A DNA stretch of 64,000 nucleotides, from contig JAEYAL010000156.1 in NCBI GenBank assembly GCA_023404805.1, forward strand, positions 6,298 to 70,297, in the 5' to 3' direction. Positions 1 to 64,000 of the stretch are shown piece after piece; the stretch's first letter is position 1, and every line of letters begins with the position of its first letter. Both the position numbers and the translations under genes were made by a program. The stretch is from Actinomycetes bacterium. GTDB taxonomy: Bacteria; Actinomycetota; Thermoleophilia; Solirubrobacterales; Solirubrobacteraceae. The notes beneath the pieces are model-generated. The model searched no databases. It was not told the origin of the DNA and saw only the letters and a list, made by a program, of their open reading frames with translations.

Positions 1-158
1 ATGACGAGCTCGACGCGGCCGACATCGCGATCATCGAATGGCCGTCCGGTGCGCCAGGCCTCGACGACGAAGCGACCTGGCGCGTGTCGCTCGCCCACGC
101 CGGCGCCGACCGGCGCGAGATCACGATCGAGCCGCTGCGGACCGGGGGAGACGGCTGA
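1..158 (+). CDS. tsaE: tRNA t6A-pathway ATPase TsaE, C-terminal fragment (5' end outside the window)
   Basis: Frame 3 reads DELDAADIAIIEWPSGAPGLDDEATWRVSLAHAGADRREITIEPLRTGGDG*. The stop TGA at 156-158 overlaps the tsaB ATG (TGATG). The IEWP motif and the position upstream of tsaB-rimI-tsaD fit TsaE. It is absent from the ORF track because there is no start codon in the window. Confidence 0.6.
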   Translation, partial: DELDAADIAIIEWPSGAPGLDDEATWRVSLAHAGADRREITIEPLRTGGDG

Positions 159-907
159 TGCGGCTCCTCGCGATCGACACCTCCTCAGCGTCGACGATCG
201 TAGTGGCCGCCGATGCCGACCGGATCGCTGAGCGCCGCCACGACCCAGCCGATGGCGGCAAACCCGCGCACACGTCGCTCGGTCTCGTGCTCGCGGCCGA
301 AGTGCTGGCCGACCTCGGTCTCGCCTGGACCGACCTCGAGCGCGTCGGCGTCGGCGTGGGGCCAGGCTCGTTCACCGGGCTGCGCAGCGGCCTCTCCGCC
401 GCCGCGGGAGTGGCTCGGCGGCTCGGCGTCCCGCTCGTCGGCGTCACCGCGCATGCGCTGCTCGACCACGGCGCCCGGGCCGTCCGCGGCGACCGCCAGC
501 GCGTGCTCGCGGTGGTCGATGGCCGCCGCAAGGAGCTGTTCGCGGCGCGGTACGCGCAAGCGCCGCAGGACCCGGCCGACGCGTCCGGCATCGATGTCGT
601 CGGGCGCAGCAGCGTCGCCGACCTCGGCGACCTCTCCGGCTGGCTCGCCGTAGGTGATGGCGCGCTGCTCGAAGCCGGGGCGCTGGCCGACGCCGGAGCG
701 GAGGTCCCGCCCGCGCTCGATCCGCTGCACCAGCTCGACGGCGCCTCGCTGGCGGCCCTCACCGCGATGGGCGTCTCGCGCCCAGCCGATGCGGTCCGGC
801 CTGCCTACGGCCGGCGGCCCGACGCTGTGCCGACCGCTGAGCGCGAAGCGGCCGCCGCGCGCGCCGCCGCGACTTCCGGCGCCAGCGCGGGTTCCGAGGG
901 GCGATGA
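158..907 (+). CDS. tsaB: tRNA threonylcarbamoyladenosine biosynthesis protein TsaB (YeaZ)
   Basis: The internal ATG at 158 of ORF 38..907 gives MRLLAIDTSSASTIVVAA... and GVGPGSFTGLRSG, which are typical of YeaZ/TsaB. The stop overlaps the rimI start (ATGA). Confidence 0.85.
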   Translation: MRLLAIDTSSASTIVVAADADRIAERRHDPADGGKPAHTSLGLVLAAEVLADLGLAWTDLERVGVGVGPGSFTGLRSGLSAAAGVARRLGVPLVGVTAHALLDHGARAVRGDRQRVLAVVDGRRKELFAARYAQAPQDPADASGIDVVGRSSVADLGDLSGWLAVGDGALLEAGALADAGAEVPPALDPLHQLDGASLAALTAMGVSRPADAVRPAYGRRPDAVPTAEREAAAARAAATSGASAGSEGR

Positions 908-1557
908 CGGCCCCCGCGGATCTCACGATCGACCGCCTGCGCGTCGCCGAGCTCGCCGAAGTCATGCCGGTCGAGCGGGCGAGCTACAACACGCCGTGGT
1001 CGGTGGCCATGTTCGTGTTGGAGCTGACCCGCCCGGAGACGATCGCCCTCGGCGCGCGCGTCGGTGGGCGGCTCACGGGCTACATCGTCTGCTCGCCGCA
1101 GGCTGACGAGTGGCACGTGATGAACGTGACCGTCGGCCCGACGCACCGCCGTCAGGGCATCGCCCGCGCGCTCATCGGCCGCCTGCACGAGATCCTCGAC
1201 GGCGCGACCGCCGGCCGGGCGCGCACCACGCTCGAGGTGCGCCCCAGCAACAAGGCCGCGTTCTCGCTCTACGCCTCCGAGGGCTACCTCGTCGCCGGGC
1301 GCCGGCGCGCGTATTACCCGGACGATGGGGAGGACGCGCTCATCATGTGGCGGACGCCGTCGACCAAGGCCGGGTCGTTCGACGATGTGCCGTTCCCGGA
1401 CTTGGCCGAGGCCAAGCGCTGGAACACGCCGCTGCCCGCGCCGGTCGGGTCCGACCCTGCCGTCGTCCCCGGCACGGCGAGCGGCTCTGGCGCCGAGCCC
1501 GACCTGCCCGAGACGCCGGATGCCGACGGCGATGAACGGAAGACGGCTGCCGGATGA
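904..1557 (+). CDS. rimI: ribosomal-protein-alanine N-acetyltransferase RimI with a Pro/Asp-rich C-terminal extension
   Basis: GNAT core motifs are present (VGPTHRRQGIARALI, LEVRPSNKAAFSLYASEGY, YYPDDGEDALIMWR). The gene lies between tsaB and tsaD. About 60 extra low-complexity residues follow at the C-terminus. Confidence 0.85.
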   Translation: MTAPADLTIDRLRVAELAEVMPVERASYNTPWSVAMFVLELTRPETIALGARVGGRLTGYIVCSPQADEWHVMNVTVGPTHRRQGIARALIGRLHEILDGATAGRARTTLEVRPSNKAAFSLYASEGYLVAGRRRAYYPDDGEDALIMWRTPSTKAGSFDDVPFPDLAEAKRWNTPLPAPVGSDPAVVPGTASGSGAEPDLPETPDADGDERKTAAG

Positions 1558-2558
1558 GCTTGACGCTGGCCATCGAGACCAGCTGCGACGACACCTGCGC
1601 CGCCGTCCTCGACGGCGAACAGGTGCTGAGCAACGCCATCGCTTCGCAGGGCGTGCACGACGCCTATGGCGGCGTGGTGCCGGAACTGGCGGCCCGCCAG
1701 CACGTCGAGGCGATCGGGCCCGTGCTCGCTGACGCGCTGCGCACCGCGCAGGTCGACGCCGGCGACATCGAGCGGGTCGCCGTGACCCGCGGCCCAGGGC
1801 TCGTCGGGTCGCTGCTGTGCGGCCTGCAGACGGCCAAGGCGTTCGCGGCGCCCGGCGGACTGCCGCTGATCCCGGTCGACCACATGCACGGGCACCTGCT
1901 CTCCGGGCGCCTTGCGAGCGAGCCGCCGCCGCAAGACGCGCCGCACCTCGTGCTCGTCGCCTCGGGCGGCCACACGCTGCTGGCGCGCGCCGCCGGGACG
2001 CGTCTGGACGACATCGAGATCCTCGGCCGCACGCTCGACGACGCCGCGGGGGAAGCCGTCGACAAGGGCGCCAGGATGCTCGGCCTCGGGTACCCAGGTG
2101 GGCCAGCCCTCGAGCGGCTCGCGGCGACCGGCGATCCGGCCGCGTTCGCCCTGCCGCGCAGCGAAAAGGTGCCCGGGCTGGACTTCTCGTTCTCCGGGCT
2201 CAAGACCGCGCTCCTCTATCTCGTGCGGGACCTGTCGGAAGCCGAGCTCGACGCGCGCCGCGCCGACCTCGCGGCGTCGTACCAGGCAGCCGTCGTCGAG
2301 ACGCTCGTGCTGCGGATCCGGCGGGCGCTGGCGTCGACGGGCATCGACCACGTCGCCATCGGCGGCGGCGTCGCAGCCAGCGGCGCGCTGCGGGCCGCGC
2401 TGGGGGAACTGGGCTGCGGCCTCTCGATCCCGGACCGCGAGTACTGCACCGACAACGCCGCGATGATCGGTGTCGCCGCACAGGCGACCGACGCCGTCGC
2501 CTACCCAGACCATCTCTCGCTCGACGCCTACGGCACCGGGCAGGGGCCGGTCCGCTGA
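1554..2558 (+). CDS. tsaD: tRNA N6-adenosine threonylcarbamoyltransferase TsaD (Kae1/Gcp)
   Basis: LAIETSCDDTCAAVL, VDHMHGHL and VASGGHT motifs are present. The start overlaps the rimI stop (ATGA). Confidence 0.95.
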   Translation: MSLTLAIETSCDDTCAAVLDGEQVLSNAIASQGVHDAYGGVVPELAARQHVEAIGPVLADALRTAQVDAGDIERVAVTRGPGLVGSLLCGLQTAKAFAAPGGLPLIPVDHMHGHLLSGRLASEPPPQDAPHLVLVASGGHTLLARAAGTRLDDIEILGRTLDDAAGEAVDKGARMLGLGYPGGPALERLAATGDPAAFALPRSEKVPGLDFSFSGLKTALLYLVRDLSEAELDARRADLAASYQAAVVETLVLRIRRALASTGIDHVAIGGGVAASGALRAALGELGCGLSIPDREYCTDNAAMIGVAAQATDAVAYPDHLSLDAYGTGQGPVR

Positions 2559-2595
2559 ACGAGATGCGACTCCCTGCTCTGGAGGCAGGCGCTCG

Positions 2596-2853
2596 ATGAG
2601 CAGCGCCCGCATCACCGTCTACTCGCGGCCCGGCTGCCACCTCTGCGAGGAGGCGGTCGCCGAGCTGCAGCCGCTGGCCGCGGCAGCCCAAACCGGCATC
2701 GCCGAGGTCGACATCGACCAGGACGACGCGCTGCTGCTGGCCCACCTGGAACGCATCCCGGTGGTGCTGGTGGACGGGTGCGAGATCTGCACGCTCTTCG
2801 TCGAGGCAGAGGCGGTCCGGACGGCGCTCGCATCGGAGCCTGCCGGCCGATGA
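2596..2853 (+). CDS. glutaredoxin-like small thioredoxin-fold protein
   Basis: The internal ATG at 2596 gives MSSARITVYSRPGCHLCEEA...IPVVLVDG, an 85-aa protein with a CxxC motif. The part of the ORF upstream of this ATG is Arg/Pro-rich shadow. Confidence 0.75.
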   Translation: MSSARITVYSRPGCHLCEEAVAELQPLAAAAQTGIAEVDIDQDDALLLAHLERIPVVLVDGCEICTLFVEAEAVRTALASEPAGR

Positions 2854-3566
2854 CTGACCCTGTCCCCGGTCCGGGGGGTTCGTCGCCTAGACTCGCCGCT
2901 GTGCGCGAAACGCCGACGCAGCCCCCACGTCAGGACGGAGGCCCCTCCGATCGCCGCCTCTCGATCGGGGTCGCCGCGCGGCTCTCGCGCTACCTGCAGG
3001 TCCTCACGCAGGCCCGCAAGCTCGACCGCGAGACCATCTCCTCGCAGGAGCTGTCCGACTACACGCACGTGAACGCGACGCAGATCCGCCGCGACCTCTC
3101 GGGGTTCGGCCGGTTCGGCAAGCGCGGCGTCGGTTATTCCGTCGACGGCCTGATCGACCAGATCCAGGCGATCCTGCGCACGAGCGAGCAGATCAACATC
3201 ATGCTCGTGGGCGCCGGCCGCCTCGGCCGCGCGATCGGCTCCTCGGACCTCTTCGCCGACCACGGCTTCCAGATCCGGGCGGTCATCGACGCCGATCCCG
3301 AGAAGGCCGGCACCGAGCTGGCCGGGGTGCCGATCCGCCCGATGGACCAGCTCGCTGCGGCGATCGTCAGCGAGCAGATCGTGGTCGCGGTGCTCGCCGT
3401 GCCGAGCGAAGCGGCGCAGGAGATCGCCGACCAGCTCGTCGAAGCCGGCCTGAAGATCATCTTCAACTACTCCGGCGGCCTCGTCGATGTGCCTGCCGGC
3501 GTGATCGTCCACACCTCGTCGCCGGCCGTCGAGCTGCTGCACGCGCTCTACTTCTACCTCGCGTGA
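2850..3566 (+). CDS. rex: redox-sensing transcriptional repressor Rex
   Basis: RLSRYLQVL...ISSQELSDYTHVNATQIRRDLSGFGRFGKRGVGY forms the winged helix. MLVGAGRLGRA is the Rossmann motif. The ATG at 2850 overlaps the upstream stop (ATGA). An alternative GTG start lies at 2901. Confidence 0.9.
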   Translation: MTDPVPGPGGSSPRLAAVRETPTQPPRQDGGPSDRRLSIGVAARLSRYLQVLTQARKLDRETISSQELSDYTHVNATQIRRDLSGFGRFGKRGVGYSVDGLIDQIQAILRTSEQINIMLVGAGRLGRAIGSSDLFADHGFQIRAVIDADPEKAGTELAGVPIRPMDQLAAAIVSEQIVVAVLAVPSEAAQEIADQLVEAGLKIIFNYSGGLVDVPAGVIVHTSSPAVELLHALYFYLA

Positions 3567-4744
3567 GCGCCGAACCGACCGACAAACCCCGCGTTGGCGC
3601 GACGCTCGACATGGAGGTCGCCGAGGCGACCTTCGCCTCCAGCGTCGACCTCACCGTGGGGCTCGAAGAGGAGTTCGCGCTCCTCGACCCGCAGACGCTC
3701 GACCTCGTGCCGCGCTTTGAGCCGCTCGTCGAGGCGGCGGAGGCCGAAGATCCTGCGCTGCGCGCGCAGATCACCGGCGAGCTCATCTGCTCGGAGCTCG
3801 AGATCATCTCCGGCCGCGGCGCCGACCTCGCCGACGCGATCGCCCAGCAGACGAGCCACCGCGCGCGGCTCGTGGCCCATGCCAAGCGCCACGACACCAA
3901 GCTCGCGTCGATCGGCACCCATCCCTGGGCCGACTACCGCGAGCAGCAGAACATCGACACCGAGCACTACCGCCGGGTCGTCGACGGCCTCGGCTACGTC
4001 GCGCGGCGCAACAACACCTTCTCGCTGCACGTGCACGTCGGCGTCAACGGCACCGACCGCGCCGTCGCGGCCTGCGACCGCCTGCGCCCGGTCCTGCCGC
4101 TGCTGCTCGCGCTGTCGGCAAGCTCGCCGCTCCTGGAGGGCCAGGACACGAACCTGCACTCGGCGCGCACCCTCACCTTCACGCGCACCTTCCCGCGCTG
4201 CGGCGTGCCGGACGCCTACGGCAGCTGGGCGAACTACAAGGACTATCTGCTCACGCTCCAGCGGCTCGGTTCGATCGTCGAGGCCACGCAGGTCTGGTGG
4301 TCGATCCGCCCGCACCTGCGCAACGGCACCGTCGAGGTCCGGATCTGCGACGCCCAGCCCGATGCGGGCCGCGGCAACGCGCTGGCGGCGCTGATCGTCG
4401 CGTGCGTCGCCCAGGCCGTCGCCGACCACGACGAGGGCGTGCCCTTCGTCGATCCCGCGCCGCGGATGGTCGAGGAGAACCTCTGGCGGGCGATCCGCCA
4501 CGGCCTCGACGGCGAGATGATCGACCTGGACCGGCTCGAGACGTACCCGTCCGCGTCGATCGAGGACCGCCTGATGGAGTGGACCGCTCCGGCTCGCGCG
4601 GCGCATGGCCTCCACGTGCCGGCGCTCGGCGCGACGTCGTCGCAGTGGCAGAAGGCGCTCTTGACCGACGGCGCCACCCACCGCGACGTCTACGCTGGAC
4701 TGGTCGAGCAGACCATGCGCACGTACCGCCAGGGCGCCGCCTAG
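3563..4744 (+). CDS. carboxylate-amine ligase, YbdK / glutamate-cysteine ligase family 2
   Basis: VGLEEEFALLD, FSLHVHVG and WWSIRPH...GTVEVRICDAQ are typical GCS2 motifs. Confidence 0.85.
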   Translation: MSAEPTDKPRVGATLDMEVAEATFASSVDLTVGLEEEFALLDPQTLDLVPRFEPLVEAAEAEDPALRAQITGELICSELEIISGRGADLADAIAQQTSHRARLVAHAKRHDTKLASIGTHPWADYREQQNIDTEHYRRVVDGLGYVARRNNTFSLHVHVGVNGTDRAVAACDRLRPVLPLLLALSASSPLLEGQDTNLHSARTLTFTRTFPRCGVPDAYGSWANYKDYLLTLQRLGSIVEATQVWWSIRPHLRNGTVEVRICDAQPDAGRGNALAALIVACVAQAVADHDEGVPFVDPAPRMVEENLWRAIRHGLDGEMIDLDRLETYPSASIEDRLMEWTAPARAAHGLHVPALGATSSQWQKALLTDGATHRDVYAGLVEQTMRTYRQGAA

Positions 4745-4870
4745 GTCTCCGCCGGAGATCTTTCGCGCACCGAACAGCCCTGACGCGACGTCGCAGCACC
4801 TGCCGCGACAGCCGCTCTCGCTCACGCCGAGCCGCGCATCCGGACTGCACCGCTCAACCAAGGAGACACC

Positions 4871-5266
4871 ATGGATCCGAACCAGCAACCCACCGAAGAG
4901 GAGCTCCGCGCCGCACTGGAGGCCGAGCTCTCGCAGGTCCACGTCGGCGACGTGATCGCGCAGACGATCATCTCGCTGATCAACCTCGGCGCCCGCCGCG
5001 GCGGCCTCGTCGAGGTACCGGAGGAGGAGAAGGACCTCGGCCAGCTCGCGCTCGCGATCGAGTCGATCCGCCGCCTCCTGCCGCTGATCGAGGAGCCGCT
5101 CGGCGAGAGCGCCGGCCAGATCAAGGACGCGCTGTCGCAGCTGCAGGTCGCGTTCGCGCAGCAGGCCCCGACCGGCGTGCCGATCGCAGGCGCGGGCGAC
5201 GACGCCGCGGCAGCGCCGAAGCAGCCCGAGCGCCCGAACAGCGGCCTCTGGGTCCCCGGCCAGTAG
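4871..5266 (+). CDS. DUF1844 domain protein
   Basis: The 131-aa acidic protein contains VGDVIAQTIISLINLGARRGGL and LGQLALAIESIRRLLPLIE, matching my recollection of DUF1844. Confidence 0.6.
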   Translation: MDPNQQPTEEELRAALEAELSQVHVGDVIAQTIISLINLGARRGGLVEVPEEEKDLGQLALAIESIRRLLPLIEEPLGESAGQIKDALSQLQVAFAQQAPTGVPIAGAGDDAAAAPKQPERPNSGLWVPGQ

Positions 5267-5332
5267 GGCGACGCCCGTGCGGCGCGCGCTGGCGCGCCGC
5301 AACTCCTGTCGAGGGCCGGTGTTCAGCTCGAC

Positions 5333-6631
5333 ATGGCTTCCTCTCTCGTTCGAGCCCGCGGCGCGATGCTGATCGGTGCCGTGGCTTCGATCGCCGCCAG
5401 CGCGCCCGCCGATGCACGCCTGGTCTGGACCTCCGACGCTCGATGCGACGAAGTCGTGGGCGTGACGCTTGCGTTGAACGAACGCTGGCGCATCGTCAAG
5501 CCAGTTCCACGGGCGGGGCACGAGCGGGGTGTCGTGCTGTCGTGCGACCGGACGCGCCATGGCGCTGCAGTTGTACGCCGTCTTGCATTCAGCGCCGGGT
5601 ACGGCACCTACGGAGGGGACGTCGTCGGAGTACGCGCGCTCGTCGGCGATCGAGCTCTGCTCTCCACGGAGAACTCGGCGTCAGGCGGCACGAGCGACCA
5701 GCTCGACCTCATCGACCTTCGGCGCGGAGGTTCCGCACCGCTCGGCAGCTGGATCTGGGACAACACTCCTTCGTATAGCCCGCTCTTCGCGGCGTTCGCC
5801 GCCAATGGATCGCTGGCGACCGCACAGTGGACCGGGTCGTCGTATCCGGGAACGGGCGGACTCATTCGAGTGTTGGACGGACACGACGGTGCCGGGCCTC
5901 TTCAAACCCCGGTCTGTGATCTCGTTCCCGCACAGGCAGGCGCGTACTACCGGGCGCTGGATGGTCGACCGGGCAAGCTCGAGATCCGGGAGCCGGTCCC
6001 AGCGTCAGCGCTCGTGGCGGATCGTTCGCTTCGTGCCACGCGCCGAGCGTTGCCGAGGCGACCGCGCACCAGTCAGACAACCCGGACGCCGCTCCCTAGC
6101 TCAACGACGTGGGATCTCGGTTTCGAGATCGTGCGTACGACGCGCGGAGAGAGCCGAGGAACGGCGAGAGTGTCGATCACGACTCGTCACGGATCCCGCG
6201 AGATCGCGAGCGTGCAACTTGCGCCTGACAGCTGGTCCGAACTGCGCGTACTTGCCCGCGGGCCGCATTCGCTCGCTGTGGCGGCCCGATTCGCAGACGC
6301 GCCGGGCGAGCGTCGTATCCGACTGCTCGGTGAGAGGCACGCGGACTCGCCCCAGTTCGACATTCCGAGCCGCCCGACGGCAGAGCTTCCTGGAAACGCG
6401 GTCTTTCTCTCGCGCGCGACCGACGAGTTCGCATTGGCGGACGGCGATCAGCTCCGGGTCTGGGGCGCGCGTTCCTGGACGCGGACGATTCCGGGCGTCG
6501 GCGACCTCGCGGCTTCGCGTGCCGATCGGCGCGAGCCGGGTGTCTTCTACACCGATGGCGCCGGGCAAGCACGGTATCTCGCGCTGAGCGAACTGGCTGA
6601 CGCTGACATCGCGCCGCAACCTGCCACCTGA
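5333..6631 (+). CDS. hypothetical secreted protein (ORFan, atypical codon usage)
   Basis: The 432-aa ORF has an N-terminal hydrophobic segment (MLIGAVASIAASAPADA) and a balanced amino-acid composition. I recognise no motif. Confidence 0.55.
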   Translation: MASSLVRARGAMLIGAVASIAASAPADARLVWTSDARCDEVVGVTLALNERWRIVKPVPRAGHERGVVLSCDRTRHGAAVVRRLAFSAGYGTYGGDVVGVRALVGDRALLSTENSASGGTSDQLDLIDLRRGGSAPLGSWIWDNTPSYSPLFAAFAANGSLATAQWTGSSYPGTGGLIRVLDGHDGAGPLQTPVCDLVPAQAGAYYRALDGRPGKLEIREPVPASALVADRSLRATRRALPRRPRTSQTTRTPLPSSTTWDLGFEIVRTTRGESRGTARVSITTRHGSREIASVQLAPDSWSELRVLARGPHSLAVAARFADAPGERRIRLLGERHADSPQFDIPSRPTAELPGNAVFLSRATDEFALADGDQLRVWGARSWTRTIPGVGDLAASRADRREPGVFYTDGAGQARYLALSELADADIAPQPAT

Positions 6632-6700
6632 CCGGAATCTGAACAGCGCCGCCAGGCGCACAGTGCGTGACTGCCGGCGGCGCTACGATCGCGAGCGCCG

Positions 6701-8641
6701 ATGGCCGAACGCCGCCTTCACTCCCTCCAGCGCGTGCTGGGGGTCAACGAGCTCTTTGCCACGGCCTATGGCAACGTCGGCTCGTCGATCTACTACGCCC
6801 TCGGCCTCGTCGCCAGCTACGCGCTGGGGCTCACGCCGATCGTCTTCCTGATCACCGGCGCGTTCTTCTTCGCGACGGCGGCGACGTACGCCGAAGCGAC
6901 GTCGATGTACCCGGAGGCTGGCGGCTCGTCGAGCTTCGCGCGGCACGCCTTCAACGAGTACGCGTCGTTCGTGGCGGCGTGGGGCCAGATGCTCACGTAC
7001 GTCATCACGGTCTCCACGTCGGCGTACTTCGTCCCGCACTACCTGGGCGTGCTGTGGGAGCCGCTCAAGGGCAGCCCGTGGGACATCATCGGCGGCGTCA
7101 TCACGGTCCTGCTGCTGATGCTGCTCAACGTCGTCGGCACGAAGGAGTCGGCGAAGCTCAACGTGTCGCTCGCGGTGGTCGACTTCGTCACGCAGGTCGT
7201 GATCGTGATCGCCGGCATCGTGCTGGTGCTCGACCCAGACGTGCTCGCGAGCAACGTGCAGTGGGGCGTCGCGCCGACCTGGAGCCAGTTCCTGCTCGCG
7301 ATCCCGATCGGCATGATCGCCTACACCGGCATCGAGACGATCTCGAACATGGCCGAGGAGGCCAAGGACGAGACGAAGTCGATCCCGGCAGCGATCAAAC
7401 GCGTCGAGATCGCGGTGTTCGCCATCTACTTCACGCTGCCTGCGGTCGCGCTCTCGGCACTGCCAGTGCTCCAGGACGACAACGGCGACTTCGTCACCAA
7501 GCTCGGCCTGCCCGAGGAGCAAGGCGGCTTCCAGGGCGACCCGATCCTCGGTGTCGTCGAGCAGATCGACGTCGGCTTCCTCAACGAGCCGCTGCAGCTC
7601 TACGTCGGCCTGCTCGGCGCGACGATCCTGTTCCTCGCGGCGAACGCGGGCCTGATCGGCCTGTCTCGGCTCGTCTACTCGATGGGCACGCACCGCCAGA
7701 TGCCCAAACGCCTGATCGCGCTGCACCCGCGCTTCGGCACGCCGTGGATGGGGATCTTGATCTTCGGCGGCATCGCGATCATCCCGATCCTCCCGGGCCA
7801 GGCGACGTTCCTGGGCAACCTCTACGCGTTCGGCGCGATGCTGTCGTTCACGATCGCGCACGCGGCGCTGCTGCGCCTGCGCTGGATCAAACGCGATGCC
7901 GTGCGGCCCTACAGCTCGCCGTTCAACATCAGGATCGGCAGCTACGAGCTGCCGCTCCTCGCGGTGATCGGCTTCTTCGGGACGGGCGCCGCGTTCGTCG
8001 TGGTGGCGGCGCGCAACCTCGGCGGGATCTCGTACGCGGGCTTCGCGTGGATCCTGGTGGGGGCCATCGCCTACCCGATCGCCCGCCGCCGGATGGGCCT
8101 GGACCTCGCGACGACCGTCAAGGTCGACATCCCCAAGCCGGTCATCGCTGCGGAGACCGAGTACGAGTCGGTGATCGTCTGGTTCGACGCGGCCCAGTTC
8201 AACGAGGACACCCTCGCCACGGCGGCCCGGCTCGCCGCGCGCCGGGGCCGCGCGATCCAGGTGCTGGTGACCATGCAGGTCCCGAACTCCTCGCCGCTCG
8301 ACGCCGACCACCCCGAGCTGCGTGCCAAGGCCCGCGCGATCGTCGACCAGGCCAAGCTCCTCACCCGCGGGCGCGCGCACGGCGTGATCCTGCCGGTGCG
8401 CTCGGGCCAAGAGGGGCGCGTGATCGTCGACCACGCCAAGAACACCCGCGCCCGCGCGGTGATCCTGTCGGTGCCGCGCGGCGGCGCGACCCGCTCGGGC
8501 TTCGGCCGCGCGCTCGAGACGGTGCTGGCGGAGCGTCCGTGCCGGATCATCGTCGACACGCCCGCACCTGAGGCCCGGACGACCGCGCCGGAACCCGAGA
8601 TGGTGCATGCGGCGCCGCACCGAGGGGACACCGCGTCGTGA
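6701..8641 (+). CDS. APC-family amino acid/polyamine permease fused to a C-terminal universal stress protein (USP) domain
   Basis: About 12 hydrophobic helices are present, along with LFATAYGNVGSSIYYALG and EAGGSSSFARHAF (APC signature region). The C-terminal ~150 aa is USP-like (VIVWFD...RVIVDHAKNTRARAVILSVPRG). Confidence 0.85.
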   Translation: MAERRLHSLQRVLGVNELFATAYGNVGSSIYYALGLVASYALGLTPIVFLITGAFFFATAATYAEATSMYPEAGGSSSFARHAFNEYASFVAAWGQMLTYVITVSTSAYFVPHYLGVLWEPLKGSPWDIIGGVITVLLLMLLNVVGTKESAKLNVSLAVVDFVTQVVIVIAGIVLVLDPDVLASNVQWGVAPTWSQFLLAIPIGMIAYTGIETISNMAEEAKDETKSIPAAIKRVEIAVFAIYFTLPAVALSALPVLQDDNGDFVTKLGLPEEQGGFQGDPILGVVEQIDVGFLNEPLQLYVGLLGATILFLAANAGLIGLSRLVYSMGTHRQMPKRLIALHPRFGTPWMGILIFGGIAIIPILPGQATFLGNLYAFGAMLSFTIAHAALLRLRWIKRDAVRPYSSPFNIRIGSYELPLLAVIGFFGTGAAFVVVAARNLGGISYAGFAWILVGAIAYPIARRRMGLDLATTVKVDIPKPVIAAETEYESVIVWFDAAQFNEDTLATAARLAARRGRAIQVLVTMQVPNSSPLDADHPELRAKARAIVDQAKLLTRGRAHGVILPVRSGQEGRVIVDHAKNTRARAVILSVPRGGATRSGFGRALETVLAERPCRIIVDTPAPEARTTAPEPEMVHAAPHRGDTAS

Positions 8642-8895
8642 CCGAGCTGCACAAGACGGGCGAGCCCGCCGCCGGCGCTGGCACCGATGCCGCGGGCCAG
8701 TCCGGCGACGGGCCGCGGTTCGGCGTCGTCCACGTGCTCGCGGGCACGACCGCGGCGATCGGCCTGCTGATGATCGTCCTGGCGCTGGCCGGCGGCGGCG
8801 GAGCCGGCTCCTACGGCGTGCTCGTCGGCTCGCTGTTCCTCGCGGCTGGCCTCATGCGCCTGCGGCTGATCAGCGTGAGGCGGCGCCAGCGGTGA
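8638..8895 (+). CDS. small two-helix membrane protein
   Basis: The 85-aa ORF has a GTG start overlapping the upstream stop (GTGA) and a stop overlapping the next start (GTGA). It has two hydrophobic segments and an RRRQR tail. Confidence 0.5.
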   Translation: MTELHKTGEPAAGAGTDAAGQSGDGPRFGVVHVLAGTTAAIGLLMIVLALAGGGGAGSYGVLVGSLFLAAGLMRLRLISVRRRQR

Positions 8896-10871
8896 AGCGT
8901 CCTGAACTCCACGTCGACCCGCGCTACGCGTTCACCCGGCTGGGCGGCATCGCCTGGGCTGGACTTGCCACGACGATCTACGCCACGATCGGCGTCGTCA
9001 CCGACAGCGCTGCCGGGCTGGCGCCGGTCGCGATGTTCATCGTCGCGGTGTTCGTCGCGCTGACGGCGCTCAGCTACACCGAGCTGACCGGCCTGCGCGA
9101 TGCGCAGGGCAAACGCCTCACCGAAATGCCTGGCGCCAGCGGCTTCGCGCGGCTCGCGTTCGACGAGGTGACCAGCTTCGTCGCCGCGTGGGCGGTCGTC
9201 CTCGACCTGCTGCTCCTCACCGCGATCGGCGCAGAGGCGTTCTCCGGCTACGTGCTGGCCGTCGTGCCGTCGCTGTCCGACGAAGCTGCCTTGATGACGC
9301 TCCTCGGCGTCGGCGCGATCGTGGTCGTCGGCGCGCGCAACGCCCGCGGGCCGAACCTCGCGAAGGGCATCGGGATCCGCCTGTTGCTCGCTGCCGATGC
9401 GGTCGTCTTGGCGTTCGTCGGCGGCGCGCTGCTCATCGAGGCGATCACCGAGGGGCTGCCGCTCATCGAGGTCACCGCGGGCGTGAGCGTCCGCGATGTG
9501 GTCTTCGCGGCGACGATCGGCGTCGTCGCCGTGACGGGCTTCGAGACCGCTGCGACGCTGGCTGGCGAGACGACCCTGCCACGGGCCAAACGCGCGCGGT
9601 TCCTGCTCGCGCTCGGCACCGGCACCATGCTGTCGCTCGTGCTGGCTGGCGCGCTGGCGGGCGCGCACCGGGAGACGTTCCAGGACCCGAACCACCTCGC
9701 GGCCCCGGTCGCGTGGCTCGCGGCTGTCCTCGAACCCGAGTGGCTGTCGGACACCGCCCGCGTGGTGGTCGCGATCCTGGCGGCGACGACCTTGGCTGTG
9801 GGCACCAACGGCGCGATGCTCGGCGTCGCGCGTCTGTCCTCGACCCTCGCCACGACGCGCCAGATCCCCTCGCGCGTCGGCCGCCTCAGCCCGAAGTACG
9901 GCACGCCGACGACCGTGATCACGCTCGTGGTGGTGTTCACGTCGCTGCTCGTGATCATGCTCGACCTCGAGACGCTGATCGGGCTCTACGCGTACGGCGC
10001 GCTCCTCGCGCTGACGATCCTGCACGCGTCGGTGCTGCGGCTGCGCTTCACCCAGCCCGCGGCGCAGCGCCGCTACCGGATCGGGCTCAACGTCCCGGTG
10101 GGCCGAGGAAGCGTGCCGCTCCCGGCGCTGCTGGCGCTCGTGATGGCGGTCGCGGGCTGGATCGCCGTCCTGATCCTGCACGACCTCTCGGGCTTCGTCG
10201 GCACGCTCTGGATGATCGGCGGCGTCTTCCTCTACGTGGTCCACCGCCGGGTCTCGAACCTGCCGATGCGCCGGGTCGTGGTCGTCCCCAAGACCGTCTT
10301 GTCGCGCGACACCGAGCACGGCGAGTTCGGATCGATCCTGGTGCCGCTGTTCGGCCGCGCGCTCGACGACGACATCGTGCAGACCGCCGGACGGCTGGCG
10401 CGCGACCGCGCGCTCGATGTCGAAGACAGCGGCGGCGCGCAGATCGAGGCGATCTGGGTGTTCGAGATCCCAATGTCGCTGGCGCTCGCCTCGGCGGTGT
10501 CCGATGAGAAGCTCAAACGCGCTCGCGCGTCGCTGGCGCGGGCCAAGGCCGTGGGGGAGGAGTACGAGGGCGTGGCCGTCGCGACCGCCACAGTGCGCGC
10601 CCGGCGTGCTGGCCAGGGCATCGTCGACGAAGCCAAACGCCGTGGCGTCGAGGTGATCGTCATGGCCGCCGAGGATCCCTCGCGGGTGCGCGGCGGCTCG
10701 ACGCTCGGCGGAGTGGGCGACTTCGCCGGCCGGGCGATCGGCCCGACGACGGCCTACGTGATGACGCACGCCCCGTGCCGCGTGCTTCTGACGGCCCCGC
10801 CGATCGGCGACCGCAGCATCTCCGCGCTCGACGTCGAGCCGGTCGCGGGCGACGGCGCGTCGCCGGTCTAG
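8892..10871 (+). CDS. APC-family permease fused to a C-terminal USP domain (paralog of 6701..8641)
   Basis: The in-frame GTG at 8892 gives VKRPELHVDPRYAFTRLGG.... The protein has multiple TM helices and ends in a USP-like domain (SILVPLFG...GIVDEAKRRGVEVIVMAA...VMTHAPCRVLL). Confidence 0.8.
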   Translation: MKRPELHVDPRYAFTRLGGIAWAGLATTIYATIGVVTDSAAGLAPVAMFIVAVFVALTALSYTELTGLRDAQGKRLTEMPGASGFARLAFDEVTSFVAAWAVVLDLLLLTAIGAEAFSGYVLAVVPSLSDEAALMTLLGVGAIVVVGARNARGPNLAKGIGIRLLLAADAVVLAFVGGALLIEAITEGLPLIEVTAGVSVRDVVFAATIGVVAVTGFETAATLAGETTLPRAKRARFLLALGTGTMLSLVLAGALAGAHRETFQDPNHLAAPVAWLAAVLEPEWLSDTARVVVAILAATTLAVGTNGAMLGVARLSSTLATTRQIPSRVGRLSPKYGTPTTVITLVVVFTSLLVIMLDLETLIGLYAYGALLALTILHASVLRLRFTQPAAQRRYRIGLNVPVGRGSVPLPALLALVMAVAGWIAVLILHDLSGFVGTLWMIGGVFLYVVHRRVSNLPMRRVVVVPKTVLSRDTEHGEFGSILVPLFGRALDDDIVQTAGRLARDRALDVEDSGGAQIEAIWVFEIPMSLALASAVSDEKLKRARASLARAKAVGEEYEGVAVATATVRARRAGQGIVDEAKRRGVEVIVMAAEDPSRVRGGSTLGGVGDFAGRAIGPTTAYVMTHAPCRVLLTAPPIGDRSISALDVEPVAGDGASPV

Positions 10872-10904
10872 CCGCGCTGCGGGACCGTGGCAGAGCGGGC
10901 GGCG

Positions 10905-11618
10905 CTAGGCGCCGCCGCCGTCCCAGTCGTCGCCCGCGTCGTTGCCGCTGCGGCCGCGGCGCGTGAGGGCGAGTCCGAGCAGTCCGGCGATCAGCACCAC
11001 CGCGATGCTCGGCAGGACCCACGCCGGGGCGCCGTCGTCCTCGCCTGAGATGTCTTCGACTGGGACCTCGGTCGCCGTCGCCGGCTTGGCGCTGGCCTCG
11101 GGCGATTCGACGCGCGGCTGCGGTGGGGTCGTCGCGGGGGTGTCCGCCGCGCCCGGCGTCGTGGGAGCCGCTGGCTTGCTCGGCTGCGCCGTCTCGGGGC
11201 CCGGCGGATTGCTCGCGGCGTTGGTCACGCGGAGCCGCTTGCCGGTGTTGAGGGTGACGATCGCGGTCACGTCCCAGGTGCGCCAGTCGCCGCGGCCCGC
11301 GAGGGCGACATCGGCGTGGTGCGTGCCGCCCGCGTCCCGGTCGGCTTCGACGCGGAACGTCTCAGCGTGCTCAGGCCTCACGTAGTAGACGACCTTCGAG
11401 CCCTCGCCGGTGCCTGGGCCGCCGAGGATCGTCGACACGTCGGCCGCTGGTTTGCCGCCGCCGGTGGCCGAGTCGGTGCCCTGTACGACGATCGTGACGC
11501 CCTTGCCGCCGCCTTCGGCGAGGGTGGCGCCGCCGTGGCCCAACGCCGCCGCAGGGGCCAGCCCCGTCGCCACGGCGCACGCGAGCGCCGCCAGAGTCCT
11601 GGTCGTCCGGTCCAGCAT
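10905..11618 (-). CDS. secreted, C-terminally membrane-anchored hypothetical protein
   Basis: It has a signal-like N-terminus (MLDRTTRTLAALACAVATGLAPAAALG), a ~110-aa globular part, a Pro/Thr/Ala linker, a TM helix (WVLPSIAVVLIAGLLGLAL) and a basic tail. An alternative start lies at 11657. Confidence 0.6.
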   Translation of the reverse strand: MLDRTTRTLAALACAVATGLAPAAALGHGGATLAEGGGKGVTIVVQGTDSATGGGKPAADVSTILGGPGTGEGSKVVYYVRPEHAETFRVEADRDAGGTHHADVALAGRGDWRTWDVTAIVTLNTGKRLRVTNAASNPPGPETAQPSKPAAPTTPGAADTPATTPPQPRVESPEASAKPATATEVPVEDISGEDDGAPAWVLPSIAVVLIAGLLGLALTRRGRSGNDAGDDWDGGGA

Positions 11619-11798
11619 GGGAGGGAGTCTGCCGTGCGGCGCTGCGCCGCGCGCCACCGTTGCCGACCCGCTGTGTGCGCCGTGTCACCCCGTGCGGCGC
11701 TTGGCCACGGCAGCGTTGCGGTCCCCCAGCCACCGCGTGCCGCTGCGCTGCGAGCGCCGCGGCGCGCGCCACCCCGTCCAGGAGTAGATTCTCCGCCT

Positions 11799-12221
11799 AT
11801 GTTCGTGCTCGTCCTTGGTGCCGGCCGCGTCGGTGAACGCGTCGCCCGGTTCGCGATGTCCCAGGGCCATACCGTCTCGGTGCTCGACGAGGACCCGCTC
11901 GCCCTCGACCGGCTCGACGCCGCAGTCGAAGACGGCTGGGAGTCCGCCGGCGGCCGGTTCTCGGTCGGGACCGCCCTGGAGGCCGCCGCGCTGGAAGCCG
12001 CCGGCATCGCCGAGGCCGACCTCTTCATCGCGTCGACCAACGGCGACAACACGAACATCGTCATGGCGCAGATCGCCAAGGAGCGCTACGGCGTCGAGAA
12101 GGTCCTGTGCCGCGTCGCCGACCCGGCCCGCGCCGAGTGGTACGAGTCGCAGGGCCTGAACGTGATCTGCGGCACCCGCATCGCGATCAGCCTGTTCGAG
12201 AACGAACTCCGCGCCAACTAG
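11799..12221 (+). CDS. trkA: TrkA-N (RCK, NAD-binding) potassium transport regulatory protein
   Basis: The internal ATG at 11799 gives MFVLVLGAGRVGERVA... (GxGxxG Rossmann motif), a 140-aa protein. Confidence 0.8.
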   Translation: MFVLVLGAGRVGERVARFAMSQGHTVSVLDEDPLALDRLDAAVEDGWESAGGRFSVGTALEAAALEAAGIAEADLFIASTNGDNTNIVMAQIAKERYGVEKVLCRVADPARAEWYESQGLNVICGTRIAISLFENELRAN

Positions 12222-12233
12222 GAGACCTGGCCC

Positions 12234-12905
12234 ATGTTCATGGTCATCGCCGGCGGCGGCAAAGTCGGACTCAACCTTGCGCGCGAGCTCCTCGAGAAGG
12301 GGCACGAGCTGTCGCTGATCGAGCAGTGGCGCCCGCGCTACATCCGCCTGGAGCGCGAGCTCGAGCACGTCGCCCAGTACGGTGACGCGACGGAGCTGTG
12401 GGTCCTGGAGCGCGCGGGCATCGCCCGCGCCGACATGGTCATCGCCGTCACGGGCGACGACGAGGACAACATCCTCATCTGCCAGGTCGCCAAGCAGAAG
12501 TACGGCGTTGAGCGGATCATCGCCCGCTGCAACAACCCGCGGAATCTCGCGCACTTCAAGCTGCTGGGCATCGAGCCGGCCGTCTCTGCGACCGACCTGA
12601 TCCTCAACCTGATCGAGCACTCGCTGCCGGGCCATGGCCTGGTGCGCCTGCTCGACCTCTCCGGCGACCAGCTGGAGATCATCGAAGTCGAGGTGCACAG
12701 CGGCGCCCCGGCTGATGGCAAGAGCGTGGCCGAGGTGGAGCTGCCCGAAGGGTCGCGCATCATCTCGCTGCTGCCACGCGACGCAGTGGGCTTCGTGCCG
12801 ACGGACAGCTCGCTCGTCCGCGCCGGCGACGAGGTCCTCGTGATCCTCGACCCGGGCCTCGAGGATGCCGTGATGGCCCAGTTCACCATCGATCGCCGAA
12901 AGTAG
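12234..12905 (+). CDS. trkA: TrkA-N plus TrkA-C potassium transport regulatory protein
   Basis: MFMVIAGGGKVGLNLARELL is the N-terminal Rossmann motif. The C-terminal part is an RCK_C-like domain (LEIIEVEVHSGAPADGKSVAEVELPEG). Confidence 0.85.
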   Translation: MFMVIAGGGKVGLNLARELLEKGHELSLIEQWRPRYIRLERELEHVAQYGDATELWVLERAGIARADMVIAVTGDDEDNILICQVAKQKYGVERIIARCNNPRNLAHFKLLGIEPAVSATDLILNLIEHSLPGHGLVRLLDLSGDQLEIIEVEVHSGAPADGKSVAEVELPEGSRIISLLPRDAVGFVPTDSSLVRAGDEVLVILDPGLEDAVMAQFTIDRRK

Positions 12906-12912
12906 TCCCACC

Positions 12913-14154
12913 ATGGCCGATCTCCACGCAGGCGTCCTGATCATCGGGGCGGGGGTCGCTGGCGCGTCCACCGCCAAGGAGCTGCGGAAGGTCGGCTACG
13001 CGGGTTCGATCCTGCTGCTCGGCCGCGAGCTCGACGCGCCGTACGAGCGCCCGCCGGCGACGAAGGAGTACCTGGCCGGGAAGATCGCCCGCGAGGACGC
13101 GACGTGGCTGTCGGAGCAGTGGTGCGAGGAGAACGACGTCGAGCTGCGGCTCCGCACAAGCGTCCTCAAGCTCGACACGGCTGAGAAGACCGCCAAGCTG
13201 CAGGGCGGCGACATCGTCTCGTACGACCACGCCGTGGTGGCGACCGGCGCCAACGTGCGCCGCCTGCGGATCGACGGCACCGACCTCGAGGGTCTGCACT
13301 ACATCCGCGCGCTGCGCAACGCCGACACCATCCGCGCCGAGCTCGAGCAGGTCCAGCAGGCCGCGACGGTCGGCGGCAGCTACATCGGCTGCGAGGTCGC
13401 CGCGACGCTGACGACCCACGGGATCAGCGTCACGGTGATCATGCAGGAGGACCACCCGATGCAGGTGGGCTTCGGCGAGACCGCTGGCAAGTACGTCCGC
13501 AGCGTGCTCGAGGCCAACGGCGTCACCGTGCTCGGCGGCAAAGAGGTCGAGAAGCTCGAGGGCGACGATGAGCGCGTCGAGAAGGTCTTCTGCGCCGACG
13601 GCACTGTCGTCGATGCCCAGCTCGTGGTCCTCGGCGTCGGCGCCGTGCCGGACGTCATGACCGCCAAGGGCGCCGGCCTGGAGCTCGGCGAGCGCGGCGG
13701 CGTCCTCGTCGATGCGCAGCTGCGCACCGCGGCCGACAACGTCTGGGCCGCCGGCGACTGCGCTGAGTTCGAGAGCGTCCTGTTTGGCGGCCACCGCCGC
13801 ATCGAGCACCAGGACGTCGCCATCGAGCAGGGCAAGACCGTCGCGCGCAACATCAACGGCGTCGGCGAGGACTTCACCTTCGTCCCGTACTTCTGGAGCG
13901 ACCTCGCCGACTGGCTCTCGCTCGAGTACGTCGGCAACGCCTCCACCGGCTGGGACGACGAGATCATCCGCGGCTCGGTCGACGACGGCGAGTTCTCCGT
14001 CTGGTACGCCAAAGACGGCATCCTCGTGGCCGCGCTCAGCATCGGCCGCGGCGAGGACCTCATGGACGCGCGCCGCCTGATCGCCGCCAAGACGCCCGTC
14101 GACGGCCTGCGCGACGCGCTGGCTGACGCCGACGCGGATCTCGCGGCGCTCTAA
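12913..14154 (+). CDS. FAD-dependent pyridine nucleotide-disulfide oxidoreductase (ferredoxin/rubredoxin reductase-like)
   Basis: VLIIGAGVAGAS is the FAD GxGxxG motif. A second Rossmann motif (VGGSYIGCEVAA) and VWAAGDCA are also present. Confidence 0.85.
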   Translation: MADLHAGVLIIGAGVAGASTAKELRKVGYAGSILLLGRELDAPYERPPATKEYLAGKIAREDATWLSEQWCEENDVELRLRTSVLKLDTAEKTAKLQGGDIVSYDHAVVATGANVRRLRIDGTDLEGLHYIRALRNADTIRAELEQVQQAATVGGSYIGCEVAATLTTHGISVTVIMQEDHPMQVGFGETAGKYVRSVLEANGVTVLGGKEVEKLEGDDERVEKVFCADGTVVDAQLVVLGVGAVPDVMTAKGAGLELGERGGVLVDAQLRTAADNVWAAGDCAEFESVLFGGHRRIEHQDVAIEQGKTVARNINGVGEDFTFVPYFWSDLADWLSLEYVGNASTGWDDEIIRGSVDDGEFSVWYAKDGILVAALSIGRGEDLMDARRLIAAKTPVDGLRDALADADADLAAL

Positions 14155-14203
14155 GCCGACGCGGCGAGCCAGGGCCCGCGCGGCGCGGATCGCGCAACGC
14201 GGC

Positions 14204-14230
14204 CTGCAAGTTCGCCGTATCGGCGACATC
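14204..14230 (+). promoter_or_regulatory. candidate promoter/operator element upstream of tRNA-Gln
   Basis: CTGCAAGTTCGCCGTATCGGCGACATC contains the inverted repeat CGCCG-tat-CGGCG. It lies 67-93 nt upstream of the tRNA and resembles the core of the 15330..15451 repeat. Confidence 0.3.
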
Positions 14231-14296
14231 TGGCCGCTCGGCGCGACACCTTTGGCCGACTCTCGCTACTCTCTACGAGCGCCTGAACTGGCCCCT

Positions 14297-14368
14297 TGGG
14301 GATTGGTGTAATTGGCAACACAGCGGATTCTGGTTCCGTCGTTCTAGGTTCGAGTCCTAGATCCCCAG
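14297..14368 (+). tRNA. tRNA-Gln (anticodon CTG)
   Basis: A manual cloverleaf fits. The acceptor stem is TGGGGAT/ATCCCCA and the D stem is GTGT/ACAC. The anticodon stem is GCGGA/TCCGT with loop TTCTGGT. The T arm is CTAGG-TTCGAGT-CCTAG and the discriminator is G. CCA is not encoded. Confidence 0.9.
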
Positions 14369-14373
14369 CTCTC

Positions 14374-14400
14374 GAAAGGCCCCGCACCGCGGGGCCTTTC
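14374..14400 (+). terminator. stem-loop immediately after tRNA-Gln
   Basis: GAAAGGCCCCG-CACCG-CGGGGCCTTTC forms an 11-bp stem with a 5-nt loop. It is followed by GCGTTCT. Confidence 0.6.
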
Positions 14401-14598
14401 GCGTTCTAGGGTCGCTGCTTCATGTTCGACGCCAGCGAAGGCCGACAACGACGAGGGCCCCGCTTGCGCGAGGCCCTCGTGGTGTTGGTGATGAGATGCC
14501 GGGCCTTGCGGCGCGGCCAGCAGGTTGGTTGGGCGCCGGCGGCGCGCAGGATGCTGTCCCGTCGTCCTGCGCTGCCGCCGTGCCCGTTGGTTTGGTGG

Positions 14599-15189
14599 CT
14601 AGGAAGCCGCCGGCACGCAGAAGACGTAGACCGACGGGCGGATGCCGGTCGTCACGCCGCCTGCGGGGTTGGCGACCGTCAGGCGCCAGCCGGTGAAGCC
14701 CGTGCCCTCGGCCGGGGGCTCGGTGTTGTCGGCGCTGGTCACCGGACGCGAAGAACCGACGATGGTGGCCTCCGAGTTGTTGGCGTCGCCGCGGCCGCCG
14801 CCGCCGATCGCCTGCTCGCCGGCGGCGCAGAACACGGTGTAGGACTGCTTGTTGCCGTCGGCGAGGTCGACGTCGGCGTTGACCGCGCGGCTGATGACGG
14901 CGCCGAAGCCGCCCTTGTCGCCCTTGTCACCCTTGTCGCCCTTCGGGCCCGCCGGAATCTGGCCGGGCTTGAAGTCGGCGGTGGTGAGCGAGCCGTTCTT
15001 CACGTCGGAGCTGGTGACGGCCGCCGAAGCGATGTCCGAGCCCTTAACGGCGTTGCTCTTGATCTGCTGGCTGCCGACGCTGTTGTTCGGCAGCGTGATC
15101 GCGGCGTAGCTGGTTCCGCCGAGCGCGACCATCAGCGCGGTGGCTGACATCACGTTCGCGACGGAGAAGTTCTTTTTGATGAGTCCCAT
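14599..15189 (-). CDS. secreted repeat protein with 10-residue repeats and a short Gly-X-Y tract (paralog family with 58233..58871)
   Basis: The start is MGLIKKNF (ATG at 15189). The signal-like segment ends in GGTSYAA. Repeats follow (NSVGSQQIKS NAVKGSDIAS AAVTSSDVKN GSLTTADFKP), then GPKGDKGDKGDKGG. The C-terminal domain has 2 Cys. Confidence 0.65.
   Translation of the reverse strand: MGLIKKNFSVANVMSATALMVALGGTSYAAITLPNNSVGSQQIKSNAVKGSDIASAAVTSSDVKNGSLTTADFKPGQIPAGPKGDKGDKGDKGGFGAVISRAVNADVDLADGNKQSYTVFCAAGEQAIGGGGRGDANNSEATIVGSSRPVTSADNTEPPAEGTGFTGWRLTVANPAGGVTTGIRPSVYVFCVPAAS
14911..14955 (-). repeat. 9-bp tandem repeat encoding the GPK-GDK-GDK-GDK collagen-like triplets
   Basis: The plus strand reads gcccttgtc gcccttgtc acccttgtc gcccttcgg gcccgccgg. 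Confidence 0.8.
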
Positions 15190-15329
15190 GGTGGTTTGTC
15201 CCTGTGGTGGCCGGAGCCGAGTCTTGGTGGTTTCAGCGCCCCCTCTGGCGCCGTGCATCCAATCTCCAGGAGGACAACCCCCGCGTCTGTTCCATCCGCG
15301 ACGCTCGTTGTGTCACCGATGCGACATAA

Positions 15330-15451
15330 GCGACGCCTCCGGCCCGCAGGTATGCGCCACTGCGGCGCAAACTTGCAACCCAGGCGCTGCGGCGACGCGC
15401 CTCCGGCTCGCACGTATGCGCCACTGCGGCGCAAACTTGCAACCCAGGCGC
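15330..15451. repeat. tandem duplication (2 copies, period about 62-64 bp) in the upstream region of 14599..15189
   Basis: Copy 1 spans 15330-15387 and copy 2 spans 15392-15451. The 38-nt core GTATGCGCCACTGCGGCGCAAACTTGCAACCCAGGCGC is identical at 15350-15387 and 15414-15451. Each core holds the palindrome TGCGCC-actgc-GGCGCA and, on the minus strand, TTGCAA. Confidence 0.9.
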
Positions 15452-15477
15452 GAGCGGCCCGACAGGGCCTCCCGCCG

Positions 15478-16233
15478 CTACACGCGCGGCACAGGCTGCA
15501 CGTGGCTCACGAGCTGCCCGTCGACGAGCGCGTGGATCACGAAGCCCGGCGGCTGCTCGGGAGCGACGTCGAGCGCGTCGCCGGCCAGGTCGAGGCGCAG
15601 CTGGAAGTTCACGCTGGGCGCCGTGACCACCGGGACGCGCCCGATCTGCGCCGACGCCGCCCGGTGCACGTGCCCGGTCACGATCTTCAGCACCTGGGGA
15701 TGCTCACCGAGCAGATCCTCGAGGGCGCCGCGTGTGGTTCCGGGCAGGCCGTAGCCGTCCATCTTGTCGAAGCCGATCCGCACGGGCGGATGGTGCATCG
15801 CGATCAGCGTGGGCGTCGTCGGCGCTTCGGCGAGCCGCGCGGCGACCCAGGCGACGTCGAGCTGGCCCTCGATGTGGTTCGGAATGAGCGTGTCGCAGAC
15901 GATCACGCGGATCGGCCCAGCCTGTACGGCGTACCTGATCTCCTCATCGCCCTCGCCCGGAGCGCCCAAGACCTCGCGCAGCGTGGCGCGGTCGTCGTGG
16001 TTGCCGGGCAACACGTGGACCGGCACATCGATCGCGGCGAGAAGGTCCGCCGCGACCTCGTAGGACTCCCGCACGCCGTTGTCGGCGATGTCGCCCGTGA
16101 GCAGGACCGCGACCGGACGCGGCTCGAGCTCGGTGACCGCCTTGATCGCGGCGGCGAACTGCGTCGCCCGCTGGGGCTCGTCGGTGCGCAGGTGCGAATC
16201 GCTCAGCTGGACGATCAACGTGTCGGCAGACAT
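15478..16233 (-). CDS. metallophosphoesterase, CpdA-like 3',5'-cyclic-nucleotide phosphodiesterase family
   Basis: DSH, GDIADNG, GNHD, MHHPP and GHVH motifs occur in the canonical order. Confidence 0.8.
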   Translation of the reverse strand: MSADTLIVQLSDSHLRTDEPQRATQFAAAIKAVTELEPRPVAVLLTGDIADNGVRESYEVAADLLAAIDVPVHVLPGNHDDRATLREVLGAPGEGDEEIRYAVQAGPIRVIVCDTLIPNHIEGQLDVAWVAARLAEAPTTPTLIAMHHPPVRIGFDKMDGYGLPGTTRGALEDLLGEHPQVLKIVTGHVHRAASAQIGRVPVVTAPSVNFQLRLDLAGDALDVAPEQPPGFVIHALVDGQLVSHVQPVPRV

Positions 16234-16283
16234 GCCGCGCAGCCTAGAACGCCGGGCTGACGGGTCCGGATCACCCAGTGGAC

Positions 16284-18170
16284 TCAGCTGACGGGTTCGG
16301 TGCCGACGCCGCGGGCGCCCGCGACGCCCTGGCTCCGCCAGCTCGCGTCGAGCTGCGCGTAACGGCCGCCCGCAGCGACGAGCGATTCGTGCGTGCCGGT
16401 CTCGGTGACGCGGCCGTCTTCGAGCACCGCGATCTGGTCGGCACCGCGGATCGTCGAGAGGCGGTGCGCGATCACGACGACAGTCCGACCGGCCATCAGC
16501 GTGTGAAGCGCATGCTCGATCAGCCGCTCCGACCGGGGATCGACAGCCGCGGTCGCCTCGTCGAGGATCAGCAGCCGCGGATCGGCGAGCAGCATGCGGG
16601 CAAACGCCAGCAGCTGCCGCTGGCCGCCGGACAGCTGCACGCCGCGCTCACCGATCTCCGCGCCGAGGCCGCCGTTCAAGGCCGTCACGAACTCAGCGGC
16701 GCCGATCGCGCGCAGCGCGCCGAGCAGCTCCTCGTCGGTCGCATCCGGTCGGCCGAAGCGCAAGTTCTCGGCGATGGTGCCCGAGAAGAGGAACGGCTCC
16801 TGCGGGACGATCCCGAGCTGGCGCCGCAGCGAGTGCTGGGTGACGGTGCGCAGGTCGTGGCCGTCGATCGCGACGGACCCCTCGGTCGGGTCGTAGAACC
16901 GCGCGAGCAGCTTCGCCAGCGTCGATTTGCCAGCGCCCGTCGCCCCGACCAGGGCGAGTGTCTGGCCAGCCGGCAGGTCGATCGACACCTCGCGCAGCGC
17001 CCAGGGCGTGTCGCCTGAGTACCGGAAGCTCACGCCGTCGAGCGTCAGGCGGCCAGCGACCGCTGGCAGCTCGACCGCGTCCTTGGCGTCATCGAGCTCG
17101 ATCGGCTCGTCGAGCAGTTCGAAGATCTTGTCGAGCGCCGCCATGCCCGACTGGTACGTCGTATAGAGCTGGCTGAGCTGCTGGATCGGGTCGAAGAAGT
17201 TGCCGAGCGTGGCCATGAACAGCACGAGGACGCCGACGGTCGTGTCGCCCTGGATCACCTGCACGCCGCCGACCGCGAGCACGAGCATCGTCGCCAGCGC
17301 GCTCGTGAACTCAACGGCGGGGAAGTACGCGGCGTTGAGATGGACGGTCGTCATGTTCGCCTCGCGGTTGCGCTCGTTGAGCTCAGCGAAACGCTCGAGG
17401 TGGCGGTCCTCGCGGCCGAACGCTCGCACGACGCGCACGCCCGACACCGTCTCCTGCAGCTCCGCCGTGAGCGCGCCGATCGTCTCGCGGGTGCGCTTGT
17501 AGGCGTCGGCGGCCGCGATCCGGAACAGGACCGAGCCGATGACCACGACCGGCAGCACCGCGAAGCTCAGGAGCGCGAGCCCAGGGTCGTAGAAGAAGAG
17601 GATGGCGCTGGCGCCGATCAGCGTGAGCCCGGACTGGAACAGCGTCACGACCGCGTCAGACACGAGCGTGTCGAGGGCCTGCACATCGTTGGTGAGCCGC
17701 GAGATCAGCACACCCGTGCGCTTGCGCTCGTAGAACGCCACGGGCAGCCGCTGCAGGTGCGTGAAGATCTGGATGCGCAGGTCCTGCAGGACGCGCTGCC
17801 CGACCCAGCTCACGAGGTACGTCTGCAGCGCGGTGCCAGCCCACACGAGCAGCGCCGACAGCGCGAACAGGATCACGACGACGGTCAGCACCTGCGAGTC
17901 GCCGGCCTTGATGCCGTCGTCGATCGCGTGCTTGACCAGCGGCCCCGGAGCGAGCGATGCGAGGGTCGCCGCGACCAGCGCCGCGAACATCGCTGCGACG
18001 CGGCCGCGGTAGGGACGCAGCAGCGTGCCGAGCCGGCGCAGCTTGCGGCCGCCACCGCGCGTCGACGCCATCCGGCGCCGCAACTCGGCCCGGCCGCGCA
18101 GCTTCGGCTCCGCCGGGCCGTCGGCCTCGCTGACGTAGCGGGGCGGGGGAGGACTGCCGTCGCCGCTCAC
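16284..18170 (-). CDS. ABC exporter, fused permease/ATPase (heterodimer partner)
   Basis: The protein has a six-helix TMD, Walker A (GATGAGKST), the signature LSGGQRQ and Walker B (LILDEAT). Confidence 0.9.
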   Translation of the reverse strand: MSGDGSPPPPRYVSEADGPAEPKLRGRAELRRRMASTRGGGRKLRRLGTLLRPYRGRVAAMFAALVAATLASLAPGPLVKHAIDDGIKAGDSQVLTVVVILFALSALLVWAGTALQTYLVSWVGQRVLQDLRIQIFTHLQRLPVAFYERKRTGVLISRLTNDVQALDTLVSDAVVTLFQSGLTLIGASAILFFYDPGLALLSFAVLPVVVIGSVLFRIAAADAYKRTRETIGALTAELQETVSGVRVVRAFGREDRHLERFAELNERNREANMTTVHLNAAYFPAVEFTSALATMLVLAVGGVQVIQGDTTVGVLVLFMATLGNFFDPIQQLSQLYTTYQSGMAALDKIFELLDEPIELDDAKDAVELPAVAGRLTLDGVSFRYSGDTPWALREVSIDLPAGQTLALVGATGAGKSTLAKLLARFYDPTEGSVAIDGHDLRTVTQHSLRRQLGIVPQEPFLFSGTIAENLRFGRPDATDEELLGALRAIGAAEFVTALNGGLGAEIGERGVQLSGGQRQLLAFARMLLADPRLLILDEATAAVDPRSERLIEHALHTLMAGRTVVVIAHRLSTIRGADQIAVLEDGRVTETGTHESLVAAGGRYAQLDASWRSQGVAGARGVGTEPVS

Positions 18171-19930
18171 AGGCCGGCCTCCTCGCGGGGCGCGAGCGCG
18201 AGGCTCGGCGCGTACTCGGCGCCGAGGTCGGTGAGGTCGCGGAACAGCGGGCAGCGCTCGCGCAGCTCCGCGGCGGTGCCGTGGTCGAGCACGCGGCCGT
18301 GCTCGAGAACGACGATCTCGTCGGCGAGGGCGAGCGTCGCGGGGCGGTTCGTGATCAGCAGCGCCGTGCGGTCGCCGATCGCCTGGCGCAGGCCGTCGAC
18401 CAGCGCGAGCTCCGTCGTCGCGTCGACGGCCGCCGTGGCGTCGTCGAGCACCAGCACTCGCGGGCGGGCGAGCAGCGCGCGGGCGATCGCCAGGCGCTGG
18501 CGCTGGCCGCCCGACAGCGTCAGGCCACGCTCGCCGATCGGCGTGTCGTAGCCGCGGTCCATCGCGGCGATGGTGTCGTGGATCTGCGCGAGGCGGGCAG
18601 CCTGCTCGATCTCCTCGAGCGTCGCGTCGGGCCGTGCGTAGGCGATGTTCTCGGCGATGCTCGCGGTGAACAGGAACGGCGCATCGTCGACGACGGCGAT
18701 CTCGCGGCGCAGCCTGATCGGGTCGAGTTTGCGGAGGTCGACCCCGTCGAGCCAGACGGAGCCGGCGGTGGGGTCGTAGAGCCGCGAGACCAGCGATGCC
18801 ACGGCGCTCTTGCCGGAGCCGGTCGGTCCGACGAGCGCGACGACGCGGCCTCCGGAGATATCGAGGTCGAGCCCCGAGACGGCGTCCGTCGTGGCCTGCT
18901 CGAACCGCAGCGCGACACCGCGCAGCTCGATGTGGCCGGGGCCCTCGGGCAGCGGCGTGGGGTTCGGCACGGCGACGATGCGCGGCTTCCGGTCGAGGAC
19001 CTCGAAGAGCCGCGCCCCGGAGGCGACTGCGCGCTGCGCCATCCCGAGCGAGGTGCCGAGGATCCGCATCGGGCCGAGCAGCGCGAGCACGTAGCCGTAG
19101 AACGCGGTGAACTCGCCGATCGTGATCTTGCCGTCGATCACCTGGTTGCCGCCCACCACGAGCACGAGCGCGAGGCCGACCTGGGGGAGGAGCCCGATCA
19201 GCGGGTTGTAGAAGGCCCGCAGCCGGGTCGCGTGCATCGATTGGGTGAAGACGCGTTCGGCGGATTCGGCGAAGCGCTCCCGCTGGCGCTCCTCGCGCGC
19301 GAAGGCCCGCACGACGCGGACGCCGCTGATGCTCTCCTCAGCCTCCGACGTGAGCTCGCCGACTCGCTGCTGGACCTCCTGCAGCGATGGGCGGGCCAGC
19401 ACGCCGTAGCGGCGCGCGATCCAGACGACGAACGGCACCGGCGCGAGCGCCTGAAGAGCCAAGCCGGGGTTGATCCAGATCATCGCCGCCGCGCTGAGCA
19501 TGATGGTGAGCGCCGACTGCAGGAGGAAGATGAGGCCGTAGCCGAGGAAGAAGCGCACGGCACCAAGGTCGACCGTGGCCCGCGACATCATCTGGCCGGT
19601 CCGGCTGCCGGCGAAGTAGGCGATCTCGAGCGACTGCAGGTGCTCGGCGAACCGCTGGCGCAGATCGCGTTCGACGCCGAGCGACACGCGGCCAGCGACC
19701 TCCCGCCGCAGCACCGTGAGGATCCAGCGCGCGGTCGCCGCAGCGGCGAGGACCCAGATCCAGGTGGTGAGATCGTCACGGTTGCCCCGGTCGGCGGCGT
19801 CGACCGCCTGGCCGGTGATCGCGGGGATCGCGACCGTGCCGGCCATCGCGAAGAGCGCGAAGAGCACCGAGAGCACCGATCCGGTCTTGTGAGGCGCCAG
19901 GAAGCCCAGCAGCCGTGAGAAGACGCGCAT
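18167..19930 (-). CDS. ABC exporter, fused permease/ATPase (heterodimer partner)
   Basis: The protein has a TMD, Walker A (GPTGSGKSA), the signature LSGGQRQ and Walker B (LVLDDAT). Its stop overlaps the next gene's start by 4 nt. Confidence 0.9.
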   Translation of the reverse strand: MRVFSRLLGFLAPHKTGSVLSVLFALFAMAGTVAIPAITGQAVDAADRGNRDDLTTWIWVLAAAATARWILTVLRREVAGRVSLGVERDLRQRFAEHLQSLEIAYFAGSRTGQMMSRATVDLGAVRFFLGYGLIFLLQSALTIMLSAAAMIWINPGLALQALAPVPFVVWIARRYGVLARPSLQEVQQRVGELTSEAEESISGVRVVRAFAREERQRERFAESAERVFTQSMHATRLRAFYNPLIGLLPQVGLALVLVVGGNQVIDGKITIGEFTAFYGYVLALLGPMRILGTSLGMAQRAVASGARLFEVLDRKPRIVAVPNPTPLPEGPGHIELRGVALRFEQATTDAVSGLDLDISGGRVVALVGPTGSGKSAVASLVSRLYDPTAGSVWLDGVDLRKLDPIRLRREIAVVDDAPFLFTASIAENIAYARPDATLEEIEQAARLAQIHDTIAAMDRGYDTPIGERGLTLSGGQRQRLAIARALLARPRVLVLDDATAAVDATTELALVDGLRQAIGDRTALLITNRPATLALADEIVVLEHGRVLDHGTAAELRERCPLFRDLTDLGAEYAPSLALAPREEAGL

Positions 19931-19989
19931 CGGGCTCCACTCTAGGGGCCGCGCGAGCCGCGCCGCAGCCGCCCGCGCTGCAAGCGATC

Positions 19990-20202
19990 ATGCAGTCTGT
20001 GAACGCGCCACCGGCTCCACCAGCTCCCGGACTGTGCGCGGCGTGCGCGCATTTGCGGGTGATCCGCAGCGGCCGCGGCTCGGTGTTCACGATGTGCGAA
20101 CGCGGCCTGCGCAAGGAACCGGGCTACGTCAAGTACCCGCGCTTGCCGGTCTTGCGCTGCGCCGGGTTTGAGCCTGGAGCGGAGCGCCCCGGAAACGGCT
20201 GA
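19990..20202 (+). CDS. small conserved Cys-containing hypothetical protein
   Basis: The internal ATG at 19990 gives MQSVNAPPAPPAPGLCAACAHLRVIRSGRGSVFTMCERG...LRCAGFEP. It has 4 Cys, possibly forming a zinc ribbon. Confidence 0.5.
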   Translation: MQSVNAPPAPPAPGLCAACAHLRVIRSGRGSVFTMCERGLRKEPGYVKYPRLPVLRCAGFEPGAERPGNG

Positions 20203-20224
20203 GGGCCGCGTTCGCGGCCCTCAG
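20199..20224. terminator. bidirectional stem-loop between convergent genes
   Basis: CTGAGGGCCGC-gttc-GCGGCCCTCAG forms a perfect 11-bp stem. It overlaps the stop codon at 20200-20202. Confidence 0.6.
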
Positions 20225-20268
20225 GAAAACCTTCCAACCGGGTTGCGCCCCGGCGGTGTCGGCAGTGG

Positions 20269-20568
20269 TTACTGCTCGCGAGCTGCGCGGCGCAGGGCCA
20301 CGCCAGTGCCCGCCAGGCCAAGGCCGGCGGCGGCGATCAGGCCGGCCTCGAGGCCGGTGAACGGAAGGCTGGAGTTGCTCGTGGTCGACGGCGAGGCGTC
20401 GGCCGTGTCGGTCGGCGTGGTGTCGTCGGACTCGGTGTCGGTCTCGTCCGAGACGACGACGTCATCGTCGTCGCCGTATGCGTCCTGGGTCGCCGAAGCG
20501 GCGAACGAGGTAGCGGGGGCGAAAACGAGGGCCGTCAGAGACAAGGCGAGGAGTCGGCGATGCAGCAT
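20269..20568 (-). CDS. 99-aa acidic LPXTG-type cell-wall sorting-signal protein
   Basis: The internal ATG at 20568 starts the signal peptide MLHRRLLALSLTALVFAPATSFAASA. A D/E/T/S-rich ~40-aa segment follows. The C-terminus is LPFTG, then the hydrophobic LEAGLIAAAGLGLAGTGVAL, then the RRAAREQ tail. Confidence 0.7.
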   Translation of the reverse strand: MLHRRLLALSLTALVFAPATSFAASATQDAYGDDDDVVVSDETDTESDDTTPTDTADASPSTTSNSSLPFTGLEAGLIAAAGLGLAGTGVALRRAAREQ

Positions 20569-20835
20569 GCAGGTAAGACCGGTAGCAGGTCGGAAGGTTT
20601 CGGAAGTGTATCGGAGGCCCGGACGGCAGACAACGCGTGAGTCGTTCGACTGTGACGGATGTTGCAGGGCATCCCGGCTCGGCTTCCGGCCAGGCATCGT
20701 ACAGATGGCCACCGGCAGAGCGGTCGCTCGCAAAGAGGTCCGACCAGTGCCGATCTCCCTGGAAGCGGCCCGAACGGATTCGGGTGCCACGCCGCTGGGC
20801 AAGGAGCCCGCGGGCACTGCAAGGAGCAACGCACG

Positions 20836-22272
20836 ATGCCATGGATGGCTGCACGCGCCCGCGTGCGAGGGATCTCGAGGAGCGGCCTGGCCGGGCTGGG
20901 CGCACGCCTGCCTGGGCTCGCAGCCGCCGGAGTCCTGGCCGCCTGCATCGGCCCGCTCGTGCCAGCGGCATCAGCAGAGGTGTCGGTGACGGAGTATCTC
21001 CCCTCCGGGCAGGCACGGACGCTCGACGACGGCCCCGCTGGCTGGAGCGCCTCCGCGCAGGTCACGGCCGTCGGCTGCGGCGCCTCCGGGTGCCCGCAGG
21101 CGACGGGCGACTGGGTCGCGGGCGCCGGTTCCCGCGGGCCTGGGGACGGCGCGCTTGAGGCCAAAGTGACTGGTCTGGCCGGGCAAGCGGGCGTCGCCAC
21201 CGTCACGTGGAGGTCGCCGGCCTTCCTTGCGCCGCTGGACAGCGAAGCGCAGGCGTTCTCGATCGCAAGCCAGGCCGTCTCCACCGAGAGCGCGCCTGCA
21301 GGAGCGTCCAGCGTCAAGGTCTCGCTGGCGCCGTTCGGCGGCTTGGGAAGTCGAACAGTCGTTGAATACGCAACTCCTACCTTCGATGGCAGCTGGACGC
21401 CTGGGCCACGGCGCGCGCTAGCGCCTGGCGCGTTGCCGCTTGGCTCATTGCACCGTTTGGAGGTCGAAGCGACGTTCCCGTTCGATTCGGCTGCCCGCGG
21501 AGCGCGTCTGCTGCGTTTCGATCTGCCCACGATCGACGTCCGCCGCACGTTTGAACCGCCCACCGGAGACCCCGGTCCCGAGCCTTCGCAGCCCGATCCT
21601 GCGGTGAGCGAACCGGTCGGCTCCGGAGCCGCGCAGTCCGTCGGCGGGCAGCTCGCTGCCTGCGGGGGCGAAGAGGTCGTGGTCCTCGGCGCGGCAGCGG
21701 CAAACGGGCGGATCGCGCTCAGCGGCGTCTCCTCGCGTGCGGCGGGCTCTCGCGTCGACCTCATCAGCGCTGATGGCTGGGCGCTGGGCCGCACCACGGT
21801 CGGCCCCTCCGGGACCTTCGCGCTGCGCGCGCGGCAGCCGAACGGCAGCCAGCGGATCGGGAGCGTCCGCGCGCGCCTCGCGGACGGCGAGCAGTCGCCG
21901 GTGGTGCGGGTCGGCCGCGACAACGTCCTCGAGTCCGTCCGCCAGCGCGGCGGCACCGTCACCGTGGCGGGCGTCCTGGGTCCGCGAGCGCGCGCCCGGC
22001 GGTCTGCAGTCGCGATCGTCATCCCCGGCGCCGACCCGTGTGGCCCGGGACAAATCGTGCACGCCACCTCGCAGCGGGTCGATCGGCGCAGCGGACGCTA
22101 CCGCGCCTCCGCGCCTGTTTCGGCGGCTCCGGCCGGAACTGCCGAGATGCAGCCATTTCCGGTCATTCGAGCCCAGGTCACGACCTGGGGCCCAGGCTTG
22201 CCCCGTCGGGTGACAACCAGTCAGCCCATACTCGGCGCTCCGTCGGGTATTGCTTTGAGGCGACCGGGTTAG
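20836..22272 (+). CDS. secreted hypothetical protein
   Basis: The ATG at 20836 is preceded by AAGGAG (20821-20826). A signal-like N-terminus is present (GLAAAGVLAACIGPLVPAASAEV). I recognise no motif. Confidence 0.6.
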   Translation: MPWMAARARVRGISRSGLAGLGARLPGLAAAGVLAACIGPLVPAASAEVSVTEYLPSGQARTLDDGPAGWSASAQVTAVGCGASGCPQATGDWVAGAGSRGPGDGALEAKVTGLAGQAGVATVTWRSPAFLAPLDSEAQAFSIASQAVSTESAPAGASSVKVSLAPFGGLGSRTVVEYATPTFDGSWTPGPRRALAPGALPLGSLHRLEVEATFPFDSAARGARLLRFDLPTIDVRRTFEPPTGDPGPEPSQPDPAVSEPVGSGAAQSVGGQLAACGGEEVVVLGAAAANGRIALSGVSSRAAGSRVDLISADGWALGRTTVGPSGTFALRARQPNGSQRIGSVRARLADGEQSPVVRVGRDNVLESVRQRGGTVTVAGVLGPRARARRSAVAIVIPGADPCGPGQIVHATSQRVDRRSGRYRASAPVSAAPAGTAEMQPFPVIRAQVTTWGPGLPRRVTTSQPILGAPSGIALRRPG

Positions 22273-22430
22273 ACCGGGCGCCTGCGGTGGGGGCGGCGGG
22301 CATGGAGTGCTTGTCGTCCCCACCACAGGCGCCCGACCGAGGCCCGCCTCCGAGCAAGCGTGGCACACCGCGCAAACCGCCCCTCGGCGATGCCCGTACC
22401 TCGCGGCAAACGCGTGGCGCGGAGGCGGCG

Positions 22431-22970
22431 CTACGCCCCGACGCTGGCCGCCGCAGCGACGGCGAGGCGGTCGGCGCGGTCGTTGAGCGCCTTGTGCTCG
22501 TGCCCGGCGCCCGTCTGGTGGCCGCGCACCCAATGCCAGCGGACCGATTGCAGGCGCTGGACTTCGGCGTCGAGCGCCATCACGAGGTCCTGGTTGGCGA
22601 CGGGCTTGCCTGCGGCCGTCTTCCAGCCCTTGCGCTTCCAGCCGGCGAGCCAGGTCGTCATCGAGTTCACGAGCAGCTGCGAGTCGGTCACGACGCAGGC
22701 GGACGCGTCGTCCGGCAGCGACCGCAGCCCGTTGAGGGCTGCGGTGAACTCCATGCGGTTGTTCGTCGTCTGCGGTTCGCCGCCCGACAGCTCGACCGGT
22801 TCGCCGCCGCCTGGCGGGACGACGATCGCCGCCCAGCCGCCCGGGCCGGGGTTGCCGCTGCAGGCGCCGTCGGTCCAGATCAGCGTCTCGCCAGGACGCT
22901 GCTCGGCGGGCGATTCGACGATGCGGTTGCGGGGACGGCGAGCAGGGGGCACCCGCCCGATGGTAGGCAC
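22431..22970 (-). CDS. rnhA: ribonuclease HI
   Basis: IWTDGACSGNPGPGGWAA, TNNRMEFTA, VTDSQLL, WKRKGWKT and HEHKALNDRADRLA are present. Confidence 0.9.
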   Translation of the reverse strand: MPTIGRVPPARRPRNRIVESPAEQRPGETLIWTDGACSGNPGPGGWAAIVVPPGGGEPVELSGGEPQTTNNRMEFTAALNGLRSLPDDASACVVTDSQLLVNSMTTWLAGWKRKGWKTAAGKPVANQDLVMALDAEVQRLQSVRWHWVRGHQTGAGHEHKALNDRADRLAVAAAASVGA

Positions 22971-22998
22971 CTGGCGGGCGGAGCGCCCCTGGGCCGGC

Positions 22999-24090
22999 TC
23001 AGGCCGGGAGCGACCCCGCCGGGCCCGGCAGGCCGCTTGGCTGCTCGACGGCGTCGCGGATGACCTCGTCGCTCGGCGCTTGCGGATCGCGCTCGTCCGG
23101 GAAGATCTCGCGGACCCAGCCCGCCATCTCCTTGAGCGCGCGCCGCGCTTCGGGGTTGGCCATCCACATCGGGACGACGTGGCCCTGCCCCTCGTAGGTC
23201 TGCAGCTCGACCCGGCCGCCAGCCGCGCCGATGCGGTGCGCGAGGTCGACGCCGTCGTCGAGCAACACCTCGGCGTCGCCGACCTGGATCAGCGTGGGCG
23301 GCAGCGCCGCGAGCTGCTCGGGCGACGCGTGCAGCGGCGAGTTGTGCCAGTCGGCGCGCTCAGCCGGGTCGGGCACGAGCGCCCGCGCGATGCGGTCGAG
23401 GACGGTGCCAGCGATGAAGAACTCGGTCTTGGCGTTCGACTGGCGCGACGGGCCGCCGTCGCCGAGGTCGGTCCACGGCGAAAGCAGGATCAGCCCGGCC
23501 GGCTGCGGCAACCCCTGCTCCTGGGCGGCGAGGCTGACGTAGGCCGCGAGGTTCCCGCCGGCGGAATCGCCCGCCACCAGGATCGCCTCCGGCGGATACC
23601 CCTCGTCGAGGAGGCCGCGGTACGCGTCGAGGCAGTCGGACTGGCAGGTCTGGATCGAGCCCTCGGGGACCATCCGGTAGTCGACCGACACGACCGGCGT
23701 GGAGAGCACCTGCGAGATGCGCGAGGCGAGGTTGCGGTGCGTGGCGGGGGACCCGATCACGAAGCCCCCGCCATGCAGGTAGAGCACGACGCGCTGGTGC
23801 GGGTCGACCTCATGGGCGCGCGGCGCGCGGGTCCACTCGACGGGCACGCCGCCGACCTTGGTGCGGTCGAGCTTGGTGCCACGCAGCGGCGGCGCCGGAG
23901 CGCCAAGCAGGCGGCGCCCGAACACCACGCCCCGCGACGTCGGGCGGAAGGCCGCGACCGTCGGGTAGATCGTCGCGCGCATGAACCGGCGGTGGCGCAC
24001 GCTGGCCGGACTTGGAGGGCCGAAGCGCCGCAGGACGAGACCGTCGCGCTCCTCGCGCTGCTGTTCGAGGGCGTACCGGCGCTGGGACAT
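22999..24090 (-). CDS. alpha/beta hydrolase, hormone-sensitive-lipase-type esterase
   Basis: The internal ATG is at 24090. The oxyanion motif is HGGGFVIGS and the nucleophile elbow is GDSAGGNLA. A late DAEVLLDD...GQGHV region is also present. Confidence 0.85.
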   Translation of the reverse strand: MSQRRYALEQQREERDGLVLRRFGPPSPASVRHRRFMRATIYPTVAAFRPTSRGVVFGRRLLGAPAPPLRGTKLDRTKVGGVPVEWTRAPRAHEVDPHQRVVLYLHGGGFVIGSPATHRNLASRISQVLSTPVVSVDYRMVPEGSIQTCQSDCLDAYRGLLDEGYPPEAILVAGDSAGGNLAAYVSLAAQEQGLPQPAGLILLSPWTDLGDGGPSRQSNAKTEFFIAGTVLDRIARALVPDPAERADWHNSPLHASPEQLAALPPTLIQVGDAEVLLDDGVDLAHRIGAAGGRVELQTYEGQGHVVPMWMANPEARRALKEMAGWVREIFPDERDPQAPSDEVIRDAVEQPSGLPGPAGSLPA

Positions 24091-24198
24091 CAGACGCTTG
24101 TATCGCACCGCCGCTCCGCTGTCACGCCCGATCAGGCAGACTGCGGCGCGACGACCCGGCTCGCCGCGCGCGGCCAGCCGACCACAAGGAGCTGCTCC

Positions 24199-24876
24199 GT
24201 GCCCACGCTCGAACGCGACGGCGACGTCTTCATCCTCAACCTCGGCGACGACGAGAACCGCTTCAACCCGCCGTGGGTCGCAGGGGTCAACGCGGCGCTC
24301 GACGAGGTCGAAGCAGCCGAGGGTCCCAAGGCCCTGGTGACCAAGGCCGACGGCAAGTTCTGGTCGAACGGGCTCGATCTCGCGTGGATCGGGGAGCACC
24401 AGGGCGAGGCCCAGACGTTCATCGACACCGTGCACGCGCTGTTCGCCCGCGTGCTGCTGTTCCCGGCGCCGACCGTCGCCGCGATCCAGGGCCACTGTTT
24501 CGCCGCTGGCGCCATGCTCGCGACCGCTCACGACTTCAAGGTCATGCGCGAGGACCGCGGCTACTGGTGCACGCCCGAGGTCGACATCCACATCCCGTTC
24601 ACCCCGGGGATGGCGTCGCTGCTGCAAGCGCGCCTGCCGAAGGCGACCGCTCACGAGGCGATGACTATGGGCCGCCGCTACGGCGGCAAGGACGCCGTGG
24701 AGTTCGGCATCGTCGACCACTCCGCCAAGGAGCGGCAGCTGCAGGACTGGGCGGTGGCGCGTGCCGCGGCGCTGGTCAACAAGGACGGCCGGACGCTGGC
24801 CCGCATCAAGGAGCGCATGTACGGCGACACCGCAGCCGTGCTGCGCGACCCTGCGGCCAATCAGCTCGGCGCCTAG
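24199..24876 (+). CDS. enoyl-CoA hydratase/isomerase (crotonase) family protein
   Basis: The GTG at 24199 follows AAGGAG (24186-24191). FWSNGLDL and GHCFAAGAMLA motifs are present. The long ORF upstream of this start is shadow. Confidence 0.8.
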   Translation: MPTLERDGDVFILNLGDDENRFNPPWVAGVNAALDEVEAAEGPKALVTKADGKFWSNGLDLAWIGEHQGEAQTFIDTVHALFARVLLFPAPTVAAIQGHCFAAGAMLATAHDFKVMREDRGYWCTPEVDIHIPFTPGMASLLQARLPKATAHEAMTMGRRYGGKDAVEFGIVDHSAKERQLQDWAVARAAALVNKDGRTLARIKERMYGDTAAVLRDPAANQLGA

Positions 24877-24898
24877 CGCACCAGAACGGAGGCCGCTC

Positions 24899-25438
24899 GT
24901 GACCGCTGCGCCTGACCCGAGCTCCGGCGCAGCGCCCCTTGAGATCCGCGTCGCGCGGCTCGAGGACCTCGCTGGGATCGTCGCCATCTACAACGCGTCG
25001 ATCCCGGGTCAGAAGTCGACGGCCGACCTGGAACCCGTCACGGTCGAGTCGCGGATGGCGTGGTTCGTCATGCATGCGCCCGACCACCGCCCGATCTGGG
25101 TCGCCGACCGCGGCGGCCAGGTCGTCGGGTGGCTGAGCTTCAGCGACTACTACGGGCGCCCGGCCTATCGGACGACCGTGGAGGTCGGCGTCTACGTGGC
25201 GCCGGAGGCGCAGGGGCAGGGCGTCGCGCGGGCGCTGGTCGCGCATGCGATCGACGCCGCGCCGGGCCTCAGCGTCCGCACGCTGCTGTGGATCACCTTC
25301 GCGGTGAACGAGGCCAGCCTGCTGCTGGCCGAGTCGGTCGGCTTCACGCGCTGGGGCCTGCTGCCGAAGGTGACCGAGCTGTCCGGCGTGCGCCGCGACA
25401 TCGCGATCCTCGGCCTGGAGCTCGCCGACCCAGACTGA
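24899..25438 (+). CDS. GNAT N-acetyltransferase (phosphinothricin acetyltransferase-like)
   Basis: The GTG at 24899 follows GGAGG. IRVARLEDLAGIVAIYN and YVAPEAQGQGVARAL form the acetyl-CoA pocket motif. Confidence 0.8.
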   Translation: MTAAPDPSSGAAPLEIRVARLEDLAGIVAIYNASIPGQKSTADLEPVTVESRMAWFVMHAPDHRPIWVADRGGQVVGWLSFSDYYGRPAYRTTVEVGVYVAPEAQGQGVARALVAHAIDAAPGLSVRTLLWITFAVNEASLLLAESVGFTRWGLLPKVTELSGVRRDIAILGLELADPD

Positions 25439-25501
25439 CGGCACGGCGCCGCCGACGCTCCGGAAGAAGCGCGGGTCGACGAGGCTCGGGCGCGCGAGCC
25501 G

Positions 25502-25885
25502 CTACTGGCCGGCGACGCTTGAGACGTACTCGGCGACGGCCTTGATCTGCTCGGCCGAGAGGCGGTTCGCGAACGACGGCATGGACCCGTCGCCGTTCGT
25601 GACCTTCTCGGTCACGACGGCCGCGCTCGGCTTGACGTTGTCGAGGTTCGGGCCGATCGACCCCTTCGCGCCCGCTGCCGAAAGCGTGTGGCAGCTGCTG
25701 CAGTTGGCGTCCTTGAAGATCTGGTCGCCGGTCGTGGCCGTGATCGCGCTGCTGCTGCCGCCCGAACCGCCGCTGCCCGAGTCCGGCTCGCTGTCGCCGC
25801 AGCCCGCGAAAAGCGCCACCGCACCGGTGGCGGCGAGCATGGTCAGCGAGCGGGCGAGGGCGGAGGGAAACGGCATGCGCGACAT
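25502..25885 (-). CDS. membrane-anchored (lipoprotein-like) monohaem cytochrome c
   Basis: The lipobox-like sequence is ALFAGC and the haem motif is CSSCH. The distal Met lies in GDGSMPSF. An alternative start lies at 25876. Confidence 0.8.
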   Translation of the reverse strand: MSRMPFPSALARSLTMLAATGAVALFAGCGDSEPDSGSGGSGGSSSAITATTGDQIFKDANCSSCHTLSAAGAKGSIGPNLDNVKPSAAVVTEKVTNGDGSMPSFANRLSAEQIKAVAEYVSSVAGQ

Positions 25886-25955
25886 CCTGCCGGATCCCGC
25901 GGCAGGTGGCCACCGGTGCTTGCTCTCTCGCACGCAGCCGTGCAGTATCGGCGCC

Positions 25956-27446
25956 ATGAGTGGCACCGCGCCGAAGCCGAAGAAGGACAACGACAAGAAG
26001 CTGGGCAAGGCCGGCAAGAACGGCAAGGGCAAAGCGACGTCGTCTGAGGCGGTCCGCAAACTCCTCGCGCCGGAAGCCGCGTTGGCGCCGCTCGCCCAGG
26101 AGCGCGCCGACGCCGGCGCGAAGCTGGCGACCGAGGTCGAGCGCGGCTGGAACGCGGACTGGGCCGCGCCGGCAGGCCGGAAGGACCCGGTCGCCATCCT
26201 CGAGGGCGAATCGGCGCAGCGGATCCAGGAGCTCATCCCGATCCGGTACGGCCGGATGCTCGCGTCGCCGTTTACGTTCTTCCGCGGCGCTGCCGCGATC
26301 ATGGCCGAGGACCTCGCGCCGCTGCCGACGAGCAACCTGCGGGCGCAGTCCTCGGGCGACGCGCACCTGCTCAACTTCGGCGTGTTCGCGGCCCCAGACC
26401 GCCGCCTCGTCTTCGACCTCAACGACTTCGACCAGACGCTGCCGGCGCCGTTTGAGTGGGACCTCAAGCGACTGGCGGCGAGCTGCGTGATCGCCGCGCG
26501 CGACGTCGACGCGGGGGAGGAAGTGGCGCGCTCAGTGGCCGCGGCAGCCGTCGACGCCTACCGCTGGGCGATGTGGCGCTACGCGTCGATGCGCCACCTC
26601 GACGTCTTCTACGACCGGATCGAGGTCTCGGAGGACCTGCCCCGGCTGCGGCAGTACGCCGACAAGGCGACCCTCTCGCGGATGCGCAAAGACTTCGCCA
26701 AGGCGCAGACGCGCACGAGCGTCGCGTCGCTGGAGCGCTTCGCCGAGCGCCTGCCCGACGGCCGCTTCCAGCTCCACGAGGAGCCGCCGCTCGTCGAGCG
26801 CCTCACGGGCCATCACGTGCTCGACCTCGTGAAGGAGGACTTCGAGCGCTACACCCGCACGCTGGACCCCGAGAAGGCCGACGTCATCAACCGCTACCGC
26901 TTCCAGGACGTCGCGCGCAAAGTCGTCGGCGTCGGCTCCGTCGGCATCGAGGCCTACATCATCCTGCTCGTGGGCGACCGCGACGACGACCCGCTGTTCC
27001 TCCAGCTCAAGGAGGTCAAGGAATCGGTGTTCGCGCCCTACGCCGGGCCGAGCATCTACGAGCACCAAGGCGAGCGCGTCGTGCGCGGCCAGAAGGTCAT
27101 GCAGACGACGGGCGACGTGTTCCTCGGCTGGCTGAACCACGCGGGCGACGGCAGCCCGGACTACTACGTCCGCCAGCTGCGAGACAAAAAAGGCTCGGTC
27201 AAGATCGAGCGGCTCAACCCGTCGGGCCTGCGGCTCTACGCCGAGGAGTGCGGCGCCGTGCTGGCCCGCGCCCACGCGCGCTCCGGCGATGCTGCGACCA
27301 TGGCGGGCTACCTCGGGACCGGCCGGGAGATCGTCGAGGCGTTCACCGAGTTCGCCGTGCGCTACGCCGACCAGAACGAGCTCGACTACCAGGCGCTCCT
27401 GCAGGCAGAAACCGACGGCCGCATCACGGTGCAGCGCGGCCTCTAG
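25956..27446 (+). CDS. DUF2252 domain protein
   Basis: The internal ATG is at 25956. LIPIRYGRMLASPFTFFRGAA, GDAHLLNFG and NDFDQT motifs are characteristic of DUF2252. Confidence 0.75.
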   Translation: MSGTAPKPKKDNDKKLGKAGKNGKGKATSSEAVRKLLAPEAALAPLAQERADAGAKLATEVERGWNADWAAPAGRKDPVAILEGESAQRIQELIPIRYGRMLASPFTFFRGAAAIMAEDLAPLPTSNLRAQSSGDAHLLNFGVFAAPDRRLVFDLNDFDQTLPAPFEWDLKRLAASCVIAARDVDAGEEVARSVAAAAVDAYRWAMWRYASMRHLDVFYDRIEVSEDLPRLRQYADKATLSRMRKDFAKAQTRTSVASLERFAERLPDGRFQLHEEPPLVERLTGHHVLDLVKEDFERYTRTLDPEKADVINRYRFQDVARKVVGVGSVGIEAYIILLVGDRDDDPLFLQLKEVKESVFAPYAGPSIYEHQGERVVRGQKVMQTTGDVFLGWLNHAGDGSPDYYVRQLRDKKGSVKIERLNPSGLRLYAEECGAVLARAHARSGDAATMAGYLGTGREIVEAFTEFAVRYADQNELDYQALLQAETDGRITVQRGL

Positions 27447-27530
27447 GCCGCGCGCGGTCGCGCGGCAGGGGCTCCGCCTGGCGCCCGCTTGGCACCGCCG
27501 GCCGCCAGCCTGGCGACGTACGATGGGGCG

Positions 27531-28709
27531 GTGAAGGTCTCACGGCGTTCGGCCGTTCCCCCGTTTGCCGTCATGGAGGTGCTCGCCGCAGTCGGCGAGC
27601 GCCAGGACGCTGGCCTCGACGTCTTCTCGCTCTGCGCTGGCGAGCCTGGCGGGGGCGCGCCAGCTGATGTGCGCGCGCTGGCGGCCGAGCTGCTCACCTC
27701 GGGCGCAGCGCTCGGCTACACGGCGGCGCTTGGCGTCCCAGCCCTGCGGCAGTCGCTCGCGCAGCACTACGAGCGCTGGTACGGCCTCAGCGTCGACCCG
27801 GCGCAGGTGGCGATCACGACGGGGTCGTCGGGCGCGTTCGTCCTCGCGTTCCTCGCGGCGTTCGAGCCCGGCGACCGCGTGGCGCTCGCCCGCCCGGGGT
27901 ACCCGGCCTACCGCAACATCCTCGCCTCGCTGGGGTGCGAGGTCGTCGACATCCCCTGCGGCGCGGACACGCGGTACCAGCCGACGCCCGCGCTGCTGGA
28001 AGCCGCTGTCGCGGACGGCGGCCCGCTGGCCGGGCTCATCCTCGCTTCGCCGGCGAACCCGACCGGCACGATGGTCGACCGCGACGAGCTCGCGGCGCTC
28101 GTGGGCTGGTGCGACGCCTCCGGCACACGGCTCGTGAGCGACGAGATCTACCACGGCATCACCTACGGCGAGGACTCCGCGACCTGCGCGTGGGAGCACG
28201 GCTCGTCGGCGATCGTCGTGTCGTCGTTCTCCAAGTACTGGGGGATGACCGGTTGGCGCCTGGGATGGGCGCTGCTGCCGGAGGACCTCGTCGCGCCCGT
28301 CGACGCGCTCGCTGGGAATTTGGCGCTCTGCCCGCCGGCGCTGGCGCAGCATGCGGCCGTCGCGGCGTTCACGCCCGCCTCGTACGCCGAGGCCGAGGCC
28401 GCGGTGGCGAGCTACCGGGAGCACCGCGCGCTCGTGCTCGGGCGGCTGCCGCAGCTCGGCTGGGGCGCGACCGCGCCCGCTGACGGCGCCTTCTACGTCT
28501 ACGCCGACATCGCCGCGCAGCTGGCCGCCACCGGGTCTGCCGACTCGGTCGCGTGGTGCCAGCGGCTGCTGGATGAGACCGGCGTGGCGCTCACGCCCGG
28601 CACCGATTTCGATGCCGTCGGCGGAGCGCACTGGGCGCGGCTGTCGTTCGCGGCCGACCGCGCCGTGATCGAGCAGGGGCTAGACCGGCTCGCGGCCTGG
28701 CGGCGGTAA
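27531..28709 (+). CDS. pyridoxal-phosphate-dependent aminotransferase, class I/II
   Basis: ASPANPTG and the SFSKYWGMTGWRLGW PLP-lysine motif are present. A GTG start at 27531 is proposed. The ORF track starts at 27489. Confidence 0.85.
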   Translation: MKVSRRSAVPPFAVMEVLAAVGERQDAGLDVFSLCAGEPGGGAPADVRALAAELLTSGAALGYTAALGVPALRQSLAQHYERWYGLSVDPAQVAITTGSSGAFVLAFLAAFEPGDRVALARPGYPAYRNILASLGCEVVDIPCGADTRYQPTPALLEAAVADGGPLAGLILASPANPTGTMVDRDELAALVGWCDASGTRLVSDEIYHGITYGEDSATCAWEHGSSAIVVSSFSKYWGMTGWRLGWALLPEDLVAPVDALAGNLALCPPALAQHAAVAAFTPASYAEAEAAVASYREHRALVLGRLPQLGWGATAPADGAFYVYADIAAQLAATGSADSVAWCQRLLDETGVALTPGTDFDAVGGAHWARLSFAADRAVIEQGLDRLAAWRR

Positions 28710-28732
28710 GCGCCAGGCGCGAACGCGGTACG

Positions 28733-28933
28733 TCAGCCGACGATCTGGACCTGCGTCGCCGAGAGGCCCTTCGGACCTTGCTCGGTCTCGTAGGACACCT
28801 TCGCGCCCTCGGGCAGTGTTGCGCCGTTCGGCAGCGCAGAGTGGTGGACGAACAAGTCCTTGCCCTTTTCGTCGGGCGAGATGAAGCCGTAGCCCTTCTC
28901 GTCGCTAAACCACTTGACGGTTCCTGTAGCCAT
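28733..28933 (-). CDS. cspA: cold-shock protein (CspA family)
   Basis: MATGTVKWFSDEKGYGFI carries RNP1 and DLFVHHS carries RNP2. The protein is 66 aa. Confidence 0.95.
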   Translation of the reverse strand: MATGTVKWFSDEKGYGFISPDEKGKDLFVHHSALPNGATLPEGAKVSYETEQGPKGLSATQVQIVG

Positions 28934-29058
28934 GAACCGGCCTCCTTGCGGGTCCCGCGACTCCTGCGGCGGGAACGTCCCGCCTGTGGAGAGGTAAACG
29001 GTGCGCGACCCGCCGCGGACTCTACTGACGGGCGCGCGCTCGGGGGCTGACCTCGCGG

Positions 29059-29703
29059 CTACGGCCGGGCGCCCGCGTCCGCGCCGACGCCCGCATCGGT
29101 CGCCAGACCGAGGAAGAACAGCCGCAGCATGGTGCCGAACAGCTCGTCCGGTGTCGTGTCGTCGAGCAGCTGCTCGATGGCCACGCCGTGGGCCATGGCA
29201 AACGTCATCCGGGCGACGAGGTCGGGCGGCACGGACGGGGTGATCCCCGCCTCAGCGACGCGCCGCTCGAAGATCTCGGTGACGCCGGCCCGCAGGCGGT
29301 CGGTGCGGTCGACGAAGTCGCGCCGGAACTCCTCGTGGCGCGCGGCGTGCGAGGAGAACTCCAGGAAGAGCCGGCACCAGTCCGCATCGCCGCGCAGCGC
29401 CTGGATGAAGTCGAGGCCCACCTGCTCGGCCTGCGCGGTGATCGCGTCGCGGTTCGACGTCAGCCGCTCGATCGCGGCGAGCCGCTCGGCGAAGTGCAGG
29501 TCGAGCAGGTCGAGGAACAGCGCCTCTTTGCTCTTGAAATTCGCGTAGAACGCGCCCTTGGTGCGGCCGGCGTCGGCGGCGATGTCGTCGATCGAGGCGC
29601 GGTGCAGGCCCTTTTCGGCGAACACGCGCATCGCCGACGCGAGCAGCGCATCGCGGGTCGCGGCTTGCTGCTCCTTGCGGGTCAGGCGTGGCGTTGCGCT
29701 CAT
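29059..29703 (-). CDS. TetR-family transcriptional regulator
   Basis: The internal ATG is at 29703. ATRDALLASAMRVFAEKGLHRASIDDIAADAGRTKGAFYANFKSKEALF is the TetR helix-turn-helix. The start overlaps the P450 stop. Confidence 0.9.
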   Translation of the reverse strand: MSATPRLTRKEQQAATRDALLASAMRVFAEKGLHRASIDDIAADAGRTKGAFYANFKSKEALFLDLLDLHFAERLAAIERLTSNRDAITAQAEQVGLDFIQALRGDADWCRLFLEFSSHAARHEEFRRDFVDRTDRLRAGVTEIFERRVAEAGITPSVPPDLVARMTFAMAHGVAIEQLLDDTTPDELFGTMLRLFFLGLATDAGVGADAGARP

Positions 29704-31049
29704 GCCGCCATTGTCGCGAGCGGCGCCGCGGCGGGCTGGCGCCGTCCGGCGACCCGCACGAGCGTGCGGTCGCCCGGCGTGAGCGTGATCAGCCGGCGGG
29801 CGACGCGCTCTGGGGCCGCGTTGACGGGCTGAAGCTCGAGCTGCTGCACGATCGCGGGGAGGACCTGCTTCATCTCGTAGAGCGCGAAGCTCGCGCCGAG
29901 GCACCGCCGGATGCCACCGCCGAACGGGATCCAGGTGTAGGTGCCCGGCTTCTGCTCCAAGAACCGCTCAGGCTTGAACGCGTGCGGATCCGGGTAGACC
30001 TCGGGGTTCGTGTGCACGAGGTGGATGCTGCAGGCCACGCGGGTGCCGGCGGGCAGGTGGTAGCCGCCGAGCTCCACGTCGGCTTGCAGGTCGCGCACGA
30101 CGACAGGGAGGACTGGCCGCAGCCGCAGGGTCTCGCGGATCACGGCGTCGAGGTACTCCTCCTTGCCCTCGTCGAGCTCGGCCCGCAGGCGCGCGAGCTT
30201 GTCGGGGTGGCGGATCAGCCGCTCGATGGCCCAGCTCAGCGAGGTGGCCGTGGTCTCGTGCCCGGCCACGAGCAGCGTCATCAGCTCGTCGCGCAGCTCC
30301 CGGTCGGTGAGCGGCTTGCCCTCCTCGTCGCGGGCGAGCATCAGCAGCGAGAGGATGTCTTCGCGCTCGGCGAGATCGCCGGCCTGCCGACGGCGGGCGA
30401 ACTCGGCGAAGAGCGCTTCGTCGGCAGGGGCGAGCATCTTCTTCACCCAGCCGATCTCGCGGAACTTGTAAGGCCCGACGGCCGCGAGCGCCACGAAGGT
30501 CGTCGGGTGCATCACCCGCTCCAGCAGCGTGAGGAGCAACGCGCGGACGTGGTCGAGCTCCGCGCCCTCCTCCATGCCGAACACGGCGCGCATGATGACT
30601 TCGAGGGTCACGTCCTGCATGCGCGGCGCGAGCTGGAGCTCCTCGCCGACGGGCCAGGTCGCGACTTCGCGCTCGGCCGCCTCGCGCATGATGTCGCCGT
30701 AGCGGGCCATCCGCTCGCCGTGGAAGGCGGGGAGGAGGAGCTTGCGCTGGCGCATGTGGTCGGCGCCGTCGAGCAGCAGGACCGAGCTGTCGCCGAGCAA
30801 CGGCAGCAGGATGCTGTTGGCCCGGCCCGCGTGGAACACCTCGGGGGAACCGGTGAAGACCTGCTTGACCAGTTCGGGCGTCGCGACGACCACCCACGGC
30901 TTCTCGTCGGCGATGTGGACGCGGAAGACGTCGCCGTGGCGCGCGTGCTGCTTCGTGAAGTACGGCAGCGAGCGCGTGAAGAATCCGAGCGCTTGGACCG
31001 GCCGCGGGGCGCGTGGTCCGGGAACGGTCGTGGCAGTGGCGGCGGGCAT
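29700..31049 (-). CDS. cytochrome P450
   Basis: The internal ATG is at 31049. AGHETT is the I-helix motif and ETLRLRP is the ExxR motif. The haem loop is FGGGIRRCLGASFA. Confidence 0.95.
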   Translation of the reverse strand: MPAATATTVPGPRAPRPVQALGFFTRSLPYFTKQHARHGDVFRVHIADEKPWVVVATPELVKQVFTGSPEVFHAGRANSILLPLLGDSSVLLLDGADHMRQRKLLLPAFHGERMARYGDIMREAAEREVATWPVGEELQLAPRMQDVTLEVIMRAVFGMEEGAELDHVRALLLTLLERVMHPTTFVALAAVGPYKFREIGWVKKMLAPADEALFAEFARRRQAGDLAEREDILSLLMLARDEEGKPLTDRELRDELMTLLVAGHETTATSLSWAIERLIRHPDKLARLRAELDEGKEEYLDAVIRETLRLRPVLPVVVRDLQADVELGGYHLPAGTRVACSIHLVHTNPEVYPDPHAFKPERFLEQKPGTYTWIPFGGGIRRCLGASFALYEMKQVLPAIVQQLELQPVNAAPERVARRLITLTPGDRTLVRVAGRRQPAAAPLATMAA

Positions 31050-31096
31050 GGCGTCTCCCAGTGGTCGAGCGGCTGGCGGCAGTCGCGTACTGAACG

Positions 31097-31108
31097 GTAT
31101 CCGGATAC
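31097..31108. promoter_or_regulatory. perfect 12-bp palindrome, candidate TetR operator upstream of the P450-tetR operon
   Basis: GTATCCGGATAC lies 48-59 nt upstream of the P450 start. A third half-site, CCGGTAT, lies at 31112-31118. Confidence 0.45.
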
Positions 31109-31263
31109 TGTCCGGTATGCAAGCGGCGGGTTCCCGGGCCTCCCTTGCCCCGGCGGGCGGCTGGAGACTGCCAGTGTCAAAAATGTCGCTGCTATTCACA
31201 CAAGTGGTGTCAGATGCGCTACGCTCTGTGGCGCGTGTCACGGACGACCCGCGGCTCTGTCCC

Positions 31264-33117
31264 ATGAGCGGCTCGCCACCCCGCCGAGCTGGAGGTCTCT
31301 TGCCCCGTCTATCCACGCTGCTTCGCCGAAGCGCATTGGCCTGCGCCGCCGCCGGCGCCGCAACGAGCTTCGCCGCTGCGCCCGCGAGCGCCGCGACGCT
31401 CACGGCCGACTCCGAATGCCGGACGCCAATGGCGAGCATGTCGCTCCCGACGCTGACGGTCTCCGGCAATGTGCCGGCTTCTGCCGACGTGGGCACCGTG
31501 ACCGCGCCAGTCCAGCTGAGCGTGAAGCTCGCCTGGCCGCCGGCGCTGGCGCTCCAGGTGATCTCGCCGGGGTACAGCGTCCGCGGCGAAATCAACCTGC
31601 GGGTCAAGGTGACAAGCCCCAGCGGTGCGAGCGAGCTCCGCACGGTCAGCGCCCCGATGACGCCGATCGACATCACGGAGCGGCCGAACTCCAGCTACAC
31701 CAGCTATCCGTTCATCGCGGCGGGGACGCTTCCGGCGCTGACGTTGTCTGAGCCGGGCGCGACCCGTATCGACATCGTCGGATTCAGCCAGAACGTGCGG
31801 TTTGAAACCGAGAGCGGGCTGGTGCGGGGGCCCGGGACCGATTTTGACGGCGCTCCGGTCGCCGACTCCGACGGCGACCCGGAGACCTCGGACATCCCCT
31901 GTCGGCTCCGGTCGAGCGGCGGCGTGGCGAACCTCGCGACGATCAACGCGCAGCCAGCGGTCTGCCCGCCGGTGATCCTGCCGCCGGAGGCGCCGGTCGC
32001 GCAGCCGTTCCAGCCCGGCGACATCACGGCCGGTTCGGTGCACCTGCGCTGGACCCAGCCGCCGACGCCGCGGTGTGGTTCGCCCGCCGCGTCGTTCCGC
32101 ATCGACAACGCGCCGCGTGCGATCAGCGTCCCGGCGACCCAAAGCGACGTCGTGATCGACCGCCTGCAGCCGAACACGAACTACTCGTTTGACGTCGTGG
32201 CCCTTGACCAGTCGGGCTTCTCGTCGCAGCCCGCCAGGTTCACGTTCAAGACTGCGCCGGCGATCTGCACGGCTGACCTGAAGCCGCCCCCGACCCCGGT
32301 CGCGCTGCCGCTCGGCAACGCCGACATCGGCTCGACCACGGTGACGCTGCGCTGGCAACCGGGCGACGAGGGCGTGTGCCCGACCGAGGACCTCACCTCC
32401 TACCGGATCACCTACGGCGACAAGACCATCACCGTCCCGGCGACCCAGAACACGCTTCAGGTGACAGGGCTGACGCCCGCGACGGCGTACGCCTTTGAGA
32501 TCCGCTCGGTCGCCGCGACCGTCAGCTACTCGCGCGCGCCGCTGGTCGTCAACGTCACGACCGACCCGGTGGCCTGTCCGCTCAGCAGCGGCGGGTGCTC
32601 AGGCCCCGCGTATTCCTACAGCCTCGCCGGCACGACGACCCTCAAGACGCTGACGAAGGGGACGCTGCAGCTGAGCGGGGCGATCAAGGCCCAGCTGACG
32701 CTCGCCACCGGTGCGGTCAGCGCCGACCTGACGCTCAACGACACCTCGGGCCGCCTCGTCGCGGCGGGCTTCCTGCCGGTTACCGCGAAGGTCGGCTTCG
32801 CGCCGTCCGGAAAGACGACCGGCTCGCTCATCGACGGCGTGCTCAAGACCAACTCGAAGGTCCGGATCAAGGTCAAGGAGGTGAAGCTGTTCGGGGCGAT
32901 CCCGCTGGCTGGCGGCAACAACTGCCAGACGAAGAACCTGTCCGACATCAACCTGCAGTCGACGCAGCCGGAGTTCCTGCCGCTGACCGGTGGCCCGCTC
33001 GCAGGCACCTACAAGATCAGCGACCTCAACGGCTGCGGCGCGCTGAACGGCCTCGTCTCGCCGCTGACGGCCGGTGGTGGCAACACCATCGCGCTGAACC
33101 TCACGCCGCTGACGTAG
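31264..33117 (+). CDS. secreted multidomain protein with two fibronectin type III-like domains
   Basis: The ATG at 31264 starts a signal-like N-terminus ending in ASAATL. There are two FN3-like units (ITAGSVHLRWTQP...NTNYSFDVVALD and IGSTTVTLRWQPG...TPATAYAFEIRSV). The N- and C-terminal domains are unknown. Confidence 0.7.
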   Translation: MSGSPPRRAGGLLPRLSTLLRRSALACAAAGAATSFAAAPASAATLTADSECRTPMASMSLPTLTVSGNVPASADVGTVTAPVQLSVKLAWPPALALQVISPGYSVRGEINLRVKVTSPSGASELRTVSAPMTPIDITERPNSSYTSYPFIAAGTLPALTLSEPGATRIDIVGFSQNVRFETESGLVRGPGTDFDGAPVADSDGDPETSDIPCRLRSSGGVANLATINAQPAVCPPVILPPEAPVAQPFQPGDITAGSVHLRWTQPPTPRCGSPAASFRIDNAPRAISVPATQSDVVIDRLQPNTNYSFDVVALDQSGFSSQPARFTFKTAPAICTADLKPPPTPVALPLGNADIGSTTVTLRWQPGDEGVCPTEDLTSYRITYGDKTITVPATQNTLQVTGLTPATAYAFEIRSVAATVSYSRAPLVVNVTTDPVACPLSSGGCSGPAYSYSLAGTTTLKTLTKGTLQLSGAIKAQLTLATGAVSADLTLNDTSGRLVAAGFLPVTAKVGFAPSGKTTGSLIDGVLKTNSKVRIKVKEVKLFGAIPLAGGNNCQTKNLSDINLQSTQPEFLPLTGGPLAGTYKISDLNGCGALNGLVSPLTAGGGNTIALNLTPLT

Positions 33118-33247
33118 CGTCCTCGCGCGGCTTGCCGCGGAGCTGTCGCTGCCAGGCCGGCGGCAGCTCCGCCGGGCCGGCCACCGCGCTGCGCGGCGGT
33201 GCCGGGGTCGGCCGTGACCAGGGCCCGGCGCTGTGCCCGTCTGCGGT

Positions 33248-34408
33248 TCAGCGGCTCACGATCGCCGTCGCCATGCGGCGGACGGTCTCGCGCAGCAGGG
33301 CGGGGCTCGTCGCGAAATTGAGGCGGACGTGGCCGGCGCCCGCGTCCGGGTCGTAGTTGCTGCCTGCCGCGAGCGCCACGTCGCCCTGCGTGAGGAGGAA
33401 GTCGGCCGCCTCGCCCGGCAGCGCATAGGCCCGCAGGTCGAGCCACGCGAGGTAGGTGGCCTGAGGCGGCGACCAGCGCGCAGCCGGGAGATGCTCGGCG
33501 AGGAGCAGGCCCAGCTCGTCGCGGTTGGCCGCCAGCTGCGCGAGCACCGCGTCCAGCCAGTCGTCGCCGCTGGTGAAGGCCGCCTCGGACGCGGTCACGC
33601 CGAGGAGGCCTGCGTGGGCGCCGATCGCTGGCAAGCCCCGGACGACGGCGTCGGCCTCGGGTGAGGCCGTCACGATCAGCGCCGCCTTGAGCCCCGCGAG
33701 GTTGAACGCCTTCGACGCCGAGGTGAGGACCACGCCACGCCGCCGGGCCGCGTCGGACACCTCATGCCAGGCGACGTGCCGGGCGCCCGGCAACACGAGC
33801 GGCGCATGGATCTCGTCGCTCAGCACCCACGCCTCGTGGAAGTCCGCGAGCTCGGCGACCGCCTCGAGCTCGGCGCGCGGGAGCACGCGGCCCGTCGGAT
33901 TGTGGGGACTTGCAAGCACGATCACACGAGCGCCCGCGCGCAGACGCGCGTCGAGCGCGGTGAGGTCGAGCGAGCCGCTGGCCAGGAGCGGAACGGCCAC
34001 CGGGCGCAGCCCGATCGCGGTGGGCGCGCTCCAGAACGGGGGGTAGGCGGGGCTGGCGAACACCACTTCGCCGCCCGGCCCGGCGAGGGAACGGGCCAGC
34101 TCCGTGAGCGCCACCATCACGTCAGGCGCCAGCGCCATGCGCGCCGGGTCCGGCGCCCAGTCCAGTCGCCGCTGTGCGAAGCGGGCGAACGCGTCAAAGA
34201 GCGAAGCGGGGGCCCTGAGCGGATAACCGAAGTCGTGTCGCTCGACCGCCGTTCTCAGCACTCCGGTCACGGCCTCTGCCACCGGGAAGTCCATCTCGGC
34301 GACCGTGGAGGCGAGGACGTGCGGCGAGTGCTGGCTCCACTTCTCGGAGCGGCGCGCGGCGAGCTCGGAGAGCGGCGCCACAGTGAGGTCGATAGTGCGC
34401 GCAGACAC
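33248..34408 (-). CDS. PLP-dependent C-S lyase / aminotransferase, MalY-PatB type
   Basis: The GTG at 34408 gives VSARTIDL.... EKWSQH...VAEMDFP, SPHNPTGRV and the SASKAFNLAGLK PLP-lysine motif are present. Confidence 0.8.
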   Translation of the reverse strand: MSARTIDLTVAPLSELAARRSEKWSQHSPHVLASTVAEMDFPVAEAVTGVLRTAVERHDFGYPLRAPASLFDAFARFAQRRLDWAPDPARMALAPDVMVALTELARSLAGPGGEVVFASPAYPPFWSAPTAIGLRPVAVPLLASGSLDLTALDARLRAGARVIVLASPHNPTGRVLPRAELEAVAELADFHEAWVLSDEIHAPLVLPGARHVAWHEVSDAARRRGVVLTSASKAFNLAGLKAALIVTASPEADAVVRGLPAIGAHAGLLGVTASEAAFTSGDDWLDAVLAQLAANRDELGLLLAEHLPAARWSPPQATYLAWLDLRAYALPGEAADFLLTQGDVALAAGSNYDPDAGAGHVRLNFATSPALLRETVRRMATAIVSR

Positions 34409-34672
34409 ACCGCGGAGCCTACGGGGGGACGGGTACCCACGCTGGTGGTACGGGCCGTTTGGGGCGGTTCTACGTCGTTCCTCCCCGATTTTCCTCAAAG
34501 GCCGGGGTGTTTTAGGAGTTTTTGCCCGTGGGATGTCTGGAAACACCGCAGCGCACCGCATTTCAGAAGTGGACAACTCGTTCCGTGGGCAGTCCAGCAG
34601 ACCTAGCGTTCGTGGCGCACCGAACACCCGCTCCGCAGCCCGCGGTGCCGCCGATCTCGCTGCTCTCACGAC

Positions 34673-36166
34673 ATGCCCACACCGGATCTCCTCCTTCGCG
34701 TCTCCGACCACGCCCGGCGCGCTCCGAGCCGCCCAGCGCTCTTCTTCCGCGGTGCCTGGACAACGTACGCGGACCTCGCGGCCGCAACGTCGCGGGCGGC
34801 CGACGCCCTCTTCCGGAGCGGCCTGCGCCGCGACGAGCAGCTCGTGCTCCTGGCCCCCAAGTCGCCGGACGCGGTGGCGCTGCTGCTAGCGGCGTGGGAC
34901 GCCGGGTATCAGGTGCTCGTGCCGTCCCCCGCGCTCGGAGAGCAGGCGCTCGCAGCGCTTGCCGAGCACACCGGGGCCGGCGCGATCGCCCGGCTCGGTG
35001 ACGGCGGCCTCCTCGCGCTCGACGTCGAGCATCTCGGCCAATCGGCTGCTGGCCACGACGGGCCGCCCGCGTGGAACGCGGACCTCCTGCTCACCACGTC
35101 TGGGAGCACGGGCGTCCCGAAGGTCGTCCCGATCGACCGCCGCGGCGCTGATCTGTTCTTCGCCTGGGCCGCTGCCGAAGCAGGGATCGGGGCGGATGCG
35201 CGCGTGGTCAGCTACGCGCCGCTCAACTTCGACGTGTCGCTGCTCGACGTCTGGGCAACCCTGTCGCGCGGCGGCGCGGCCATCTTGGTGGACGCGGAGG
35301 CGGCCACCGATGGCGCCGCGCTTGCCGACGTGCTGACCGTGACCGGGGCGACGGTCGCCCAGGCCGTGCCGCTCGCCTTCCGGCTGATCGCCGGCCACGC
35401 GCAAGCGCCGCTGCTCGACCTCGAGCGCATCCTGCTCACCGGAGACGTCACGCCGCCCGACCTCGCCGCTCAGCTTTCGGGGATCGCCCCGCGCGCCCGG
35501 ATCCACAACGTCTACGGCTCCACCGAGACGAACGACTCGACCTGGCACGAAGTATCAGCCGCGGAGCTCGCCAGCGGACAACCGCTCGCGATCGGGCGTC
35601 CGCTGACCGGCGCAGACGCGCGGCTCGTGGACCTCGACGGCCAGCTGGTCGACGGCGCCGGGGAGGGGGAGCTGTGGACGTCGACCCCGTTCCAGGCACG
35701 GGGCTACCTCGACCGGGCTGCGACGGAGGCCGCGTTCATCCCCGCGGCGCTCGGCACGGGCCGCACCTTCTACCGGACCGGCGACCTCGCGACCCGCGCT
35801 GACGACGGGTTGCTCCGCCTGGCCGGCCGCCTCGACCACCAGGTCAAGGTCAGCGGCGTCCGGACCAACCTCGCCGCCGTCGAGGCCGTGCTCCGCGACG
35901 CCGACGGCGTCGCCGATGCCGTCGTCGTCGCCCTGCCCGACGACGTCGCCGGACACCGGCTCCACGCCGTCGTCCAGCGGCGGCCGGACGCAGCGGTCAA
36001 CAGCCTTCTCCTGCGGAGCCACGCGGCGCCGCGCCTTCCTCGCACCGCAATCCCGCGTGCGTACTCCATCGCCGACGAACCGCTTCCGCGCACCGCTACG
36101 GGAAAAGTCGACCGGCAGGCGGTCACGCGCGCCATCACCAGCACCCAGAGCCATGTCACGACTTAG
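34673..36166 (+). CDS. stand-alone amino-acid adenylation enzyme (ANL superfamily, NRPS A-domain / DltA-like)
   Basis: The core motifs occur in order: LLLTTSGSTGVPKVV (A3), FDVS (A4), NVYGSTET (A5), GELW (A6), YRTGDL (A7), GRLDHQVKVSGVR (A8) and PRTATGKVDR (A10). Confidence 0.9.
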   Translation: MPTPDLLLRVSDHARRAPSRPALFFRGAWTTYADLAAATSRAADALFRSGLRRDEQLVLLAPKSPDAVALLLAAWDAGYQVLVPSPALGEQALAALAEHTGAGAIARLGDGGLLALDVEHLGQSAAGHDGPPAWNADLLLTTSGSTGVPKVVPIDRRGADLFFAWAAAEAGIGADARVVSYAPLNFDVSLLDVWATLSRGGAAILVDAEAATDGAALADVLTVTGATVAQAVPLAFRLIAGHAQAPLLDLERILLTGDVTPPDLAAQLSGIAPRARIHNVYGSTETNDSTWHEVSAAELASGQPLAIGRPLTGADARLVDLDGQLVDGAGEGELWTSTPFQARGYLDRAATEAAFIPAALGTGRTFYRTGDLATRADDGLLRLAGRLDHQVKVSGVRTNLAAVEAVLRDADGVADAVVVALPDDVAGHRLHAVVQRRPDAAVNSLLLRSHAAPRLPRTAIPRAYSIADEPLPRTATGKVDRQAVTRAITSTQSHVTT

Positions 36167-36407
36167 CGCGATCAAGGACTTGATCGTCACGAACTTCGCC
36201 CCCGACATCGTCGCGGACGACCTGCCCGACGACTACGAGCTGCTCGCCAACGGCGTCGTCGACAGCCTGGGCGTGGTCAAGCTCGTCGGCTTGCTCGAGC
36301 AGCGCTTCGCCCTCGACCTCGACATCGCCGACCTGACGCCGGACGCGTTCCGCTCGGCCCAAGCGATCGACAGCTTCATCGACGTCCTCGCGCCAGCGGC
36401 CGCCTGA
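36153..36407 (+). CDS. acyl/peptidyl carrier protein
   Basis: The ATG at 36153 overlaps the A-enzyme gene by 14 nt. The 84-aa protein has GVVDSLGVVKLVGLLE, the phosphopantetheine Ser in a DSL motif. Confidence 0.8.
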   Translation: MSRLSAIKDLIVTNFAPDIVADDLPDDYELLANGVVDSLGVVKLVGLLEQRFALDLDIADLTPDAFRSAQAIDSFIDVLAPAAA

Positions 36408-36515
36408 CACCCGCCCGGGCCCGCAGACCACCCCGAACACCACCACCCCGCCCGCTTCACGCACCAACCGCGCTTCGGCGCATTCACCAACCGCAACACG
36501 AGCGTTACCGACACC

Positions 36516-36890
36516 ATGATCGTACGGACGAAACACAGCACCCACGGAGTGGACTGGGGCAACGGGCGGAGCTTCCGGCTCCTCGTCGACCAGGACGGAT
36601 TGGGATTCACCCTCGCCCACACGCACGTGTCGGCGGGAACCGAGTCCAAGCTGCAGTACCGCCGCCACCTCGAGGCGTGCTACTGCATCGACGGGCGCGG
36701 AGAGATCGTCACCGAGGACGGCGTCGCACATCCGATCGAGCCGGGAGTCCTGTACGCGCTCGACGCGCACGATGCGCACACGCTGCGGGCCAGCCCAGAG
36801 GGCGATCTCGAGCTGATCAGCGTCTTCAATCCTCCGCTCACCGGCCAGGAGCGCCACGAGCTCTCCGCCGACGGCTACTCCCAGTACTGA
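36516..36890 (+). CDS. EctC-type cupin (solitary L-ectoine synthase homolog)
   Basis: MIVR..., W.N.RSFRLL..DG.GF, AGTES, HLEACYCIDGRGEI, PIEPGVLYALDAHDAHTLRA and VFNPPLTGQERH run collinear with canonical EctC over the full 124 aa. Confidence 0.85.
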   Translation: MIVRTKHSTHGVDWGNGRSFRLLVDQDGLGFTLAHTHVSAGTESKLQYRRHLEACYCIDGRGEIVTEDGVAHPIEPGVLYALDAHDAHTLRASPEGDLELISVFNPPLTGQERHELSADGYSQY

Positions 36891-36905
36891 AGGGCCCGCG
36901 GGACC

Positions 36906-38132
36906 ATGACCCTCACCCGACCTCTTGCCGCCGCGCCCGTCGAGCCCACGCTCGACGGGGCGGCGGCCCCGCCGCCGCTCACTGAGCTCGCGGCCTGGGC
37001 GCAGCGCCTCGGCGAAGTCGGCGAGCGGCGGCGGCCGCACGTCGGCGCAGACGATGCCGCCGGACGCTTCCCGGCGCAGGCCTTTGCGGAGGTCGCGGCG
37101 ACGGGTCTGTTCGCGCTGCCCTTCACGGATGACCGGCGCCGGTCCGACACGTCGATCCCGGCGCTGCTCGCGGCGATCGAGGAGCTCGCCTACACGAGCG
37201 ACGACGCCGGGCTGGCGTTCGCGGTCGCGACACAGCTGGCCAGCGCGATCATCCCGCTGGCGCGCTTCGGCGCGCCTGCCCTGCGTGAGGAGCTCGCCGG
37301 CGCGCTCGCTGACGGGACGCTCGTGGGTGCGCACGCGATCACCGAGCCTGGCGCCGGGTCCGACACGTCGGCGATCACGACAGTGGCGCGCCCCGATGGC
37401 GACGGCCATCTCCTCGTCTCGGGGGAGAAGGCGTTCGTCTCCAACGGCCCTGTCGCCGACCTGATCGTGGTCTACGCGCAGGTCGGCGAGCCCGGCGCGT
37501 CGGGTGGCCTCACCGCGCTGGCCGTCGATGCGGACGCACCTGGCGTGAAGCCGGGCGCCGCGCTCAGCACGCTCGGCCTCCGCACGAGCCCGCTGGGCAC
37601 GCTGAGCCTCGACGGGGTTCGCGTTCCGCGCGGCCGCGTGGTCGGCCAAGTCGGCGCAGGGCCGTGGCTACTGTCGCACGTGATGGCCCGTGAGATCCTC
37701 TTCATCGCGGCCGGCCACGTCGGCTTGCTGCGCCGCCGCTACGAGCGGCTGGTAGACCGGGCACGGACGCGGCACCAGGGCGGCGTGCCGATCGGCAGCC
37801 ATCAGGCGGTCGCCCACGCCGTCGCCGACGTGAAGCTCTCGTTGGACACCGTGCGCCTCTGGCTCGATCACGCCGCCACGGTGCTGGTGTCAGGCGCCGA
37901 TGCGAGCGCGGAGATCGCGTCGCTCAAGATCGTCGCCTCGGAGGCTGCCGTGAGCTCGGCGCGGACCGCGGTGCAGGTGTTCGGCGGCGACGGCTTCCTC
38001 ACCGGTACCGAGATCGAGCGCGGGTTGCGCGACGCCGCCGCGTCGACGATCTACTCGGGTACGAACGAGATCCAGCGCAACAAGATCGCGGCGCTCGCCG
38101 GGATCACGACACCAGCAAGGGGTGCATGGTGA
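36906..38132 (+). CDS. acyl-CoA dehydrogenase-fold flavoenzyme (possibly acting on a carrier-protein-bound substrate)
   Basis: GAHAITEPGAGSD, GEKAFVSNGPVAD, QVFGGDGF and IYSGTNEIQRN are present. The canonical YEG catalytic Glu is replaced by Ser. Confidence 0.85.
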   Translation: MTLTRPLAAAPVEPTLDGAAAPPPLTELAAWAQRLGEVGERRRPHVGADDAAGRFPAQAFAEVAATGLFALPFTDDRRRSDTSIPALLAAIEELAYTSDDAGLAFAVATQLASAIIPLARFGAPALREELAGALADGTLVGAHAITEPGAGSDTSAITTVARPDGDGHLLVSGEKAFVSNGPVADLIVVYAQVGEPGASGGLTALAVDADAPGVKPGAALSTLGLRTSPLGTLSLDGVRVPRGRVVGQVGAGPWLLSHVMAREILFIAAGHVGLLRRRYERLVDRARTRHQGGVPIGSHQAVAHAVADVKLSLDTVRLWLDHAATVLVSGADASAEIASLKIVASEAAVSSARTAVQVFGGDGFLTGTEIERGLRDAAASTIYSGTNEIQRNKIAALAGITTPARGAW

Positions 38133-38809
38133 CCCGTTCGTCCACGTCCGGTCCGCGATCGGCGCAGGTGCCCGCGAGGTACCTCGCCGCGACCGACCAC
38201 CTCGACTTCCGCCACCCGGCGGTGGCGGCCTTTGTCGAACGCGAAACCGCCGACGCCGCCGACGAGCGCGAGGCGGCCGTGCGGCTTTACTACGCCGTGC
38301 GCGACGGGCTCGACTACGACGTCTTCGGGCAGGACCTGTCGTCCGGCGGGGTGCGCGCCAGCGCGATCCTCGAGCGCGGGCAGGGGTTCTGCCTCCACAA
38401 GTCGATCCTCTACGCCGCCGCGGTGCGCGCGGTCGGGGTGCCAAGCCGGCTCAAGGTGTCGGAGGTGCGGAACCACCTCAGCTCGCCGCGGCTGCGCACG
38501 CTCGTCGGGGGCGACCTCTTCGTGCACTGGCTCACCGAAGTCCACCTCGGGGGCCGCTGGGTCAAGGCGACCCCGGTGTTCAACAAGCTGCTGTGCCGCC
38601 TGTACGGCATCGAGCCGCTCGAGTTCGACGGCGTGCACGACGCATCGGCGCACCCGTTCAAGGACGGCGCCGAGATGCGGTTCCTCACCGACCACGGCAC
38701 GTACGCCGATCTCGATTACGGCCACCTCATCGGCGTGATGCGGCAGCGGCACCCGCGGATGTTCGAACTTGGCCTGTGCACCCCGCGAAGCGTGGCCGTG
38801 GCGGCATGA
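38126..38809 (+). CDS. transglutaminase-like cysteine-protease-fold protein
   Basis: GQGFCLHKSILYAAAVRAVGVPSRL is the nucleophile Cys motif and HWLTEVHLGGRWV is the His motif. The start overlaps the ACAD stop (ATGGTGA). Confidence 0.7.
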   Translation: MVTRSSTSGPRSAQVPARYLAATDHLDFRHPAVAAFVERETADAADEREAAVRLYYAVRDGLDYDVFGQDLSSGGVRASAILERGQGFCLHKSILYAAAVRAVGVPSRLKVSEVRNHLSSPRLRTLVGGDLFVHWLTEVHLGGRWVKATPVFNKLLCRLYGIEPLEFDGVHDASAHPFKDGAEMRFLTDHGTYADLDYGHLIGVMRQRHPRMFELGLCTPRSVAVAA

Positions 38810-39468
38810 CCGCGCGTGCCGCACCCGAGCCGGCGGAGGGCGAGGCGCCGCTGACGCTTGATGTGTTCTTCGACTACGTGTGCCCGTACTGCCTGATCGT
38901 GGAGGACGCGGTCGAGCAGGTGGCCGAGCGCCGGCAGCTCGCCGTCCGCTGGCTGCCGTTCGAGCTGCGGCCGTATCCGAGCGCCACGCTGCGCCCGGAA
39001 GATCCGTACCTCCCGGCGGTCTGGCGCGACAGCGTGTATCCACGAGCCGCCGCCGCCGCGGGCGTCCCGATCTCGTTGCCGACCACGTCGCCGCAGCCTT
39101 GGTCGCACGCCGCGTTCGAGGGCCGGATCCACGCGGCCAGCCACGGCGTGGAGCGCGCGTGGGACCGCGCGGTGCTGCGGGCGTTCTTCCAGGAGGACCG
39201 CGACATCGGCGACCTCGCCGTGCTCGCCGCGATCGGGGAGGCGGTCGGACTCGATCCGGCGCAGGTGCGCGAGGCGCTCCAGGAGCGCCGCTACGAAGGA
39301 GCGCACCAGGCTGCCCTCCGCGAGGGCCGCGCCGCCCACATCTCGGCGGTGCCGACGCTGCGGCTCGGGCGCCACTCGTTCGCAGGGGCGCCCGACGAGG
39401 CCCGCCTCGATCATTTCGTCGGGCTCGTGCTCGACGAACGCTCCGCGAGCGCGGGGCCCGCGGCATGA
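38806..39468 (+). CDS. DsbA-family thioredoxin-fold protein (FrnE / 2-hydroxychromene-2-carboxylate isomerase-like)
   Basis: The ATG at 38806 overlaps the upstream stop (ATGA). LDVFFDYVCPYCLI carries the CPYC motif, and ISAVPTL is near the C-terminus. Confidence 0.75.
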   Translation: MTARAAPEPAEGEAPLTLDVFFDYVCPYCLIVEDAVEQVAERRQLAVRWLPFELRPYPSATLRPEDPYLPAVWRDSVYPRAAAAAGVPISLPTTSPQPWSHAAFEGRIHAASHGVERAWDRAVLRAFFQEDRDIGDLAVLAAIGEAVGLDPAQVREALQERRYEGAHQAALREGRAAHISAVPTLRLGRHSFAGAPDEARLDHFVGLVLDERSASAGPAA

Positions 39469-39989
39469 GCGCGTCGCCCGGCATCGATGACGTCGCCCTG
39501 CAGGCGCTCGTCGCCCAGGCGGTCGACCTTTCGACCGCCGAGGTGGCTCGGGGCGGCATCCCGTTCGCGGCGCTGGTGGTCGACCCGCTCAGCGGCGAGG
39601 TGCTCGGCGAAGGCGTCAACCGGGTTGCCGAGCAGCACGACGCGCTCGCGCACGCGGAGATCGTCGCCTTGCAGGACGCCGCCCGGCGCCGGGGCGCCTA
39701 CGCCCTGCCCGGCTCGCTGCTGATCGCCTCCGGCGAGCCCTGCGGCCTGTGCTATCACGCGGCGCTGCAGTTCCGGGTCGGCCACGTCGTCTACGCGGCC
39801 AGCGCCGATGACGCGGCGCGCTACGGCTTCGACTACCGCGGCAGTTACAGCCTGTTCCGGTCGGCGCCCCGCCAGTGGTGGCCGGGCGGTGTCCGCGCGG
39901 TCGCCGTCGACGGCGCGCTGGCGCCGTTCGACCTGTTCGCAAACCACGACGCCGCTCGTCTAGAGCGCCAGGAGAAGAATCCAAGATGA
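39465..39989 (+). CDS. CDA-fold zinc deaminase (nucleoside/guanine/tRNA-adenosine deaminase-like)
   Basis: The ATG at 39465 overlaps the upstream stop (ATGA). HAEIVALQ and GEPCGLCYHA are the zinc-ligand motifs. Confidence 0.75.
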   Translation: MSASPGIDDVALQALVAQAVDLSTAEVARGGIPFAALVVDPLSGEVLGEGVNRVAEQHDALAHAEIVALQDAARRRGAYALPGSLLIASGEPCGLCYHAALQFRVGHVVYAASADDAARYGFDYRGSYSLFRSAPRQWWPGGVRAVAVDGALAPFDLFANHDAARLERQEKNPR

Positions 39990-40789
39990 CGAACGGCCTT
40001 CGCACGCGGAACGACGGGTGGGACGCACGGTTCCGGCTCGGCGTGATCGTCCCGCACGCCGATGTCGGCCCCGAGGCCGAGCTGCAGGCGATGGCACCGC
40101 CTGACGTGTCGATCCACGCGGGCCGCGTGTACTTCGGCGCGATGCGCGCCGGGGGCAAGATGGACCCGAAGATCCCGCACGACCCGGTGCTGGCGTTCGT
40201 GGCGCCGGGCGCCATCGACGAGACGCTGGAGCTGCTCGCGGCGGCGCCGCTCGACGCGATCGGGCTCGCGTTCACGAGTTCGGCCTACAAGCTCGGCCCG
40301 GCCGGAGAGGACGACCTCGTCGACCGGCTCGCCGAGCGCGCCCGCGGTATCCCGCTGCTCTCTGGCGGCCGTGCTGCGGCGGAAGGGCTGCGGTCGCTCG
40401 GCGTGCACCGCTTGGCGCTGATCCACCCGCCGTGGTTCGACGACGCGCTCGACGAGCTCGGCGCCCGCTACTTCGAGGCTCAGGGGTTTGAGGTGGTGCA
40501 CCACGCGCCGGCCGCCATTCCCAGCGACCAGTCGCTCATCACGGCCGACGCGGTGTTCGAGCATGTGCGCGACGTCGCCCGCGACGCCGACGGCGTGTTC
40601 ATCGCGGGCAACGGCTTCCGCGCCGTCGGCGCGATCGCCCGGCTGGAGCACGCGCTCGGGATCCCGGTGCTCTCGGCCAACCAGGCGCTGCTCTGGCGGG
40701 CGCTGGCGGGCCACGTCTCCGGCCGCGGCGCGTCCCGGACGGTGCACGGCTTCGGCCGGCTGTTCGACGCTGAGGCGTCGGCCTTCTGA
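39986..40789 (+). CDS. Asp/Glu/hydantoin racemase superfamily protein (maleate isomerase / arylmalonate decarboxylase-like), cysteine-free
   Basis: The ATG at 39986 overlaps the upstream stop (ATGA). LGVIVPHAD..., LAFTSSAY, LIHPPW, VFIAGNGFRAV and IPVLSANQALLW run collinear with maleate isomerases. The 267-aa protein contains no Cys. Confidence 0.65.
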   Translation: MTNGLRTRNDGWDARFRLGVIVPHADVGPEAELQAMAPPDVSIHAGRVYFGAMRAGGKMDPKIPHDPVLAFVAPGAIDETLELLAAAPLDAIGLAFTSSAYKLGPAGEDDLVDRLAERARGIPLLSGGRAAAEGLRSLGVHRLALIHPPWFDDALDELGARYFEAQGFEVVHHAPAAIPSDQSLITADAVFEHVRDVARDADGVFIAGNGFRAVGAIARLEHALGIPVLSANQALLWRALAGHVSGRGASRTVHGFGRLFDAEASAF

Positions 40790-40905
40790 GCGAACCGCAG
40801 AGGCGGAACAGACCTGGTTCTGGGTCGCCACGCTGGGTGGGGGCGGCCCGGAACCGGGGGTCGAGGCCGGGCGCTCCGGCTTCTGCCGTCGTCCTGCACG
40901 CGGGG

Positions 40906-42174
40906 TCAAGCGCCCGTCACGCGCACCGAGATCTCACGCGAGGCCAGGCGCGCGAACCAGCGGTCGCGCACGTTGCGCTCCAGGTGCGGCTGTCCCGTCT
41001 GGCTCAGGTCTTCGGCCAGCCGCCGGTCGTTCCCGGTCGAATCCAGGCGCCAGCGGGTGAGGGCATCTTGGAAGCGCTGGGCGCACGTATCGTCCGGGCC
41101 CTGCGGGCGGTGCAACGCAAGCCGGCTCACACTTGAGCAGGTACGCGGCGCGCGGGAGACTGCTCCGATCTTCTCGAGCGCCGCGAGCCCAGCCTGGATC
41201 GTCTTGCGGTTGTCGGCTTCGGGGTCGAGCTGGAGCCGCGGAGAGACGTCGCGCGTGAGCGCAGCGACGGACACGTCGACGCTGCCCGTCTGCCCGCCGG
41301 CCTGCTCGGCGAGCACGAGCCAGATCTGCGTGCTGCGCACCACGCGGCGCATCTGCGGCCGCGAGTACTTGTCGCCGCAGAACAGCAGCGCCGCGATCTC
41401 CGCCTCGCCGAGCAGCAGCGGCTGCCCTCGCCGGGACTCGGCCGGTAGCGCGCTGGCGGGGACGCCACCGCGCGGGCGCAGGCAGTCGCTGACCGTCGAC
41501 CGGCCGACGCGCGCTGCCAGCGCGGCCGGAGGGGCGCGGAAGATCGGGTCCGGGGCGCCAGGCGCCGGATCGGCGAACTCGGCCCGGAGCCGATCGCTGG
41601 CTGCCAGGCCCCGCCAGCCCCGCGCGCCGAAGCCGTGGTCGAACAGCCGGATACGCGCATCGGTGAGCAGCCGCTGAAGCTGGGTGCCGCCCGGGTCCTC
41701 CGGCGAGATGCCGTCGTAGGCGAGCACCCCTGAGCGCAGCTGCGCCGGTGACGGCGCGGGCGCGCGCGGCAGCGAGAGCTCGCGCCCTTGCCGCGCGAGG
41801 GCGCCGATGCCGATGAGCGTGTCGAGGGCCTCGTCGTAGGCGGGGACGTGCGACTCGTGTGAACGCAGCACGCGGCCGTAGCGTTCGCGCACATCGGGCA
41901 TCTCGCCGGGGAGCTGAGCGTGCACGCCGCCCGCCCGGGCGACGATCAGCGCGTGGAGCAGCGCGACCGCCAACGCGTGGTTGACCGGCACGCTGCGCCC
42001 GAGCGCGAGCGCGAACACGTCGAACGGCGCGACGAGCACCGGCCACGCGCTCCCTGGGTCGGCGGCCGGCGGCGCGCCGCGCCGCGCGTCGACCAGCCCC
42101 GCGGGCTCGTAGTCGAGCTCGTCGGCGGCCAGATAGCCGCGCCACGCGAACTCCTCTCGGACCAGTGTGCGCAT
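40906..42174 (-). CDS. hypothetical protein (ORFan, 422 aa)
   Basis: The internal ATG at 42174 gives MRTLVREEFAWRGYL.... The composition is protein-like (F, Y, W, I, D and E all present), unlike the Arg/Ala/Pro-rich alternative frames. I recognise no motif. Confidence 0.5.
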   Translation of the reverse strand: MRTLVREEFAWRGYLAADELDYEPAGLVDARRGAPPAADPGSAWPVLVAPFDVFALALGRSVPVNHALAVALLHALIVARAGGVHAQLPGEMPDVRERYGRVLRSHESHVPAYDEALDTLIGIGALARQGRELSLPRAPAPSPAQLRSGVLAYDGISPEDPGGTQLQRLLTDARIRLFDHGFGARGWRGLAASDRLRAEFADPAPGAPDPIFRAPPAALAARVGRSTVSDCLRPRGGVPASALPAESRRGQPLLLGEAEIAALLFCGDKYSRPQMRRVVRSTQIWLVLAEQAGGQTGSVDVSVAALTRDVSPRLQLDPEADNRKTIQAGLAALEKIGAVSRAPRTCSSVSRLALHRPQGPDDTCAQRFQDALTRWRLDSTGNDRRLAEDLSQTGQPHLERNVRDRWFARLASREISVRVTGA

Positions 42175-42215
42175 TCGAGCTCCCCCAGCTCCGCAGTGGT
42201 GCAGCCGGCCGGCCG

Positions 42216-42839
42216 TCAGCCGCGCCCGACGAGTTCGAGCGCAAGCGCGGTGGGCACGCCGCCGTTGATGTTCGCCACGTCCTGCGGGCACGCCGAGACG
42301 ACGACGAGCAGGTCGTCGAGGGCCTGCAAAGTCACGCTGGCTCCCGGCGCGGTGTCGCTGGGCAGCCAGGTCAGCACGCCATCGACCGCCACCGGGATGC
42401 GCATGAAGAGGTTGACGGGCTGCGGCGCGACGGCGGGCACCGGCGCGCCCGCGGCGCGCAGCGCCTGTGCCAGGTTCTCGACGCACGAGGCATGGCCGGG
42501 CGCAGCGCCGAGCTGGGCGTAGCGGACGGGATCACAAGCCGGGATGAGCATGTCGTGGGCGCCCGGCGAGTCGTCGGCGACGAGCTCGAGCAGCGGCCGC
42601 CGCCGCGTGGAATAGAACCGCTCGCCGACCGCCGGAAACAACCGGTCGGTCCGCGCCCGAGTGTGCCCGGCGCTCACATGCTCGTCGTGCCCGGGCTCCA
42701 CGAAGGCGAAGAGGTCGCCGACCTGGCCGCCCTCGACGTCGACCACGCGGAAGGCATCGCCGGCGCGCACGCGCACGGCCCGCGCCGTGCGCGCGGGGAT
42801 CGGCACGACCGCCGGCCGGCTCGTCGGGCGCGTGCTCAC
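42216..42839 (-). CDS. DUF1989 (urea-carboxylase-associated family) protein
   Basis: The GTG at 42839 overlaps the upstream stop (GTGA). VVDVEGGQVGDLFAF, GAHDMLIPACD, PVNLFM and VVVSACPQD match my recollection of DUF1989. Confidence 0.65.
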   Translation of the reverse strand: MSTRPTSRPAVVPIPARTARAVRVRAGDAFRVVDVEGGQVGDLFAFVEPGHDEHVSAGHTRARTDRLFPAVGERFYSTRRRPLLELVADDSPGAHDMLIPACDPVRYAQLGAAPGHASCVENLAQALRAAGAPVPAVAPQPVNLFMRIPVAVDGVLTWLPSDTAPGASVTLQALDDLLVVVSACPQDVANINGGVPTALALELVGRG

Positions 42840-44662
42840 CGGGCTTCGACCGGCGCCCACTCGCCGCCGTCCCGCTTCCAGCCGTCGTACCCCGTATCGA
42901 GGTGCGCCACGTCGCGGTAGCCGAGCTCCCGCAGCGACTTGGCTGCCAGCGCCGAACGCCAGCCGCCCGCGCAGTAGACCACCGTGCGCTGTGCCGGATC
43001 GAGGTAGTCGCGGTGGTACGGCGACCGCGGGTCGGCCCAGAACTCGACGAACCCGCGCGGCACATGCCGCGCCTGCGGGATCGCGCCGTCGCGGACCCGC
43101 TCGCGCTCGTCGCGCACGTCGATCACGAGCACGTCGCCAGCCGCCAGCTCCGCCGCCAGATCCGGCGTCGACAACGCGGGGATCTCGGCGCGGGCCGCGT
43201 CCACGAGACCGCGCACGCCGTGCTCAGACACCCGGGGACGCTCGCGGTGCTCACGCTCGTAGAGCCGCACGACCGCGCGCACCGCCGCGTTGACGGAGTT
43301 GAACACCGGCACGCCGCCACGCCGCAAGATCCGCGCCGGCTCGGTGTCGTCGTACCACGTGTGCACGACCACTGGGACCGGCCCCGCGGCGGCCTGCACG
43401 ATCGCGTGCGCCGCCTCGAGCTCATCGGCGACGAAGTCCTCGGACTGCGCCTTGTAGCCGCCGAACATGCCGCTGAACACGACGGCGTCGACCTCGCCGG
43501 ACTCTGCGACCACGCGGATCGCGGCCGCATAATCGCTGAGCTCGAAGTGCGACCCGCCCGTGATATCGACCGGGTTGCGGCGCGCGGAGGCGCCCGCCGT
43601 CGCCTCGACCAGCGCGGCGTCGACGGCGTCGGAGAGCCGAGGCACCTCGAGCCCGTGGTCGAGGACCGCGCCTGTCCCGAGCACCGCCTGACCGCCGCCG
43701 TCGGCGACCACGCCGACGCGCGGCCCCGCCGGCGTGGCGGTCGCGCGGAGCGTCTCGGCCGCCTCGATCAGATCGGCTGGCGTCGACACGTGCAGGATGC
43801 CAGCGGCGCGAGCCGCCGAGCGCAGCTCGAGCTGGGAAGCGAGCACGGATCCGGTGTGGGCGTGGGCGGCACGGGTCGTCGCCACACCGTCCGGCGGGGT
43901 GAGGAACACGACGGGTTTGCCTGCCGCCGCGGCGTAGCCAGCCGCGTCGATGAGCGCGGGCAGGTCGCGCACCTCCTCGAGGTATGCGCCGATCACATGC
44001 GTCGACGGGTCGTCGGCGAGCGCGCGGAGCAGCTCTGCGGCGGTCACGTCGGCCTGGTTGCCGAACGAAACGAGCCGCGAGAACCCGAGGTCGGAGCGGC
44101 GTCCGAGGGTGACGAGCTCTGTGATCACCCCGCCGCTCTGCGAGATCACGCCCACGTGGCCGCCGCGTGGGTCGTCGAGCCAGGTCATGGCGTCAAGCTG
44201 GCTGTCGTCGACTCGGATGCCGTTGCAGTTCGGGCCGATCAACAGCGCGCCGGCGTCGCGCACCTTCTCCGCGATCCGCGCCTCGAGCTCAGCGCCGAGC
44301 GGGCCCGACTCGCGGAACCCGACCGTGATCACGACGATCGCCTTCGCGCCCGCCGCCAGGGCGGCGTCGACGGTCTCCTCGACGCTGGCCTGCGGCACGA
44401 CCACGATCACGAGGTCCGGCGCCTCGGGCAGCTCGGCGAGGCTGCGGAAGGCTGGCTGGCCCAGGATCTCGCCGCCGCTGCGCGTGACGAGCCGGACGGT
44501 GCGCCGCCCCGCCCCCTGCAGCAGGTTCCGGGCCACGAGGTGGCCCCACTTCGTCGGGTTCGCCGATGCGCCGACGAGCGCGACCACGCGAGGGTCGAAC
44601 AGCGCGTCCCAGTCCCGTTGCGGCGTGGGCGGCGCGGGGGCCGGGGTCTGCGAAAGGGTCAT
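42836..44662 (-). CDS. ADP-forming acyl-CoA synthetase alpha-type (CoA-binding plus CoA-ligase domains) fused to a C-terminal rhodanese domain
   Basis: The internal ATG is at 44662. VALVGASANPTKWG is the CoA-binding motif. GPNCNGI and AAHAHTGSV (phosphohistidine-type motif) are present. The C-terminal ~110 aa has DVLVIDVRDERE...VVYCAGGWRS, a rhodanese active-site loop. Confidence 0.75.
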   Translation of the reverse strand: MTLSQTPAPAPPTPQRDWDALFDPRVVALVGASANPTKWGHLVARNLLQGAGRRTVRLVTRSGGEILGQPAFRSLAELPEAPDLVIVVVPQASVEETVDAALAAGAKAIVVITVGFRESGPLGAELEARIAEKVRDAGALLIGPNCNGIRVDDSQLDAMTWLDDPRGGHVGVISQSGGVITELVTLGRRSDLGFSRLVSFGNQADVTAAELLRALADDPSTHVIGAYLEEVRDLPALIDAAGYAAAAGKPVVFLTPPDGVATTRAAHAHTGSVLASQLELRSAARAAGILHVSTPADLIEAAETLRATATPAGPRVGVVADGGGQAVLGTGAVLDHGLEVPRLSDAVDAALVEATAGASARRNPVDITGGSHFELSDYAAAIRVVAESGEVDAVVFSGMFGGYKAQSEDFVADELEAAHAIVQAAAGPVPVVVHTWYDDTEPARILRRGGVPVFNSVNAAVRAVVRLYEREHRERPRVSEHGVRGLVDAARAEIPALSTPDLAAELAAGDVLVIDVRDERERVRDGAIPQARHVPRGFVEFWADPRSPYHRDYLDPAQRTVVYCAGGWRSALAAKSLRELGYRDVAHLDTGYDGWKRDGGEWAPVEAR

Positions 44663-44691
44663 CGTCGTCCTCCGTGGGCGGATGTGTGGTG

Positions 44692-45894
44692 CTAGAGCCG
44701 GACGAGCCCGTGCGGACGCGGCGTGAGCCGCTCCGCGCCGTCGCCGGTGATCACATAGATGTCTTCGATCTGGTGGCCGCCGAGGCCGCGCACGTAGTAG
44801 GGCGTCTCGAAGCAGACGACCATCCCCGGCTCGAGCGGCCGCAGCTCGGTCGGTGCGAGGAACGGCCCTTGCTCGTCGAGACCGAGGCCGGCGGCGTGGC
44901 CGACGTGGCCGCGCGTATACGTCGGAAGGCCCGCGTCGCGGACGGCGGCCTGGGTCGCGTAGAACACCTCGCTCGCGGGCGTCCCCGCTCGCAGCAGTGG
45001 AACGCCCGCCGCGTGGCCGGCCGCGAGCGCCTCGAGGATCCGCTCCGACCACGGGTGGGGCTCGCCGATCGCGTAGGAGCGCCCGGCGTCGCTGCCGTAG
45101 CCGTGGAGCTCTGCGCCGTAGTCCACCCACAGGGTCTGCCCGTCCTCGATCCGCCGTCCGTCGACCTGCGTCGCGGGCGCCACGTCGCCGCCAGCGGTGA
45201 CGTCGGCCCGCAGCGCGGTGAGGCCTGCGAACTCAGGCGTCTGAAGCGCGGCGCCGTGCACCGCCGCGGCGTACCGCGTCCGTAGCTCCTGCACCGTGCG
45301 CCCGCGCGGGTCCACGCCGAGCACGGCATCCAGGCCGGCGTCGGCCACGCGCGTCGCGCGTCGCAGCAGGTCGATTTCAGCGGGGTGCTTGACGGCGCGC
45401 AGGTCGTAGAAGGCGCCGCTGGCGTCCACGAGCTCGACCTCCGGCGCGGCGCCGGCGAGCGCTGACGCCTCTGCGGCGGTCAGCGCGTCCAGCTCGACGC
45501 CGATCCGGCCTCGCGAGAGGCCGTGGCGCCGCAGCGCCGCCGCTACGACGTCGGCGCTCACGGCGAGGTCGAGCTGGACCGGCTTGGGCCGCACTGCGGT
45601 GCGGCCGGCCTGCAGCGCTTCGAGGTCGTCGATCTCGATCCACGTCGGCACCTCGAACACCTCGGTGCCGTCGGCGCGCGTCTGGGCGGCAGCGCGCGCC
45701 GCCTCCCATGCGCCGACGACGAGGGTGCGCTCACCGCTCGGTTCGAGGACGGCTGCGCCGCCGCTCACTCCGGCGTGCCACGGCCGGAAGCCCGTGAGGT
45801 ACTGCACGTTGTCGAGCGTGAGCGCGAGGAGCCCGTCGAGCGACTCGCGCTCGAGGACCGCTGCAGCTCGGGCCGGATCGAGGAACGACGTCAC
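44692..45894 (-). CDS. M24-family metallohydrolase with a creatinase/prolidase-type N-domain (Xaa-Pro peptidase / creatinase / ectoine hydrolase-like)
   Basis: The GTG at 45894 overlaps the upstream stop (GTGA). KHPAEIDLLRRA is present. Metal-ligand regions are WVDYGAELHGYGSDAGRSY, GHVGHAAG, VCFETP and HQIEDIY. Confidence 0.8.
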   Translation of the reverse strand: MTSFLDPARAAAVLERESLDGLLALTLDNVQYLTGFRPWHAGVSGGAAVLEPSGERTLVVGAWEAARAAAQTRADGTEVFEVPTWIEIDDLEALQAGRTAVRPKPVQLDLAVSADVVAAALRRHGLSRGRIGVELDALTAAEASALAGAAPEVELVDASGAFYDLRAVKHPAEIDLLRRATRVADAGLDAVLGVDPRGRTVQELRTRYAAAVHGAALQTPEFAGLTALRADVTAGGDVAPATQVDGRRIEDGQTLWVDYGAELHGYGSDAGRSYAIGEPHPWSERILEALAAGHAAGVPLLRAGTPASEVFYATQAAVRDAGLPTYTRGHVGHAAGLGLDEQGPFLAPTELRPLEPGMVVCFETPYYVRGLGGHQIEDIYVITGDGAERLTPRPHGLVRL

Positions 45895-47501
45895 GACTGG
45901 AACCAGACGTCTTTGAACCGGTAGTTGCCGAGCGGCAGCCCGGTCCGCGCAGGCTTCAGCCCGCCGAGTTTGGCCGAGTACGCGTCGACGACGTTGTAGA
46001 AGTAGGGGATCAGCAGGCCGCCCCGGTCGTACTCGATCTTCTGGGCCTGGTGCAGCAGCGCGGTGCGCGCCTGGTCGTCCGGCTCCTGCTTCGCTTTGTG
46101 GATCAGCGACGCGAACTCCGCGTCGTCGAAGTGCGTCTCGTTGTAGGGCGCTGACTTCAGATGCGTCGCCGCGACCTGGGCGAAGTACGAACGGGTGGTC
46201 CAGTAGGTCTGGGCGAAATCCCACTTCTTGTAGTTCGGGCCGAAGAAGGTGTCCGTGCCGAGCTTCTTGAGCTTGATCTGGATCCCGGCGGCCTTCGCCT
46301 GCTCGGCGTAGACCTCGGCGAGGTCGACGATCCCCGCCACCTGCGGGGCGGTGACCAGCTCGAGCCGCAGGTCGCTGCGGCCGGCCGCCTTCAGCAGCGA
46401 CTTGGCCTGCTCGAGATCCTGCGCGCGCTGCGGCAGGCTGCGGTCGTAGGCCGGGTCCAGCGGAGAGACGACGTCGTTGGCCACGCGCCCTTCGCCGGCG
46501 AGGACCTGGGCGACGAGCTGGTCGCGGTCGGCGGTCAGCCGCAGCGCCTGCCTCACCCGCACGTCGCTGAGCGGAGACCGGTCGACGCGCAACGTGAACG
46601 CGTGCCAGTTCCCGGTCTCGGCGCGCAGCACGCGGAACCCCTTGTTCGCGTCGATCGTCTTGCGCTGCGCGGGCGGGAGGTCCGAGATCGCGTCGACTTG
46701 GCCGCCGAGCAGCGCGTTGACGCGAGCAGCGTCGTCGGGAAAGTCGATGATGACCAGCTCGTCGACGTACGGCTTGCCGTCCTGCCAGTAGTTCGGGTTC
46801 TTCTTGAACAGGCTCTGCCGGCCGGGTTCGAAGCTCACGAACTGGAACGGCCCGGTTCCGATCGGCTTCTTCGGGTCGTAGTCCGCCGGAACGATCGCGA
46901 CGGTGATCCGCGCGATGTCGTCGCGGAAGTTCGCGTTGGGCTCCTTGAGCGGGATCCGCACGGTGCGCGCGTCGATCTTCTTGAGCGCCCTGGCGTCGAC
47001 CGCGCTCAGGGCGGTCGCCGCGCTTTTCGGGTCCTTGGGATCGAGGATCCGCCGCAGCGACGCGATCACGTCGTCGGCGCCGACCGTGCGCCCGTCGTGG
47101 AACTGGACCCCGTCCCGCAGCTTCACGATCCAAGCGTCGAGGCCGCCGTCGGGCTCGATCGACTCGGCGAGCACGAGCTCGATCCCGAAGTCCAGGTCGC
47201 GGATGGCGAGCGGCTCATAGAGGTTGTTCGCACGGGTGGCGTCGACGAGCGAAGCGTCCGACAGGTGCGCGTCCAGCGTGTCCTGGGGACCGCCGCCAGC
47301 GATGCCGACGCGGAGCCGTCCGCCGGGCTTTGGCGCTCCGCCCGCGGTGGTCGCCGCAGTCGATGTGCCGTCGTTGCCGCAGGCGGCGAGGAGGCCGCCG
47401 GCGCCGAGTAGCACGCCCCCTGCGAGGGCGCTGCGCACGAGGGTGCGCCGGGTCAGCGGGCTGGCGGAGCCGAGGCCGAGGGGATCGTCGTAGGGGGTCA
47501 T
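45891..47501 (-). CDS. ABC transporter substrate-binding lipoprotein, family 5 (peptide/nickel/opine type)
   Basis: The Tat-like N-terminus is RRTLVRSALAGG and the lipobox is LLAAC. The ~530-aa size and overall pattern fit SBP family 5. Confidence 0.85.
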   Translation of the reverse strand: MTPYDDPLGLGSASPLTRRTLVRSALAGGVLLGAGGLLAACGNDGTSTAATTAGGAPKPGGRLRVGIAGGGPQDTLDAHLSDASLVDATRANNLYEPLAIRDLDFGIELVLAESIEPDGGLDAWIVKLRDGVQFHDGRTVGADDVIASLRRILDPKDPKSAATALSAVDARALKKIDARTVRIPLKEPNANFRDDIARITVAIVPADYDPKKPIGTGPFQFVSFEPGRQSLFKKNPNYWQDGKPYVDELVIIDFPDDAARVNALLGGQVDAISDLPPAQRKTIDANKGFRVLRAETGNWHAFTLRVDRSPLSDVRVRQALRLTADRDQLVAQVLAGEGRVANDVVSPLDPAYDRSLPQRAQDLEQAKSLLKAAGRSDLRLELVTAPQVAGIVDLAEVYAEQAKAAGIQIKLKKLGTDTFFGPNYKKWDFAQTYWTTRSYFAQVAATHLKSAPYNETHFDDAEFASLIHKAKQEPDDQARTALLHQAQKIEYDRGGLLIPYFYNVVDAYSAKLGGLKPARTGLPLGNYRFKDVWFQS

Positions 47502-49207
47502 CGAGGGTCCTCGTCGTGAGAGCGTTGGGTGGGTGGTGCGTGGTGGACGTCGTGCCGCACCGGGTGCGGTTCGGGGAAGCGGAGCCGGGGCGCGTCGCGC
47601 AGGAGGCGCACGGTCACGACGCTGCTCGGCGAGGCGAAGACGCTGTCGACCGGGCCGCTCTCGACGACGCGGCCGGCGTCGAGCACGGCGACGCGGTCGG
47701 CGACGGCCTGCACGAGGGCGAGGTCGTGCGCGATGAACAGCAGCCCGAGATCGCGTTCTTGGCGGAGCTCGCGCAGGAGGTCGACGACCTTCGCCTGGAC
47801 CGAGACATCGAGCGAGGCCGTGATCTCGTCGCAGATCAGCAGCTCAGGCTCGGCGGCCAGCGCGCGGGCGATCGCGACCCGCTGCCGCTCGCCGCCACTC
47901 AGCTCGCCCGGCCGTGCCGCAGCGAGCTTGGGCGACAGCGCGACCGCTTCGAGCAAGGCGCGGGTGCGTGAGGCCCGCTCGCGGCGGGGGACGACCTCGA
48001 AGAGGGCGAGCTGCCGTGCGATCGCGTCGCCGACGCTGCGGCGCGGGTTGAGGGAGGCGTACGGGTCTTGAAACACGTACTGGATGGCGCGCCGCGCCTG
48101 GGCGCTGCGGGCGCGGGCGCGAGGCGCGAGCGCGATGCCATGCAGGACCACGGCCCCGGATGAGGGCGGGTGCAGGCCGGCGACGGTGCGGGCCAGGGTC
48201 GTCTTGCCGCTGCCCGACGCTCCGACGAGCGCCACGCACTCGTCGGGCCAGACCTGGAGCTCGATGTCGCGCAGCGCGGGCGCGGTCCCGTGGTCGGCGG
48301 CGAGCCCGCGGACGGCGAGCACCGGCGAGCGCTCGCTCCCCGGCCGGTGGCGGAGCTCCGGCTCGCGGACGAGCGCGTCACCGCCCTCGGCGGCGGCGGG
48401 GGCATGGTCGCCGCCGTCGAGCGTGAGCCGTGGGACGGCCGCGACCAGCTCCCGCGTATAAGGATGGGCGGGCGTCGTCAGGAGTGCCTCGACCGTGCCT
48501 TGCTCGACGATCGCGCCGTGCCGCATCACGGCGATGCGGTCGGCGAGCTCGGCGACGACGGCGAGGTCGTGTGAGACGTAGACGGCGGCGACCGCGTGAT
48601 CGCGGCACAGCTGCTTGATCGTGCGCAGCACGTGGGCCTGCGTGGTGACGTCGAGGCCCGTGGTCGGCTCGTCGAAGACCACGACGGCCGGGTCCGTCAC
48701 GAGCGCCAAGGCGATCGCGATGCGCTGCTGCTGCCCGCCGGAGAGCTCGTGCGGGAAACGCCGCAGGAAACCCCGGTCGGAGGGGAGGGAGACCTCTGCC
48801 AGAACGCGGGTGATCCGCGCGTCGGCGCTCGCCCCGCTGCGTCCGGGATGCGCGTCGACGACCTCACGCAGCTGCGTGCCGATGCGCAGCGCCGGGTTGA
48901 GCGCCGTGGAAGGATCCTGGGGCACGTAGGAGATCACGCCGCCGCGGGCGTCACGCAGCGCGCGACGCCCGAGCGACAACAGGTCGCGGCCGCCGAGCAT
49001 GACCCGGCCGCTGTCGATGCGCGCGCCGCGGCGGGTGTGAGCGAGCAGCGTCAGGACGGTGGTCGTCTTGCCGGAGCCCGACTCGCCGACGACGCCCAGG
49101 ATCTCGCCGGTGTTCGCCTTCAGCGAAACGTCGTCGACGATCACCCGGCCGCTCGTAGGGAGCGACACCCGCAGGCTGTCGGCGCCGATCACCGGGGCGG
49201 CGGTCAT
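47498..49207 (-). CDS. ABC transporter ATP-binding protein with duplicated ATPase domains (DppD/DppF fusion)
   Basis: The internal ATG is at 49207. There are two Walker A motifs (GESGSGKTT, GASGSGKTT) and two signatures (LSGGQQQR, LSGGERQR). Confidence 0.9.
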   Translation of the reverse strand: MTAAPVIGADSLRVSLPTSGRVIVDDVSLKANTGEILGVVGESGSGKTTTVLTLLAHTRRGARIDSGRVMLGGRDLLSLGRRALRDARGGVISYVPQDPSTALNPALRIGTQLREVVDAHPGRSGASADARITRVLAEVSLPSDRGFLRRFPHELSGGQQQRIAIALALVTDPAVVVFDEPTTGLDVTTQAHVLRTIKQLCRDHAVAAVYVSHDLAVVAELADRIAVMRHGAIVEQGTVEALLTTPAHPYTRELVAAVPRLTLDGGDHAPAAAEGGDALVREPELRHRPGSERSPVLAVRGLAADHGTAPALRDIELQVWPDECVALVGASGSGKTTLARTVAGLHPPSSGAVVLHGIALAPRARARSAQARRAIQYVFQDPYASLNPRRSVGDAIARQLALFEVVPRRERASRTRALLEAVALSPKLAAARPGELSGGERQRVAIARALAAEPELLICDEITASLDVSVQAKVVDLLRELRQERDLGLLFIAHDLALVQAVADRVAVLDAGRVVESGPVDSVFASPSSVVTVRLLRDAPRLRFPEPHPVRHDVHHAPPTQRSHDEDPR

Positions 49208-50100
49208 GCGTCGCTCGGCGCTGTCGCGCCGTCGCGTCCGAGGCGCGCCTGCGCGTACCCATCGGCCGCGAGGTTGACGCCGACGGTGAGGGCCCCGATC
49301 GCGATGACTGGGAGGAGCACGCCCCACGGCTGCACGGCGAGCGCCAGCCGGTTCTCGTTGATCATCAGGCCCCAGTCGGCAGCGGGCGGCTGCAGGCCGA
49401 GCCCGAGGAAGCCGAGCGAGGCAACGAGCGCGATCGAGACGGTCAGCCGCAGTCCGACCTCCACGAGCAGCTGGCCGCTCACGTTGGGGAGCAGCTCGTG
49501 CGTCGCGATCCGCCGTCGCGATTCCCCCGCCGCTTCGGCGGCCAGCACGAAGTCGCGCGCGGCCACCTCGAGCGCGGCGCCGCGGATCACGCGGGCCACG
49601 CGAGGCGCGTTGGCGAGCGCGACAAGCACCGTGATCAGCCACAGCTGAGGGCCGAGCGCGGAGACGCCGAGGAGCACGAGGACGAGCTGCGGGATCGCGA
49701 GGAGCCCGTCGTTGGCGCGCATGAGCGGCTCGTCGATCCGGCGTGGCGCGACGGCGCAGAGAAGTCCGAGCAGGGCTCCAGCCGCGACGCCGAGCAGCGT
49801 GGCGAGCGTCGCGACGAGCAGGATGGTCCGGCCGCCGGACAGGAAGCGGCTGAGCACGTCGCGGCCGAGCGCATCGGTGCCGAACGGCGCGCCGTCGATC
49901 GGCCCGGAATTGGGGACTCCGACGAACGCGCCCGGCGCGTGCGGCGCCAGCGCCGGGCCGATGATGGCCAGCCCGACGACCGCCAGCGCCAGCGCGGCGC
50001 CGGTGCGCACCCGTCCGGTCCGCCGGAGCGGCGATTTGAGTACGCCCGTGTCGGCGCGGCGCTCGGCGGCGGGCTTGCGGAGCGGCGGGAGCGCGGTCAT
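49204..50100 (-). CDS. ABC transporter permease (DppC-like)
   Basis: The internal ATG is at 50100. PFGTDALGRDVLSR is present, with a six-TM pattern and the EAA-like loop AAEAAGESRRRI. Confidence 0.85.
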   Translation of the reverse strand: MTALPPLRKPAAERRADTGVLKSPLRRTGRVRTGAALALAVVGLAIIGPALAPHAPGAFVGVPNSGPIDGAPFGTDALGRDVLSRFLSGGRTILLVATLATLLGVAAGALLGLLCAVAPRRIDEPLMRANDGLLAIPQLVLVLLGVSALGPQLWLITVLVALANAPRVARVIRGAALEVAARDFVLAAEAAGESRRRIATHELLPNVSGQLLVEVGLRLTVSIALVASLGFLGLGLQPPAADWGLMINENRLALAVQPWGVLLPVIAIGALTVGVNLAADGYAQARLGRDGATAPSDA

Positions 50101-51113
50101 GCGACCGCCGTCCGCAGCCGCGGGGACGCGAGCGTGGTCGCGACGTCGGCGAGCAGGCCCATGACGACGTAGATCGCCGCCGCGAGCAGCGCGGTCGCCT
50201 GCACGACGGGGAGGTCTCGGCTGCGGACGGCCTCCACTAGCGCCGCGCCGAGCCCTGGCAGGCCGAACACGAACTCGACGACCACGACCCCGCCTGCCAT
50301 CCACGCGACCTGCAGCGCCACCACCTGGATCGCCGGCACGAGCGCGTTCGGCAGCGCATGGCGCAGGACCACCGTGCGTTCTGGCAGGCCGTGGAGGCGC
50401 GCGAGATCGACGTACTCGCTCTCCAGCGCCTCGATCATCGAGCTGCGGACCGTCCTGGCGATGTAAGGAAACGTGGTCGCTGCCAGCGTGAGCACCGGCA
50501 GCACGAGGACGGCGGGGTCGTCGAGGGCGCTCGCGCCGGGCGGGACGAGCGAGACGGCGGGCAGGACGTGGAACACCTGCGTCGAGAAGACGAGGACGAG
50601 GGTGAGCGCGATCACGAACTCGGGAAGCGAGTGGAGGATCAGCGTCACGACGGAGACGGCGTGGTCGCTGAGCCGGTCGCGGCGCAGCGCCGAACCGATG
50701 CCCATCGCCAGCCCGAGCGGCACGGCGACGAGGGTCGCGCCGATCAGCAGCAGCCCGGTGTTCTCGAAGCGGTCGGCCAGCAGCTCGGTCACTGGAATCC
50801 GCGCGGCCGCCGACGATCCCAGGTCGCCCTGCAGGGTTCCGACGAGCCAGGTGGCGTACTGCTGTGGCGCGGTCGCGCCGAGGCCGAGCTGCTCGCGCAG
50901 CGCTGTGAGGCGTTCTGGCGTGGCCTCCTTGCCGAGGATCGCAGTCGCCGCGTCGCCCGGCAGGAGCTGCACAGCAGCGAACACGATCAGCGAGACGAGC
51001 AGGAGCGTGAGCGCGCCGTGCGCGCATCGACGCGCGAGGTACCGGACCGGACCAGCCCAGCGTTGCCAGCGCGGGCGCCGCGTAAAGTCGGAAATGTTGA
51101 TCGGGTACGTCAT
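50097..51113 (-). CDS. ABC transporter permease (DppB-like)
   Basis: RYLARRCAHGALTLLLVSLIVFA...LPGD and YVDLARLHGLPERTV (EAA loop) are present. I place the start at ATG 51113. The ORF track offers an alternative start at 51146. Confidence 0.85.
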   Translation of the reverse strand: MTYPINISDFTRRPRWQRWAGPVRYLARRCAHGALTLLLVSLIVFAAVQLLPGDAATAILGKEATPERLTALREQLGLGATAPQQYATWLVGTLQGDLGSSAAARIPVTELLADRFENTGLLLIGATLVAVPLGLAMGIGSALRRDRLSDHAVSVVTLILHSLPEFVIALTLVLVFSTQVFHVLPAVSLVPPGASALDDPAVLVLPVLTLAATTFPYIARTVRSSMIEALESEYVDLARLHGLPERTVVLRHALPNALVPAIQVVALQVAWMAGGVVVVEFVFGLPGLGAALVEAVRSRDLPVVQATALLAAAIYVVMGLLADVATTLASPRLRTAVA

Positions 51114-51130
51114 GTTTGATGGCGACGATG

Positions 51131-51190
51131 GCATACGATCAAGCAACCATCAACCGAAAAGTTGCCTTATCGGTCAATAGTTGCTCAGGT
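51131..51190. promoter_or_regulatory. AT-richer nested inverted repeats upstream of the ABC/catabolic operon
   Basis: AGCAAC (51142-51147) pairs with GTTGCT (51180-51185). The inner repeat is CAAC-cgaaaa-GTTG (51151-51164). The region sits in a locally GC-poor tract 18-75 nt upstream of the permease start. Confidence 0.35.
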
Positions 51191-51324
51191 TTCCCCGTCT
51201 GGGCCAGCGCGATCGGAAGGGCGGCGAGGCACGCCGGACCCGGAGCGGTCCGCGGGTGCGGCGCAACGGCGAGGGGCACGGGTGCACGAGGCGCCGGCGT
51301 CCGCCGACAGCCAGGTGCCGGCGC

Positions 51325-51894
51325 TCAGTAGCGGGCGGGGGTCACGATCCACAGCGCCCGCGCTGTGGTGTCGCCGGGGTTCTCCCAGCGGTGTGGCGTG
51401 CGGCACGGGTACGTGAGCGCGTCGCCTGGAGTGAGGTGGAATTCCTCGTCATCGAGCCAGACGGTGAGTTGTCCGTCGAGCAGGAGCAGGCACTCTTCGT
51501 CGCCCGGGTGGTCGTAGGCCTTGGCGCCGCTGCTGGCACCGGGTTCGACGAAGGTCTCCAGCACCTCGAGCCGCGCCGCGGTCGCGGGGGTCACGAGGCG
51601 GTCGAGCACACCACGGTGCCGGACCTCGCGCCGATCGGACTCGCGCACGAGTGGTCCGGACCCACCTGCCTCGAACAGGTTGGCAACCGACTCGTCCATC
51701 GACTGCATGACGCGCGTGAGCGTCGCGATGGTCGGGCTGACCCGCCCGTTCTCAAGCCGGCTCAGGTAGGCGGGGCTGACCTCGGCGCGCGCCGCCACGG
51801 CTCGGGCCGACAGCCCTCGGGCGACGCGCAGCTGCCGGATGCGCCGACCGAGGGCGGCATCGCCAGTGCCAGACGCGTCAGGAAGGACCGACAT
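51325..51894 (-). CDS. XRE-family HTH regulator with a C-terminal cupin domain (PuuR-like architecture)
   Basis: LGRRIRQLRVARGLSARAVAARAEVSPAYLSRLENG is the helix-turn-helix. The cupin part is HPGDEECLLLLDGQLTVWLDDEEFHLTPGDALTY. Confidence 0.85.
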   Translation of the reverse strand: MSVLPDASGTGDAALGRRIRQLRVARGLSARAVAARAEVSPAYLSRLENGRVSPTIATLTRVMQSMDESVANLFEAGGSGPLVRESDRREVRHRGVLDRLVTPATAARLEVLETFVEPGASSGAKAYDHPGDEECLLLLDGQLTVWLDDEEFHLTPGDALTYPCRTPHRWENPGDTTARALWIVTPARY

Positions 51895-52041
51895 TGCGCG
51901 CGCAGTCTAGCTAGATCGAAGGTCCGTGGTCGAAGCCCGCCGGGCTCGTTCGTGCATCCGCCATCGCGGGCTTCGGCCACGGCCGCCCGGGCCGGGCGGC
52001 GATCGTGAGGTATGACGCCGCTCGTTGGCGCGCGCGTCACG

Positions 52042-52515
52042 TCAGGCTGCGGAATCTCCCGCTGGACCGGGGCCTTCGGCGGCCTCCTGCGGACCGTCGG
52101 CGAGCTTGAGCCAGACGACGCCCCCGATGATGACGGCGAGCCAGAACGCCCGCGCGGCGGTGAGCGACTCATCGAACAGCACGGGGCCGAGGAGCGCCGC
52201 GCCAACGGCCCCGATCCCGGCCCACACCGCGTAGCCGATCCCGACGTCGATCGAGCGCAGCGCGATGCTCAGTGCCAGCAGCGTGAGCAAGAAGAACACG
52301 CCGGCGGCGATCGACCAGCCCGGGATCGTGAACCCTTCACTCCCGCCGACGCTGAGCGCGTAGCCGACCTCGAACGCTCCCGCGAGGAACAGGACGAGCC
52401 ACGCGCGGCCGTCGGTCTGGTGCGCCGACGCGTCCGGGGACGCGGGCCGCTCGTGCGGCTCATGGGCTCGGAGGGCAGGCCGCGCCGCTGAGGTGCTGGA
52501 ACTCGTGGTGCTCAT
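52042..52515 (-). CDS. SMR-family small multidrug resistance protein with an N-terminal extension (paired subunit)
   Basis: The internal ATG at 52515 overlaps the upstream stop. WLVLFLAGAFEVGYALS carries the membrane Glu, and GIGYAVWAGIGAVGAALLG is present. Confidence 0.75.
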   Translation of the reverse strand: MSTTSSSTSAARPALRAHEPHERPASPDASAHQTDGRAWLVLFLAGAFEVGYALSVGGSEGFTIPGWSIAAGVFFLLTLLALSIALRSIDVGIGYAVWAGIGAVGAALLGPVLFDESLTAARAFWLAVIIGGVVWLKLADGPQEAAEGPGPAGDSAA

Positions 52516-52835
52516 CACGCGGCTCCGCTGAGCTGGAGGCCGACGACACCTGCCACGACGATGCCGATGCCAAGCAGCTGCCTGCGGGACGGGCGCTGCC
52601 CGAGCGAGACCGCGCCGACAATCACGATGCCGACGCCGGCGATCGAGGTCCACAGCGCGTAGCCGACTCCCACGTCGAAGGTGAGCAGCGCTTGACTCAA
52701 GAAGAACGTGGCGATCGCGCCGCTGATCAGCGTCGCCGCCGTCCACTTGGCGTTTCTGAAGCCTTCCGCCTTGCTGGCGGAGATCGCCACCGTGATCTCG
52801 AAGATCACCGCGATCCCTAGATAGACCCAACTCAT
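52515..52835 (-). CDS. SMR-family small multidrug resistance protein (paired subunit)
   Basis: The internal ATG at 52835 gives MSWVYLGIAVIFEITVAIS (conserved Glu). GVGYALWTSIAGVGIVIVG is present. The protein is 106 aa. Confidence 0.85.
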   Translation of the reverse strand: MSWVYLGIAVIFEITVAISASKAEGFRNAKWTAATLISGAIATFFLSQALLTFDVGVGYALWTSIAGVGIVIVGAVSLGQRPSRRQLLGIGIVVAGVVGLQLSGAA

Positions 52836-52878
52836 CGTGTTCCCCCGAATGTCGCTCGTGCTGGCGCGATGCAGCTGT

Positions 52879-52906
52879 ATTGCTGCGTGTACATACATAT
52901 AGCAAT
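52879..52906. promoter_or_regulatory. AT-rich box with inverted repeat between marR and the SMR genes (candidate MarR operator)
   Basis: ATTGCT-N16-AGCAAT encloses GTGTACATACATATAGC. A related box, GCACATGCATATACATG, lies at 53434-53450 upstream of marR. Confidence 0.4.
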
Positions 52907-52955
52907 CGGCGGGCGCCGGATGGCGGTGCTTGTCCCCAAACGGGGGAGAAGCTGT

Positions 52956-53402
52956 TCAGGCGGCCGTGAGCAGGTCGCTGATCTGGGCGACGTCCCTGGC
53001 GAGCTGGCCGGCGTCAGCGTCGGGAGCCTGCGTCGCGACCTCGCGCAGCAGCTCGCTGACGCGCGCGGCATACGGGCTGCGGACCGCGTCGACGAGCGCC
53101 CGTCCTTCGTCCGTGAGCACCGCGTAGACGCCGCGCGCATCGTCGGGGCAGAGGTCGCGCCGCGTCAGGCCTTTCGCCTCCAGCCGGCTGATCAGCCGGG
53201 TGACGGAGCTCTGGTTGAGTCCGATCTGCGCGGCGAGGTCGTTCACTCGCAATTCGCTGTCGGACGCATCAGCGAGCCGCACCAGTGCCCGGTAGTCCGT
53301 GAGTCCGACGCGATAGGCGTCGACCAGCCATTTGCCAAGGCTCGCGTCGACGGCCACCACGAACGCGGCGATCCGCGACCACGCAGCCCCCGGGTCGCTC
53401 AT
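52956..53402 (-). CDS. MarR-family transcriptional regulator
   Basis: The internal ATG is at 53402. LTDYRALVRLADASDSELRVNDLAAQIGLNQSSVTRLISRLEAKGLTRR is the winged helix-turn-helix. Confidence 0.85.
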   Translation of the reverse strand: MSDPGAAWSRIAAFVVAVDASLGKWLVDAYRVGLTDYRALVRLADASDSELRVNDLAAQIGLNQSSVTRLISRLEAKGLTRRDLCPDDARGVYAVLTDEGRALVDAVRSPYAARVSELLREVATQAPDADAGQLARDVAQISDLLTAA

Positions 53403-53573
53403 CGGACCGCGTCTGCGTGGCGCTGAACAATCTGCACATGCATATACATGAGCGTACCGCGCGCGGCGACTCGCGGGCGCGGGCCGTTTGAACCTCCCCC
53501 GTCGACCACCGCTTGAGCTCGGAGCGGCGAAGCGCGTCGTTCGCCCCGCGCCGGAAGGAGTCACCCAGAACGC

Positions 53574-53601
53574 AGAAAGCCCCGCGAGTGCGGGGCTTTC
53601 T
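53574..53601 (-). terminator. stem-loop immediately downstream of tRNA-Met
   Basis: AGAAAGCCCCGC-gagt-GCGGGGCTTTCT forms a 12-bp stem. The sequence is very similar to the hairpin after tRNA-Gln. Confidence 0.6.
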
Positions 53602-53604
53602 GTA

Positions 53605-53678
53605 TGCCGGTGGAGAGACTTGAACTCCCGACACGCGGATTATGATTCCGCTGCTCTAACCGACTGAGCTACACCGGC
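53605..53678 (-). tRNA. tRNA-Met (anticodon CAT), elongator type
   Basis: The reverse complement is GCCGGTGTAGCTCAGTCGGTTAGAGCAGCGGAATCATAATCCGCGTGTCGGGAGTTCAAGTCTCTCCACCGGCA. It folds as a cloverleaf with a G1-C72 pair and lacks the three G-C pairs of an initiator anticodon stem. A lysidine-modified tRNA-Ile2 cannot be excluded. Confidence 0.85.
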
Positions 53679-53730
53679 CAGTCGAGCGTCGATCCTAGCG
53701 AACGGCCGCACGGCGGGCCGTGTGGCTGGA

Positions 53731-54162
53731 CTAACCGAGCTTGCGCGCCACGAGGCCCGACACGACCTTGCCGTCGGCGCCGTCGCCGGCCGCGGCGAGC
53801 ACGTGCTTCATCACGGCGCCCATGTCCTTCTTGGTGGTCGCGCCGGTCTCGGCGATCGCGGCGTCGACCAGGGCGGCGAGCTCGTCTTCGCCGAGCTGCT
53901 TGGGGAGGAAGGTCTCGATGAGGTCGGCCTCGGACTGCTCGGCGGCGGCAAGCTCGGCGCGGCCGTTCTCGGCGTACACCTCGGCCGACTGCAGGCGGCG
54001 CTTGCGCTCGCGCTTGAGGACGGCCACCTCGTCGACGGAGCCGGTGTCCTTGAGCTCCTTCTGGAGCGCATCGCGGATCAGGCGCAGGGCGTCGCGGCGG
54101 GTGGCGTCGCGCTGCTTCTGAGCTTCGGTGATCTGCGCGCTGAGGTCGTCGAGGATGGCCAT
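53731..54162 (-). CDS. GatB/YqeY domain protein
   Basis: The internal ATG at 54162 gives MAILDDLSAQITEAQKQRDATRRDALRLIRDAL...LKRERKRRLQSAEVY...MGAVMKHV. The 143-aa protein is a typical YqeY. The rest of the 1083-aa ORF is shadow. Confidence 0.85.
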   Translation of the reverse strand: MAILDDLSAQITEAQKQRDATRRDALRLIRDALQKELKDTGSVDEVAVLKRERKRRLQSAEVYAENGRAELAAAEQSEADLIETFLPKQLGEDELAALVDAAIAETGATTKKDMGAVMKHVLAAAGDGADGKVVSGLVARKLG

Positions 54163-54309
54163 GGTGTCGAGCCTACGGCGCCGGCGCGATGGTGGCGCGA
54201 TACCGTCCTTGGTCAGCGCGACTCCGGACGCTCCTGCGTGTTCAATGAGACGCAGCCCGGCATCGCCCCGCCGCACGCCGTCCAGGCCCAGGCCCCGAGG
54301 TCCCTCTTC

Positions 54310-54981
54310 ATGCCCCACGTTTCCGCACGCGTCCGTCTCGCCTTCGCCGTCCTTGCTGCCTTCGCGGCGGCGGCTCTCGGTGCGGTGCCCGCGCAGGCGC
54401 AGACGGCCCCGACGACCATCAACACGGTCGTGGTGCGGATGACGGGCCAGATGACGGTCAAGCTCGACAAGACGTTCCTGGCGACCGTGAAGAAGTCGAG
54501 GGGCAAGGTCTCGGCCACGCTCGGCGCCAAGTACTCGAGCAAGAAGCGCCTGATGACGCTGCCGGTCGACGCGAGCACCACGATCACGCTCTCGCCGAGC
54601 CGCGCCGACATCCTCTCGACGGGCCGGCTGATGATCCGCCGCCCCGACGGCCGCAAGATCGTCGTGGACGACATCGCGCTGCGCGTGCGGGCCGAGGGCG
54701 CCGACGTGTCCGGCACGGTCCGCGGCCGCCCGCAGCGCGAGTTCGCAGCGCTCACGGTGTCGCCGACGACCGAGATCCAGCAGGGCGACACGGGCTACAA
54801 CTTCGTCGACCTGCAGATGATCGTCTCCGAAGACCTCGCCGCCGCGGCCAAGAAGGCCAAGATCAAGGGCGTCAACGCCGGCGCGCTGCTCGGACTGCTC
54901 ACCGCTCAGGTGACGGCCGACCTGCCGAGCCTGTCGCTGCCGGGCCTCGGCGGCCTGGTGCCGCCGGTGCCAGGGGCGTAG
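54310..54981 (+). CDS. secreted hypothetical protein
   Basis: The ATG at 54310 starts the signal peptide MPHVSARVRLAFAVLAAFAAAALGAVPAQAQ. The protein is Lys/Thr-rich and I recognise no motif. Confidence 0.6.
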   Translation: MPHVSARVRLAFAVLAAFAAAALGAVPAQAQTAPTTINTVVVRMTGQMTVKLDKTFLATVKKSRGKVSATLGAKYSSKKRLMTLPVDASTTITLSPSRADILSTGRLMIRRPDGRKIVVDDIALRVRAEGADVSGTVRGRPQREFAALTVSPTTEIQQGDTGYNFVDLQMIVSEDLAAAAKKAKIKGVNAGALLGLLTAQVTADLPSLSLPGLGGLVPPVPGA

Positions 54982-55084
54982 GCGCGCACGTCTCGCGCGG
55001 CCAAGTCGCGGTGCGGCCGTAGGGCGACCCGAGCTGACCCCGTCCTCGCCTGTGCGATGTCGCACGGGTGAGTGACATTCCGCC

Positions 55085-56095
55085 GTGGGGGCGGCCAAAA
55101 TAACGGCCGTGGATCCAGCTCGGGACACCTCGATCGACCCGCACCGCCTCGATGTGGCGTACCGCCAGATCGTCGAGCACTGCGTGGGCATCGGCCCCGG
55201 CGACGACGTGCTGATCGTGATCGACCCCGAACGCCGCGGCATCGGCGGCGGATTGCTCGAAGCCGTGCAGGACGCCGGTGCTGAGCCGGCCGTCGCGGTG
55301 CTCCCGCCGAGCGCGGCGCGCGGCAGCGAACCGACTCGCGCGATCGCCGCCGCGATGCTGGCCGCCGACGCGTTCCTGGCGCCGTGTCTGCCGTCGCTCA
55401 GCCACACGCAGGCGCGCAAGGCCGCCACCGCCGCTGGCGTGCGCGGCGCAACGCTCCCGGGCGCCACGATCGGCATGCTCTCGAGGCTGATGACGGCTGA
55501 CCTCGACCTTGTCGCGCAGCGCTCGGCAGCGGTCGCGGAGCTGCTCACGACCGCCACGACGGCCACGGTCACCTGCGCATCCGGCACCGACCTGACGCTC
55601 GACCTCACCGCCCGCAGCGGCATCAGCGACGACGGCGACCTCCGCGCGCCGGGCGCGTTCGGGAACCTGCCGTGCGGCGAGGGGTTCGTGTCGCCACGCG
55701 CCGGCGACGGCGTGATCGCCGCGCACGTGCTGCCGACCAGCGGGATCGGCGGCGAGCCGGTCCACCTCACGGTCGACGGCGGCCTGCTGACGGGCGCCGA
55801 GGGCGGCCCGGGGGCCGCAGCCGAGACCTTCCTCGCGGCCCTCGACGCCCACGGACCGCAGGCCCGGACCATCGCGGAGCTCGGCATCGGCACCAACGAG
55901 AACGCGCAGATCACCGGCAACGTCCTCGAAGACGAGAAGGTCCTCGGGACCGCGCACATCGCGTTCGGCGCGAGCGCGGGCATCGGCGGCGACGTCGCCG
56001 TGCCGGTCCACCTCGACGTCGTCGTCCTGAAGCCGACGGTGCACGTCGGCGGCACGCTCGTCGTCGACGCGGGCCGCTTCGTGCTCGGCGCATGA
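55085..56095 (+). CDS. aminopeptidase-like protein (M29 / aminopeptidase T-like fold)
   Basis: GNLPCGEGFVSP, ELGIGTN and VLEDEKVLGTAHIAFG are reminiscent of the M29 family. This assignment is from memory only. Confidence 0.55.
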   Translation: MGAAKITAVDPARDTSIDPHRLDVAYRQIVEHCVGIGPGDDVLIVIDPERRGIGGGLLEAVQDAGAEPAVAVLPPSAARGSEPTRAIAAAMLAADAFLAPCLPSLSHTQARKAATAAGVRGATLPGATIGMLSRLMTADLDLVAQRSAAVAELLTTATTATVTCASGTDLTLDLTARSGISDDGDLRAPGAFGNLPCGEGFVSPRAGDGVIAAHVLPTSGIGGEPVHLTVDGGLLTGAEGGPGAAAETFLAALDAHGPQARTIAELGIGTNENAQITGNVLEDEKVLGTAHIAFGASAGIGGDVAVPVHLDVVVLKPTVHVGGTLVVDAGRFVLGA

Positions 56096-57003
56096 CGCCG
56101 GTCGCCGCACCCGCCGCGCCGCTGCTGATGGCGGTGCCGAACGTCTCCGAGGGCCGGGACGCAGCGGCCGTCGCCGCGATCGGCGCGGCCTACGTGGCCG
56201 GGGGCGCGAGCCTGATTGCGACGCATCTCGACGTCGACCACCACCGCAGCGTCCACACGCTCGCCGCGCCGCAGGGCCAGCTGGCGCTCGCGCTCGCCGC
56301 GGGCGCCCGCGCGGCCGTCGCCGCCATCGACCTGACGACGAGCCGTGGACTGCATCCGCACGTCGGCGCGCTCGACGTCTGCCCGGTCGTGTTCCTCGAC
56401 GACGCGCGCGCCGGGGCTGCGGTCGCCGAGGCGCTGCTGACCGCGCAGCTGCTGGCCGAGACTGGGATCCCCGTCTTGCTCTACGGCGAGCTCGCGGGCG
56501 GACGCACCCGCGCGTTCCTGCGGCGCGGTGGCACGGCCGAGCTGCTCCGGCGGGTCGAGGAGGGCGAGCTGAAGCCCGACTTCGGGCCCGGGCGCATCGA
56601 CCCGCGTGTCGGCGCCGCGCTCGTGGCGGCGCGCCCGCCGCTGGTCGCGTTCAACCTCGAGCTCGAGCCGCGGGCCACGGTCGCCGACGCCAAGCTCATC
56701 GCCGCGCTGATCCGCGAGGGCGGGGAAGAGGGGCTGCCTGGGCTCCGGGCGATCGGCTTGGAGCTCGCCGCGGCTGGCGGTGTCGCGCAGGTGTCGTGCA
56801 ACATCGAAGACCACCGAGCCGTGCCGCTCGCGCGGCTCGTCGAAGCGGTGGCGCGCCACGCGGCGGTGGCCCGCTGCGAGCTGGTGGGGCTGCTCCCGCG
56901 TTCGGCGCTCGATGGCTTCCCGGCGGACCTCGAGATCGCGAACCTCGCCACGATCGAAGACGCCCTGGCCCGCGCCGGGCATCCGGCCGACGGCGACCTC
57001 TAA
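56092..57003 (+). CDS. glutamate formimidoyltransferase (FtcD N-terminal type)
   Basis: The ATG at 56092 overlaps the upstream stop (ATGA). LLMAVPNVSEGRD, HPHVGALDVCPVV and AFNLEL are present. Confidence 0.8.
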   Translation: MTPVAAPAAPLLMAVPNVSEGRDAAAVAAIGAAYVAGGASLIATHLDVDHHRSVHTLAAPQGQLALALAAGARAAVAAIDLTTSRGLHPHVGALDVCPVVFLDDARAGAAVAEALLTAQLLAETGIPVLLYGELAGGRTRAFLRRGGTAELLRRVEEGELKPDFGPGRIDPRVGAALVAARPPLVAFNLELEPRATVADAKLIAALIREGGEEGLPGLRAIGLELAAAGGVAQVSCNIEDHRAVPLARLVEAVARHAAVARCELVGLLPRSALDGFPADLEIANLATIEDALARAGHPADGDL

Positions 57004-57016
57004 GCTCCGTCCTCAC

Positions 57017-57349
57017 ATGGGCGAGACCAAGAAACGTCGGCAGACCAAGCACCGCGGCAACGCGGCAGGCATGGTCGAGAGCCGCGGCCGCACGGGCGCC
57101 CGCACGACCGGTCCGGCCACGACGACGGCTGACGGCCGCAAGATCCCGCAGCCGGCGAGCTGGCAGAAGGCGTTCCTCAAGGCGCTGCTGCCCGTCGTGA
57201 TCCTGCTGCCGGTGCTGCTGCTCACCAACAAGAAGGCCTCGACGATCTCGGTGATCGGGCTCGTCGTCTTCGCGTACGTGATGTACGTGCCGCTGTCCTA
57301 CTACTCCGACCGCTGGGTCTACAACCGCTACCTCAAGCGCGGCGCATGA
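57017..57349 (+). CDS. small membrane protein with a basic N-terminus
   Basis: The ATG at 57017 gives MGETKKRRQTKHRGN.... Two hydrophobic helices follow. The stop overlaps the next gene's start. Confidence 0.55.
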   Translation: MGETKKRRQTKHRGNAAGMVESRGRTGARTTGPATTTADGRKIPQPASWQKAFLKALLPVVILLPVLLLTNKKASTISVIGLVVFAYVMYVPLSYYSDRWVYNRYLKRGA

Positions 57350-57996
57350 CCCTCGACATCCGGATGTTCACGGTCGGCGCGATCCAGGAGAACAGCTTCC
57401 TGGTCCGCGCCTCCGAGGACGCGAAGGAAGCCGTGGTCATCGACCCGGGCGCCGAGGCGCCGCGCTTCCTCAAGGCGCTTGAGGAGCTCGACGTCACGCT
57501 TGCCGGGATCCTGCTCACGCACACGCACTTCGACCACGTCGGCGCGGTCGCGGAGCTGGCGGAGGCCACCGGCGCTGAGGTCTGGGTGCCGGAGCTCGAG
57601 CACGAGCTGCTGCTCAAGATCGACGAGATCATGGGCGCGCGCGGCGGGATGTTCGCCCAGTTCGGGCCGTTCACGCCGTACGACGCCGAGCACACGGTCG
57701 CCGGTGGCGATGTCGTCGAGCTCGCGGGCCTCGCCTTCGACGTCGTCTTCACGCCGGGCCACTCGATCGGCCACGTGGTCTACGCGCCGCAGGGCCACCC
57801 GTTCCTGCTGTCCGGCGACGTGCTCTTCCAGGGCTCGATCGGCCGCACCGACCTCCCGGGCGGCGACCACCCGCGGCTGCTGCAGTCGATCGCCGAGCTG
57901 ATGGAGCGCTTCGATCCCGAGACGACCGTGCTGCCGGGCCACATGGGTCCGACGACCCTCGGCGCCGAGGCGCGGTCCAACCCCTTCCTGCGGTAG
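57346..57996 (+). CDS. MBL-fold metallohydrolase (glyoxalase II-like)
   Basis: THTHFDHVG, TPGHSIGH and GDVLFQGSIGRTDLPGG motifs are present. Confidence 0.9.
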   Translation: MTLDIRMFTVGAIQENSFLVRASEDAKEAVVIDPGAEAPRFLKALEELDVTLAGILLTHTHFDHVGAVAELAEATGAEVWVPELEHELLLKIDEIMGARGGMFAQFGPFTPYDAEHTVAGGDVVELAGLAFDVVFTPGHSIGHVVYAPQGHPFLLSGDVLFQGSIGRTDLPGGDHPRLLQSIAELMERFDPETTVLPGHMGPTTLGAEARSNPFLR

Positions 57997-58092
57997 AGGC
58001 GGGGCGGCAGGCCGGGCCTGCGCAGCGCGCCGGCGGCCCAGCGCTCAGCTCGGTGCGCGCCGGCTAGCTGTCCGGGGTCTGAGAACGCGAAG

Positions 58093-58125
58093 GGGGCGCG
58101 AGAGCCCCCACTGCTCTCGCGCCCC
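58093..58125. terminator. stem-loop between convergent genes
   Basis: GGGGCGCGAGAG-cccccactg-CTCTCGCGCCCC forms a perfect 12-bp stem. Confidence 0.55.
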
Positions 58126-58232
58126 TGCGCTTTCGGGCTGTCCCCCTCCCGAAGATGGTGCCGGCCCATGTCCCGTGGGCCAGCGTGCCCGGCGCGTGTC
58201 CCGCGCGCCGGCCAAGGTTGTTGATCAGGCGG

Positions 58233-58871
58233 CTAGCAGAGGACGCCCACGTGGAAGGGGCGGTCTGCGCGGACCCCGTTGATCATCGAGGTGGTCACGT
58301 CGATCGTGTCGGGCTGGTCGACGGCCTTGTCGACCGAGACGATGCCCTCCTGCAGGACCGCTGCGGTGCTGCCGCCCTGGGCGACGTAGGCGCACTGGGT
58401 CACGTCGCGGTTGAACTTGACGTCGTAGGTGCCGAGGCCCGTGCGGACCGTGCTGACGACGTGGCTGCTGCCGCGCGAGAGGTCGCCGTTCGGGAAGACC
58501 ACCGCGAAGATCGGGCGGGCGTCCTCGGCGAGCTTGGCGTGGGTCACGGCCTTGTCGGCGATCTTCGGCGTGGTGACGGCGTTGTCGGCGATCTTGGCCG
58601 GCTGGACGGCGTTGTCGGCGAGCTTGCCCGAGCTGACGGAGCCGTCGGCGAGGCTGAAGCCGGTCACGGCGCCCGTGCCGAGCTTGGCGGCGGTGACGGC
58701 GCCCTCCTTGAGGTCTGCGCCGCGGACGGAGCCGTTGACGATGGAGTTCGAGTTGACCGAGTTCTTCGCGACCTTGACGGCGGCGTACGAGGTGCCGGAC
58801 ACCGAGAAGACCAGTGCGGTCGTCGCGATGATGGTGCTGGCGTTCGGTCGGTTGAGCTTGAAGTTGCGCAT
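58233..58871 (-). CDS. secreted 10-residue-repeat protein (paralog family with 14599..15189)
   Basis: The signal-like N-terminus ends in SGTSYAA. About 8 decapeptide repeats follow (e.g. DNAVQPAKIA DNAVTTPKIA DKAVTHAKLA). The C-terminal ~90-aa domain has 2 Cys. Confidence 0.7.
   Translation of the reverse strand: MRNFKLNRPNASTIIATTALVFSVSGTSYAAVKVAKNSVNSNSIVNGSVRGADLKEGAVTAAKLGTGAVTGFSLADGSVSSGKLADNAVQPAKIADNAVTTPKIADKAVTHAKLAEDARPIFAVVFPNGDLSRGSSHVVSTVRTGLGTYDVKFNRDVTQCAYVAQGGSTAAVLQEGIVSVDKAVDQPDTIDVTTSMINGVRADRPFHVGVLC
58521..58760 (-). repeat. degenerate 30-bp tandem repeat (about 8 units) inside the CDS
   Basis: Units on the plus strand read cttgtcggcgatcttcggcgtggtgacggc / gttgtcggcgatcttggccggctggacggc / gttgtcggcgagcttgcccgagctgacgga and so on. 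They encode the decapeptide repeats. Confidence 0.85.
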
Positions 58872-58980
58872 CGGAGTGTTCCCTGTGTGTTGGTGACGTG
58901 TGGCTGGTCGTGGGGTGATCCGGCGTTGAGAGCACTATTCCGCGGCGCCGCGGCCCGGTCTGCCGGCTCCGCGACGGTCG

Positions 58981-59002
58981 TTGTGTCAAGTTCGCGACAC
59001 AA
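58981..59002. promoter_or_regulatory. inverted repeat in the divergent region between 58233..58871 and the Crp-family gene
   Basis: TTGTGTC-aagttcgc-GACACAA has perfect 7-bp arms. Confidence 0.4.
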
Positions 59003-59126
59003 GGGCGGGCGCGCTCGCTGGTGACGAGGTACGGGTCAGATTTTCCGGCGTATGGCCGGGTAACCGCCAGAGGGCGGCGGCCGGTTGTGAATCGCGGGCG
59101 ACCGCCTGGCGGGATAGGCTCGCGCG

Positions 59127-59804
59127 GTGCGTTGGGAGCTGCTGCAGGGTGTGCCGGAGGCGGAGGTCCGCGAGCTGCTCGCGATTGCGCGGCGCCGGCG
59201 GTTCTCGCGCGGTGAGGTCGTGTTCCACCAGGACGACCCCGCCGACACGCTCCACCTCGTCGACAAGGGCCGCTTCGCGGTGCGCGGGATCGGCCAGCTC
59301 GGCGACGCCGTGATGCTCACCGTGCTCACGCCCGGCGACATGTTCGGTGAACTCGCGCTCGTCGACGGCCCGGACGCGCGCCGCAGCGCCACCGTCAGCG
59401 CGCTCGAGGGCGGGGAGACCCTCTCGATCCACCGCCTCGACTTCGAGCGCCTGCGCCGCCAGCGGCCCGACACCTCGCAGGTCGTAATCGCCGTGCTCGC
59501 CGAGCAGGTGCGCCGCCTGTCGAAGCTCGTGGCCGAGGCGCACTACGTCTCAGCCGAGAAGCGCGTGCGCCGGCGCCTGCTCGAGGTGTCCGGCGGCTAC
59601 ACGCCGCCCGAGCGCGGCGAAGTCGAAGACACCGAGCCGCGCCTCGTCCCGCTCACGCAGGACGACCTCGCCGACCTTGCCGGCACGAGCCGCGCGACGG
59701 TCAACCGCGTCCTGCGGATGGAGCAGGAGAAGGGCGCCGTCAAGCTCGGCCGAGGCCGCACCGAGGTGCTCGACCCGGCCGCGCTCTCACGCCGCTCGCG
59801 CTGA
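59127..59804 (+). CDS. Crp/Fnr-family cyclic-nucleotide-binding transcriptional regulator
   Basis: The start is a GTG. The cNMP-binding fold is marked by GEVVFHQDDPADTLHLVDKGRF and GDMFGELALVD...RRSATV. The C-terminal helix-turn-helix is LTQDDLADLAGTSRATVNRVLR. Confidence 0.85.
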   Translation: MRWELLQGVPEAEVRELLAIARRRRFSRGEVVFHQDDPADTLHLVDKGRFAVRGIGQLGDAVMLTVLTPGDMFGELALVDGPDARRSATVSALEGGETLSIHRLDFERLRRQRPDTSQVVIAVLAEQVRRLSKLVAEAHYVSAEKRVRRRLLEVSGGYTPPERGEVEDTEPRLVPLTQDDLADLAGTSRATVNRVLRMEQEKGAVKLGRGRTEVLDPAALSRRSR

Positions 59805-59870
59805 CGGCGGGTACGCGCGGAGCGCGCCGCCAGCGACGATCTGCGCTGACGGCCGAACGCGCTCGACCCG

Positions 59871-61619
59871 TTACTTCCCGGACTTCTTCAGCCGCGAGAT
59901 GTAGCGCTCGCCGGCCGGCACGAAGACCGACTTCTTCTTGACGTTGTCGAAGACTTCGACGAGGCCCTCGCGTACGGTGACGCGCGTGTTGGTGCAGTAG
60001 TCCTGGATGGTCCACTGGGTGCCGCGGACGACGGCGTCGGCGTAGCGGCCGGACGTGCGGTGCCCGCCGTCCGACTGCACGAAGATCTTCCGAGTCCGGC
60101 GCTTGCGCTTGACCTTCTTCTTCTTCTTGGCGGCGGCAGCTGAGGCGACCGGGCTGCCGCGCTTCCTGGCGAGCTTCGCCTTCCCGGCGACCTTGCTCGC
60201 AGCGGAGCCGGAGCCGGGGCCGCCTTCGAAGGCGCGGCACCCGTTCATGGGCGCCGTCAGGCGGAAGTTGGTCTCGATCGGGCCTTGCGGCTGTTCGATG
60301 GCGAACTGGCCGCTGGTCACGTGGGCCGTGCGAGCGGTCCCGTCGGGACGGCCCGTTTCGATCATGACCTGGCCCTTCTCGGTGTCGACGCGGCTGCTGA
60401 GCTGCACGAGATCGGGCTCGCGGATTGCCTGCCCGGCCGGCTTGCCGGCGATAAACGCACGGCTGAAACCGGTGTCCGGCGAGAGCCGCAGCGAGCGACC
60501 CGGCACCGGGCCGGGGAGGACGCCGTCGGACGCGATGCCGCGGATGCGGCTGTTGCCGGTGTCGGCGACGACGAACCCGCCCGAGGCGTTCGGCACGATC
60601 GCGCGTGGCGCGTTGAATCGTCCGGCCGAGGCCGGGCCGTTGTCGCCGGCCAGCCCCTTGGAGCCGCCAGCGATGGTGAAGATCGTGCCGAGCGGCGTGA
60701 CGCGGCGCAGGCGGTCGTTGCCGGTGTCGGCGATGACGAACCCGCCGAGCCGCAGCGGTGCCACGCCGGTCGGGGCGTTCAGAGCGGCGTCGGTGGCCGG
60801 GGCGGAATCGCCCGCGAAGGCCGAGGCAGAGCTGCCAGCCACGGTGGTGATCACGCCCTGCGGGTCGACGCGGCGGATGCGGTTGTTCCCGGTGTCGGCG
60901 ATCAACAGGCCGCCATCGGCGGCGACCGCCACGCCCTGAGGACCGTTGAGCGAAGCACTGCGGGCCTGGCCGCCGTCGCCGGAGAACCCGGACTGCGCGC
61001 TGCCCGCGACGGTCGAGATGATGCCGTTGGTCCCGATCCGGCGGATGCGGTCGTTACCGGTGTCGGCGATGTAGATCGCGCCGTCGGGGCCGACGGCCAT
61101 GCCGGTCGGGGCGTTCATGCGGGCCGAGGTGGCGGCGCCGCCGTCGCCAGAGAAACCGCTGGTGTTGCGCGTGCCGCCGATCACGGTCACGGCGCCGTTG
61201 GGGGCGATCCGGCCGACGAAGTGGCCGGTGGTGTCGACCACGAGCGGCTGCCCCGCCAGGTCGTAGCCCACGCCGCCAGGGATACCCGAGAGGCCAGGCG
61301 GCGGCACCGCGACGGTGGGCGGCGGCGGGACGACGGCGATCGTCGTGATCACGCCGTTCGTCGCGACCTGCCGCACGCGCTGGTTGAGCGAGTCGGCGAT
61401 CAGGATCCGGCCGTCGGCGGCGCGGGCCACGCCGCGGGCTCCGTTGATCTGCGCCTGCGCGGCCGGGCCGCCATCGCCGGCGTTGCCAGCCGTCGTGCCG
61501 GCGAGCGTGGTGATGGGGCCGTCAGCCGCCGTGGCAGCGGACGGTGCGGCCGCTACAGCGGCGAGCACGCCGAGGAGCAGAGCGCCGGTGGTGCGCGATC
61601 GAGCGGTACGGATGGGCAT
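59871..61619 (-). CDS. secreted NHL-repeat beta-propeller protein with a poly-Lys linker and a FecR-like C-terminal domain
   Basis: A signal peptide is present. About 6 repeats of the type GDGGPA..A.LN.P.GVA...G..IADTGN.RIRRV...G.I.T.AG follow. Next comes AAAKKKKKVKRKRRTRK. The C-terminus is AVVRGTQWTI...VTVREGLVEVFD...VFVPAGE (FecR-like). Confidence 0.75.
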   Translation of the reverse strand: MPIRTARSRTTGALLLGVLAAVAAAPSAATAADGPITTLAGTTAGNAGDGGPAAQAQINGARGVARAADGRILIADSLNQRVRQVATNGVITTIAVVPPPPTVAVPPPGLSGIPGGVGYDLAGQPLVVDTTGHFVGRIAPNGAVTVIGGTRNTSGFSGDGGAATSARMNAPTGMAVGPDGAIYIADTGNDRIRRIGTNGIISTVAGSAQSGFSGDGGQARSASLNGPQGVAVAADGGLLIADTGNNRIRRVDPQGVITTVAGSSASAFAGDSAPATDAALNAPTGVAPLRLGGFVIADTGNDRLRRVTPLGTIFTIAGGSKGLAGDNGPASAGRFNAPRAIVPNASGGFVVADTGNSRIRGIASDGVLPGPVPGRSLRLSPDTGFSRAFIAGKPAGQAIREPDLVQLSSRVDTEKGQVMIETGRPDGTARTAHVTSGQFAIEQPQGPIETNFRLTAPMNGCRAFEGGPGSGSAASKVAGKAKLARKRGSPVASAAAAKKKKKVKRKRRTRKIFVQSDGGHRTSGRYADAVVRGTQWTIQDYCTNTRVTVREGLVEVFDNVKKKSVFVPAGERYISRLKKSGK

Positions 61620-61724
61620 GGCTGCAACCTAGACACGCCCTCGGCTGAGAAGTATCGCCTGGGCGACACTTGTTCTGTCACCGGGGTGACAGAACCCGCC
61701 GGGTCTCGCCCATACACTCGGCCA

Positions 61725-63677
61725 ATGCTGGGGGCTTCGCGCCAAAAGACGCCTGGATCGACACCCGGCGGCATGCTCTGGATCGTCGTTATGGCAGCGA
61801 CGGCCGGTGCCCTCGCGGCGTTCTTCCTCGGAGCACTGCATGGCCTGAGCAATGAGGCTCACGACAGACTGGTCAAGGCACGCAACGGCGACAAACCGGC
61901 GCCGCAGTCAGTGGTCCTAATCGACGTCGACGCGGCAACGGTCGCGGCCGAGAACTCGAACCGCCTGCCATTGAACAGAAGCGTGTACGCGCACGCGATC
62001 GACCGGCTGACCGAGCTCGAGCCCCGAGCGATCGTGCTGGACGTCCAGTTCACCGAAGCATCGGATGACCCGGAGGCCGACGAGGCGCTGCTCGTGGCGA
62101 TCGAGGATACGCCGGTGCCGGTCATCCTCGGGACCGGTCAGGTTCTGAGCAACGGGGACACCTCGGTGTTCGGTGGCCGGCAGAACCTTGAACCGGCTGG
62201 CGCGGTCGCCGCTCACACCAGCTTCCCGCTCGACGATGACGGCCACATCCGGCGCATGGACCCCTACATCGCGGGCATACCGACCATCGCCAATGCGGCG
62301 GCGCAGGCTGTCGGGGGCGCCGGTGTCCCGCACGACGGCACCTTGATCGACCCAGCGGTACCGGGGTCACGGTTGGACCGCATTTCGCTCAGCCAGTTCG
62401 CGGGCGACCGGCCGGTCGACCGAGCGAAGGTCAACGGGCGGATCGCGGTGTTCGGGGTCACTGTCACAAGCGAAAGCGGCGATGACCGGGTCGCGCTTGC
62501 CGGGTCCAGCGAACGCGTTTTCGGCGTCGAGGCCCAGGCCCAGGCCATTGACACGGCGCTGCGCGGCGAGCCGCTGCGTGACGCCACCAAGGTGCTGCCA
62601 TTCGTTCTGGCGCTACTGGTCGGGCTGATCGCCGCGCTCGGGGCCCGGCGCTCGCTGTGGCTGCAGCTCGGAGTCGCTGTGCTTTCGCTGCTGGCCCTCG
62701 TCGGCATCTCGATCGCGCTCGTCAAATCCGGTTGGCTCACCGACCCCGTCCCGGCCCTCGTCGCGCTGATCGTCGCCTCGCTAGGCGCGATGGCCGTCCG
62801 CGCCGAGGGCGAGCGCCGGCGCCGCGCCGCGGCGCGCGCGACCTTGGGCCGGTTTGTGCCGCCAGGCGTCGTCGACGACCTGCTCGACAGCGACCGCGAC
62901 GGCCTGATCGCGCCGCGCGGCCAGCAGGCGAGCGTGCTGTTCTGCGATCTGCGGGGCTACACGTCGCTCGTGGCGAGCCTGCGCGACCCGCAGGCGCTGA
63001 TCACGATCCTCGATACCTATCTGAGCGCCGTCACCGAGGTCGTGCAGCGCCACGGCGGCACCGTCGTGTCGTTCCAGGGCGACGGCGTGATGTCGGCGTT
63101 CGGCACGCCCGTCCCGACCGACGAGGCGCCCGCGCAGGCGATCGCGGTCGCCCGCGAGCTGCAGGAGCAGGCGCTGCCGTGGATCCGCGAGGAGCTGGCT
63201 TCCGTCGTCGAGGGCGCGGACGAGCTGCGGCTCGGCGTCGGCGTCGCGACCGGCCAGGTCTTCGCGGGCACGGTCGGGCCGCCGGAGCGCCGTGAGTACG
63301 CCGTCGTCGGGCCGACAACCAACCTGTCCGCCCGGCTGCAGGCGCTGACCAAGACCGAAGGCGTCGATGTGGTGCTCGACGGCGCCACCGCGGAGGGCGT
63401 CGGAGCGGCGTCTGGCCCGCGCGCGCACACGGGGATCGCGCTGGGCGACCACGGCGGCCTGCGGCTCCTCGGACCGCGCGAGATCCGCGGCCTCTCAGCG
63501 CCCGTCGACGTGTGGACGCTTGCCCGCGCCACGGACGCGGCCGCCCGTTCCGCTCACGAATCGGGAGGCGCGTCGGCGGCCTCCGGTACCCAGCGCATCG
63601 CGCCGTCCGCTGCGCGGCAGAGCGCGACCGCGCTGCCTGCCGCCGAGCAGGAGCCGCGCGCGCCCGCAGACGCGTAG
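61725..63677 (+). CDS. CHASE2 sensor domain / class III adenylate (guanylate) cyclase
   Basis: The internal ATG is at 61725, with an alternative at 61773. An N-terminal TM helix precedes an extracytoplasmic CHASE2-like region ([11 protein letters not shown]...AIVLDVQF). Three TM helices follow. The cyclase motifs are [23 protein letters not shown] and [15 protein letters not shown]. Confidence 0.85.
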
Positions 63678-63687
63678 GCTCCGCCAG

Positions 63688-64000
63688 GTGGCACAGGGAC
63701 TGAGCACGCCTCGCGGAACCGCGGACGTGCTGCCGGACGAGGCAGCGCGGCGCGACGGACTCCTGGACCAGGCACGGCATCTGCTCGAGTCGGCCGGCTA
63801 CCGCCACATCGAGACGCCGATCTTCGAGAGCACCGACCTCTTCAAGCGGGGCGTCGGCGGGTCGACCGACGTGGTCCGCAAGGAGATGTACACCTTTGAG
63901 GACGCCGGCGAGCGGTCGTTGACGCTGCGTCCGGAAGGCACCGCGTCCGTGGCCCGCAGCTACATCCAGCACGGGATGCACAAGCTCCCGCAGCCCGTGA
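63688..64000 (+). CDS. hisS: histidine--tRNA ligase, N-terminal fragment (3' end outside the window)
   Basis: The GTG at 63688 gives [23 protein letters not shown]...[50 protein letters not shown] (class II motif 1/2 region). The ORF runs off the window end, so it is not in the ORF track. Confidence 0.9.

Follow-up and report, generated by a model that had tools for sequence, protein, structure and literature searches.

What does a bacterium make with an operon that places an EctC-type cupin among a stand-alone adenylation enzyme, a carrier protein and several tailoring proteins? A sequence-only reading of the 64-kb stretch of DNA analysed here (the window) had concluded that the gene set cannot be matched to any characterised pathway. 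This did not hold, as the five-gene core corresponds to the early pathway of showdomycin and all eight proteins have homologues in a showdomycin-type cluster. As judged by homology, the operon matches the base-making half of the showdomycin cluster without the genes that attach and trim the ribose. We give a probability of roughly two in three to the reading that it is a sugar-less variant of the showdomycin type, which would make and export a free aminopyrrole- or maleimide-type molecule.

The features of the locus are collected in Table 1. All coordinates and junctions reported earlier proved correct: the adenylation and carrier-protein genes overlap by 14 nt, the sequence ATGGTGA is common to the end of the ACAD gene and the start of the TGase-like gene, ATGA start-stop overlaps lie at 38806, 39465 and 39986, and a 264-bp divergent gap precedes the operon. 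The same eight plus one genes are predicted by an independent gene caller (public collection), and the view of the eight genes as a single unit stands, since they form a translationally coupled, conserved carrier-protein operon. The operon promoter is presumed to lie in the 264-bp region. No sigma-70 consensus site was found there, and comparison with the region upstream of the MarR gene gave no convincing common operator, with one 11-mer alone matching. The nucleotide alignment to the related locus L036 begins at 34672, so this upstream region is not conserved in L036.

Table 1. Features of the operon and its surroundings, in positions of the window.
Feature	Position	Strand	Matches and motifs
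PatB-family C-S lyase, PLP gene	33248-34408	-	PatB-family match 6e-78
Upstream region, 264 bp, presumed promoter site	34409..34672	.	between divergent PLP gene and operon
Stand-alone adenylation enzyme (SdmC-like)	34673..36166	+	AMP-binding 9e-52, TIGR01733 6e-72
84-aa carrier protein (SdmD-like)	36153..36407	+	PP-binding 3.9e-4, DSL serine
EctC-type cupin (SdmE-like)	36516..36890	+	Ectoine_synth 1e-35
ACAD-fold flavoenzyme	36906..38132	+	ACAD domains, NCBIfam L-prolyl-PCP dehydrogenase 1e-71
Transglutaminase-core Cys enzyme (TGase-like)	38126..38809	+	Transglut_core 1.5e-15
DsbA/FrnE-like thioredoxin-fold protein	38806..39468	+	DSBA 5e-23, CPYC motif
CDA-fold zinc deaminase, guanine-deaminase type	39465..39989	+	dCMP_cyt_deam_1 7e-17, HAE + PCxxC
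Amdase/EutA-like Asp/Glu-racemase-fold protein, type 1	39986..40789	+	Amdase 3.5e-15, no cysteine
hyp422, 422-aa protein, convergent with operon, possible cluster member	40906..42174	-	
SMR-family efflux subunit, first of pair	52042..52515	-	SugE 3.5e-18, below cut-off
SMR-family efflux subunit, second of pair	52515..52835	-	SugE 7e-15, below cut-off
MarR-family regulator heading SMR pair	52956..53402	-	45-48% identical to L031 and L033 MarR

In showdomycin biosynthesis L-Gln is first cyclised by SdmE, and the cyclic product is activated and carried by SdmC and SdmD. Its oxidation and hydrolysis yield 2-amino-1H-pyrrole-5-carboxylate, and SdmA and SdmB come next; the final decarboxylation, deamination and oxidoreduction are described as "nonenzymatic" (PMC8724604). 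The route from L-Gln through 2-amino-1-pyrroline-5-carboxylate (ADPC) to 2-amino-1H-pyrrole-5-carboxylate is known only from the S. showdoensis literature, where the cluster comprises 16 genes in 12.2 kb (PMC8724604). Locus L033 from Streptomyces sp. NPDC048659 stands in here for the S. showdoensis sdm cluster (MIBiG BGC0001778), which it matches in gene count, length and content (16 genes in 12,210 bp, with an IndA-type glycosynthase and a HAD phosphatase among the products). By tblastn, all eight operon proteins match L033 at 43-60% identity. L007 and L034, too, have the cassette contiguous with SdmA/SdmB-like genes. Searching the 64 kb by tblastn at E 1e-3 gave no homologue of SdmA (L033 query, pseudouridine-5'-phosphate-glycosidase/IndA family) and none of SdmB (HAD phosphatase), and the heterocycle is therefore predicted not to be ribosylated. 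Related Streptomyces regions are scored "showdomycin 47%" in published antiSMASH tables (PMC10293955), and the MIBiG search that had been proposed for this operon would therefore give a partial match.

Steps were assigned to the EctC, adenylation, carrier, ACAD and TGase-like proteins because of their homology to the showdomycin pathway of the literature. The cupin would cyclise free L-glutamine, with loss of water, to ADPC. In the PDB it matches the ectoine synthase structure 5ONN (4e-29), whose metal ligands are retained as E53, Y80 and H88, and it is 60% identical to the EctC-like protein of L033 (tblastn). The canonical substrate-binding residues Trp21 and Asn38 are not in place: Asn38, which contacts the substrate carboxylate in crystallised EctC, is Ala34 in the window cupin, and Gly17 aligns with Trp21, the Trp having moved to position 14 within a WGNG motif. 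The WGNG motif is common to the cassette EctC proteins, including those from loci with SdmA, and Asn38 is missing from them; in L017 the same EctC type adjoins a glutaminase and an amino-acid ABC transporter. As in the sdm-type clusters, the gene lies with adenylation, carrier and ACAD genes and not beside ectA and ectB, and neither a DABA acetyltransferase nor a DABA transaminase was found in the Pfam context of the operon. The earlier observations that an EctC-type cyclodehydratase works alongside thiotemplate activation here, and that ectA and ectB are not its neighbours, are thus both borne out. For a related EctC homologue, Athv28, formation of ADPC from glutamine has been proposed, and its deletion abolishes anthelvencin (PMC8627960).

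The adenylation enzyme would activate the cyclic amidine ADPC and load it onto the 84-aa carrier. It is 44% identical to the A protein of L033 (tblastn) and in the PDB matches L-proline-carrier ligases less well (8e-37) than LgrA module 2 (1.7e-74). Its specificity code, derived by hand from motif anchors, is DVLQLTVDSK, and the pattern D[LV]LQ[VLI]T[VL]D[ST]K fits 17 of the 19 other aligned cassette loci, including L007, which has SdmA and SdmB (DVLQVTVDTK); the exceptions differ at one position each (L005, DLFQLTVDSK; L003, DLLQITVNSK). A code so nearly invariant across the cassette loci, SdmA-bearing ones included, implies the same substrate. The Asp at position 330 of this hand-derived code is presumably unlike the residue found in proline codes. 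The carrier has a (D/N/S)SL motif whose Ser does not vary among 19 homologues. The window thus has the stand-alone adenylation enzyme and carrier of the sdm-type cassette, with the substrate pocket of the family as read from the hand-derived code.

Oxidation by the ACAD would remove two hydrogens and give carrier-bound 2-amino-1H-pyrrole-5-carboxylate, and a single two-electron oxidation should suffice for an aromatic ring. The enzyme most resembles the prolyl-carrier-protein dehydrogenases AnaB and PigA, and its best PDB match is the prolyl-ACP dehydrogenase 4IRN (1e-53), with which it has in common the YSGT.EIQR motif and a conserved Glu in an MxxE segment. Its best NCBIfam models are the L-prolyl-PCP dehydrogenases RedW and PigA (1e-71 and 3e-70), with scores of 242 bits (cut-off 650) and 237 bits (cut-off 500), well below equivalog level. 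The TGase-like Cys enzyme, which follows the ACAD-type oxidase as in the sdm-type clusters, would hydrolyse the carrier thioester to the free acid. Its C89 and H134 are invariant in 34 homologues, its AF2 model has a pLDDT of 91, and Foldseek matched it to TGase-like cysteine proteases and arylamine N-acyltransferases at low TM scores (0.35-0.49). The protein has about 4000 relatives, no NCBIfam model and no PDB sequence match, and in Vibrio it is fused to the ACAD.

Three further proteins of the operon, the CDA, the DsbA-like protein with its CPYC motif and the Amdase-like protein that lacks cysteines, would work on the aminopyrrole once it is free, or on products of its oxidation. They would carry out the deamination, redox and decarboxylation steps treated as spontaneous in the showdomycin literature; a small heterocycle of the maleimide type or a related kind would result. 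The CDA, which has B. subtilis guanine deaminase as its best PDB match (4e-16), conserved HAE and SGEPCxxCY motifs and 52% identity to the CDA of L033 (tblastn), would hydrolytically deaminate a cyclic amidine or imine. The DsbA-like protein matches FrnE in the PDB (2e-9), has a conserved DYVCP[YF]C motif and is 47% identical to the DsbA of L033 (tblastn); a redox step or thiol protection would be its role. The best NCBIfam match of the Amdase-like protein is EutA (8e-20, 71 bits against a cut-off of 318), and it is 53% identical to Amdase1 of L033 versus 29% to Amdase2. The AMDase catalytic positions G74 and C188 are Phe and Gly in this protein, and none of 7 aligned homologues has a cysteine at either position. 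Decarboxylation and tautomerisation are guesses at its role, the former because the cysteines used by known family members are absent. Since CDA, DsbA and SMR proteins also occur in L033, they do not set the sugar-less variant apart and may be there for resistance rather than synthesis; alternatively, the CDA and DsbA would protect the producer from its product.

The A-CP-EctC-ACAD set was found in 22 other loci, with the EctC gene at the same place in the gene order, and the TGase was detected in 19 of them. The suggestion that EctC might co-occur elsewhere with AMP-binding, PP-binding and ACAD genes as a syntenic block is confirmed by these loci, and the adjacency is more than random, as 7 other loci, spread over Actinomycetota, Alpha- and Gammaproteobacteria, keep the eight-gene set. 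The sugar-less eight-gene set occurs in L003, L028, L029, L031, L035 and L036. Organisms that have it are Patulibacter, Saccharothrix, Streptomyces griseus-type strains, Vibrio coralliilyticus and a Rhodomicrobium MAG. Elsewhere the five-gene core is found with TrpD/TrpA/PRAI-like genes, with UbiD/UbiX and a monooxygenase, with PALP and ATP-grasp, or with a P450 and a trp operon. Pfam annotation of the window (~26.5-46.9 kb and ten further large ORFs) gave no C domain, thioesterase or ect gene, and tblastn with an ACPS-type query gave no PPTase in the 64 kb; L031 and L035 have a PPTase gene beside the cluster. L031 also has an OYE-family (Oxidored_FMN) reductase gene between CDA and DsbA. The OYE family includes N-ethylmaleimide reductase, and this gene is thus a hint of a maleimide-type electrophile.

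The unit has boundaries other than those first drawn. The PatB-like lyase, which had been described together with the set, is absent beside the operon from every related locus, including the two closest relatives, and is probably a neighbour outside the unit. A MarR-SMR-SMR unit at 52.0-53.4 kb had been overlooked. L036 aligns collinearly with the window (74-77% nucleotide identity) and has MarR-SMR-SMR directly after hyp422, and the unit at 52042-53402 therefore belongs to the cluster; the ~9.9 kb that separate it from hyp422 in the window are missing from L036. The first SMR protein is 65% identical to the cluster SMR of L031, and its counterpart adjoins hyp422 in L036; the second is 70% identical to an L031 SMR. 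Paired SMR genes lie within or beside the cluster in L028, L029, L030, L031, L033 and L036, and a MarR gene adjoins the cassette in L003, L028, L029, L031, L033 and L036. hyp422 is conserved immediately behind the operon both in L035 (67% nt) and in L036 (75% nt) and is a possible cluster member; its best Pfam match has an E-value of 0.45 (below cut-off), and nothing matched it in NCBIfam or the PDB. Controlled by MarR, the SugE-like SMR pair would export the product, a small and probably cationic or amidinium-like molecule. We infer that the end product of the operon is probably a small free pyrrole- or maleimide-type compound.

The operon might instead feed a C-nucleoside, showdomycin or an analogue, with ribosylation by an enzyme of the pseudouridine-5'-phosphate-glycosidase type and a phosphatase whose genes lie in another part of the genome; we consider this unlikely. 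Our view is limited to 64 kb, so a glycosynthase of the psuG/sdmA type could be encoded outside it; the PsuG/IndA family is very common (7842 matches at E<=1e-20), and the different arrangement of cassette and SdmA/B-like genes in L034 shows that the modules can separate. However, all three glycoside-type loci keep the SdmA and SdmB genes within the cluster, and six independent sugar-less loci from three bacterial classes have neither gene within ~10 kb. We find it slightly harder still to believe that the operon supplies 2-aminopyrrole-5-carboxylate or ADPC as a building block for a larger metabolite assembled by enzymes elsewhere. The very different tailoring sets joined to the five-gene core would fit this, as would the use of ADPC as a building block of anthelvencin (PMC8627960), but condensation, ATP-grasp or other ligase genes were not found near the operon, and the eight genes with their own exporter pair look self-contained and recur unchanged across phyla.

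A truly undescribed pathway, with chemistry unlike any characterised cluster, is very improbable even though the TGase-like protein has no NCBIfam model and neither it nor hyp422 has a PDB sequence match, for the core steps are published, the eight homologues lie in a showdomycin-type cluster and antiSMASH/MIBiG already ties related regions to showdomycin. We attach very little weight to an ectoine-related osmolyte system, in which the EctC-like protein turns an imported precursor into ectoine and the EutA-like one takes part in ectoine turnover. The cupin does reach 139 bits against the cut-off of 128 in the NCBIfam ectoine synthase subfamily model, EutA is the best NCBIfam match of the last gene, and a creatinase/M24 gene lies ~4 kb downstream of the operon. 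Against this, ectA and ectB are absent, Asn38 is replaced and the Trp shifted, the EutA match is far below its cut-off, the M24 gene lies within a block missing from the close relative L036, and ectoine metabolism has no place for carrier-protein chemistry. Equally little speaks for a decaying showdomycin-cluster remnant that lost sdmA and sdmB and makes nothing useful: the absence of SdmA and SdmB and the splitting off of the exporter unit by a 9.9-kb insertion would agree with decay, but all eight ORFs are intact with start-stop coupling and kept catalytic motifs, and the same sugar-less set is maintained in distant phyla.

Production and export of the free heterocycle is thus our preferred reading. 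A bolder version, which we put forward tentatively and regard as rather doubtful, is that the eight genes with MarR-SMR-SMR form a self-contained pathway, present from Vibrio coralliilyticus to Actinobacteria, that secretes maleimide, its imine or a 2-aminopyrrole-derived amidinium, with the CDA-, DsbA- and Amdase-like proteins catalysing the "spontaneous" steps. These three proteins would then be candidate enzymes for steps now thought non-enzymatic. With the sugar-less set present in S. griseus-type strains and in V. coralliilyticus, a coral pathogen, one may ask if free maleimide-type electrophiles or small amidines are secreted by bacteria. The base-forming module of showdomycin is widespread and is found with at least five different tailoring sets. 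According to ectoine researchers, orphan EctC genes have an unresolved role (PMC6344544, PMC5924519), and a large share of them would gain a concrete role in glutamine cyclisation for aminopyrrole formation.

Compared with the sdm cluster, as represented by L033, the window has the same EctC-like cyclase, adenylation enzyme, carrier, ACAD and TGase-like hydrolase, together with the DsbA-, CDA- and Amdase-like proteins, the MarR regulator and the paired SMR genes. L033 additionally has SdmA, SdmB, an MFS transporter, a second Amdase-like gene and DUF6253, none of which is in the window, where the eight genes form one operon and the exporter unit lies 11 kb off; the sdm product is a C-nucleoside, whereas a free heterocycle is predicted here. 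The PigA/RedW/AnaB triads likewise combine a stand-alone adenylation enzyme, a carrier protein and a YSGT.EIQR-bearing ACAD and oxidise a five-membered cyclic imino acid while it is carrier-bound, but they use proline, and the predicted substrate here is the amidine ADPC. Athv28 of the anthelvencin cluster is, like the window cupin, an EctC-family enzyme outside an ect operon with a proposed glutamine to ADPC reaction in secondary metabolism; for anthelvencin, NRPS parts link ADPC to pyrrolamide units, whereas the window has a dedicated carrier, oxidation and no C domains. The window cupin retains from canonical EctC (ectABC) the cupin fold, the Glu/Tyr/His iron ligands and equivalents of Arg25, Thr40 and Tyr52, and differs from it in the change of Asn38 to Ala, the shift of Trp21 to WGNG, the change of Cys104 to Ser, and a carrier-protein pathway setting in place of ectA and ectB neighbours.

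All eight operon proteins match a showdomycin-type cluster of Streptomyces sp. NPDC048659 (L033), with identities of 43-60%, and the core steps of that pathway are published; the sequence-only reading, which had found no characterised pathway to match, is thus overturned on this point. L033 comprises 16 genes over 12,210 bp, and the sdm cluster, deposited as MIBiG BGC0001778 and GenBank LAQS00000000, is described as 16 genes in 12.2 kb (PMC8724604). One strand of L033 carries DUF6253, Amdase-like, TGase-like, ACAD, EctC-like, carrier and adenylation (A) genes, and the rest are, in order, MarR; SMR, SMR, CDA, DsbA, IndA-type glycosynthase, HAD, MFS and a second Amdase-like gene; the last gene of our operon is of the first Amdase type. 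L033 and a further locus, L034, were found with an SdmA-like query, and S. showdoensis was not among the 120 matches listed. In Curtobacterium (L007), a gene of the IndA/pseudouridine-5'-phosphate-glycosidase family and a HAD phosphatase gene directly follow the five-gene core (A, carrier, EctC-like, ACAD and TGase-like; the cassette), the hallmark arrangement of the showdomycin cluster.

In the published pathway the cyclase SdmE converts L-glutamine to 2-amino-1-pyrroline-5-carboxylate (ADPC), which is activated by SdmC and loaded on the carrier SdmD; the aminopyrrole acid arises by oxidation and hydrolysis, ribose 5-phosphate is added and then dephosphorylated by SdmA and SdmB, and the final steps to showdomycin are given as "nonenzymatic" decarboxylation, deamination and oxidoreduction (PMC8724604).

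Translation yielded nine intact genes (the eight of the operon and the divergent PLP gene) in a window of about 72% G+C, and the public collection's annotation of identical contigs has the same gene set. There is a 14-nt overlap between the A and carrier-protein genes and an ATGGTGA common to the ACAD and TGase-like genes; ATGA overlaps occur at the three junctions after that one, and 264 bp separate the operon from the PLP gene. Pfam and NCBIfam confirmed the folds assigned to all operon proteins and the PLP protein; the DSL serine is present in the carrier protein, CPYC in the DsbA-like protein and HAE and PCxxC in the deaminase, and the final, Amdase-like protein has no cysteine. The layout, overlaps and folds first read from the sequence therefore hold under translation, independent gene calls and domain searches.

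Searching species-representative genomes with the EctC-like protein gave 25 loci, 13 of which have the order A, carrier, EctC-like, ACAD, usually with the TGase-like gene next, and context look-ups of additional homologues added nine further cassette loci. The occurrence of EctC in a syntenic block with A, carrier and ACAD genes, at first raised as a question, was thereby confirmed in 22 loci. The complete eight-gene set, lacking a glycosynthase, recurs in a Rhodomicrobium MAG (L003), Saccharothrix (L028), Vibrio coralliilyticus (L029, with ACAD and TGase fused), Patulibacter (L035), a close relative of the window organism (L036) and, rearranged, an S. griseus-type strain (L031), so the arrangement is not random adjacency. 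Patulibacter sp. is the closest named relative, at about 70% nucleotide identity. The Vibrio fusion is a single 619-aa protein and supports consecutive action on a carrier-bound substrate; its cluster adjoins an IucA/IucC siderophore locus and a BCCT transporter gene.

Features of the window and of related loci.
Feature	Position	Strand	Remark
tRNA gene	14297-14368	+	Rfam
PatB-like PLP lyase gene	33248-34408	-	
Operon	34673-40789	+	
A-enzyme gene	34673-36166	+	
hyp422, 422-aa protein gene	40906-42174	-	immediately follows the operon in L035 and L036 too
Block of about 9.9 kb	42174-52077		between cluster and exporter unit
MarR-SMR-SMR unit	52042-53402	-	
Strong hairpin	53574-53601		beside the following tRNA gene
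tRNA gene	53605-53678	-	Rfam; just upstream of the MarR gene
Cassette-less EctC-like locus, Arenibacterium	L017:8901-13720		
Cassette-less EctC-like locus, Enterovibrio	L024:8900-11644		
ACAD-TGase fusion, V. coralliilyticus	L029:10415-12274		
TrpD/TrpA-like variant	L008:8130-9987		
TrpD/TrpA-like variant	L009:12349-13017		
UbiD/UbiX variant	L030:12348-16394		
UbiD/UbiX variant	L012:13618-15590		
S. griseus-type cluster	L031:10862-19790		
Kibdelosporangium persicum cluster	L032:10815-20648		

The EctC-like protein aligns to a crystallised ectoine synthase at 4e-29 with the iron ligands kept. Asn38 of true EctC contacts the substrate carboxylate; here this position is Ala, and the catalytic Trp lies three residues earlier within a WGNG motif, and both changes are common to all cassette EctC homologues. 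WGNG-type genes also occur outside the cassette. In Enterovibrio the gene adjoins an Nramp transporter gene, and in Arenibacterium it lies behind a LysR gene with genes for an amino-acid-binding protein, an ABC transporter and a glutaminase; the glutaminase and amino-acid transporter fit a glutamine substrate, and such cassette-less proteins may make or use ADPC alone. The hand-derived specificity code of the A enzyme, DVLQLTVDSK, is nearly invariant over the cassette loci, including those with SdmA, which argues for a single common substrate. Among solved structures the A enzyme best matches the second (glycine) module of LgrA, linear gramicidin synthetase (1.7e-74), by a wide margin over the next at only 6e-48; the two differ in the lower half of the pocket code.

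The best matches of the ACAD protein are prolyl-carrier-protein dehydrogenases, with which it shares the YSGT.EIQR motif and a conserved Glu. The TGase-like family has 4015 members at E<=1e-10, and Cys and His are invariant among homologues. No PDB sequence matched this protein; its model (pLDDT 91) is nearest, at low TM scores, to TGase-like cysteine proteases and arylamine N-acyltransferases, two groups of Cys enzymes that use thioesters. The deaminase is closest to guanine deaminases, which hydrolyse a ring amidine, and none of the aligned homologues of the Amdase-like protein has a cysteine at either catalytic position.

Taking published work, homology and synteny together, we are fairly confident in assigning the first four steps: L-glutamine would be cyclised, the product loaded on the carrier, oxidised and hydrolysed. 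With no glycosynthase, free 2-aminopyrrole-5-carboxylate would be the branch point. The deaminase, thiol-redox (DsbA-like) and decarboxylase-fold (Amdase-like) proteins correspond one-to-one to the three steps that the literature calls spontaneous, which suggests a role for them either in producing a maleimide-type compound or in shielding the cell against it. An OYE-family reductase gene between the CDA and DsbA genes of L031 fits a maleimide-type electrophile. The maleimycin cluster, considered as a relative, is unrelated and uses a LysW/RimK route (PMC12022981).

Four other accounts are less well supported than a sugar-less showdomycin-type pathway. Ribosylation could be carried out by an enzyme encoded elsewhere in the genome; within the 64 kb, tblastn found no homologue of SdmA, SdmB, DUF6253, ACPS or OYE. 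The operon could instead supply a building block for a larger metabolite. The earlier statement that the 64 kb has no condensation domain, PPTase and the like stands as far as Pfam annotation of roughly 26.5-46.9 kb, the ACPS search and ten other large ORFs outside that stretch, all of housekeeping or transport type and free of NRPS domains. (An Sfp-type PPTase gene adjoins the Patulibacter cluster; none is in the window.) The altered active site of the EctC-like protein speaks against an ectoine-related role, and the intact genes speak against a decaying remnant. Early ideas, dropped once the showdomycin link was found, were that ectoine is loaded on the carrier, that the product is a pyrimidine, or that ureido-amino-acid substrates lead to cyclic guanidines.

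The PatB-like lyase, first noted as divergently transcribed from the shared 264 bp, has no counterpart beside the cassette in any other locus and is most likely just a neighbour; the nucleotide alignment of the window with L036 starts exactly at the A gene. Downstream, hyp422 has no significant match in Pfam, NCBIfam or PDB sequences. In L036, SMR-SMR-MarR follows hyp422 immediately, and the homologous unit of the window lies beyond the 9.9-kb block, which L036 lacks. The two SMR proteins share 65-70% identity with their counterparts in the S. griseus-type cluster; SugE, their best NCBIfam match, scores below cut-off. The block encodes DUF1989, an ADP-forming CoA ligase with a rhodanese domain, a creatinase/M24 peptidase, SBP_bac_5 and an oligopeptide-type ABC transporter; it was rejected as part of the cluster, being absent from L036 and, by tblastn, from every other cassette locus examined. 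Part of it, the ABC-transporter part, is inverted near the Patulibacter cassette.

The regions upstream of the operon and of the MarR gene share a single 11-mer, CGGGCCGTTTG, and no joint palindrome, and so give no evidence for co-regulation. Two tRNAs were the only Rfam matches at gathering thresholds, with no riboswitch in the window; scanning for consensus promoters gave none, and shuffled sequence contained terminator-like sites at least as often.

The cassette occurs in further settings. TrpD-like PRPP transferase (PF00591) and TrpA-like (PF00290) genes lie between carrier and EctC in L008 and L009, a variant also found in L012, L013, L014 and L018, with a PRAI/TrpF-like gene after the TGase gene. 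The arrangement resembles the N-ribosylation chemistry of anthranilate transferred to an aminopyrrole; we know of no described pathway of this kind. In L030 and L012 the core is accompanied by SMR genes, a flavoenzyme resembling styrene monooxygenase and the decarboxylase pair UbiD/UbiX, suggesting that the heteroaromatic acid is decarboxylated enzymatically. Downstream of the K. persicum cassette come genes for a 955-aa FAD_binding_3/Pyridoxal_deC fusion and a P450, and then trpE-G-D-C-B-A as a complete set. The S. griseus-type locus also carries DUF6253, ACPS-type PPTase and AfsA butyrolactone synthase genes.

Published antiSMASH tables label regions of S. californicus and S. cavourensis "butyrolactone, ectoine: showdomycin 47%" (PMC10293955) or 29%, which fits the L031-type architecture. 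No description of the sugar-less single-operon variant was found in the searchable literature, a set thin in subscription papers. MIBiG already includes the cluster family, whose core chemistry is known; the variant lacking the sugar step is kept, with its exporter, across three bacterial classes.

Follow-up and report, generated by a model that had tools for sequence, protein, structure and literature searches.

Related pathways

The closest described systems are the pathway (sdm) to the antibiotic showdomycin, reportedly the subject of studies by Palmu (2017) and Ren (2021), and the prolyl-carrier oxidation triads. In the showdomycin route of Streptomyces showdoensis, SdmE cyclizes glutamine to 2-amino-1-pyrroline-5-carboxylate (ADPC), which is activated by SdmC and carried by SdmD; oxidation and hydrolysis then give 2-amino-1H-pyrrole-5-carboxylate, the order of cyclization before loading being only proposed, and the final enzymes are the C-glycosynthase SdmA and the phosphatase SdmB (PMC8724604). 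Oxidation, decarboxylation and deamination are reported to be spontaneous in this pathway. The conversion of glutamine to ADPC is a known side reaction of EctC, and it is carried out in vitro by Athv28, an EctC-like protein of anthelvencin biosynthesis. SdmE and Athv28 are the precedents for an EctC-like glutamine cyclase. The triads PltF/PltL/PltE, RedM/RedO/RedW, PigI/PigG/PigA, Bmp4/Bmp1/Bmp3 and AnaC/AnaD/AnaB combine an adenylating (A) enzyme, a carrier protein and an ACAD acting on a five-membered cyclic aminoacyl thioester, and the role of the catalytic Glu in AnaB and Bmp3 is documented.

Operon organization

In the window, i.e. the whole 64-kb stretch of DNA analysed, eight genes at 34673-40789 form one translationally coupled operon (Table 1). 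The A enzyme, the ~85-aa carrier, the EctC-like protein and the ACAD recognized in the sequence-only reading are all confirmed by their coordinates on the plus strand and by Pfam, and GC at the third codon position is 0.87-0.96 across these four genes. The carrier gene starts 14 nt before the A gene ends, and its call is identical on the source contig. That reading missed four translationally coupled downstream genes: the transglutaminase-like gene overlaps the ACAD stop codon, and start/stop codon overlaps run from the ACAD gene to the final gene. For each of the eight operon proteins, the family assignment and the catalytic motifs are upheld. Taken as a whole, the locus is best explained as an operon for a glutamine-derived aminopyrrole, a reading to which we assign a probability of about 0.7.

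Table 1. Operon genes and a candidate associated module, in window coordinates
Feature	Position	Strand	Evidence
Stand-alone adenylating (A) enzyme, 497 aa	34673..36166	+	Pfam AMP-binding 9e-52, AMP-binding_C
Carrier protein, 84 aa	36153..36407	+	PP-binding 21.1 bits; DSLG with Ser37
EctC-like cupin, 124 aa	36516..36890	+	Pfam Ectoine_synth 1e-35
ACAD-fold flavoprotein, 408 aa	36906..38132	+	three ACAD Pfam domains
Transglutaminase-like Cys/His enzyme, 227 aa	38126..38809	+	Pfam Transglut_core 1.5e-15
DsbA/FrnE-like thioredoxin-fold protein, 220 aa	38806..39468	+	Pfam DSBA 5e-23; CPYC
CDA-fold zinc deaminase, 174 aa	39465..39989	+	Pfam dCMP_cyt_deam_1 7e-17
EutA/arylmalonate-decarboxylase (AMDase)-like protein, 267 aa	39986..40789	+	Pfam Amdase 3.5e-15
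Candidate detached export/regulation module (SMR 52042-52518, SMR 52515-52808, MarR 52956-53402)	52042..53402	-	Pfam Multi_Drug_Res, MarR

Conservation of the cassette

Related loci were fetched by EctC similarity, so that co-occurrence is one-directional: among these 84 EctC-seeded loci, an A enzyme is present in 84, an ACAD in 79, a carrier in 74 and a transglutaminase-like protein in 73. The predominant gene order is A-CP-EctC-ACAD-TG. The EctC-like gene, regarded earlier as an unusual interruption of the triad, therefore occupies its commonest position and is conserved as an integral component.

In about 35 loci the five-gene core lies beside IndA/YeiN-like (PF04227) and HAD genes, which is the SdmA/SdmB signature; these loci share the core and the A-domain code of the window. 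The likeness to showdomycin is drawn from their gene content and from the review description (PMC8724604), and it extends to an EctC-like cyclase, a stand-alone A enzyme, a small carrier, an oxidase of the ACAD fold and an enzyme for hydrolytic release. What sets the window apart from showdomycin is a DsbA/FrnE-like protein, a CDA-fold deaminase and an EutA/AMDase-like protein of the Type I subfamily. Genes for a C-glycosynthase, a phosphatase and an MFS protein are absent from its 64 kb and, with no C-glycosynthase at hand, the product cannot be a C-nucleoside.

The Dsb, deaminase and Amd set recurs in 15 loci from three bacterial classes, and Actinomycetota, Gammaproteobacteria and one alphaproteobacterium share the conserved window-type gene set; no description of it was found in the searchable literature. 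One hybrid locus (L084) combines this set with IndA/HAD; in another cassette variant, UbiD/UbiX and a flavin monooxygenase take its place, which would imply enzymatic decarboxylation and oxygenation. In a locus of the S. griseus clade, the DsbA and deaminase genes flank a gene for an Old-Yellow-Enzyme, the family of N-ethylmaleimide reductase. Most Type I loci have SMR exporter genes within them. Compared with the SMR pair and the MarR in or beside Type I cassettes (from Vibrio, Halomonadaceae and the S. griseus clade), the SMR proteins of the window show 57-70% identity and its MarR 44-48%, which is only suggestive of a link between the detached module and the operon.

The EctC-like cupin

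The EctC-like protein is matched by P. lautus EctC (5onn) at 4e-29 and exceeds both the Pfam threshold and the NCBIfam ectoine-synthase subfamily cut-off (139 vs 128). It shares with EctC and Athv28 the cupin fold, the Glu/Tyr/His Fe ligands (E53, Y80 and H88, all invariant) and equivalents of Arg25, Thr40 and Tyr52. Its family is a tight one, counting 521 relatives among species-representative genomes, and several of the hosts are halophiles. In contrast to EctC, members are shorter (124-125 aa), carry the signature WGNGxSxRL...QYRRHLEACYC, have Gly and Ala/Cys in place of the ADABA contacts Trp21 and Asn38 (Gly17 and Ala34 in the window) with a Trp three residues upstream, and, in the loci examined, never have ectA or ectB as a neighbouring gene. 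By analogy with its described relatives, the protein is predicted to be a glutamine cyclase making ADPC.

In an alternative order of events, the A enzyme would load L-glutamine (or glutamate) and the EctC-like protein would cyclize the carrier-bound residue, leading to the same aminopyrrole. The showdomycin order is itself called "proposed" (PMC8724604), the EctC-like gene directly follows the carrier gene, and the two altered ADABA-contact positions imply a pocket changed from that of canonical EctC. However, Athv28 and canonical EctC cyclize free glutamine, and a small closed cupin with a C-terminal lid fits a phosphopantetheinyl thioester poorly. Furthermore, the strongly conserved A-domain code does not resemble the known Gln codes. 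Loading before cyclization is therefore considered unlikely, and cyclization of free glutamine is preferred.

The A enzyme, the carrier and the ACAD

Extraction of the 10-residue A-domain code, a check proposed with the sequence-only reading, gave DVLLLTVDSK, with Asp235 and Lys517 kept. This code differs from the canonical NRPS proline code, DVQLIAHVVK (Stachelhaus). It matches the consensus DLL[LM][LVI]T[VLI]DSK of 83 cassette A enzymes; a single code is thus common to all EctC-linked A enzymes, whatever the cluster type, and its Asp at position 330 would suit a cationic side group. The best PDB matches of the A enzyme are NRPS A domains, headed by the LgrA glycine module (254 bits), a sequence match that lends no apparent support to ADPC specificity. 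The enzyme is predicted to activate ADPC and then load the carrier. The latter scores just above the Pfam PP-binding cut-off (21.1 vs 20.8 bits) and weakly matches the NCBIfam AmcB and DltC carriers; Ser37 of its DSLG motif, the phosphopantetheine site, is invariant across homologues (75/75).

The ACAD contains IYSGTNEIQ at residues 382-390, in agreement with the earlier observation that Ser replaces the Glu of the YEG motif, and SHVMAREILFIAAGHVGL at residues 257-274. The catalytic Glu of AnaB type, previously placed by hand, is borne out by HMMER alignment of Glu263 with the Glu of AnaB (4irn, ...MEWERGF...) and of 6cxt (...MDWERCC...), the prolyl-carrier oxidase complex Bmp3-Bmp1. This Glu lies on the same helix as its counterpart in AnaB and Bmp3; both structures likewise have (Y/F)SGT and not YEG. 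Among cassette ACADs, Glu263 and Tyr383-Ser384-Gly385 occur without exception (70/70). The ACAD is predicted to be a 2-electron oxidase of a carrier-bound pyrroline, yielding the aminopyrrole.

The original model held that L-proline is loaded and prolyl-S-carrier undergoes a 4-electron oxidation to pyrrolyl-2-carboxyl, the EctC-like gene being an unrelated insertion. It draws on the Glu and YSG motif, on the top three solved-structure matches of the ACAD (AnaB 4irn, 186 bits; 6cxt, 175; PigA 5zw0, 173) and on its best NCBIfam models, two L-prolyl-PCP dehydrogenase equivalogs (RedW and PigA). The scores, however, are only 242 and 237 bits against equivalog cut-offs of 650 and 500, so the protein is not a RedW/PigA-type member. 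Neither the A-domain code nor the co-conserved EctC-like gene, located mostly between carrier and ACAD, agrees with proline, and the window contains no halogenase, PKS/NRPS or other pyrrolyl acceptor. What stands of the claim is that a stand-alone A enzyme, a carrier and an ACAD act on a cyclic amino acid bound to the carrier; conversion of proline to pyrrole is not supported by the cut-offs, the code or the EctC-like gene, and is regarded as improbable. Unlike the prolyl triads, the window would obtain its substrate from a dedicated cyclase, would need only a 2-electron oxidation, and would use transglutaminase-like release where the triads pass the product on to a KS, a C domain or a halogenase. 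Taking into account the conserved EctC-like gene, the non-proline code and the cyclization of glutamine by the showdomycin EctC-like protein, the substrate is likely ADPC, a proline look-alike, and the product 2-aminopyrrole-5-carboxyl, not pyrrole-2-carboxyl.

Less likely roles in ectoine metabolism or extender-unit supply

A role in ectoine or compatible-solute metabolism would have the EctC-like protein make or open the tetrahydropyrimidine ring, the EutA-like protein serve ectoine utilization, and the M24/creatinase, SBP_bac_5 and ABC genes downstream of the operon take up and break down solutes. The ectoine-synthase score, EutA as the best NCBIfam model of the last gene and the halophilic hosts favour it. 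However, the window has no ectA or ectB, the ADABA-site Trp21 and Asn38 are not kept, and the EutA score is 71 against a cut-off of 318. Moreover, the pairing of a carrier with an ATP-dependent A enzyme is a device for biosynthesis, the catabolic-looking downstream genes are kept with the cassette in Patulibacter only, and the embedded SMR exporters of Type I loci also speak against it; this role is very improbable. Least credible of all is an aminomalonyl- or hydroxymalonyl-carrier pathway (Zma/Fkb type) feeding a polyketide synthase: the trio of A enzyme, carrier and ACAD-fold enzyme also defines such pathways, and FkbI is among the ACAD PDB matches, but only at 93 bits vs 186 for AnaB, with no 3-hydroxyacyl dehydrogenase partner or PKS in the 64 kb and the conserved EctC-like and transglutaminase-like partners left unexplained.

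Predicted release and tailoring enzymes

The transglutaminase-like enzyme has Cys89 and His134 invariant in 74/74 homologues and an AlphaFold model with pLDDT 91.5. Foldseek matches of the model are putative Cys proteases, transglutaminases and arylamine N-acyl/acetyltransferases with thioester donors, at TM-scores of only about 0.45-0.48. AdmF of andrimid is a transglutaminase-like enzyme using a thioester donor; with it and the arylamine N-acyltransferases (8k51/8k56) the window enzyme shares a papain/transglutaminase-like core and the invariant Cys and His. It differs in that a PDB search by sequence returned no relative, and it is a putative hydrolase or acyl transferase, predicted to cleave the carrier thioester and so set the product free. 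In seven gammaproteobacterial loci it is fused to the ACAD (603-640 aa).

The DsbA/FrnE-like protein, conserved in Type I loci, has only FrnE entries as PDB relatives (2e-09) and retains C25-P-Y-C28 in 17/17; it may serve redox chemistry or thiol protection. DsbA-like proteins are not known to act as oxidants in chemistry of this kind. The deaminase, best matched by B. subtilis guanine deaminase (4e-16), has H63-A-E65 and P92-C93-x-x-C96 invariant in 16/16 and is predicted to hydrolyse a ring amidine or imine. The EutA/AMDase-like protein, with homologues in 43/84 loci including showdomycin-type ones, matches PDB AMDase at 6.5e-13 and, after EutA, the NCBIfam AMDase model (54 bits; cut-off 225). 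It may act in decarboxylation or tautomerization; a decarboxylase role is a guess because both canonical catalytic cysteines are absent (Phe96 and Gly208).

Proposed pathway

Gene content, motifs, conserved synteny and the common A-domain code are direct observations, and the chemistry would be carried over by analogy from the SdmC/D/E and Athv28 literature. L-Glutamine would be cyclodehydrated to ADPC by the EctC-like Fe-cupin, and ADPC would be adenylated by the A enzyme and loaded on carrier Ser37. Glu263 of the ACAD would then take the alpha proton, with hydride transfer to FAD, in a single 2-electron desaturation tautomerizing to the aromatic 2-aminopyrrole-5-carboxyl thioester. Finally, the Cys89/His134 enzyme would cut the thioester to give free 2-amino-1H-pyrrole-5-carboxylate. 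The first five genes thus quite probably constitute a 2-aminopyrrole-5-carboxylate cassette of the showdomycin kind.

The last three genes take the place of the showdomycin C-glycosynthase and phosphatase, the DsbA/FrnE-like, EutA/AMDase-like and deaminase proteins being candidates for enzymatic oxidation, decarboxylation and deamination. In favour of such tailoring are the recurrence of the three-gene set, the hybrid locus with IndA/HAD, the Old-Yellow-Enzyme gene between DsbA and deaminase genes and the UbiD/UbiX variant. The outcome may be a free small molecule of maleimide or pyrrolinone type, exported by the SMR pair encoded elsewhere; this tailoring by three enzymes to a maleimide-type end product is put forward tentatively.

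Gene content of the operon

The window is about 72% G+C, and genes were therefore called from third-position GC. Between 34673 and 40789, eight plus-strand genes follow each other with short spacing or overlapping start and stop codons (see the table), and the source contig in the ENA metagenome assembly carries identical gene calls. A promoter and terminator scan of 34300-41000 gave no signal exceeding the shuffled expectation.

The sequence-only reading had recognized the adenylating (A) enzyme, the carrier, the EctC-like and the ACAD genes, and had likened the A enzyme, carrier and ACAD to a proline-to-pyrrole triad of the PltF/PltL/PltE kind. These four genes and their sizes are confirmed by the third-position GC calls, the Pfam assignments and the source-contig calls, and both ACAD motifs quoted at that stage are present in the translation. 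The logic of carrier-bound oxidation holds; the proline substrate probably does not, and half of the system, namely four further genes coupled to the ACAD gene, had been missed.

Genes of the operon and its surroundings, with one cluster from a related Streptomyces griseus-clade locus; the last column gives the related loci with a tblastn homologue
Feature	Position	Strand	Size, content or remark	Loci with homologue
PatB-family C-S lyase or class I/II aminotransferase	33248-34408	-	divergent from the A gene; TIGR04350, 263 bits vs cut-off 340	
A enzyme	34673-36166	+	497 aa	84/84
Carrier	36153-36407	+	84 aa	74/84
EctC-like cupin	36516-36890	+	124 aa	
ACAD	36906-38132	+	408 aa	79/84
Transglutaminase (TGase)-like protein	38126-38809	+	227 aa	73/84
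DsbA-like protein	38806-39468	+	220 aa	16/84
CMP/dCMP-deaminase-fold protein	39465-39989	+	174 aa	15/84
AMDase/Asp-Glu-racemase-fold protein	39986-40789	+	267 aa	43/84
422-aa gene	40906-42174	-	directly downstream of, and convergent to, the operon	
Catabolic-looking block	42216-51894	-	DUF1989, ADP-forming CoA-ligase/rhodanese fusion, M24/creatinase-type peptidase, SBP_bac_5 peptide ABC transporter, HTH-cupin regulator	
MarR-SMR-SMR unit	52042-53402	-	about 11 kb downstream of the operon	SMR pair 20/84; MarR 15/84
S. griseus-clade Type I cluster	L089 8377-19790		full set plus PPTase, DUF6253, AfsA-type butyrolactone synthase with TetR receptor, Old-Yellow-Enzyme gene	

The EctC-like protein and its genomic context

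The EctC-like product passes the ectoine-synthase thresholds (Pfam Ectoine_synth, 1e-35, 123 bits vs 27; NCBIfam, 139 vs 128). Its Fe ligands E53, Y80 and H88 are invariant, and the equivalents of Ser23, Arg25, Thr40 and Tyr52 are retained. Gly17 and Ala34 occupy the positions of Trp21 and Asn38, which contact the canonical EctC substrate N-gamma-ADABA, and a Trp lies three residues upstream; moreover, the window and the related loci lack both ectA and ectB.

At E<=1e-10, 434 homologous proteins were retrieved, and the matches listed are 124-125 aa long, 59-70% identical, from actinomycetes and Gammaproteobacteria, and share a tight common signature. Scanning one genome per species gave 521 EctC-like relatives, from which 80 loci were retrieved; together with four earlier loci, these 84 were searched by tblastn with the window proteins. 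As the loci were selected via EctC, the resulting counts show that this EctC clade nearly always occurs with the other four core genes, in that direction only. The commonest gene order is A, carrier, EctC, ACAD and TGase-like, and in the window the EctC-like gene likewise sits between the carrier and ACAD genes. It had been regarded as an interruption of the triad, a view that does not stand given the co-occurrence of the core genes (A 84/84, ACAD 79/84) and its place in the middle of the commonest order. The EctC-like gene is an integral part of the cassette. As of 2018, the function of solitary EctC proteins of this kind was described as unresolved.

Proposed substrate activation, oxidation and release

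The ten specificity positions of the A enzyme were located by way of the core motifs and followed across 83 aligned cassette A enzymes. They read DVLLLTVDSK in the window, and the family consensus is DLL[LM][LVI]T[VLI]DSK, a single consensus for loci both with and without the C-glycosynthase gene; the code of IndA/HAD-linked loci such as L023, DLLLLTVDSK, shows one conservative difference from that of the window, at position 236. Asp235 together with Lys517 is the mark of an alpha-amino-acid substrate, and the window code is unlike the canonical Pro, Gln and Gly codes. The Asp at code position 330 is nearly invariant among the cassette enzymes and would suit the amidinium group of 2-amino-1-pyrroline-5-carboxylate (ADPC). 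In the PDB, the A enzyme matches the Gly module of LgrA best, but this module was rejected as a substrate guide because the specificity code differs from the Gly code; the match stems from overall similarity, not from the pocket. PltF is a mid-ranking PDB match (130 bits).

For the ACAD, the top three solved structures are AnaB (4irn, annotated as 'prolyl-ACP dehydrogenase', 186 bits), 6cxt (175 bits), presumably the Bmp3-Bmp1 complex, and PigA (5zw0, 173 bits), while in the same PDB search ordinary short-chain ACADs reach at most 167 bits and FkbI 93 bits. Glu263 aligns with the Glu of both AnaB (4irn) and 6cxt, structures that have (Y/F)SGT and not YEG, and both Glu263 and Tyr-Ser-Gly 383-385 are invariant in 70 of 70 cassette ACADs. 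The earlier hand alignment, which had placed an AnaB-type Glu here, was therefore right. In AnaB and Bmp3, this Glu is the catalytic base abstracting the C2 proton, according to the chalkophomycin paper. The best NCBIfam models are RedW (NF045652, 241.7 bits vs a cut-off of 650) and PigA (NF053553, 237.3 vs 500), and on these scores the window ACAD lies outside the characterized RedW and PigA families of prolyl-carrier dehydrogenases.

The ACAD gene overlaps that of the TGase-like protein, and the two form a single 603-640 aa fusion in seven gammaproteobacterial loci, that is, in all gammaproteobacterial loci of the Type I described below (L003, L019, L024, L028, L048, L052 and L073). Cys89 and His134 of the TGase-like protein are invariant (74/74). 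A PDB sequence search gave no matches for it. Its AlphaFold model, built with 34 homologues, has a mean pLDDT of 91.5, and Foldseek relates it to putative cysteine proteases, transglutaminases and arylamine N-acyl/acetyltransferases (TM-score ~0.45-0.48), one of the matches having been solved with an acyl-SNAC thioester. The model fits a Cys enzyme that would take the acyl group from the carrier thioester. By analogy with the showdomycin precedent, we assume hydrolysis of the thioester; transfer of the acyl group to an amine is the alternative.

Comparison with the showdomycin and anthelvencin pathways

In about 35 loci, this core adjoins an Indigoidine_A/YeiN-like gene (PF04227), a HAD hydrolase and an MFS transporter, the gene combination by which the showdomycin C-nucleoside cluster is recognized. 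In the sdm route, the cyclase SdmE converts L-glutamine to ADPC, SdmC activates ADPC and loads the carrier SdmD, and oxidation and hydrolysis lead to the pyrrole acid; ribose-5-phosphate is then attached and the phosphate removed by SdmA and SdmB, followed by non-enzymatic decarboxylation, deamination and redox steps (PMC8724604). The EctC-like Athv28 of the anthelvencin cluster also converts glutamine to ADPC in vitro, a conversion likewise known as a side activity of true EctC.

With the showdomycin-type cassette, the window operon shares an EctC-like protein with an intact metal site encoded among A, carrier and oxidase genes, as well as an ACAD with the AnaB-type Glu and an adjacent putative thioester-cleaving enzyme. 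However, the showdomycin cluster has a C-glycosynthase (SdmA) and a phosphatase (SdmB), and the window has neither: IndA, HAD and MFS representatives of related loci, used as tblastn queries, gave no match in the 64 kb. Since its defining C-glycosynthase was searched for and is absent, the operon is not a showdomycin cluster. The TrpD-like, UbiD/UbiX, ATP-grasp and glutamate-mutase genes of other variants are likewise absent from the window. Likened by gene content and by the review description, the core most likely works like a showdomycin-type aminopyrrole cassette and is probably a member of that group, with a probability of roughly 75%. The evidence points to a glutamine-derived aminopyrrole cassette in preference to a proline-to-pyrrole triad or an ectoine cluster.

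In three showdomycin-type loci (L014 8713-9915, L023 9022-9948 and L085 9037-9948), a protein of the ornithine-cyclodeaminase/mu-crystallin family, to which the ectoine-utilization protein EutC belongs, immediately precedes the carrier or is fused with it. Taken with the EutA-like genes, this indicates that ectoine-catabolism folds recur around cyclic amidine chemistry. Among the homologues listed for an IndA-like protein from a related Type II locus, none came from S. showdoensis, and a candidate for the Sdm proteins at 60% identity was discarded, as it belongs to a different IndA cluster. A Streptomyces locus (L088 10001-20951) contains such a different IndA/HAD/MFS cluster, with glyoxalase, cupins, asparagine synthase, PrpF, ACAD and amidohydrolase; the EctC-like core is absent from the retrieved stretch, and the cluster may represent another C-nucleoside pathway.

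Type I genes and their proposed tailoring role

The window belongs to the Type I loci, defined by DsbA-like, deaminase and EutA/AMDase-like genes. The DsbA-like protein carries an invariant CPYC motif, and FrnE entries are its sole PDB relatives. In the CDA-fold deaminase, H63-A-E65 and P92-C93-x-x-C96 are invariant (16/16), and the best structural relative is the guanine deaminase of B. subtilis. For the AMDase-fold protein, the best NCBIfam model is EutA (ectoine utilization), far under its cut-off, and the AMDase model is likewise under; Phe96 and Gly208, conserved in 43 of 43, occupy the AMDase positions Gly74 and Cys188, and both canonical catalytic cysteines are missing.

Usually accompanied by two SMR genes and a MarR gene, the Type I set is found in Actinomycetota (Saccharothrix, Patulibacter, Actinokineospora, Actinopolyspora), in Gammaproteobacteria (Vibrio coralliilyticus, Grimontia, Modicisalibacter, Chromohalobacter, Ca. 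Tenderia and a MAG) and in an alphaproteobacterial Rhodomicrobium MAG. An S. griseus-clade locus (L089) has the set as well; there, an Old-Yellow-Enzyme (OYE) gene lies between the DsbA and deaminase genes, in a divergent operon that also contains the SMR pair. This locus offers a culturable system for product discovery. The V. coralliilyticus cassette adjoins a BCCT transporter and siderophore genes. In a Pseudonocardiaceae MAG (L084), the Type I genes are combined with IndA, HAD and MFS genes, which argues for a common scaffold as the target of the Type I and IndA/HAD tailoring sets. No description of the Type I set was found in the searchable literature.

In the showdomycin pathway, Ren et al. 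reportedly observed that the free acid is air-oxidized to a maleimide imine, which is then hydrolyzed to the maleimide. In Type I loci, the DsbA/FrnE-like, EutA/AMDase-like and deaminase proteins would turn 2-aminopyrrole-5-carboxylate into a free thiol-reactive metabolite of maleimide or pyrrolinone type. The deaminase would act on the maleimide imine, a ring-contracted analogue of cytosine or guanine and hence a natural type of substrate for a CDA fold. The AMDase fold is a cofactor-free decarboxylase/racemase scaffold, the DsbA-like protein could join the redox chemistry or protect thiols, and MarR and SMR would provide regulation and export. An electrophilic product is consistent with the OYE gene of the S. 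griseus-clade version, OYE being the N-ethylmaleimide reductase family, with the UbiD/UbiX and flavin monooxygenase genes of another variant, and with the SMR exporters embedded in cassettes. The proposal in full, an undescribed enzymatic route from the aminopyrrole acid to a thiol-reactive metabolite, under MarR control and with SMR export, spread horizontally among actinomycetes, marine vibrios, Halomonadaceae and an alphaproteobacterium, is tentative and, on balance, rather unlikely.

Neighboring genes in the window

Compared with the SMR pairs that Type I cassettes of Vibrio, Halomonadaceae and the S. griseus clade contain, the window SMRs reach 57-70% identity, more than with most actinobacterial cassette copies, and for MarR the identity is 44-48%. 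The MarR-SMR-SMR unit may serve the operon as a module for export and regulation that has become detached from it. The 422-aa gene has no match in Pfam, NCBIfam, PDB or PADLOC; a 50%-identical counterpart lies at the same position by the Patulibacter cassette (L010 14303-15547) and nowhere else among the 84 loci. The cassette of this Patulibacter sp. is the closest overall, likewise without embedded SMR genes. The catabolic-looking block, between the operon and the SMR/MarR unit, is conserved with the cassette only partly, in Patulibacter. On the other side of the operon, the PatB-like C-S lyase, whose second-best NCBIfam model is the guanitoxin cyclodehydratase GntC, was rejected as a member of the system: its homologue occurs in none of the 84 related loci (0/84), so that the gene is probably unrelated to the cassette.

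Other cassette variants and significance

In five related loci (L034, L037, L042, L076 and L080, at ~8000-12000), the A, carrier, EctC and ACAD genes are interleaved with genes for TrpD-like phosphoribosyltransferase, TrpA-like, PRA-isomerase-like and IGPS-like proteins. The hosts are Couchioplanes, Kineococcus, Sanguibacter and Kitasatospora, and the TGase-like gene is usually missing, being kept in L034. Two further loci (L005 and L006) have the complete core followed by TrpD-like and IGPS-like genes. These Trp-paralogue variants suggest that the aminopyrrole acid is handled like anthranilate. A Streptomyces variant (L047, L051, L053, L062, L066, L070 and others) continues the core with a PALP enzyme, two ATP-grasp L-amino-acid-ligase genes and a glutamate-mutase pair (B12-binding protein and MutE), which points to peptide-like products with an aminopyrrole unit. 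Another variant (L086, L044, L054, L055 and L065; hosts S. luteoverticillatus, S. hesseae and S. abikoensis) has a flavin reductase before the core and an SMR pair, a styrene-monooxygenase-like flavoprotein, UbiD and UbiX after it; here, the same intermediate would be decarboxylated and oxygenated by enzymes. The showdomycin core apparently serves as a building-block module that is reused with no fewer than six different tailoring sets.

[quoted passage not shown] The Type I set is conserved across phyla and present in culturable strains, among them V. coralliilyticus ATCC BAA-450 and members of the S. griseus clade. It is a practical target in the search for a small reactive metabolite and for three enzyme activities that would be new. 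If the proposed route is true, a large part of the 'orphan ectoine synthases' would be entry enzymes of small electrophile or antimetabolite pathways, and the 'spontaneous' late steps of showdomycin would have enzymatic counterparts.

Follow-up and report, generated by a model that had tools for sequence, protein, structure and literature searches.

A predicted EctC-fold glutamine cyclase in a showdomycin-like aminopyrrole cassette of a Solirubrobacteraceae genome

The showdomycin (sdm) gene cluster of Streptomyces showdoensis ATCC 15227 has reportedly been described by Palmu et al. in 2017 and by Ren et al. in 2021. The locus, which we reached in the LAQS genome via SdmA (KKZ73237.1), holds genes for an adenylating (A) enzyme, a carrier protein, a 124-residue EctC-type protein (SdmE), an acyl-CoA-dehydrogenase-family (ACAD) flavoprotein, a transglutaminase (TGase)-like protein, an Amdase-like protein, a deaminase, a DsbA-like protein, a MarR regulator and two SMR efflux subunits, together with SdmA, a HAD phosphatase (SdmB), an MFS protein and a second Amdase-like protein. 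A trpF gene adjoins the cluster, according to the PriA/TrpF paper. In a review that follows Ren et al. 2021 (PMC8724604), SdmE is proposed to cyclise L-glutamine to 2-amino-1-pyrroline-5-carboxylate (ADPC); as laid out there, SdmC activates the cyclised product, SdmD carries it, and oxidation and hydrolysis then lead to release of 2-amino-1H-pyrrole-5-carboxylate, the maleimide precursor, which SdmA C-ribosylates in showdomycin producers. The same review calls this pathway 'proposed' and incompletely understood.

Glutamine is also the substrate of Athv28, the EctC-type enzyme of the anthelvencin cluster, which forms ADPC in vitro (PMC8627960), and canonical EctC carries out the same conversion as a side reaction (PMC8627960, PMC4795551). 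Stand-alone A enzymes, small carrier proteins and ACAD-family dehydrogenases likewise occur together in the prolyl-to-pyrrolyl modules RedM/RedO/RedW, PigI/PigG/PigA and PltF/PltL/PltE, in which the ACAD aromatises a tethered five-membered N-heterocycle. The iso-maleimycin/lugdunomycin cluster (PMC12022981), considered as a further relative, follows a LysW-type pathway and was set aside as unrelated.

Here we analyse an EctC-type gene in a 64-kb stretch of DNA from a member of the Solirubrobacteraceae; the whole stretch is referred to below as the window. A preliminary description of the gene had treated it as a solitary EctC paralogue, a group in which, it stated, no member is known to have a defined substrate. 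The L-glutamine proposed for SdmE in the review (PMC8724604) and the glutamine used by Athv28 (PMC8627960) provide such members.

The EctC-type protein and its clade

The gene and its predicted product are as follows.

36516..36890, + strand: EctC-fold metal-dependent cyclodehydratase (SdmE counterpart, 124 aa), predicted to convert L-glutamine to ADPC

The translation agrees with the 124-residue protein first quoted for these coordinates, and the GC3 of 0.88 is typical of real genes (window GC, 71.9%). The protein matches the Pfam family PF06339 (Ectoine_synth; E=1.1e-35, residues 5-116) and scores 139.2 bits with the NCBIfam model PRK13290, 'ectoine synthase', for which the subfamily cut-off is 128; it is thus a member of the EctC family by both models. 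The closest solved structures are those of P. lautus EctC (PlEctC; 5onn/5ono/5onm, E ~4e-29), followed by S. alaskensis EctC (SaEctC; 5bxx, E=1.3e-21). An AlphaFold model of the protein (pLDDT 93) superimposes on the EctC structures with a TM score of 0.83 and rmsds of 1.1-1.3 A, indicating that it shares the cupin fold of the bona fide enzymes (PlEctC 5onm/5onn/5ono; SaEctC 5bxx/5by5).

Residue-by-residue alignments place E53, Y80 and H88 on the iron ligands identified in EctC (PMC6344544, PMC5924519), Glu-57/Tyr-84/His-92 in PlEctC and Glu57/Tyr85/His93 in SaEctC. The metal site is therefore intact, as had been noticed from the sequence, and the S. alaskensis numbering given with it is correct (5bxx alignment; PMC5924519). 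The Glu/Tyr/His triad is invariant across the clade to which the protein belongs. Collinearity with ectoine synthase from MIVR to the C-terminal NPPLTGxExH lid motif, also asserted earlier, is borne out by the alignment, and the Trp, Ser, Arg, Thr, Tyr and Phe substrate contacts of EctC are retained (W, S19, R21, T36, Y48 and F104). The reaction type is predicted to be alike as well, an intramolecular amide-amine cyclodehydration.

The full ADABA/ectoine contact set (Trp-21, Ser-23, Arg-25, Asn-38, Thr-40, Tyr-52, Phe-106) plus Cys-104 is, however, incomplete in the window protein. Where bona fide EctC has Asn or His at position 38, Val-59 and Cys-104 (PlEctC numbering), the window protein has Ala, Cys and Ser, respectively; it differs further by a three-residue GNG insertion after the Trp, by a conserved C-terminal SxY tail and by its overall identity, 45-49% to PlEctC and 40% to SaEctC. 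Alignment with characterised EctC proteins, the comparison suggested in the preliminary description, thus upholds the ligand residues but reveals replacement of Asn/His-38, Val-59 and Cys-104 and the GNG insertion.

These differences define a clade. The window protein carries W14-G-N-G17, A34, C55, S102 and S122-x-Y124, and SdmE and all 80 genome loci, like it, have W-G-[NSG]-G, a small residue at 34, Cys55, Ser/Cys102 and the C-terminal S-x-Y. A signature made up of the insertion WG[NSG]G, of Cys55 and of Ala, Cys or Thr in place of Asn/His-38 was present in 120/120 of the closest database homologues and in 80/80 genome loci and was missing from canonical-type EctC representatives, which have Asn or His at position 38. 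Databases label proteins of this large WGNG clade 'ectoine synthase'.

Bona fide EctC has ectAB partners, whereas the window gene is not encoded beside ectA and ectB. Among 37 window ORFs scanned against Pfam or NCBIfam, which took in all size-appropriate EctA, EctB and EctD candidates of the 64-kb window, none was EctA-, EctB- or EctD-like; there was no class-III aminotransferase, EctA-type acetyltransferase or EctD-type dioxygenase, and the sole GNAT resembles ArsN1/PPT acetyltransferases. The observation that no ectoine genes lie nearby was thus accurate for these ORFs.

The operon and its showdomycin counterparts

The EctC-type gene is embedded in an operon with the following other members, to which we add three genes that are likely displaced parts of the same cluster.

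34673..36166, + strand: free-standing adenylating enzyme (SdmC counterpart, 497 aa), which would activate ADPC and load it on the carrier protein
36153..36407, + strand: carrier protein (SdmD counterpart, 84 aa), phosphopantetheine serine in GVVDSLG
36906..38132, + strand: acyl-CoA-dehydrogenase-family flavoprotein (408 aa), predicted to convert carrier-bound ADPC to the 2-aminopyrrole-5-carbonyl thioester
38126..38809, + strand: transglutaminase-like (Cys-protease fold) protein (227 aa), predicted thioesterase freeing the pyrrole acid from the carrier
38806..39468, + strand: DsbA-family thioredoxin-fold protein (220 aa) with a CPYC motif
39465..39989, + strand: zinc deaminase of the cytidine/deoxycytidylate-deaminase fold (174 aa), with the exocyclic amidine/imine N of the aminopyrrole or of the maleimide imine as its predicted site of hydrolysis
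39986..40789, + strand: Amdase/Asp-Glu-racemase-superfamily protein (267 aa), predicted decarboxylase or isomerase on the ring acid
52042..52515, - strand: SMR-family efflux subunit b (start uncertain), likely displaced cluster member
52515..52835, - strand: SMR-family efflux subunit a (106 aa), likely displaced cluster member
52956..53402, - strand: MarR-family regulator, likely cluster regulator displaced with the SMR pair

All eight operon proteins match sdm counterparts, with identities of 41-58% over 70-100% of their lengths. The EctC-type proteins of the two loci share 57% identity over 124/124 residues (tblastn, E ~1e-45 in both directions), and the five genes of the aminopyrrole-carboxylate core (A enzyme, carrier protein, EctC-type, ACAD, TGase-like) are all present and collinear with sdm, so that the synteny of the SdmE clade is found here too. 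The operon order A enzyme, carrier protein, EctC-type, ACAD, TGase-like, Amdase-like is that of sdm, and deaminase, DsbA-like, MarR and two SMR genes are common to both.

The A enzyme contains Pfam AMP-binding and AMP-binding_C domains, has TIGR01733 (amino-acid adenylation domain) as its top NCBIfam match and is 43% identical over 491 residues to the sdm A enzyme. Its specificity-pocket signature is kept in 72/74 cassettes, C-nucleoside-type cassettes included; as the pocket positions are approximate (GrsA numbering), the signature was used for conservation only and not for a substrate call. A glycine reading, suggested by the first five code positions and by the top PDB match, a Gly-activating LgrA domain, was judged uninformative. 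The A-enzyme and carrier-protein genes overlap by 14 nt. The carrier protein has weak NCBIfam matches to AmcB, OlsHI-ACP and DltC and 46% identity to the sdm carrier protein, and its DSL motif is invariant in a 4-way alignment.

The ACAD has Pfam Acyl-CoA_dh N/M/C domains and 41% identity to its sdm counterpart. Its top NCBIfam models, RedW at 241.7 bits and PigA at 237.3 bits, describe L-prolyl-PCP dehydrogenases, and the scores fall far short of the equivalog cut-offs (242 versus 650 bits). The predicted aromatisation of a carrier-bound ring thus resembles that of the prolyl-to-pyrrolyl modules; unlike theirs, the predicted substrate is already an amidine, for which one two-electron step would be enough, and release is predicted to proceed by the TGase-like hydrolase rather than by transfer to a downstream assembly line. 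Athv28, like the window protein, is encoded in a secondary-metabolite cluster, but in its pathway ADPC enters the pyrrolamide as such through NRPS-type enzymes, with no ACAD/TGase-like aromatisation module.

The TGase-like protein (Pfam Transglut_core) is 58% identical to its sdm counterpart, and in the 4-way alignment its motif GQGFCLHK, whose Cys is the candidate nucleophile, does not vary. Also invariant are DYVCP[YF]C in the DsbA-like protein (Pfam DSBA in the gene call of an identical contig; 45% identity to the sdm protein) and the HAE and PCxxC zinc motifs of the deaminase (Pfam dCMP_cyt_deam_1; 50% identity). The Amdase-like protein (Pfam Amdase) has 52% identity to the first sdm Amdase-like protein and 28% to the second; its top NCBIfam match, EutA, reaches 71 bits against a cut-off of 318.

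Unlike in sdm, an unrelated block separates the SMR and MarR genes from the operon, at a distance of 11 kb. SMR subunit a matches the NCBIfam SugE/Qac SMR models and shares 70% identity with the SMR inside the Vibrio coralliilyticus cassette and 44-67% with those of other window-type loci; subunit b is 49-65% identical to the second SMR of cassette loci; and the MarR protein is 48-49% identical to the sdm MarR and 38-53% to MarR proteins adjoining other cassettes. The intervening block (40.9-52 kb) was dropped as part of the cluster because it is not conserved with the cassette elsewhere. A PatB-type C-S lyase gene (33248..34408, - strand), divergent from the operon, was dropped as well, as cassettes elsewhere are without it. 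An Rfam scan gave no match in or around the operon, and promoter and terminator scans of the same region, including the 108-nt gap 5' of the EctC-type gene, gave none.

The window further differs from sdm in being without the SdmA C-glycosynthase, the SdmB HAD phosphatase, the MFS gene and the second Amdase-like gene. Indeed, S. showdoensis SdmA, SdmB and MFS found no tblastn match in the whole 64-kb window at E<=1e-3. With SdmA and SdmB missing from the window, a C-nucleoside product is not expected, although both could be encoded beyond the 64 kb.

Conservation of the cassette across genomes

The neighbourhood comparison proposed in the preliminary description was run on 80 related loci. In 68/80 genomes the EctC-type gene lies between the A enzyme plus carrier protein and the ACAD, with A enzyme and ACAD on the strand of the EctC-type gene in all but one of the 68, and a TGase-like gene then follows in 62; in Vibrio coralliilyticus, ACAD and TGase-like protein are fused. 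This arrangement spans three bacterial classes. The link drawn earlier to the neighbouring A enzyme, carrier protein and ACAD is therefore well founded, but the terms 'solitary' and 'orphan' do not fit a gene so constantly found in a conserved cassette. No ect genes adjoin the EctC-type gene in the cassette-bearing loci of this survey, and across the 80 loci the cassette has no constant companion gene for an acyltransferase or for an enzyme forming diaminobutyrate or another diamino acid.

The showdomycin core cassette hence occurs far outside Streptomyces, with at least four accessory gene sets. SdmA/SdmB/MFS-type genes accompany it in 18 other loci in addition to S. showdoensis, whereas the window-type cassette turned up in three classes and no fewer than 13 genomes, one of them that of the coral pathogen Vibrio coralliilyticus. 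Some variants have UbiD/UbiX decarboxylase sets beside the cassette and some YeiN/AlnA-like C-glycosynthases, both of which fit a pyrrole-2-carboxylate-type intermediate. Clade members from Mesorhizobium and Micrococcaceae carry the full signature, yet neither a carrier protein nor an A enzyme is encoded within 10 kb of them; beside the Mesorhizobium gene lie genes for a LysR regulator, a proline-racemase-family protein and amino-acid ABC permeases. We found no description of the window-type cluster in the literature, and the locus is a known enzyme type in a cluster variant not yet described.

Proposed pathway, alternative readings and implications

On the strength of these comparisons, 36516..36890 probably encodes an SdmE-type EctC-fold glutamine cyclase in a showdomycin-like aminopyrrole cassette and not an enzyme of ectoine synthesis. 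Fold, ligands, signature, synteny and sdm gene matches were computed; function is transferred at 57% identity and leans on the review's summary of the showdomycin pathway, and the glutamine substrate, the order of steps and the pyrrole acid, with its autoxidation to maleimide, come from the literature. In the proposed pathway, the Fe(II)-type EctC-fold cupin would act on the side-chain amide of L-glutamine instead of N-gamma-acetyl-diaminobutyrate: the metal would polarise the amide carbonyl, the alpha-amino group would attack and water would leave, giving the five-membered cyclic amidine ADPC. The upstream A enzyme would place ADPC on the 84-residue carrier protein, the prolyl-PCP-dehydrogenase-like flavoprotein encoded downstream would take two electrons to form the aromatic 2-aminopyrrole-5-carbonyl thioester, and the TGase-like hydrolase would free 2-amino-1H-pyrrole-5-carboxylate.

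Beyond this point, the deaminase, Amdase-like and DsbA-like proteins, with air, probably turn the acid into a free maleimide-type or aminopyrrole-derived compound, which the SMR pair would export under MarR control. We infer these three roles and the end product from the gene content: because the window has deaminase, DsbA-like, Amdase-like, SMR and MarR genes but no C-glycosynthase or phosphatase, a free aminopyrrole or maleimide-type compound is predicted, not ectoine and probably not showdomycin. For the DsbA-like protein, thiol chemistry or self-protection against an electrophile is our guess. A broader proposal, which we hold to be slightly more doubtful than probable, is that the window-type cassette (core plus DsbA-like protein, CDA-fold deaminase, Amdase-like protein, two SMR subunits and MarR, with no C-glycosynthase) is a self-contained, horizontally spread free-base pathway; its metabolite would be maleimide itself or an aminopyrrole/pyrrolinone electrophile close to it, the supposedly spontaneous deamination and decarboxylation of showdomycin biosynthesis would here be enzyme-catalysed, and the core would also feed at least two uncharacterised cluster types, TrpD/TrpA/IGPS-like and UbiD/UbiX/monooxygenase.

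Other readings assign the protein a different substrate or direction. The preliminary description had put forward cyclocondensation, which is the most likely reaction, and had suggested an N-acylated diamino acid as substrate. This substrate is poorly matched to the conserved gene content, which includes no acyltransferase or diamino-acid-forming gene, and the literature on the homologous pathway has free L-glutamine cyclised and loading after cyclisation. A related reading, in which a carrier-tethered substrate (glutaminyl-S-CP or an N-acylated diamino-acyl-S-CP) is cyclised before ACAD oxidation, could account for the position of the EctC-type gene, always directly 3' of the carrier-protein gene in the cassette, and for the acidic residue at the floor of the A-enzyme pocket, which could accommodate an amidinium or, equally, a glutamine amide. 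At the position that binds the substrate carboxylate (Asn-38 in PlEctC, His in SaEctC), the clade has Ala/Cys/Thr throughout, a change that might be expected if that carboxylate were a thioester. We demoted this last argument given the step order in the literature, where the review (PMC8724604) puts cyclisation of free L-glutamine first, and given the full-signature Mesorhizobium and Micrococcaceae members that lack a nearby carrier protein or A enzyme; as free glutamine is moreover cyclised by both Athv28 and canonical EctC, and as no acyltransferase or diamino-acid-forming gene travels with the cassette, a tethered substrate appears unlikely.

That the gene is an ordinary ectoine synthase displaced from ectAB elsewhere in the genome is scarcely credible, even though both family models name it so, with an NCBIfam score above the curated cut-off, the protein retains the metal triad and most of the substrate contacts, and a Halomonas ectC mutant made ectoine when it expressed one solitary EctC, that of P. 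syringae (PMC5924519). Against it stand the modest identity to PlEctC and SaEctC, the clade-specific insertion and the substitutions at 38, 59 and 104, the conservation over three classes of a cassette whose other genes have no ectoine role, and the gene-for-gene match to sdm with no ect gene among the scanned ORFs. The PRK13290 score and the retained contacts nonetheless make some ectoine-synthase activity conceivable, and the protein may have residual or real activity of this kind. A catabolic operon, in which the enzyme would work backwards, opening a cyclic amidine such as ADPC or a solute resembling ectoine for degradation by the other enzymes, is a very improbable reading too. It would draw on the minor hydrolytic activity of EctC (PMC4795551), on the ectoine-utilisation protein EutA as top match of the Amdase-like protein, on the M24/creatinase-family, SBP_bac_5 and ABC transporter genes downstream of the operon and on the surroundings of the Mesorhizobium gene. 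The EutA match, however, falls far below its cut-off, the transporter/M24 block is conserved with the cassette in no other genome examined, carrier adenylation, SMR export and MarR regulation typify biosynthesis, and the homologous cluster is a proven antibiotic cluster.

The assignment of the window protein as an SdmE-type glutamine cyclase would correct a systematic mis-annotation: hundreds of 'ectoine synthase' entries (NCBI, UniRef, IMG) above the NCBIfam cut-off belong to the SdmE-like clade, which would mark aminopyrrole/maleimide secondary metabolism, not osmoprotection, so that genome-based counts of ectoine producers would be inflated. Some, at least, of the 'solitary EctC' proteins, long noted but left without an assigned function in ectoine research (PMC5924519), would be explained by the clade as well, and the WGNG insertion, the small residue at Asn/His-38 and Cys55 are sequence markers that separate the clades. 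Without glycosylation genes, the window-type set is a small target for heterologous expression (~6 kb plus exporter), and its product in soil and marine bacteria may be a small, reactive metabolite that is new.

Metal site and clade signature of the EctC-type protein

Translation of 36516..36890 (+) yields a 124-aa product identical to the protein quoted in the preliminary description, and its codon bias (GC3 0.88) is what genuine genes show in this window of 71.9% GC. The protein matches Pfam Ectoine_synth (E=1.1e-35) and scores 139.2 bits with the NCBIfam "ectoine synthase" subfamily model, above its curated threshold of 128. Its nearest solved structures are the ectoine synthases of Paenibacillus lautus (PlEctC, E=4e-29) and Sphingopyxis alaskensis (SaEctC, E=1e-21), to which its AlphaFold model (mean pLDDT 93) superimposes with a TM of 0.83 and an rmsd of 1.1–1.3 Å. 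Counted on the printed alignments, E53, Y80 and H88 correspond to Glu-57/Tyr-84/His-92 of PlEctC and Glu57/Tyr85/His93 of SaEctC, the residues named as iron ligands in these enzymes (PMC6344544, PMC5924519). The metal site thus aligns intact with both crystallised enzymes, as had been proposed, and the S. alaskensis numbering given there is right. The reported lack of nearby ectoine genes also holds: none of 37 scanned window ORFs, which included every size-appropriate candidate, resembled EctA, EctB or EctD by Pfam or NCBIfam.

Alignment of the 120 closest database proteins (59–95% identical, almost all 124–125 aa) with PlEctC revealed that Ser-23, Arg-25, Thr-40, Tyr-52 and Phe-106 (PlEctC numbering) are invariant, as is the metal triad. 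By contrast, these proteins carry a three-residue G-N-G insertion directly behind the equivalent of Trp-21. Position 38 (carboxylate-binding Asn in PlEctC, His in SaEctC) is Ala, Cys or Thr, position 59 is an invariant Cys instead of the EctC Val, and Ser replaces the conserved Cys-104. This signature is present in all 80 fetched genome loci; among 70 full-length family representatives (50% identity), those without the WGNG motif have mostly His or Asn at position 38 and Val or Asn at 59. By sequence, the WGNG-bearing proteins are a separate clade within the EctC family, although every source checked annotates them as "ectoine synthase". Sequence and predicted structure together identify an EctC-type cupin with a complete metal site and an altered substrate-carboxylate contact. 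Several 240–300-aa family representatives (P0439–P0441, P0446, P0451, P0467 and others) contain two tandem EctC-type domains, with two matched stretches each, an architecture not met in the ectoine literature surveyed.

The operon and its conserved cassette

The EctC-type gene is the third in a run of eight co-directional, tightly packed genes, whose products retain conserved motifs when aligned with their counterparts. The features are:

34673..36166 (+), adenylating (A) enzyme
36153..36407 (+), carrier protein (CP), 84 aa, with DSL serine
36516..36890 (+), EctC-type protein
36906..38132 (+), acyl-CoA-dehydrogenase-family protein (ACAD); scores best in NCBIfam with RedW and PigA, both L-prolyl-carrier-protein dehydrogenases
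38126..38809 (+), transglutaminase-like (TGase-like) protein
38806..39468 (+), DsbA-like protein, CPYC
39465..39989 (+), cytidine-deaminase-fold protein, HAE/PCxxC motifs intact
39986..40789 (+), Amdase/Asp-Glu-racemase superfamily protein
40906..51900 (-), block not conserved with the cassette elsewhere
52042..53402 (-), MarR gene and SMR pair, 11 kb downstream of the operon

Sequence and structure point to a carrier-protein-dependent module that combines a RedW/PigA-like dehydrogenase with a predicted releasing enzyme of the Cys-hydrolase fold. A pattern scan across species, one genome each, returned at least 575 stretches encoding relatives, of which 80 loci were kept. The A enzyme and ACAD lie within 10 kb of the clade gene in 68 of these, on the same strand in all but one, and a TGase-like gene is found in 62 of the 80; the label "solitary" therefore does not suit this protein. 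The 12 exceptions comprise five Mesorhizobium loci, four from Micrococcaceae and three with the A enzyme only. The Mesorhizobium (L073, L075, L079, L083, L086) and Micrococcaceae (L063, L072, L085, L087) members, which have the full WG[NSG]G/Cys55 signature and no A enzyme, CP or ACAD within 10 kb, are the genuinely solitary ones. Neighbours in Mesorhizobium are a LysR regulator, a proline-racemase-family gene and (branched-chain) amino-acid ABC permeases, while the Micrococcus luteus gene stands alone near gcvP.

The A-enzyme pocket signature is identical in 72 of 74 cassettes, a comparison used for conservation only, as the column anchoring is approximate. In Vibrio coralliilyticus (L003/L004, 10415..12274), ACAD and the TGase-like protein are fused in one 619-aa polypeptide; this cassette adjoins an aerobactin-type siderophore cluster and a BCCT transporter.

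The window MarR and SMR genes share 38–70% identity with those inside other cassettes, and one subunit, SMRa, is 70% identical to the V. coralliilyticus copy, exceeding every other operon protein. Because of this identity to cassette-embedded genes, we count them as displaced cluster members, apparently parted from the operon by insertion of the unrelated 40.9–52 kb block. The block encodes a 421-aa protein without a family match, a DUF1989 (urea-amidolyase-associated-like) protein, an uncommon fusion of an NDP-forming acyl-CoA synthetase with a rhodanese domain, an M24/creatinase-type hydrolase, an SBP_bac_5 peptide ABC transporter and an HTH-cupin regulator. Two tRNA genes, one directly adjoining the MarR gene, lie at 14297..14368 (+) and 53605..53678 (-).

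Upstream, a class I/II PLP enzyme (33248..34408, -) diverges from the operon and is nearest to PatB C-S lyases (262 bits, below cut-off). It and a second class I/II PLP enzyme (27489..28709, +) weakly match the guanitoxin cyclodehydratase GntC model, and neither gene is kept beside the cassette in other genomes. A GNAT protein (24761..25438, +) resembles acetyltransferases of arsinothricin/phosphinothricin resistance (97 bits for ArsN1a, short of the cut-off).

Correspondence with the showdomycin cluster and accessory-gene variants

In 18 genomes, Actinosynnema among them, the cassette is linked to a YeiN/AlnA-like C-glycosidase (E=5.5e-72 to 4gij; 2.7e-67 to AlnA), an HAD phosphatase and an MFS transporter. 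This is the gene content described for the showdomycin (sdm) cluster, which, according to the review PMC8724604, was located with AlnA and AlnB as queries. The pathway set out there is a proposal in which the cyclase SdmE first converts L-glutamine to 2-amino-1-pyrroline-5-carboxylate (ADPC), SdmC activates ADPC and loads the carrier protein SdmD, and oxidation and hydrolysis then give a pyrrole acid ribosylated by SdmA; the decarboxylation, deamination and oxidation that follow are regarded as non-enzymatic (citing Ren et al. 2021). Athv28, an EctC homologue of the anthelvencin cluster, forms ADPC from glutamine in vitro (PMC8627960), a side reaction of canonical EctC (PMC8627960, PMC4795551).

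The Streptomyces showdoensis locus (L092), found via its SdmA protein (KKZ73237.1), encodes on one strand Amdase-like, TGase-like, ACAD, 124-aa Ectoine_synth, CP, A and MarR proteins, and on the other two SMR subunits, deaminase, DsbA-like, SdmA, HAD, MFS and a second Amdase-like protein. All eight window operon proteins match sdm counterparts, near full length except the carrier protein (59/84 residues), with identities of 43% (A), 46% (CP), 57% (EctC-type), 41% (ACAD), 58% (TGase-like), 45% (DsbA-like), 50% (deaminase) and 52% (Amdase-like). The A–CP–EctC-type order agrees with the names SdmC–SdmD–SdmE. Sequence and structure thereby support a gene-by-gene correspondence between operon and sdm cluster. 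The two differ in that homologues of SdmA, SdmB (the HAD phosphatase) and MFS are found nowhere in the 64-kb window. The window does have the MarR gene and SMR pair.

Accessory genes sorted 83 non-redundant loci as follows:

Window type (deaminase, DsbA-like and first Amdase type, no SdmA), 13 loci
C-glycosidase type, without deaminase and DsbA-like, 18 loci
Both sets, S. showdoensis alone
TrpD/TrpA/IGPS-like genes, 9 loci
UbiD/UbiX/monooxygenase genes, 2–3 loci
Core only, 28 loci, including the Rhodomicrobium MAG L036 (deaminase and first Amdase type; no DsbA-like match past the length filter)
No core, 12 loci

Window-type hosts are Vibrio, Grimontia, Modicisalibacter, Chromohalobacter, Ca. 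Tenderia, Leisingera, Saccharothrix, Actinokineospora, Actinopolyspora and Lentzea, and the window protein groups among window-type members in a rough neighbour-joining tree. Because Saccharothrix hoggarensis carries one C-glycosidase-type and one window-type locus (L011 and L070, in either order), each with its own core, the window-type set is, on gene content, a self-standing pathway and no fragment of a nucleoside cluster. Actinokineospora globicatena (L033, L055) likewise has two complete cores with differing accessory sets (C-glycosidase vs deaminase/DsbA).

In Couchioplanes caeruleus (L090, 6428..15056) genes for TrpD-, TrpA- and IGPS-like proteins and a UbiD decarboxylase are interspersed in the core, a variant also seen in L031, L064, L067, L077, L078, L084 and L037; this arrangement suggests a use of the aminopyrrole acid similar to that of anthranilate. 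The EctC-type protein of this subgroup carries Thr34 and Cys102, and the Couchioplanes cassette adjoins a type II PKS and a neocarzinostatin-family apoprotein gene. A PRAI (TrpF) gene (14153..14812 in L092) directly adjoins the sdm cluster, as also recorded in PMC13055916. This neighbour and the TrpD/IGPS-like variants hint at a recurring tie of the aminopyrrole acid to phosphoribosyl-anthranilate-type chemistry. Streptomyces luteoverticillatus (L091, 7655..16394) combines the core with a flavin reductase, two SMR genes, a styrene-monooxygenase-like enzyme, a UbiD decarboxylase and a UbiX-like flavoprotein, as do L007/L008 (S. pathocidini) and L048; this set would fit an intermediate of the pyrrole-2-carboxylate type that enzymes decarboxylate and oxygenate.

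Proposed pathway, alternatives and significance

By analogy with the homologous systems in the literature, the EctC-type enzyme would cyclise L-glutamine prior to carrier loading, a single oxidation would give an aromatic 2-aminopyrrole-5-carbonyl thioester, and hydrolysis would free the pyrrole acid, which may readily autoxidise to the maleimide imine and maleimide. The zinc deaminase might hydrolyse the exocyclic C-N bond, the Amdase-like protein decarboxylate or isomerise the ring acid, the DsbA-like protein perform thiol chemistry and the SMR pair export the product, predicted to be a free maleimide-type compound.

Cyclisation of a carrier-tethered substrate, a modified form of the preliminary idea, is possible but disfavoured, as the literature on the homologous pathway places cyclisation ahead of loading and some clade members lack any carrier protein. 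The clade signature, the fixed position in the cassette and the absence of ect genes among the scanned window ORFs make it very unlikely that the gene is an ordinary ectC displaced from its ect genes. A catabolic operon is likewise unlikely; it would draw on a weak EutA match (71 vs 318 bits) and on neighbouring genes that are not conserved. Under the favoured glutamine-cyclisation route, the enzyme type and core pathway are already known from SdmE and showdomycin, and so this is not the open "orphan EctC" case it had been taken for. Our literature search found no published description of the glycosidase-free cluster type seen here and in marine Gamma- and Alphaproteobacteria or of the other accessory-gene variants, and no mention that annotation pipelines give the entire clade the name "ectoine synthase". 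The finding is thus not a surprise, but provides a useful annotation correction and a reasonable genome-mining lead.
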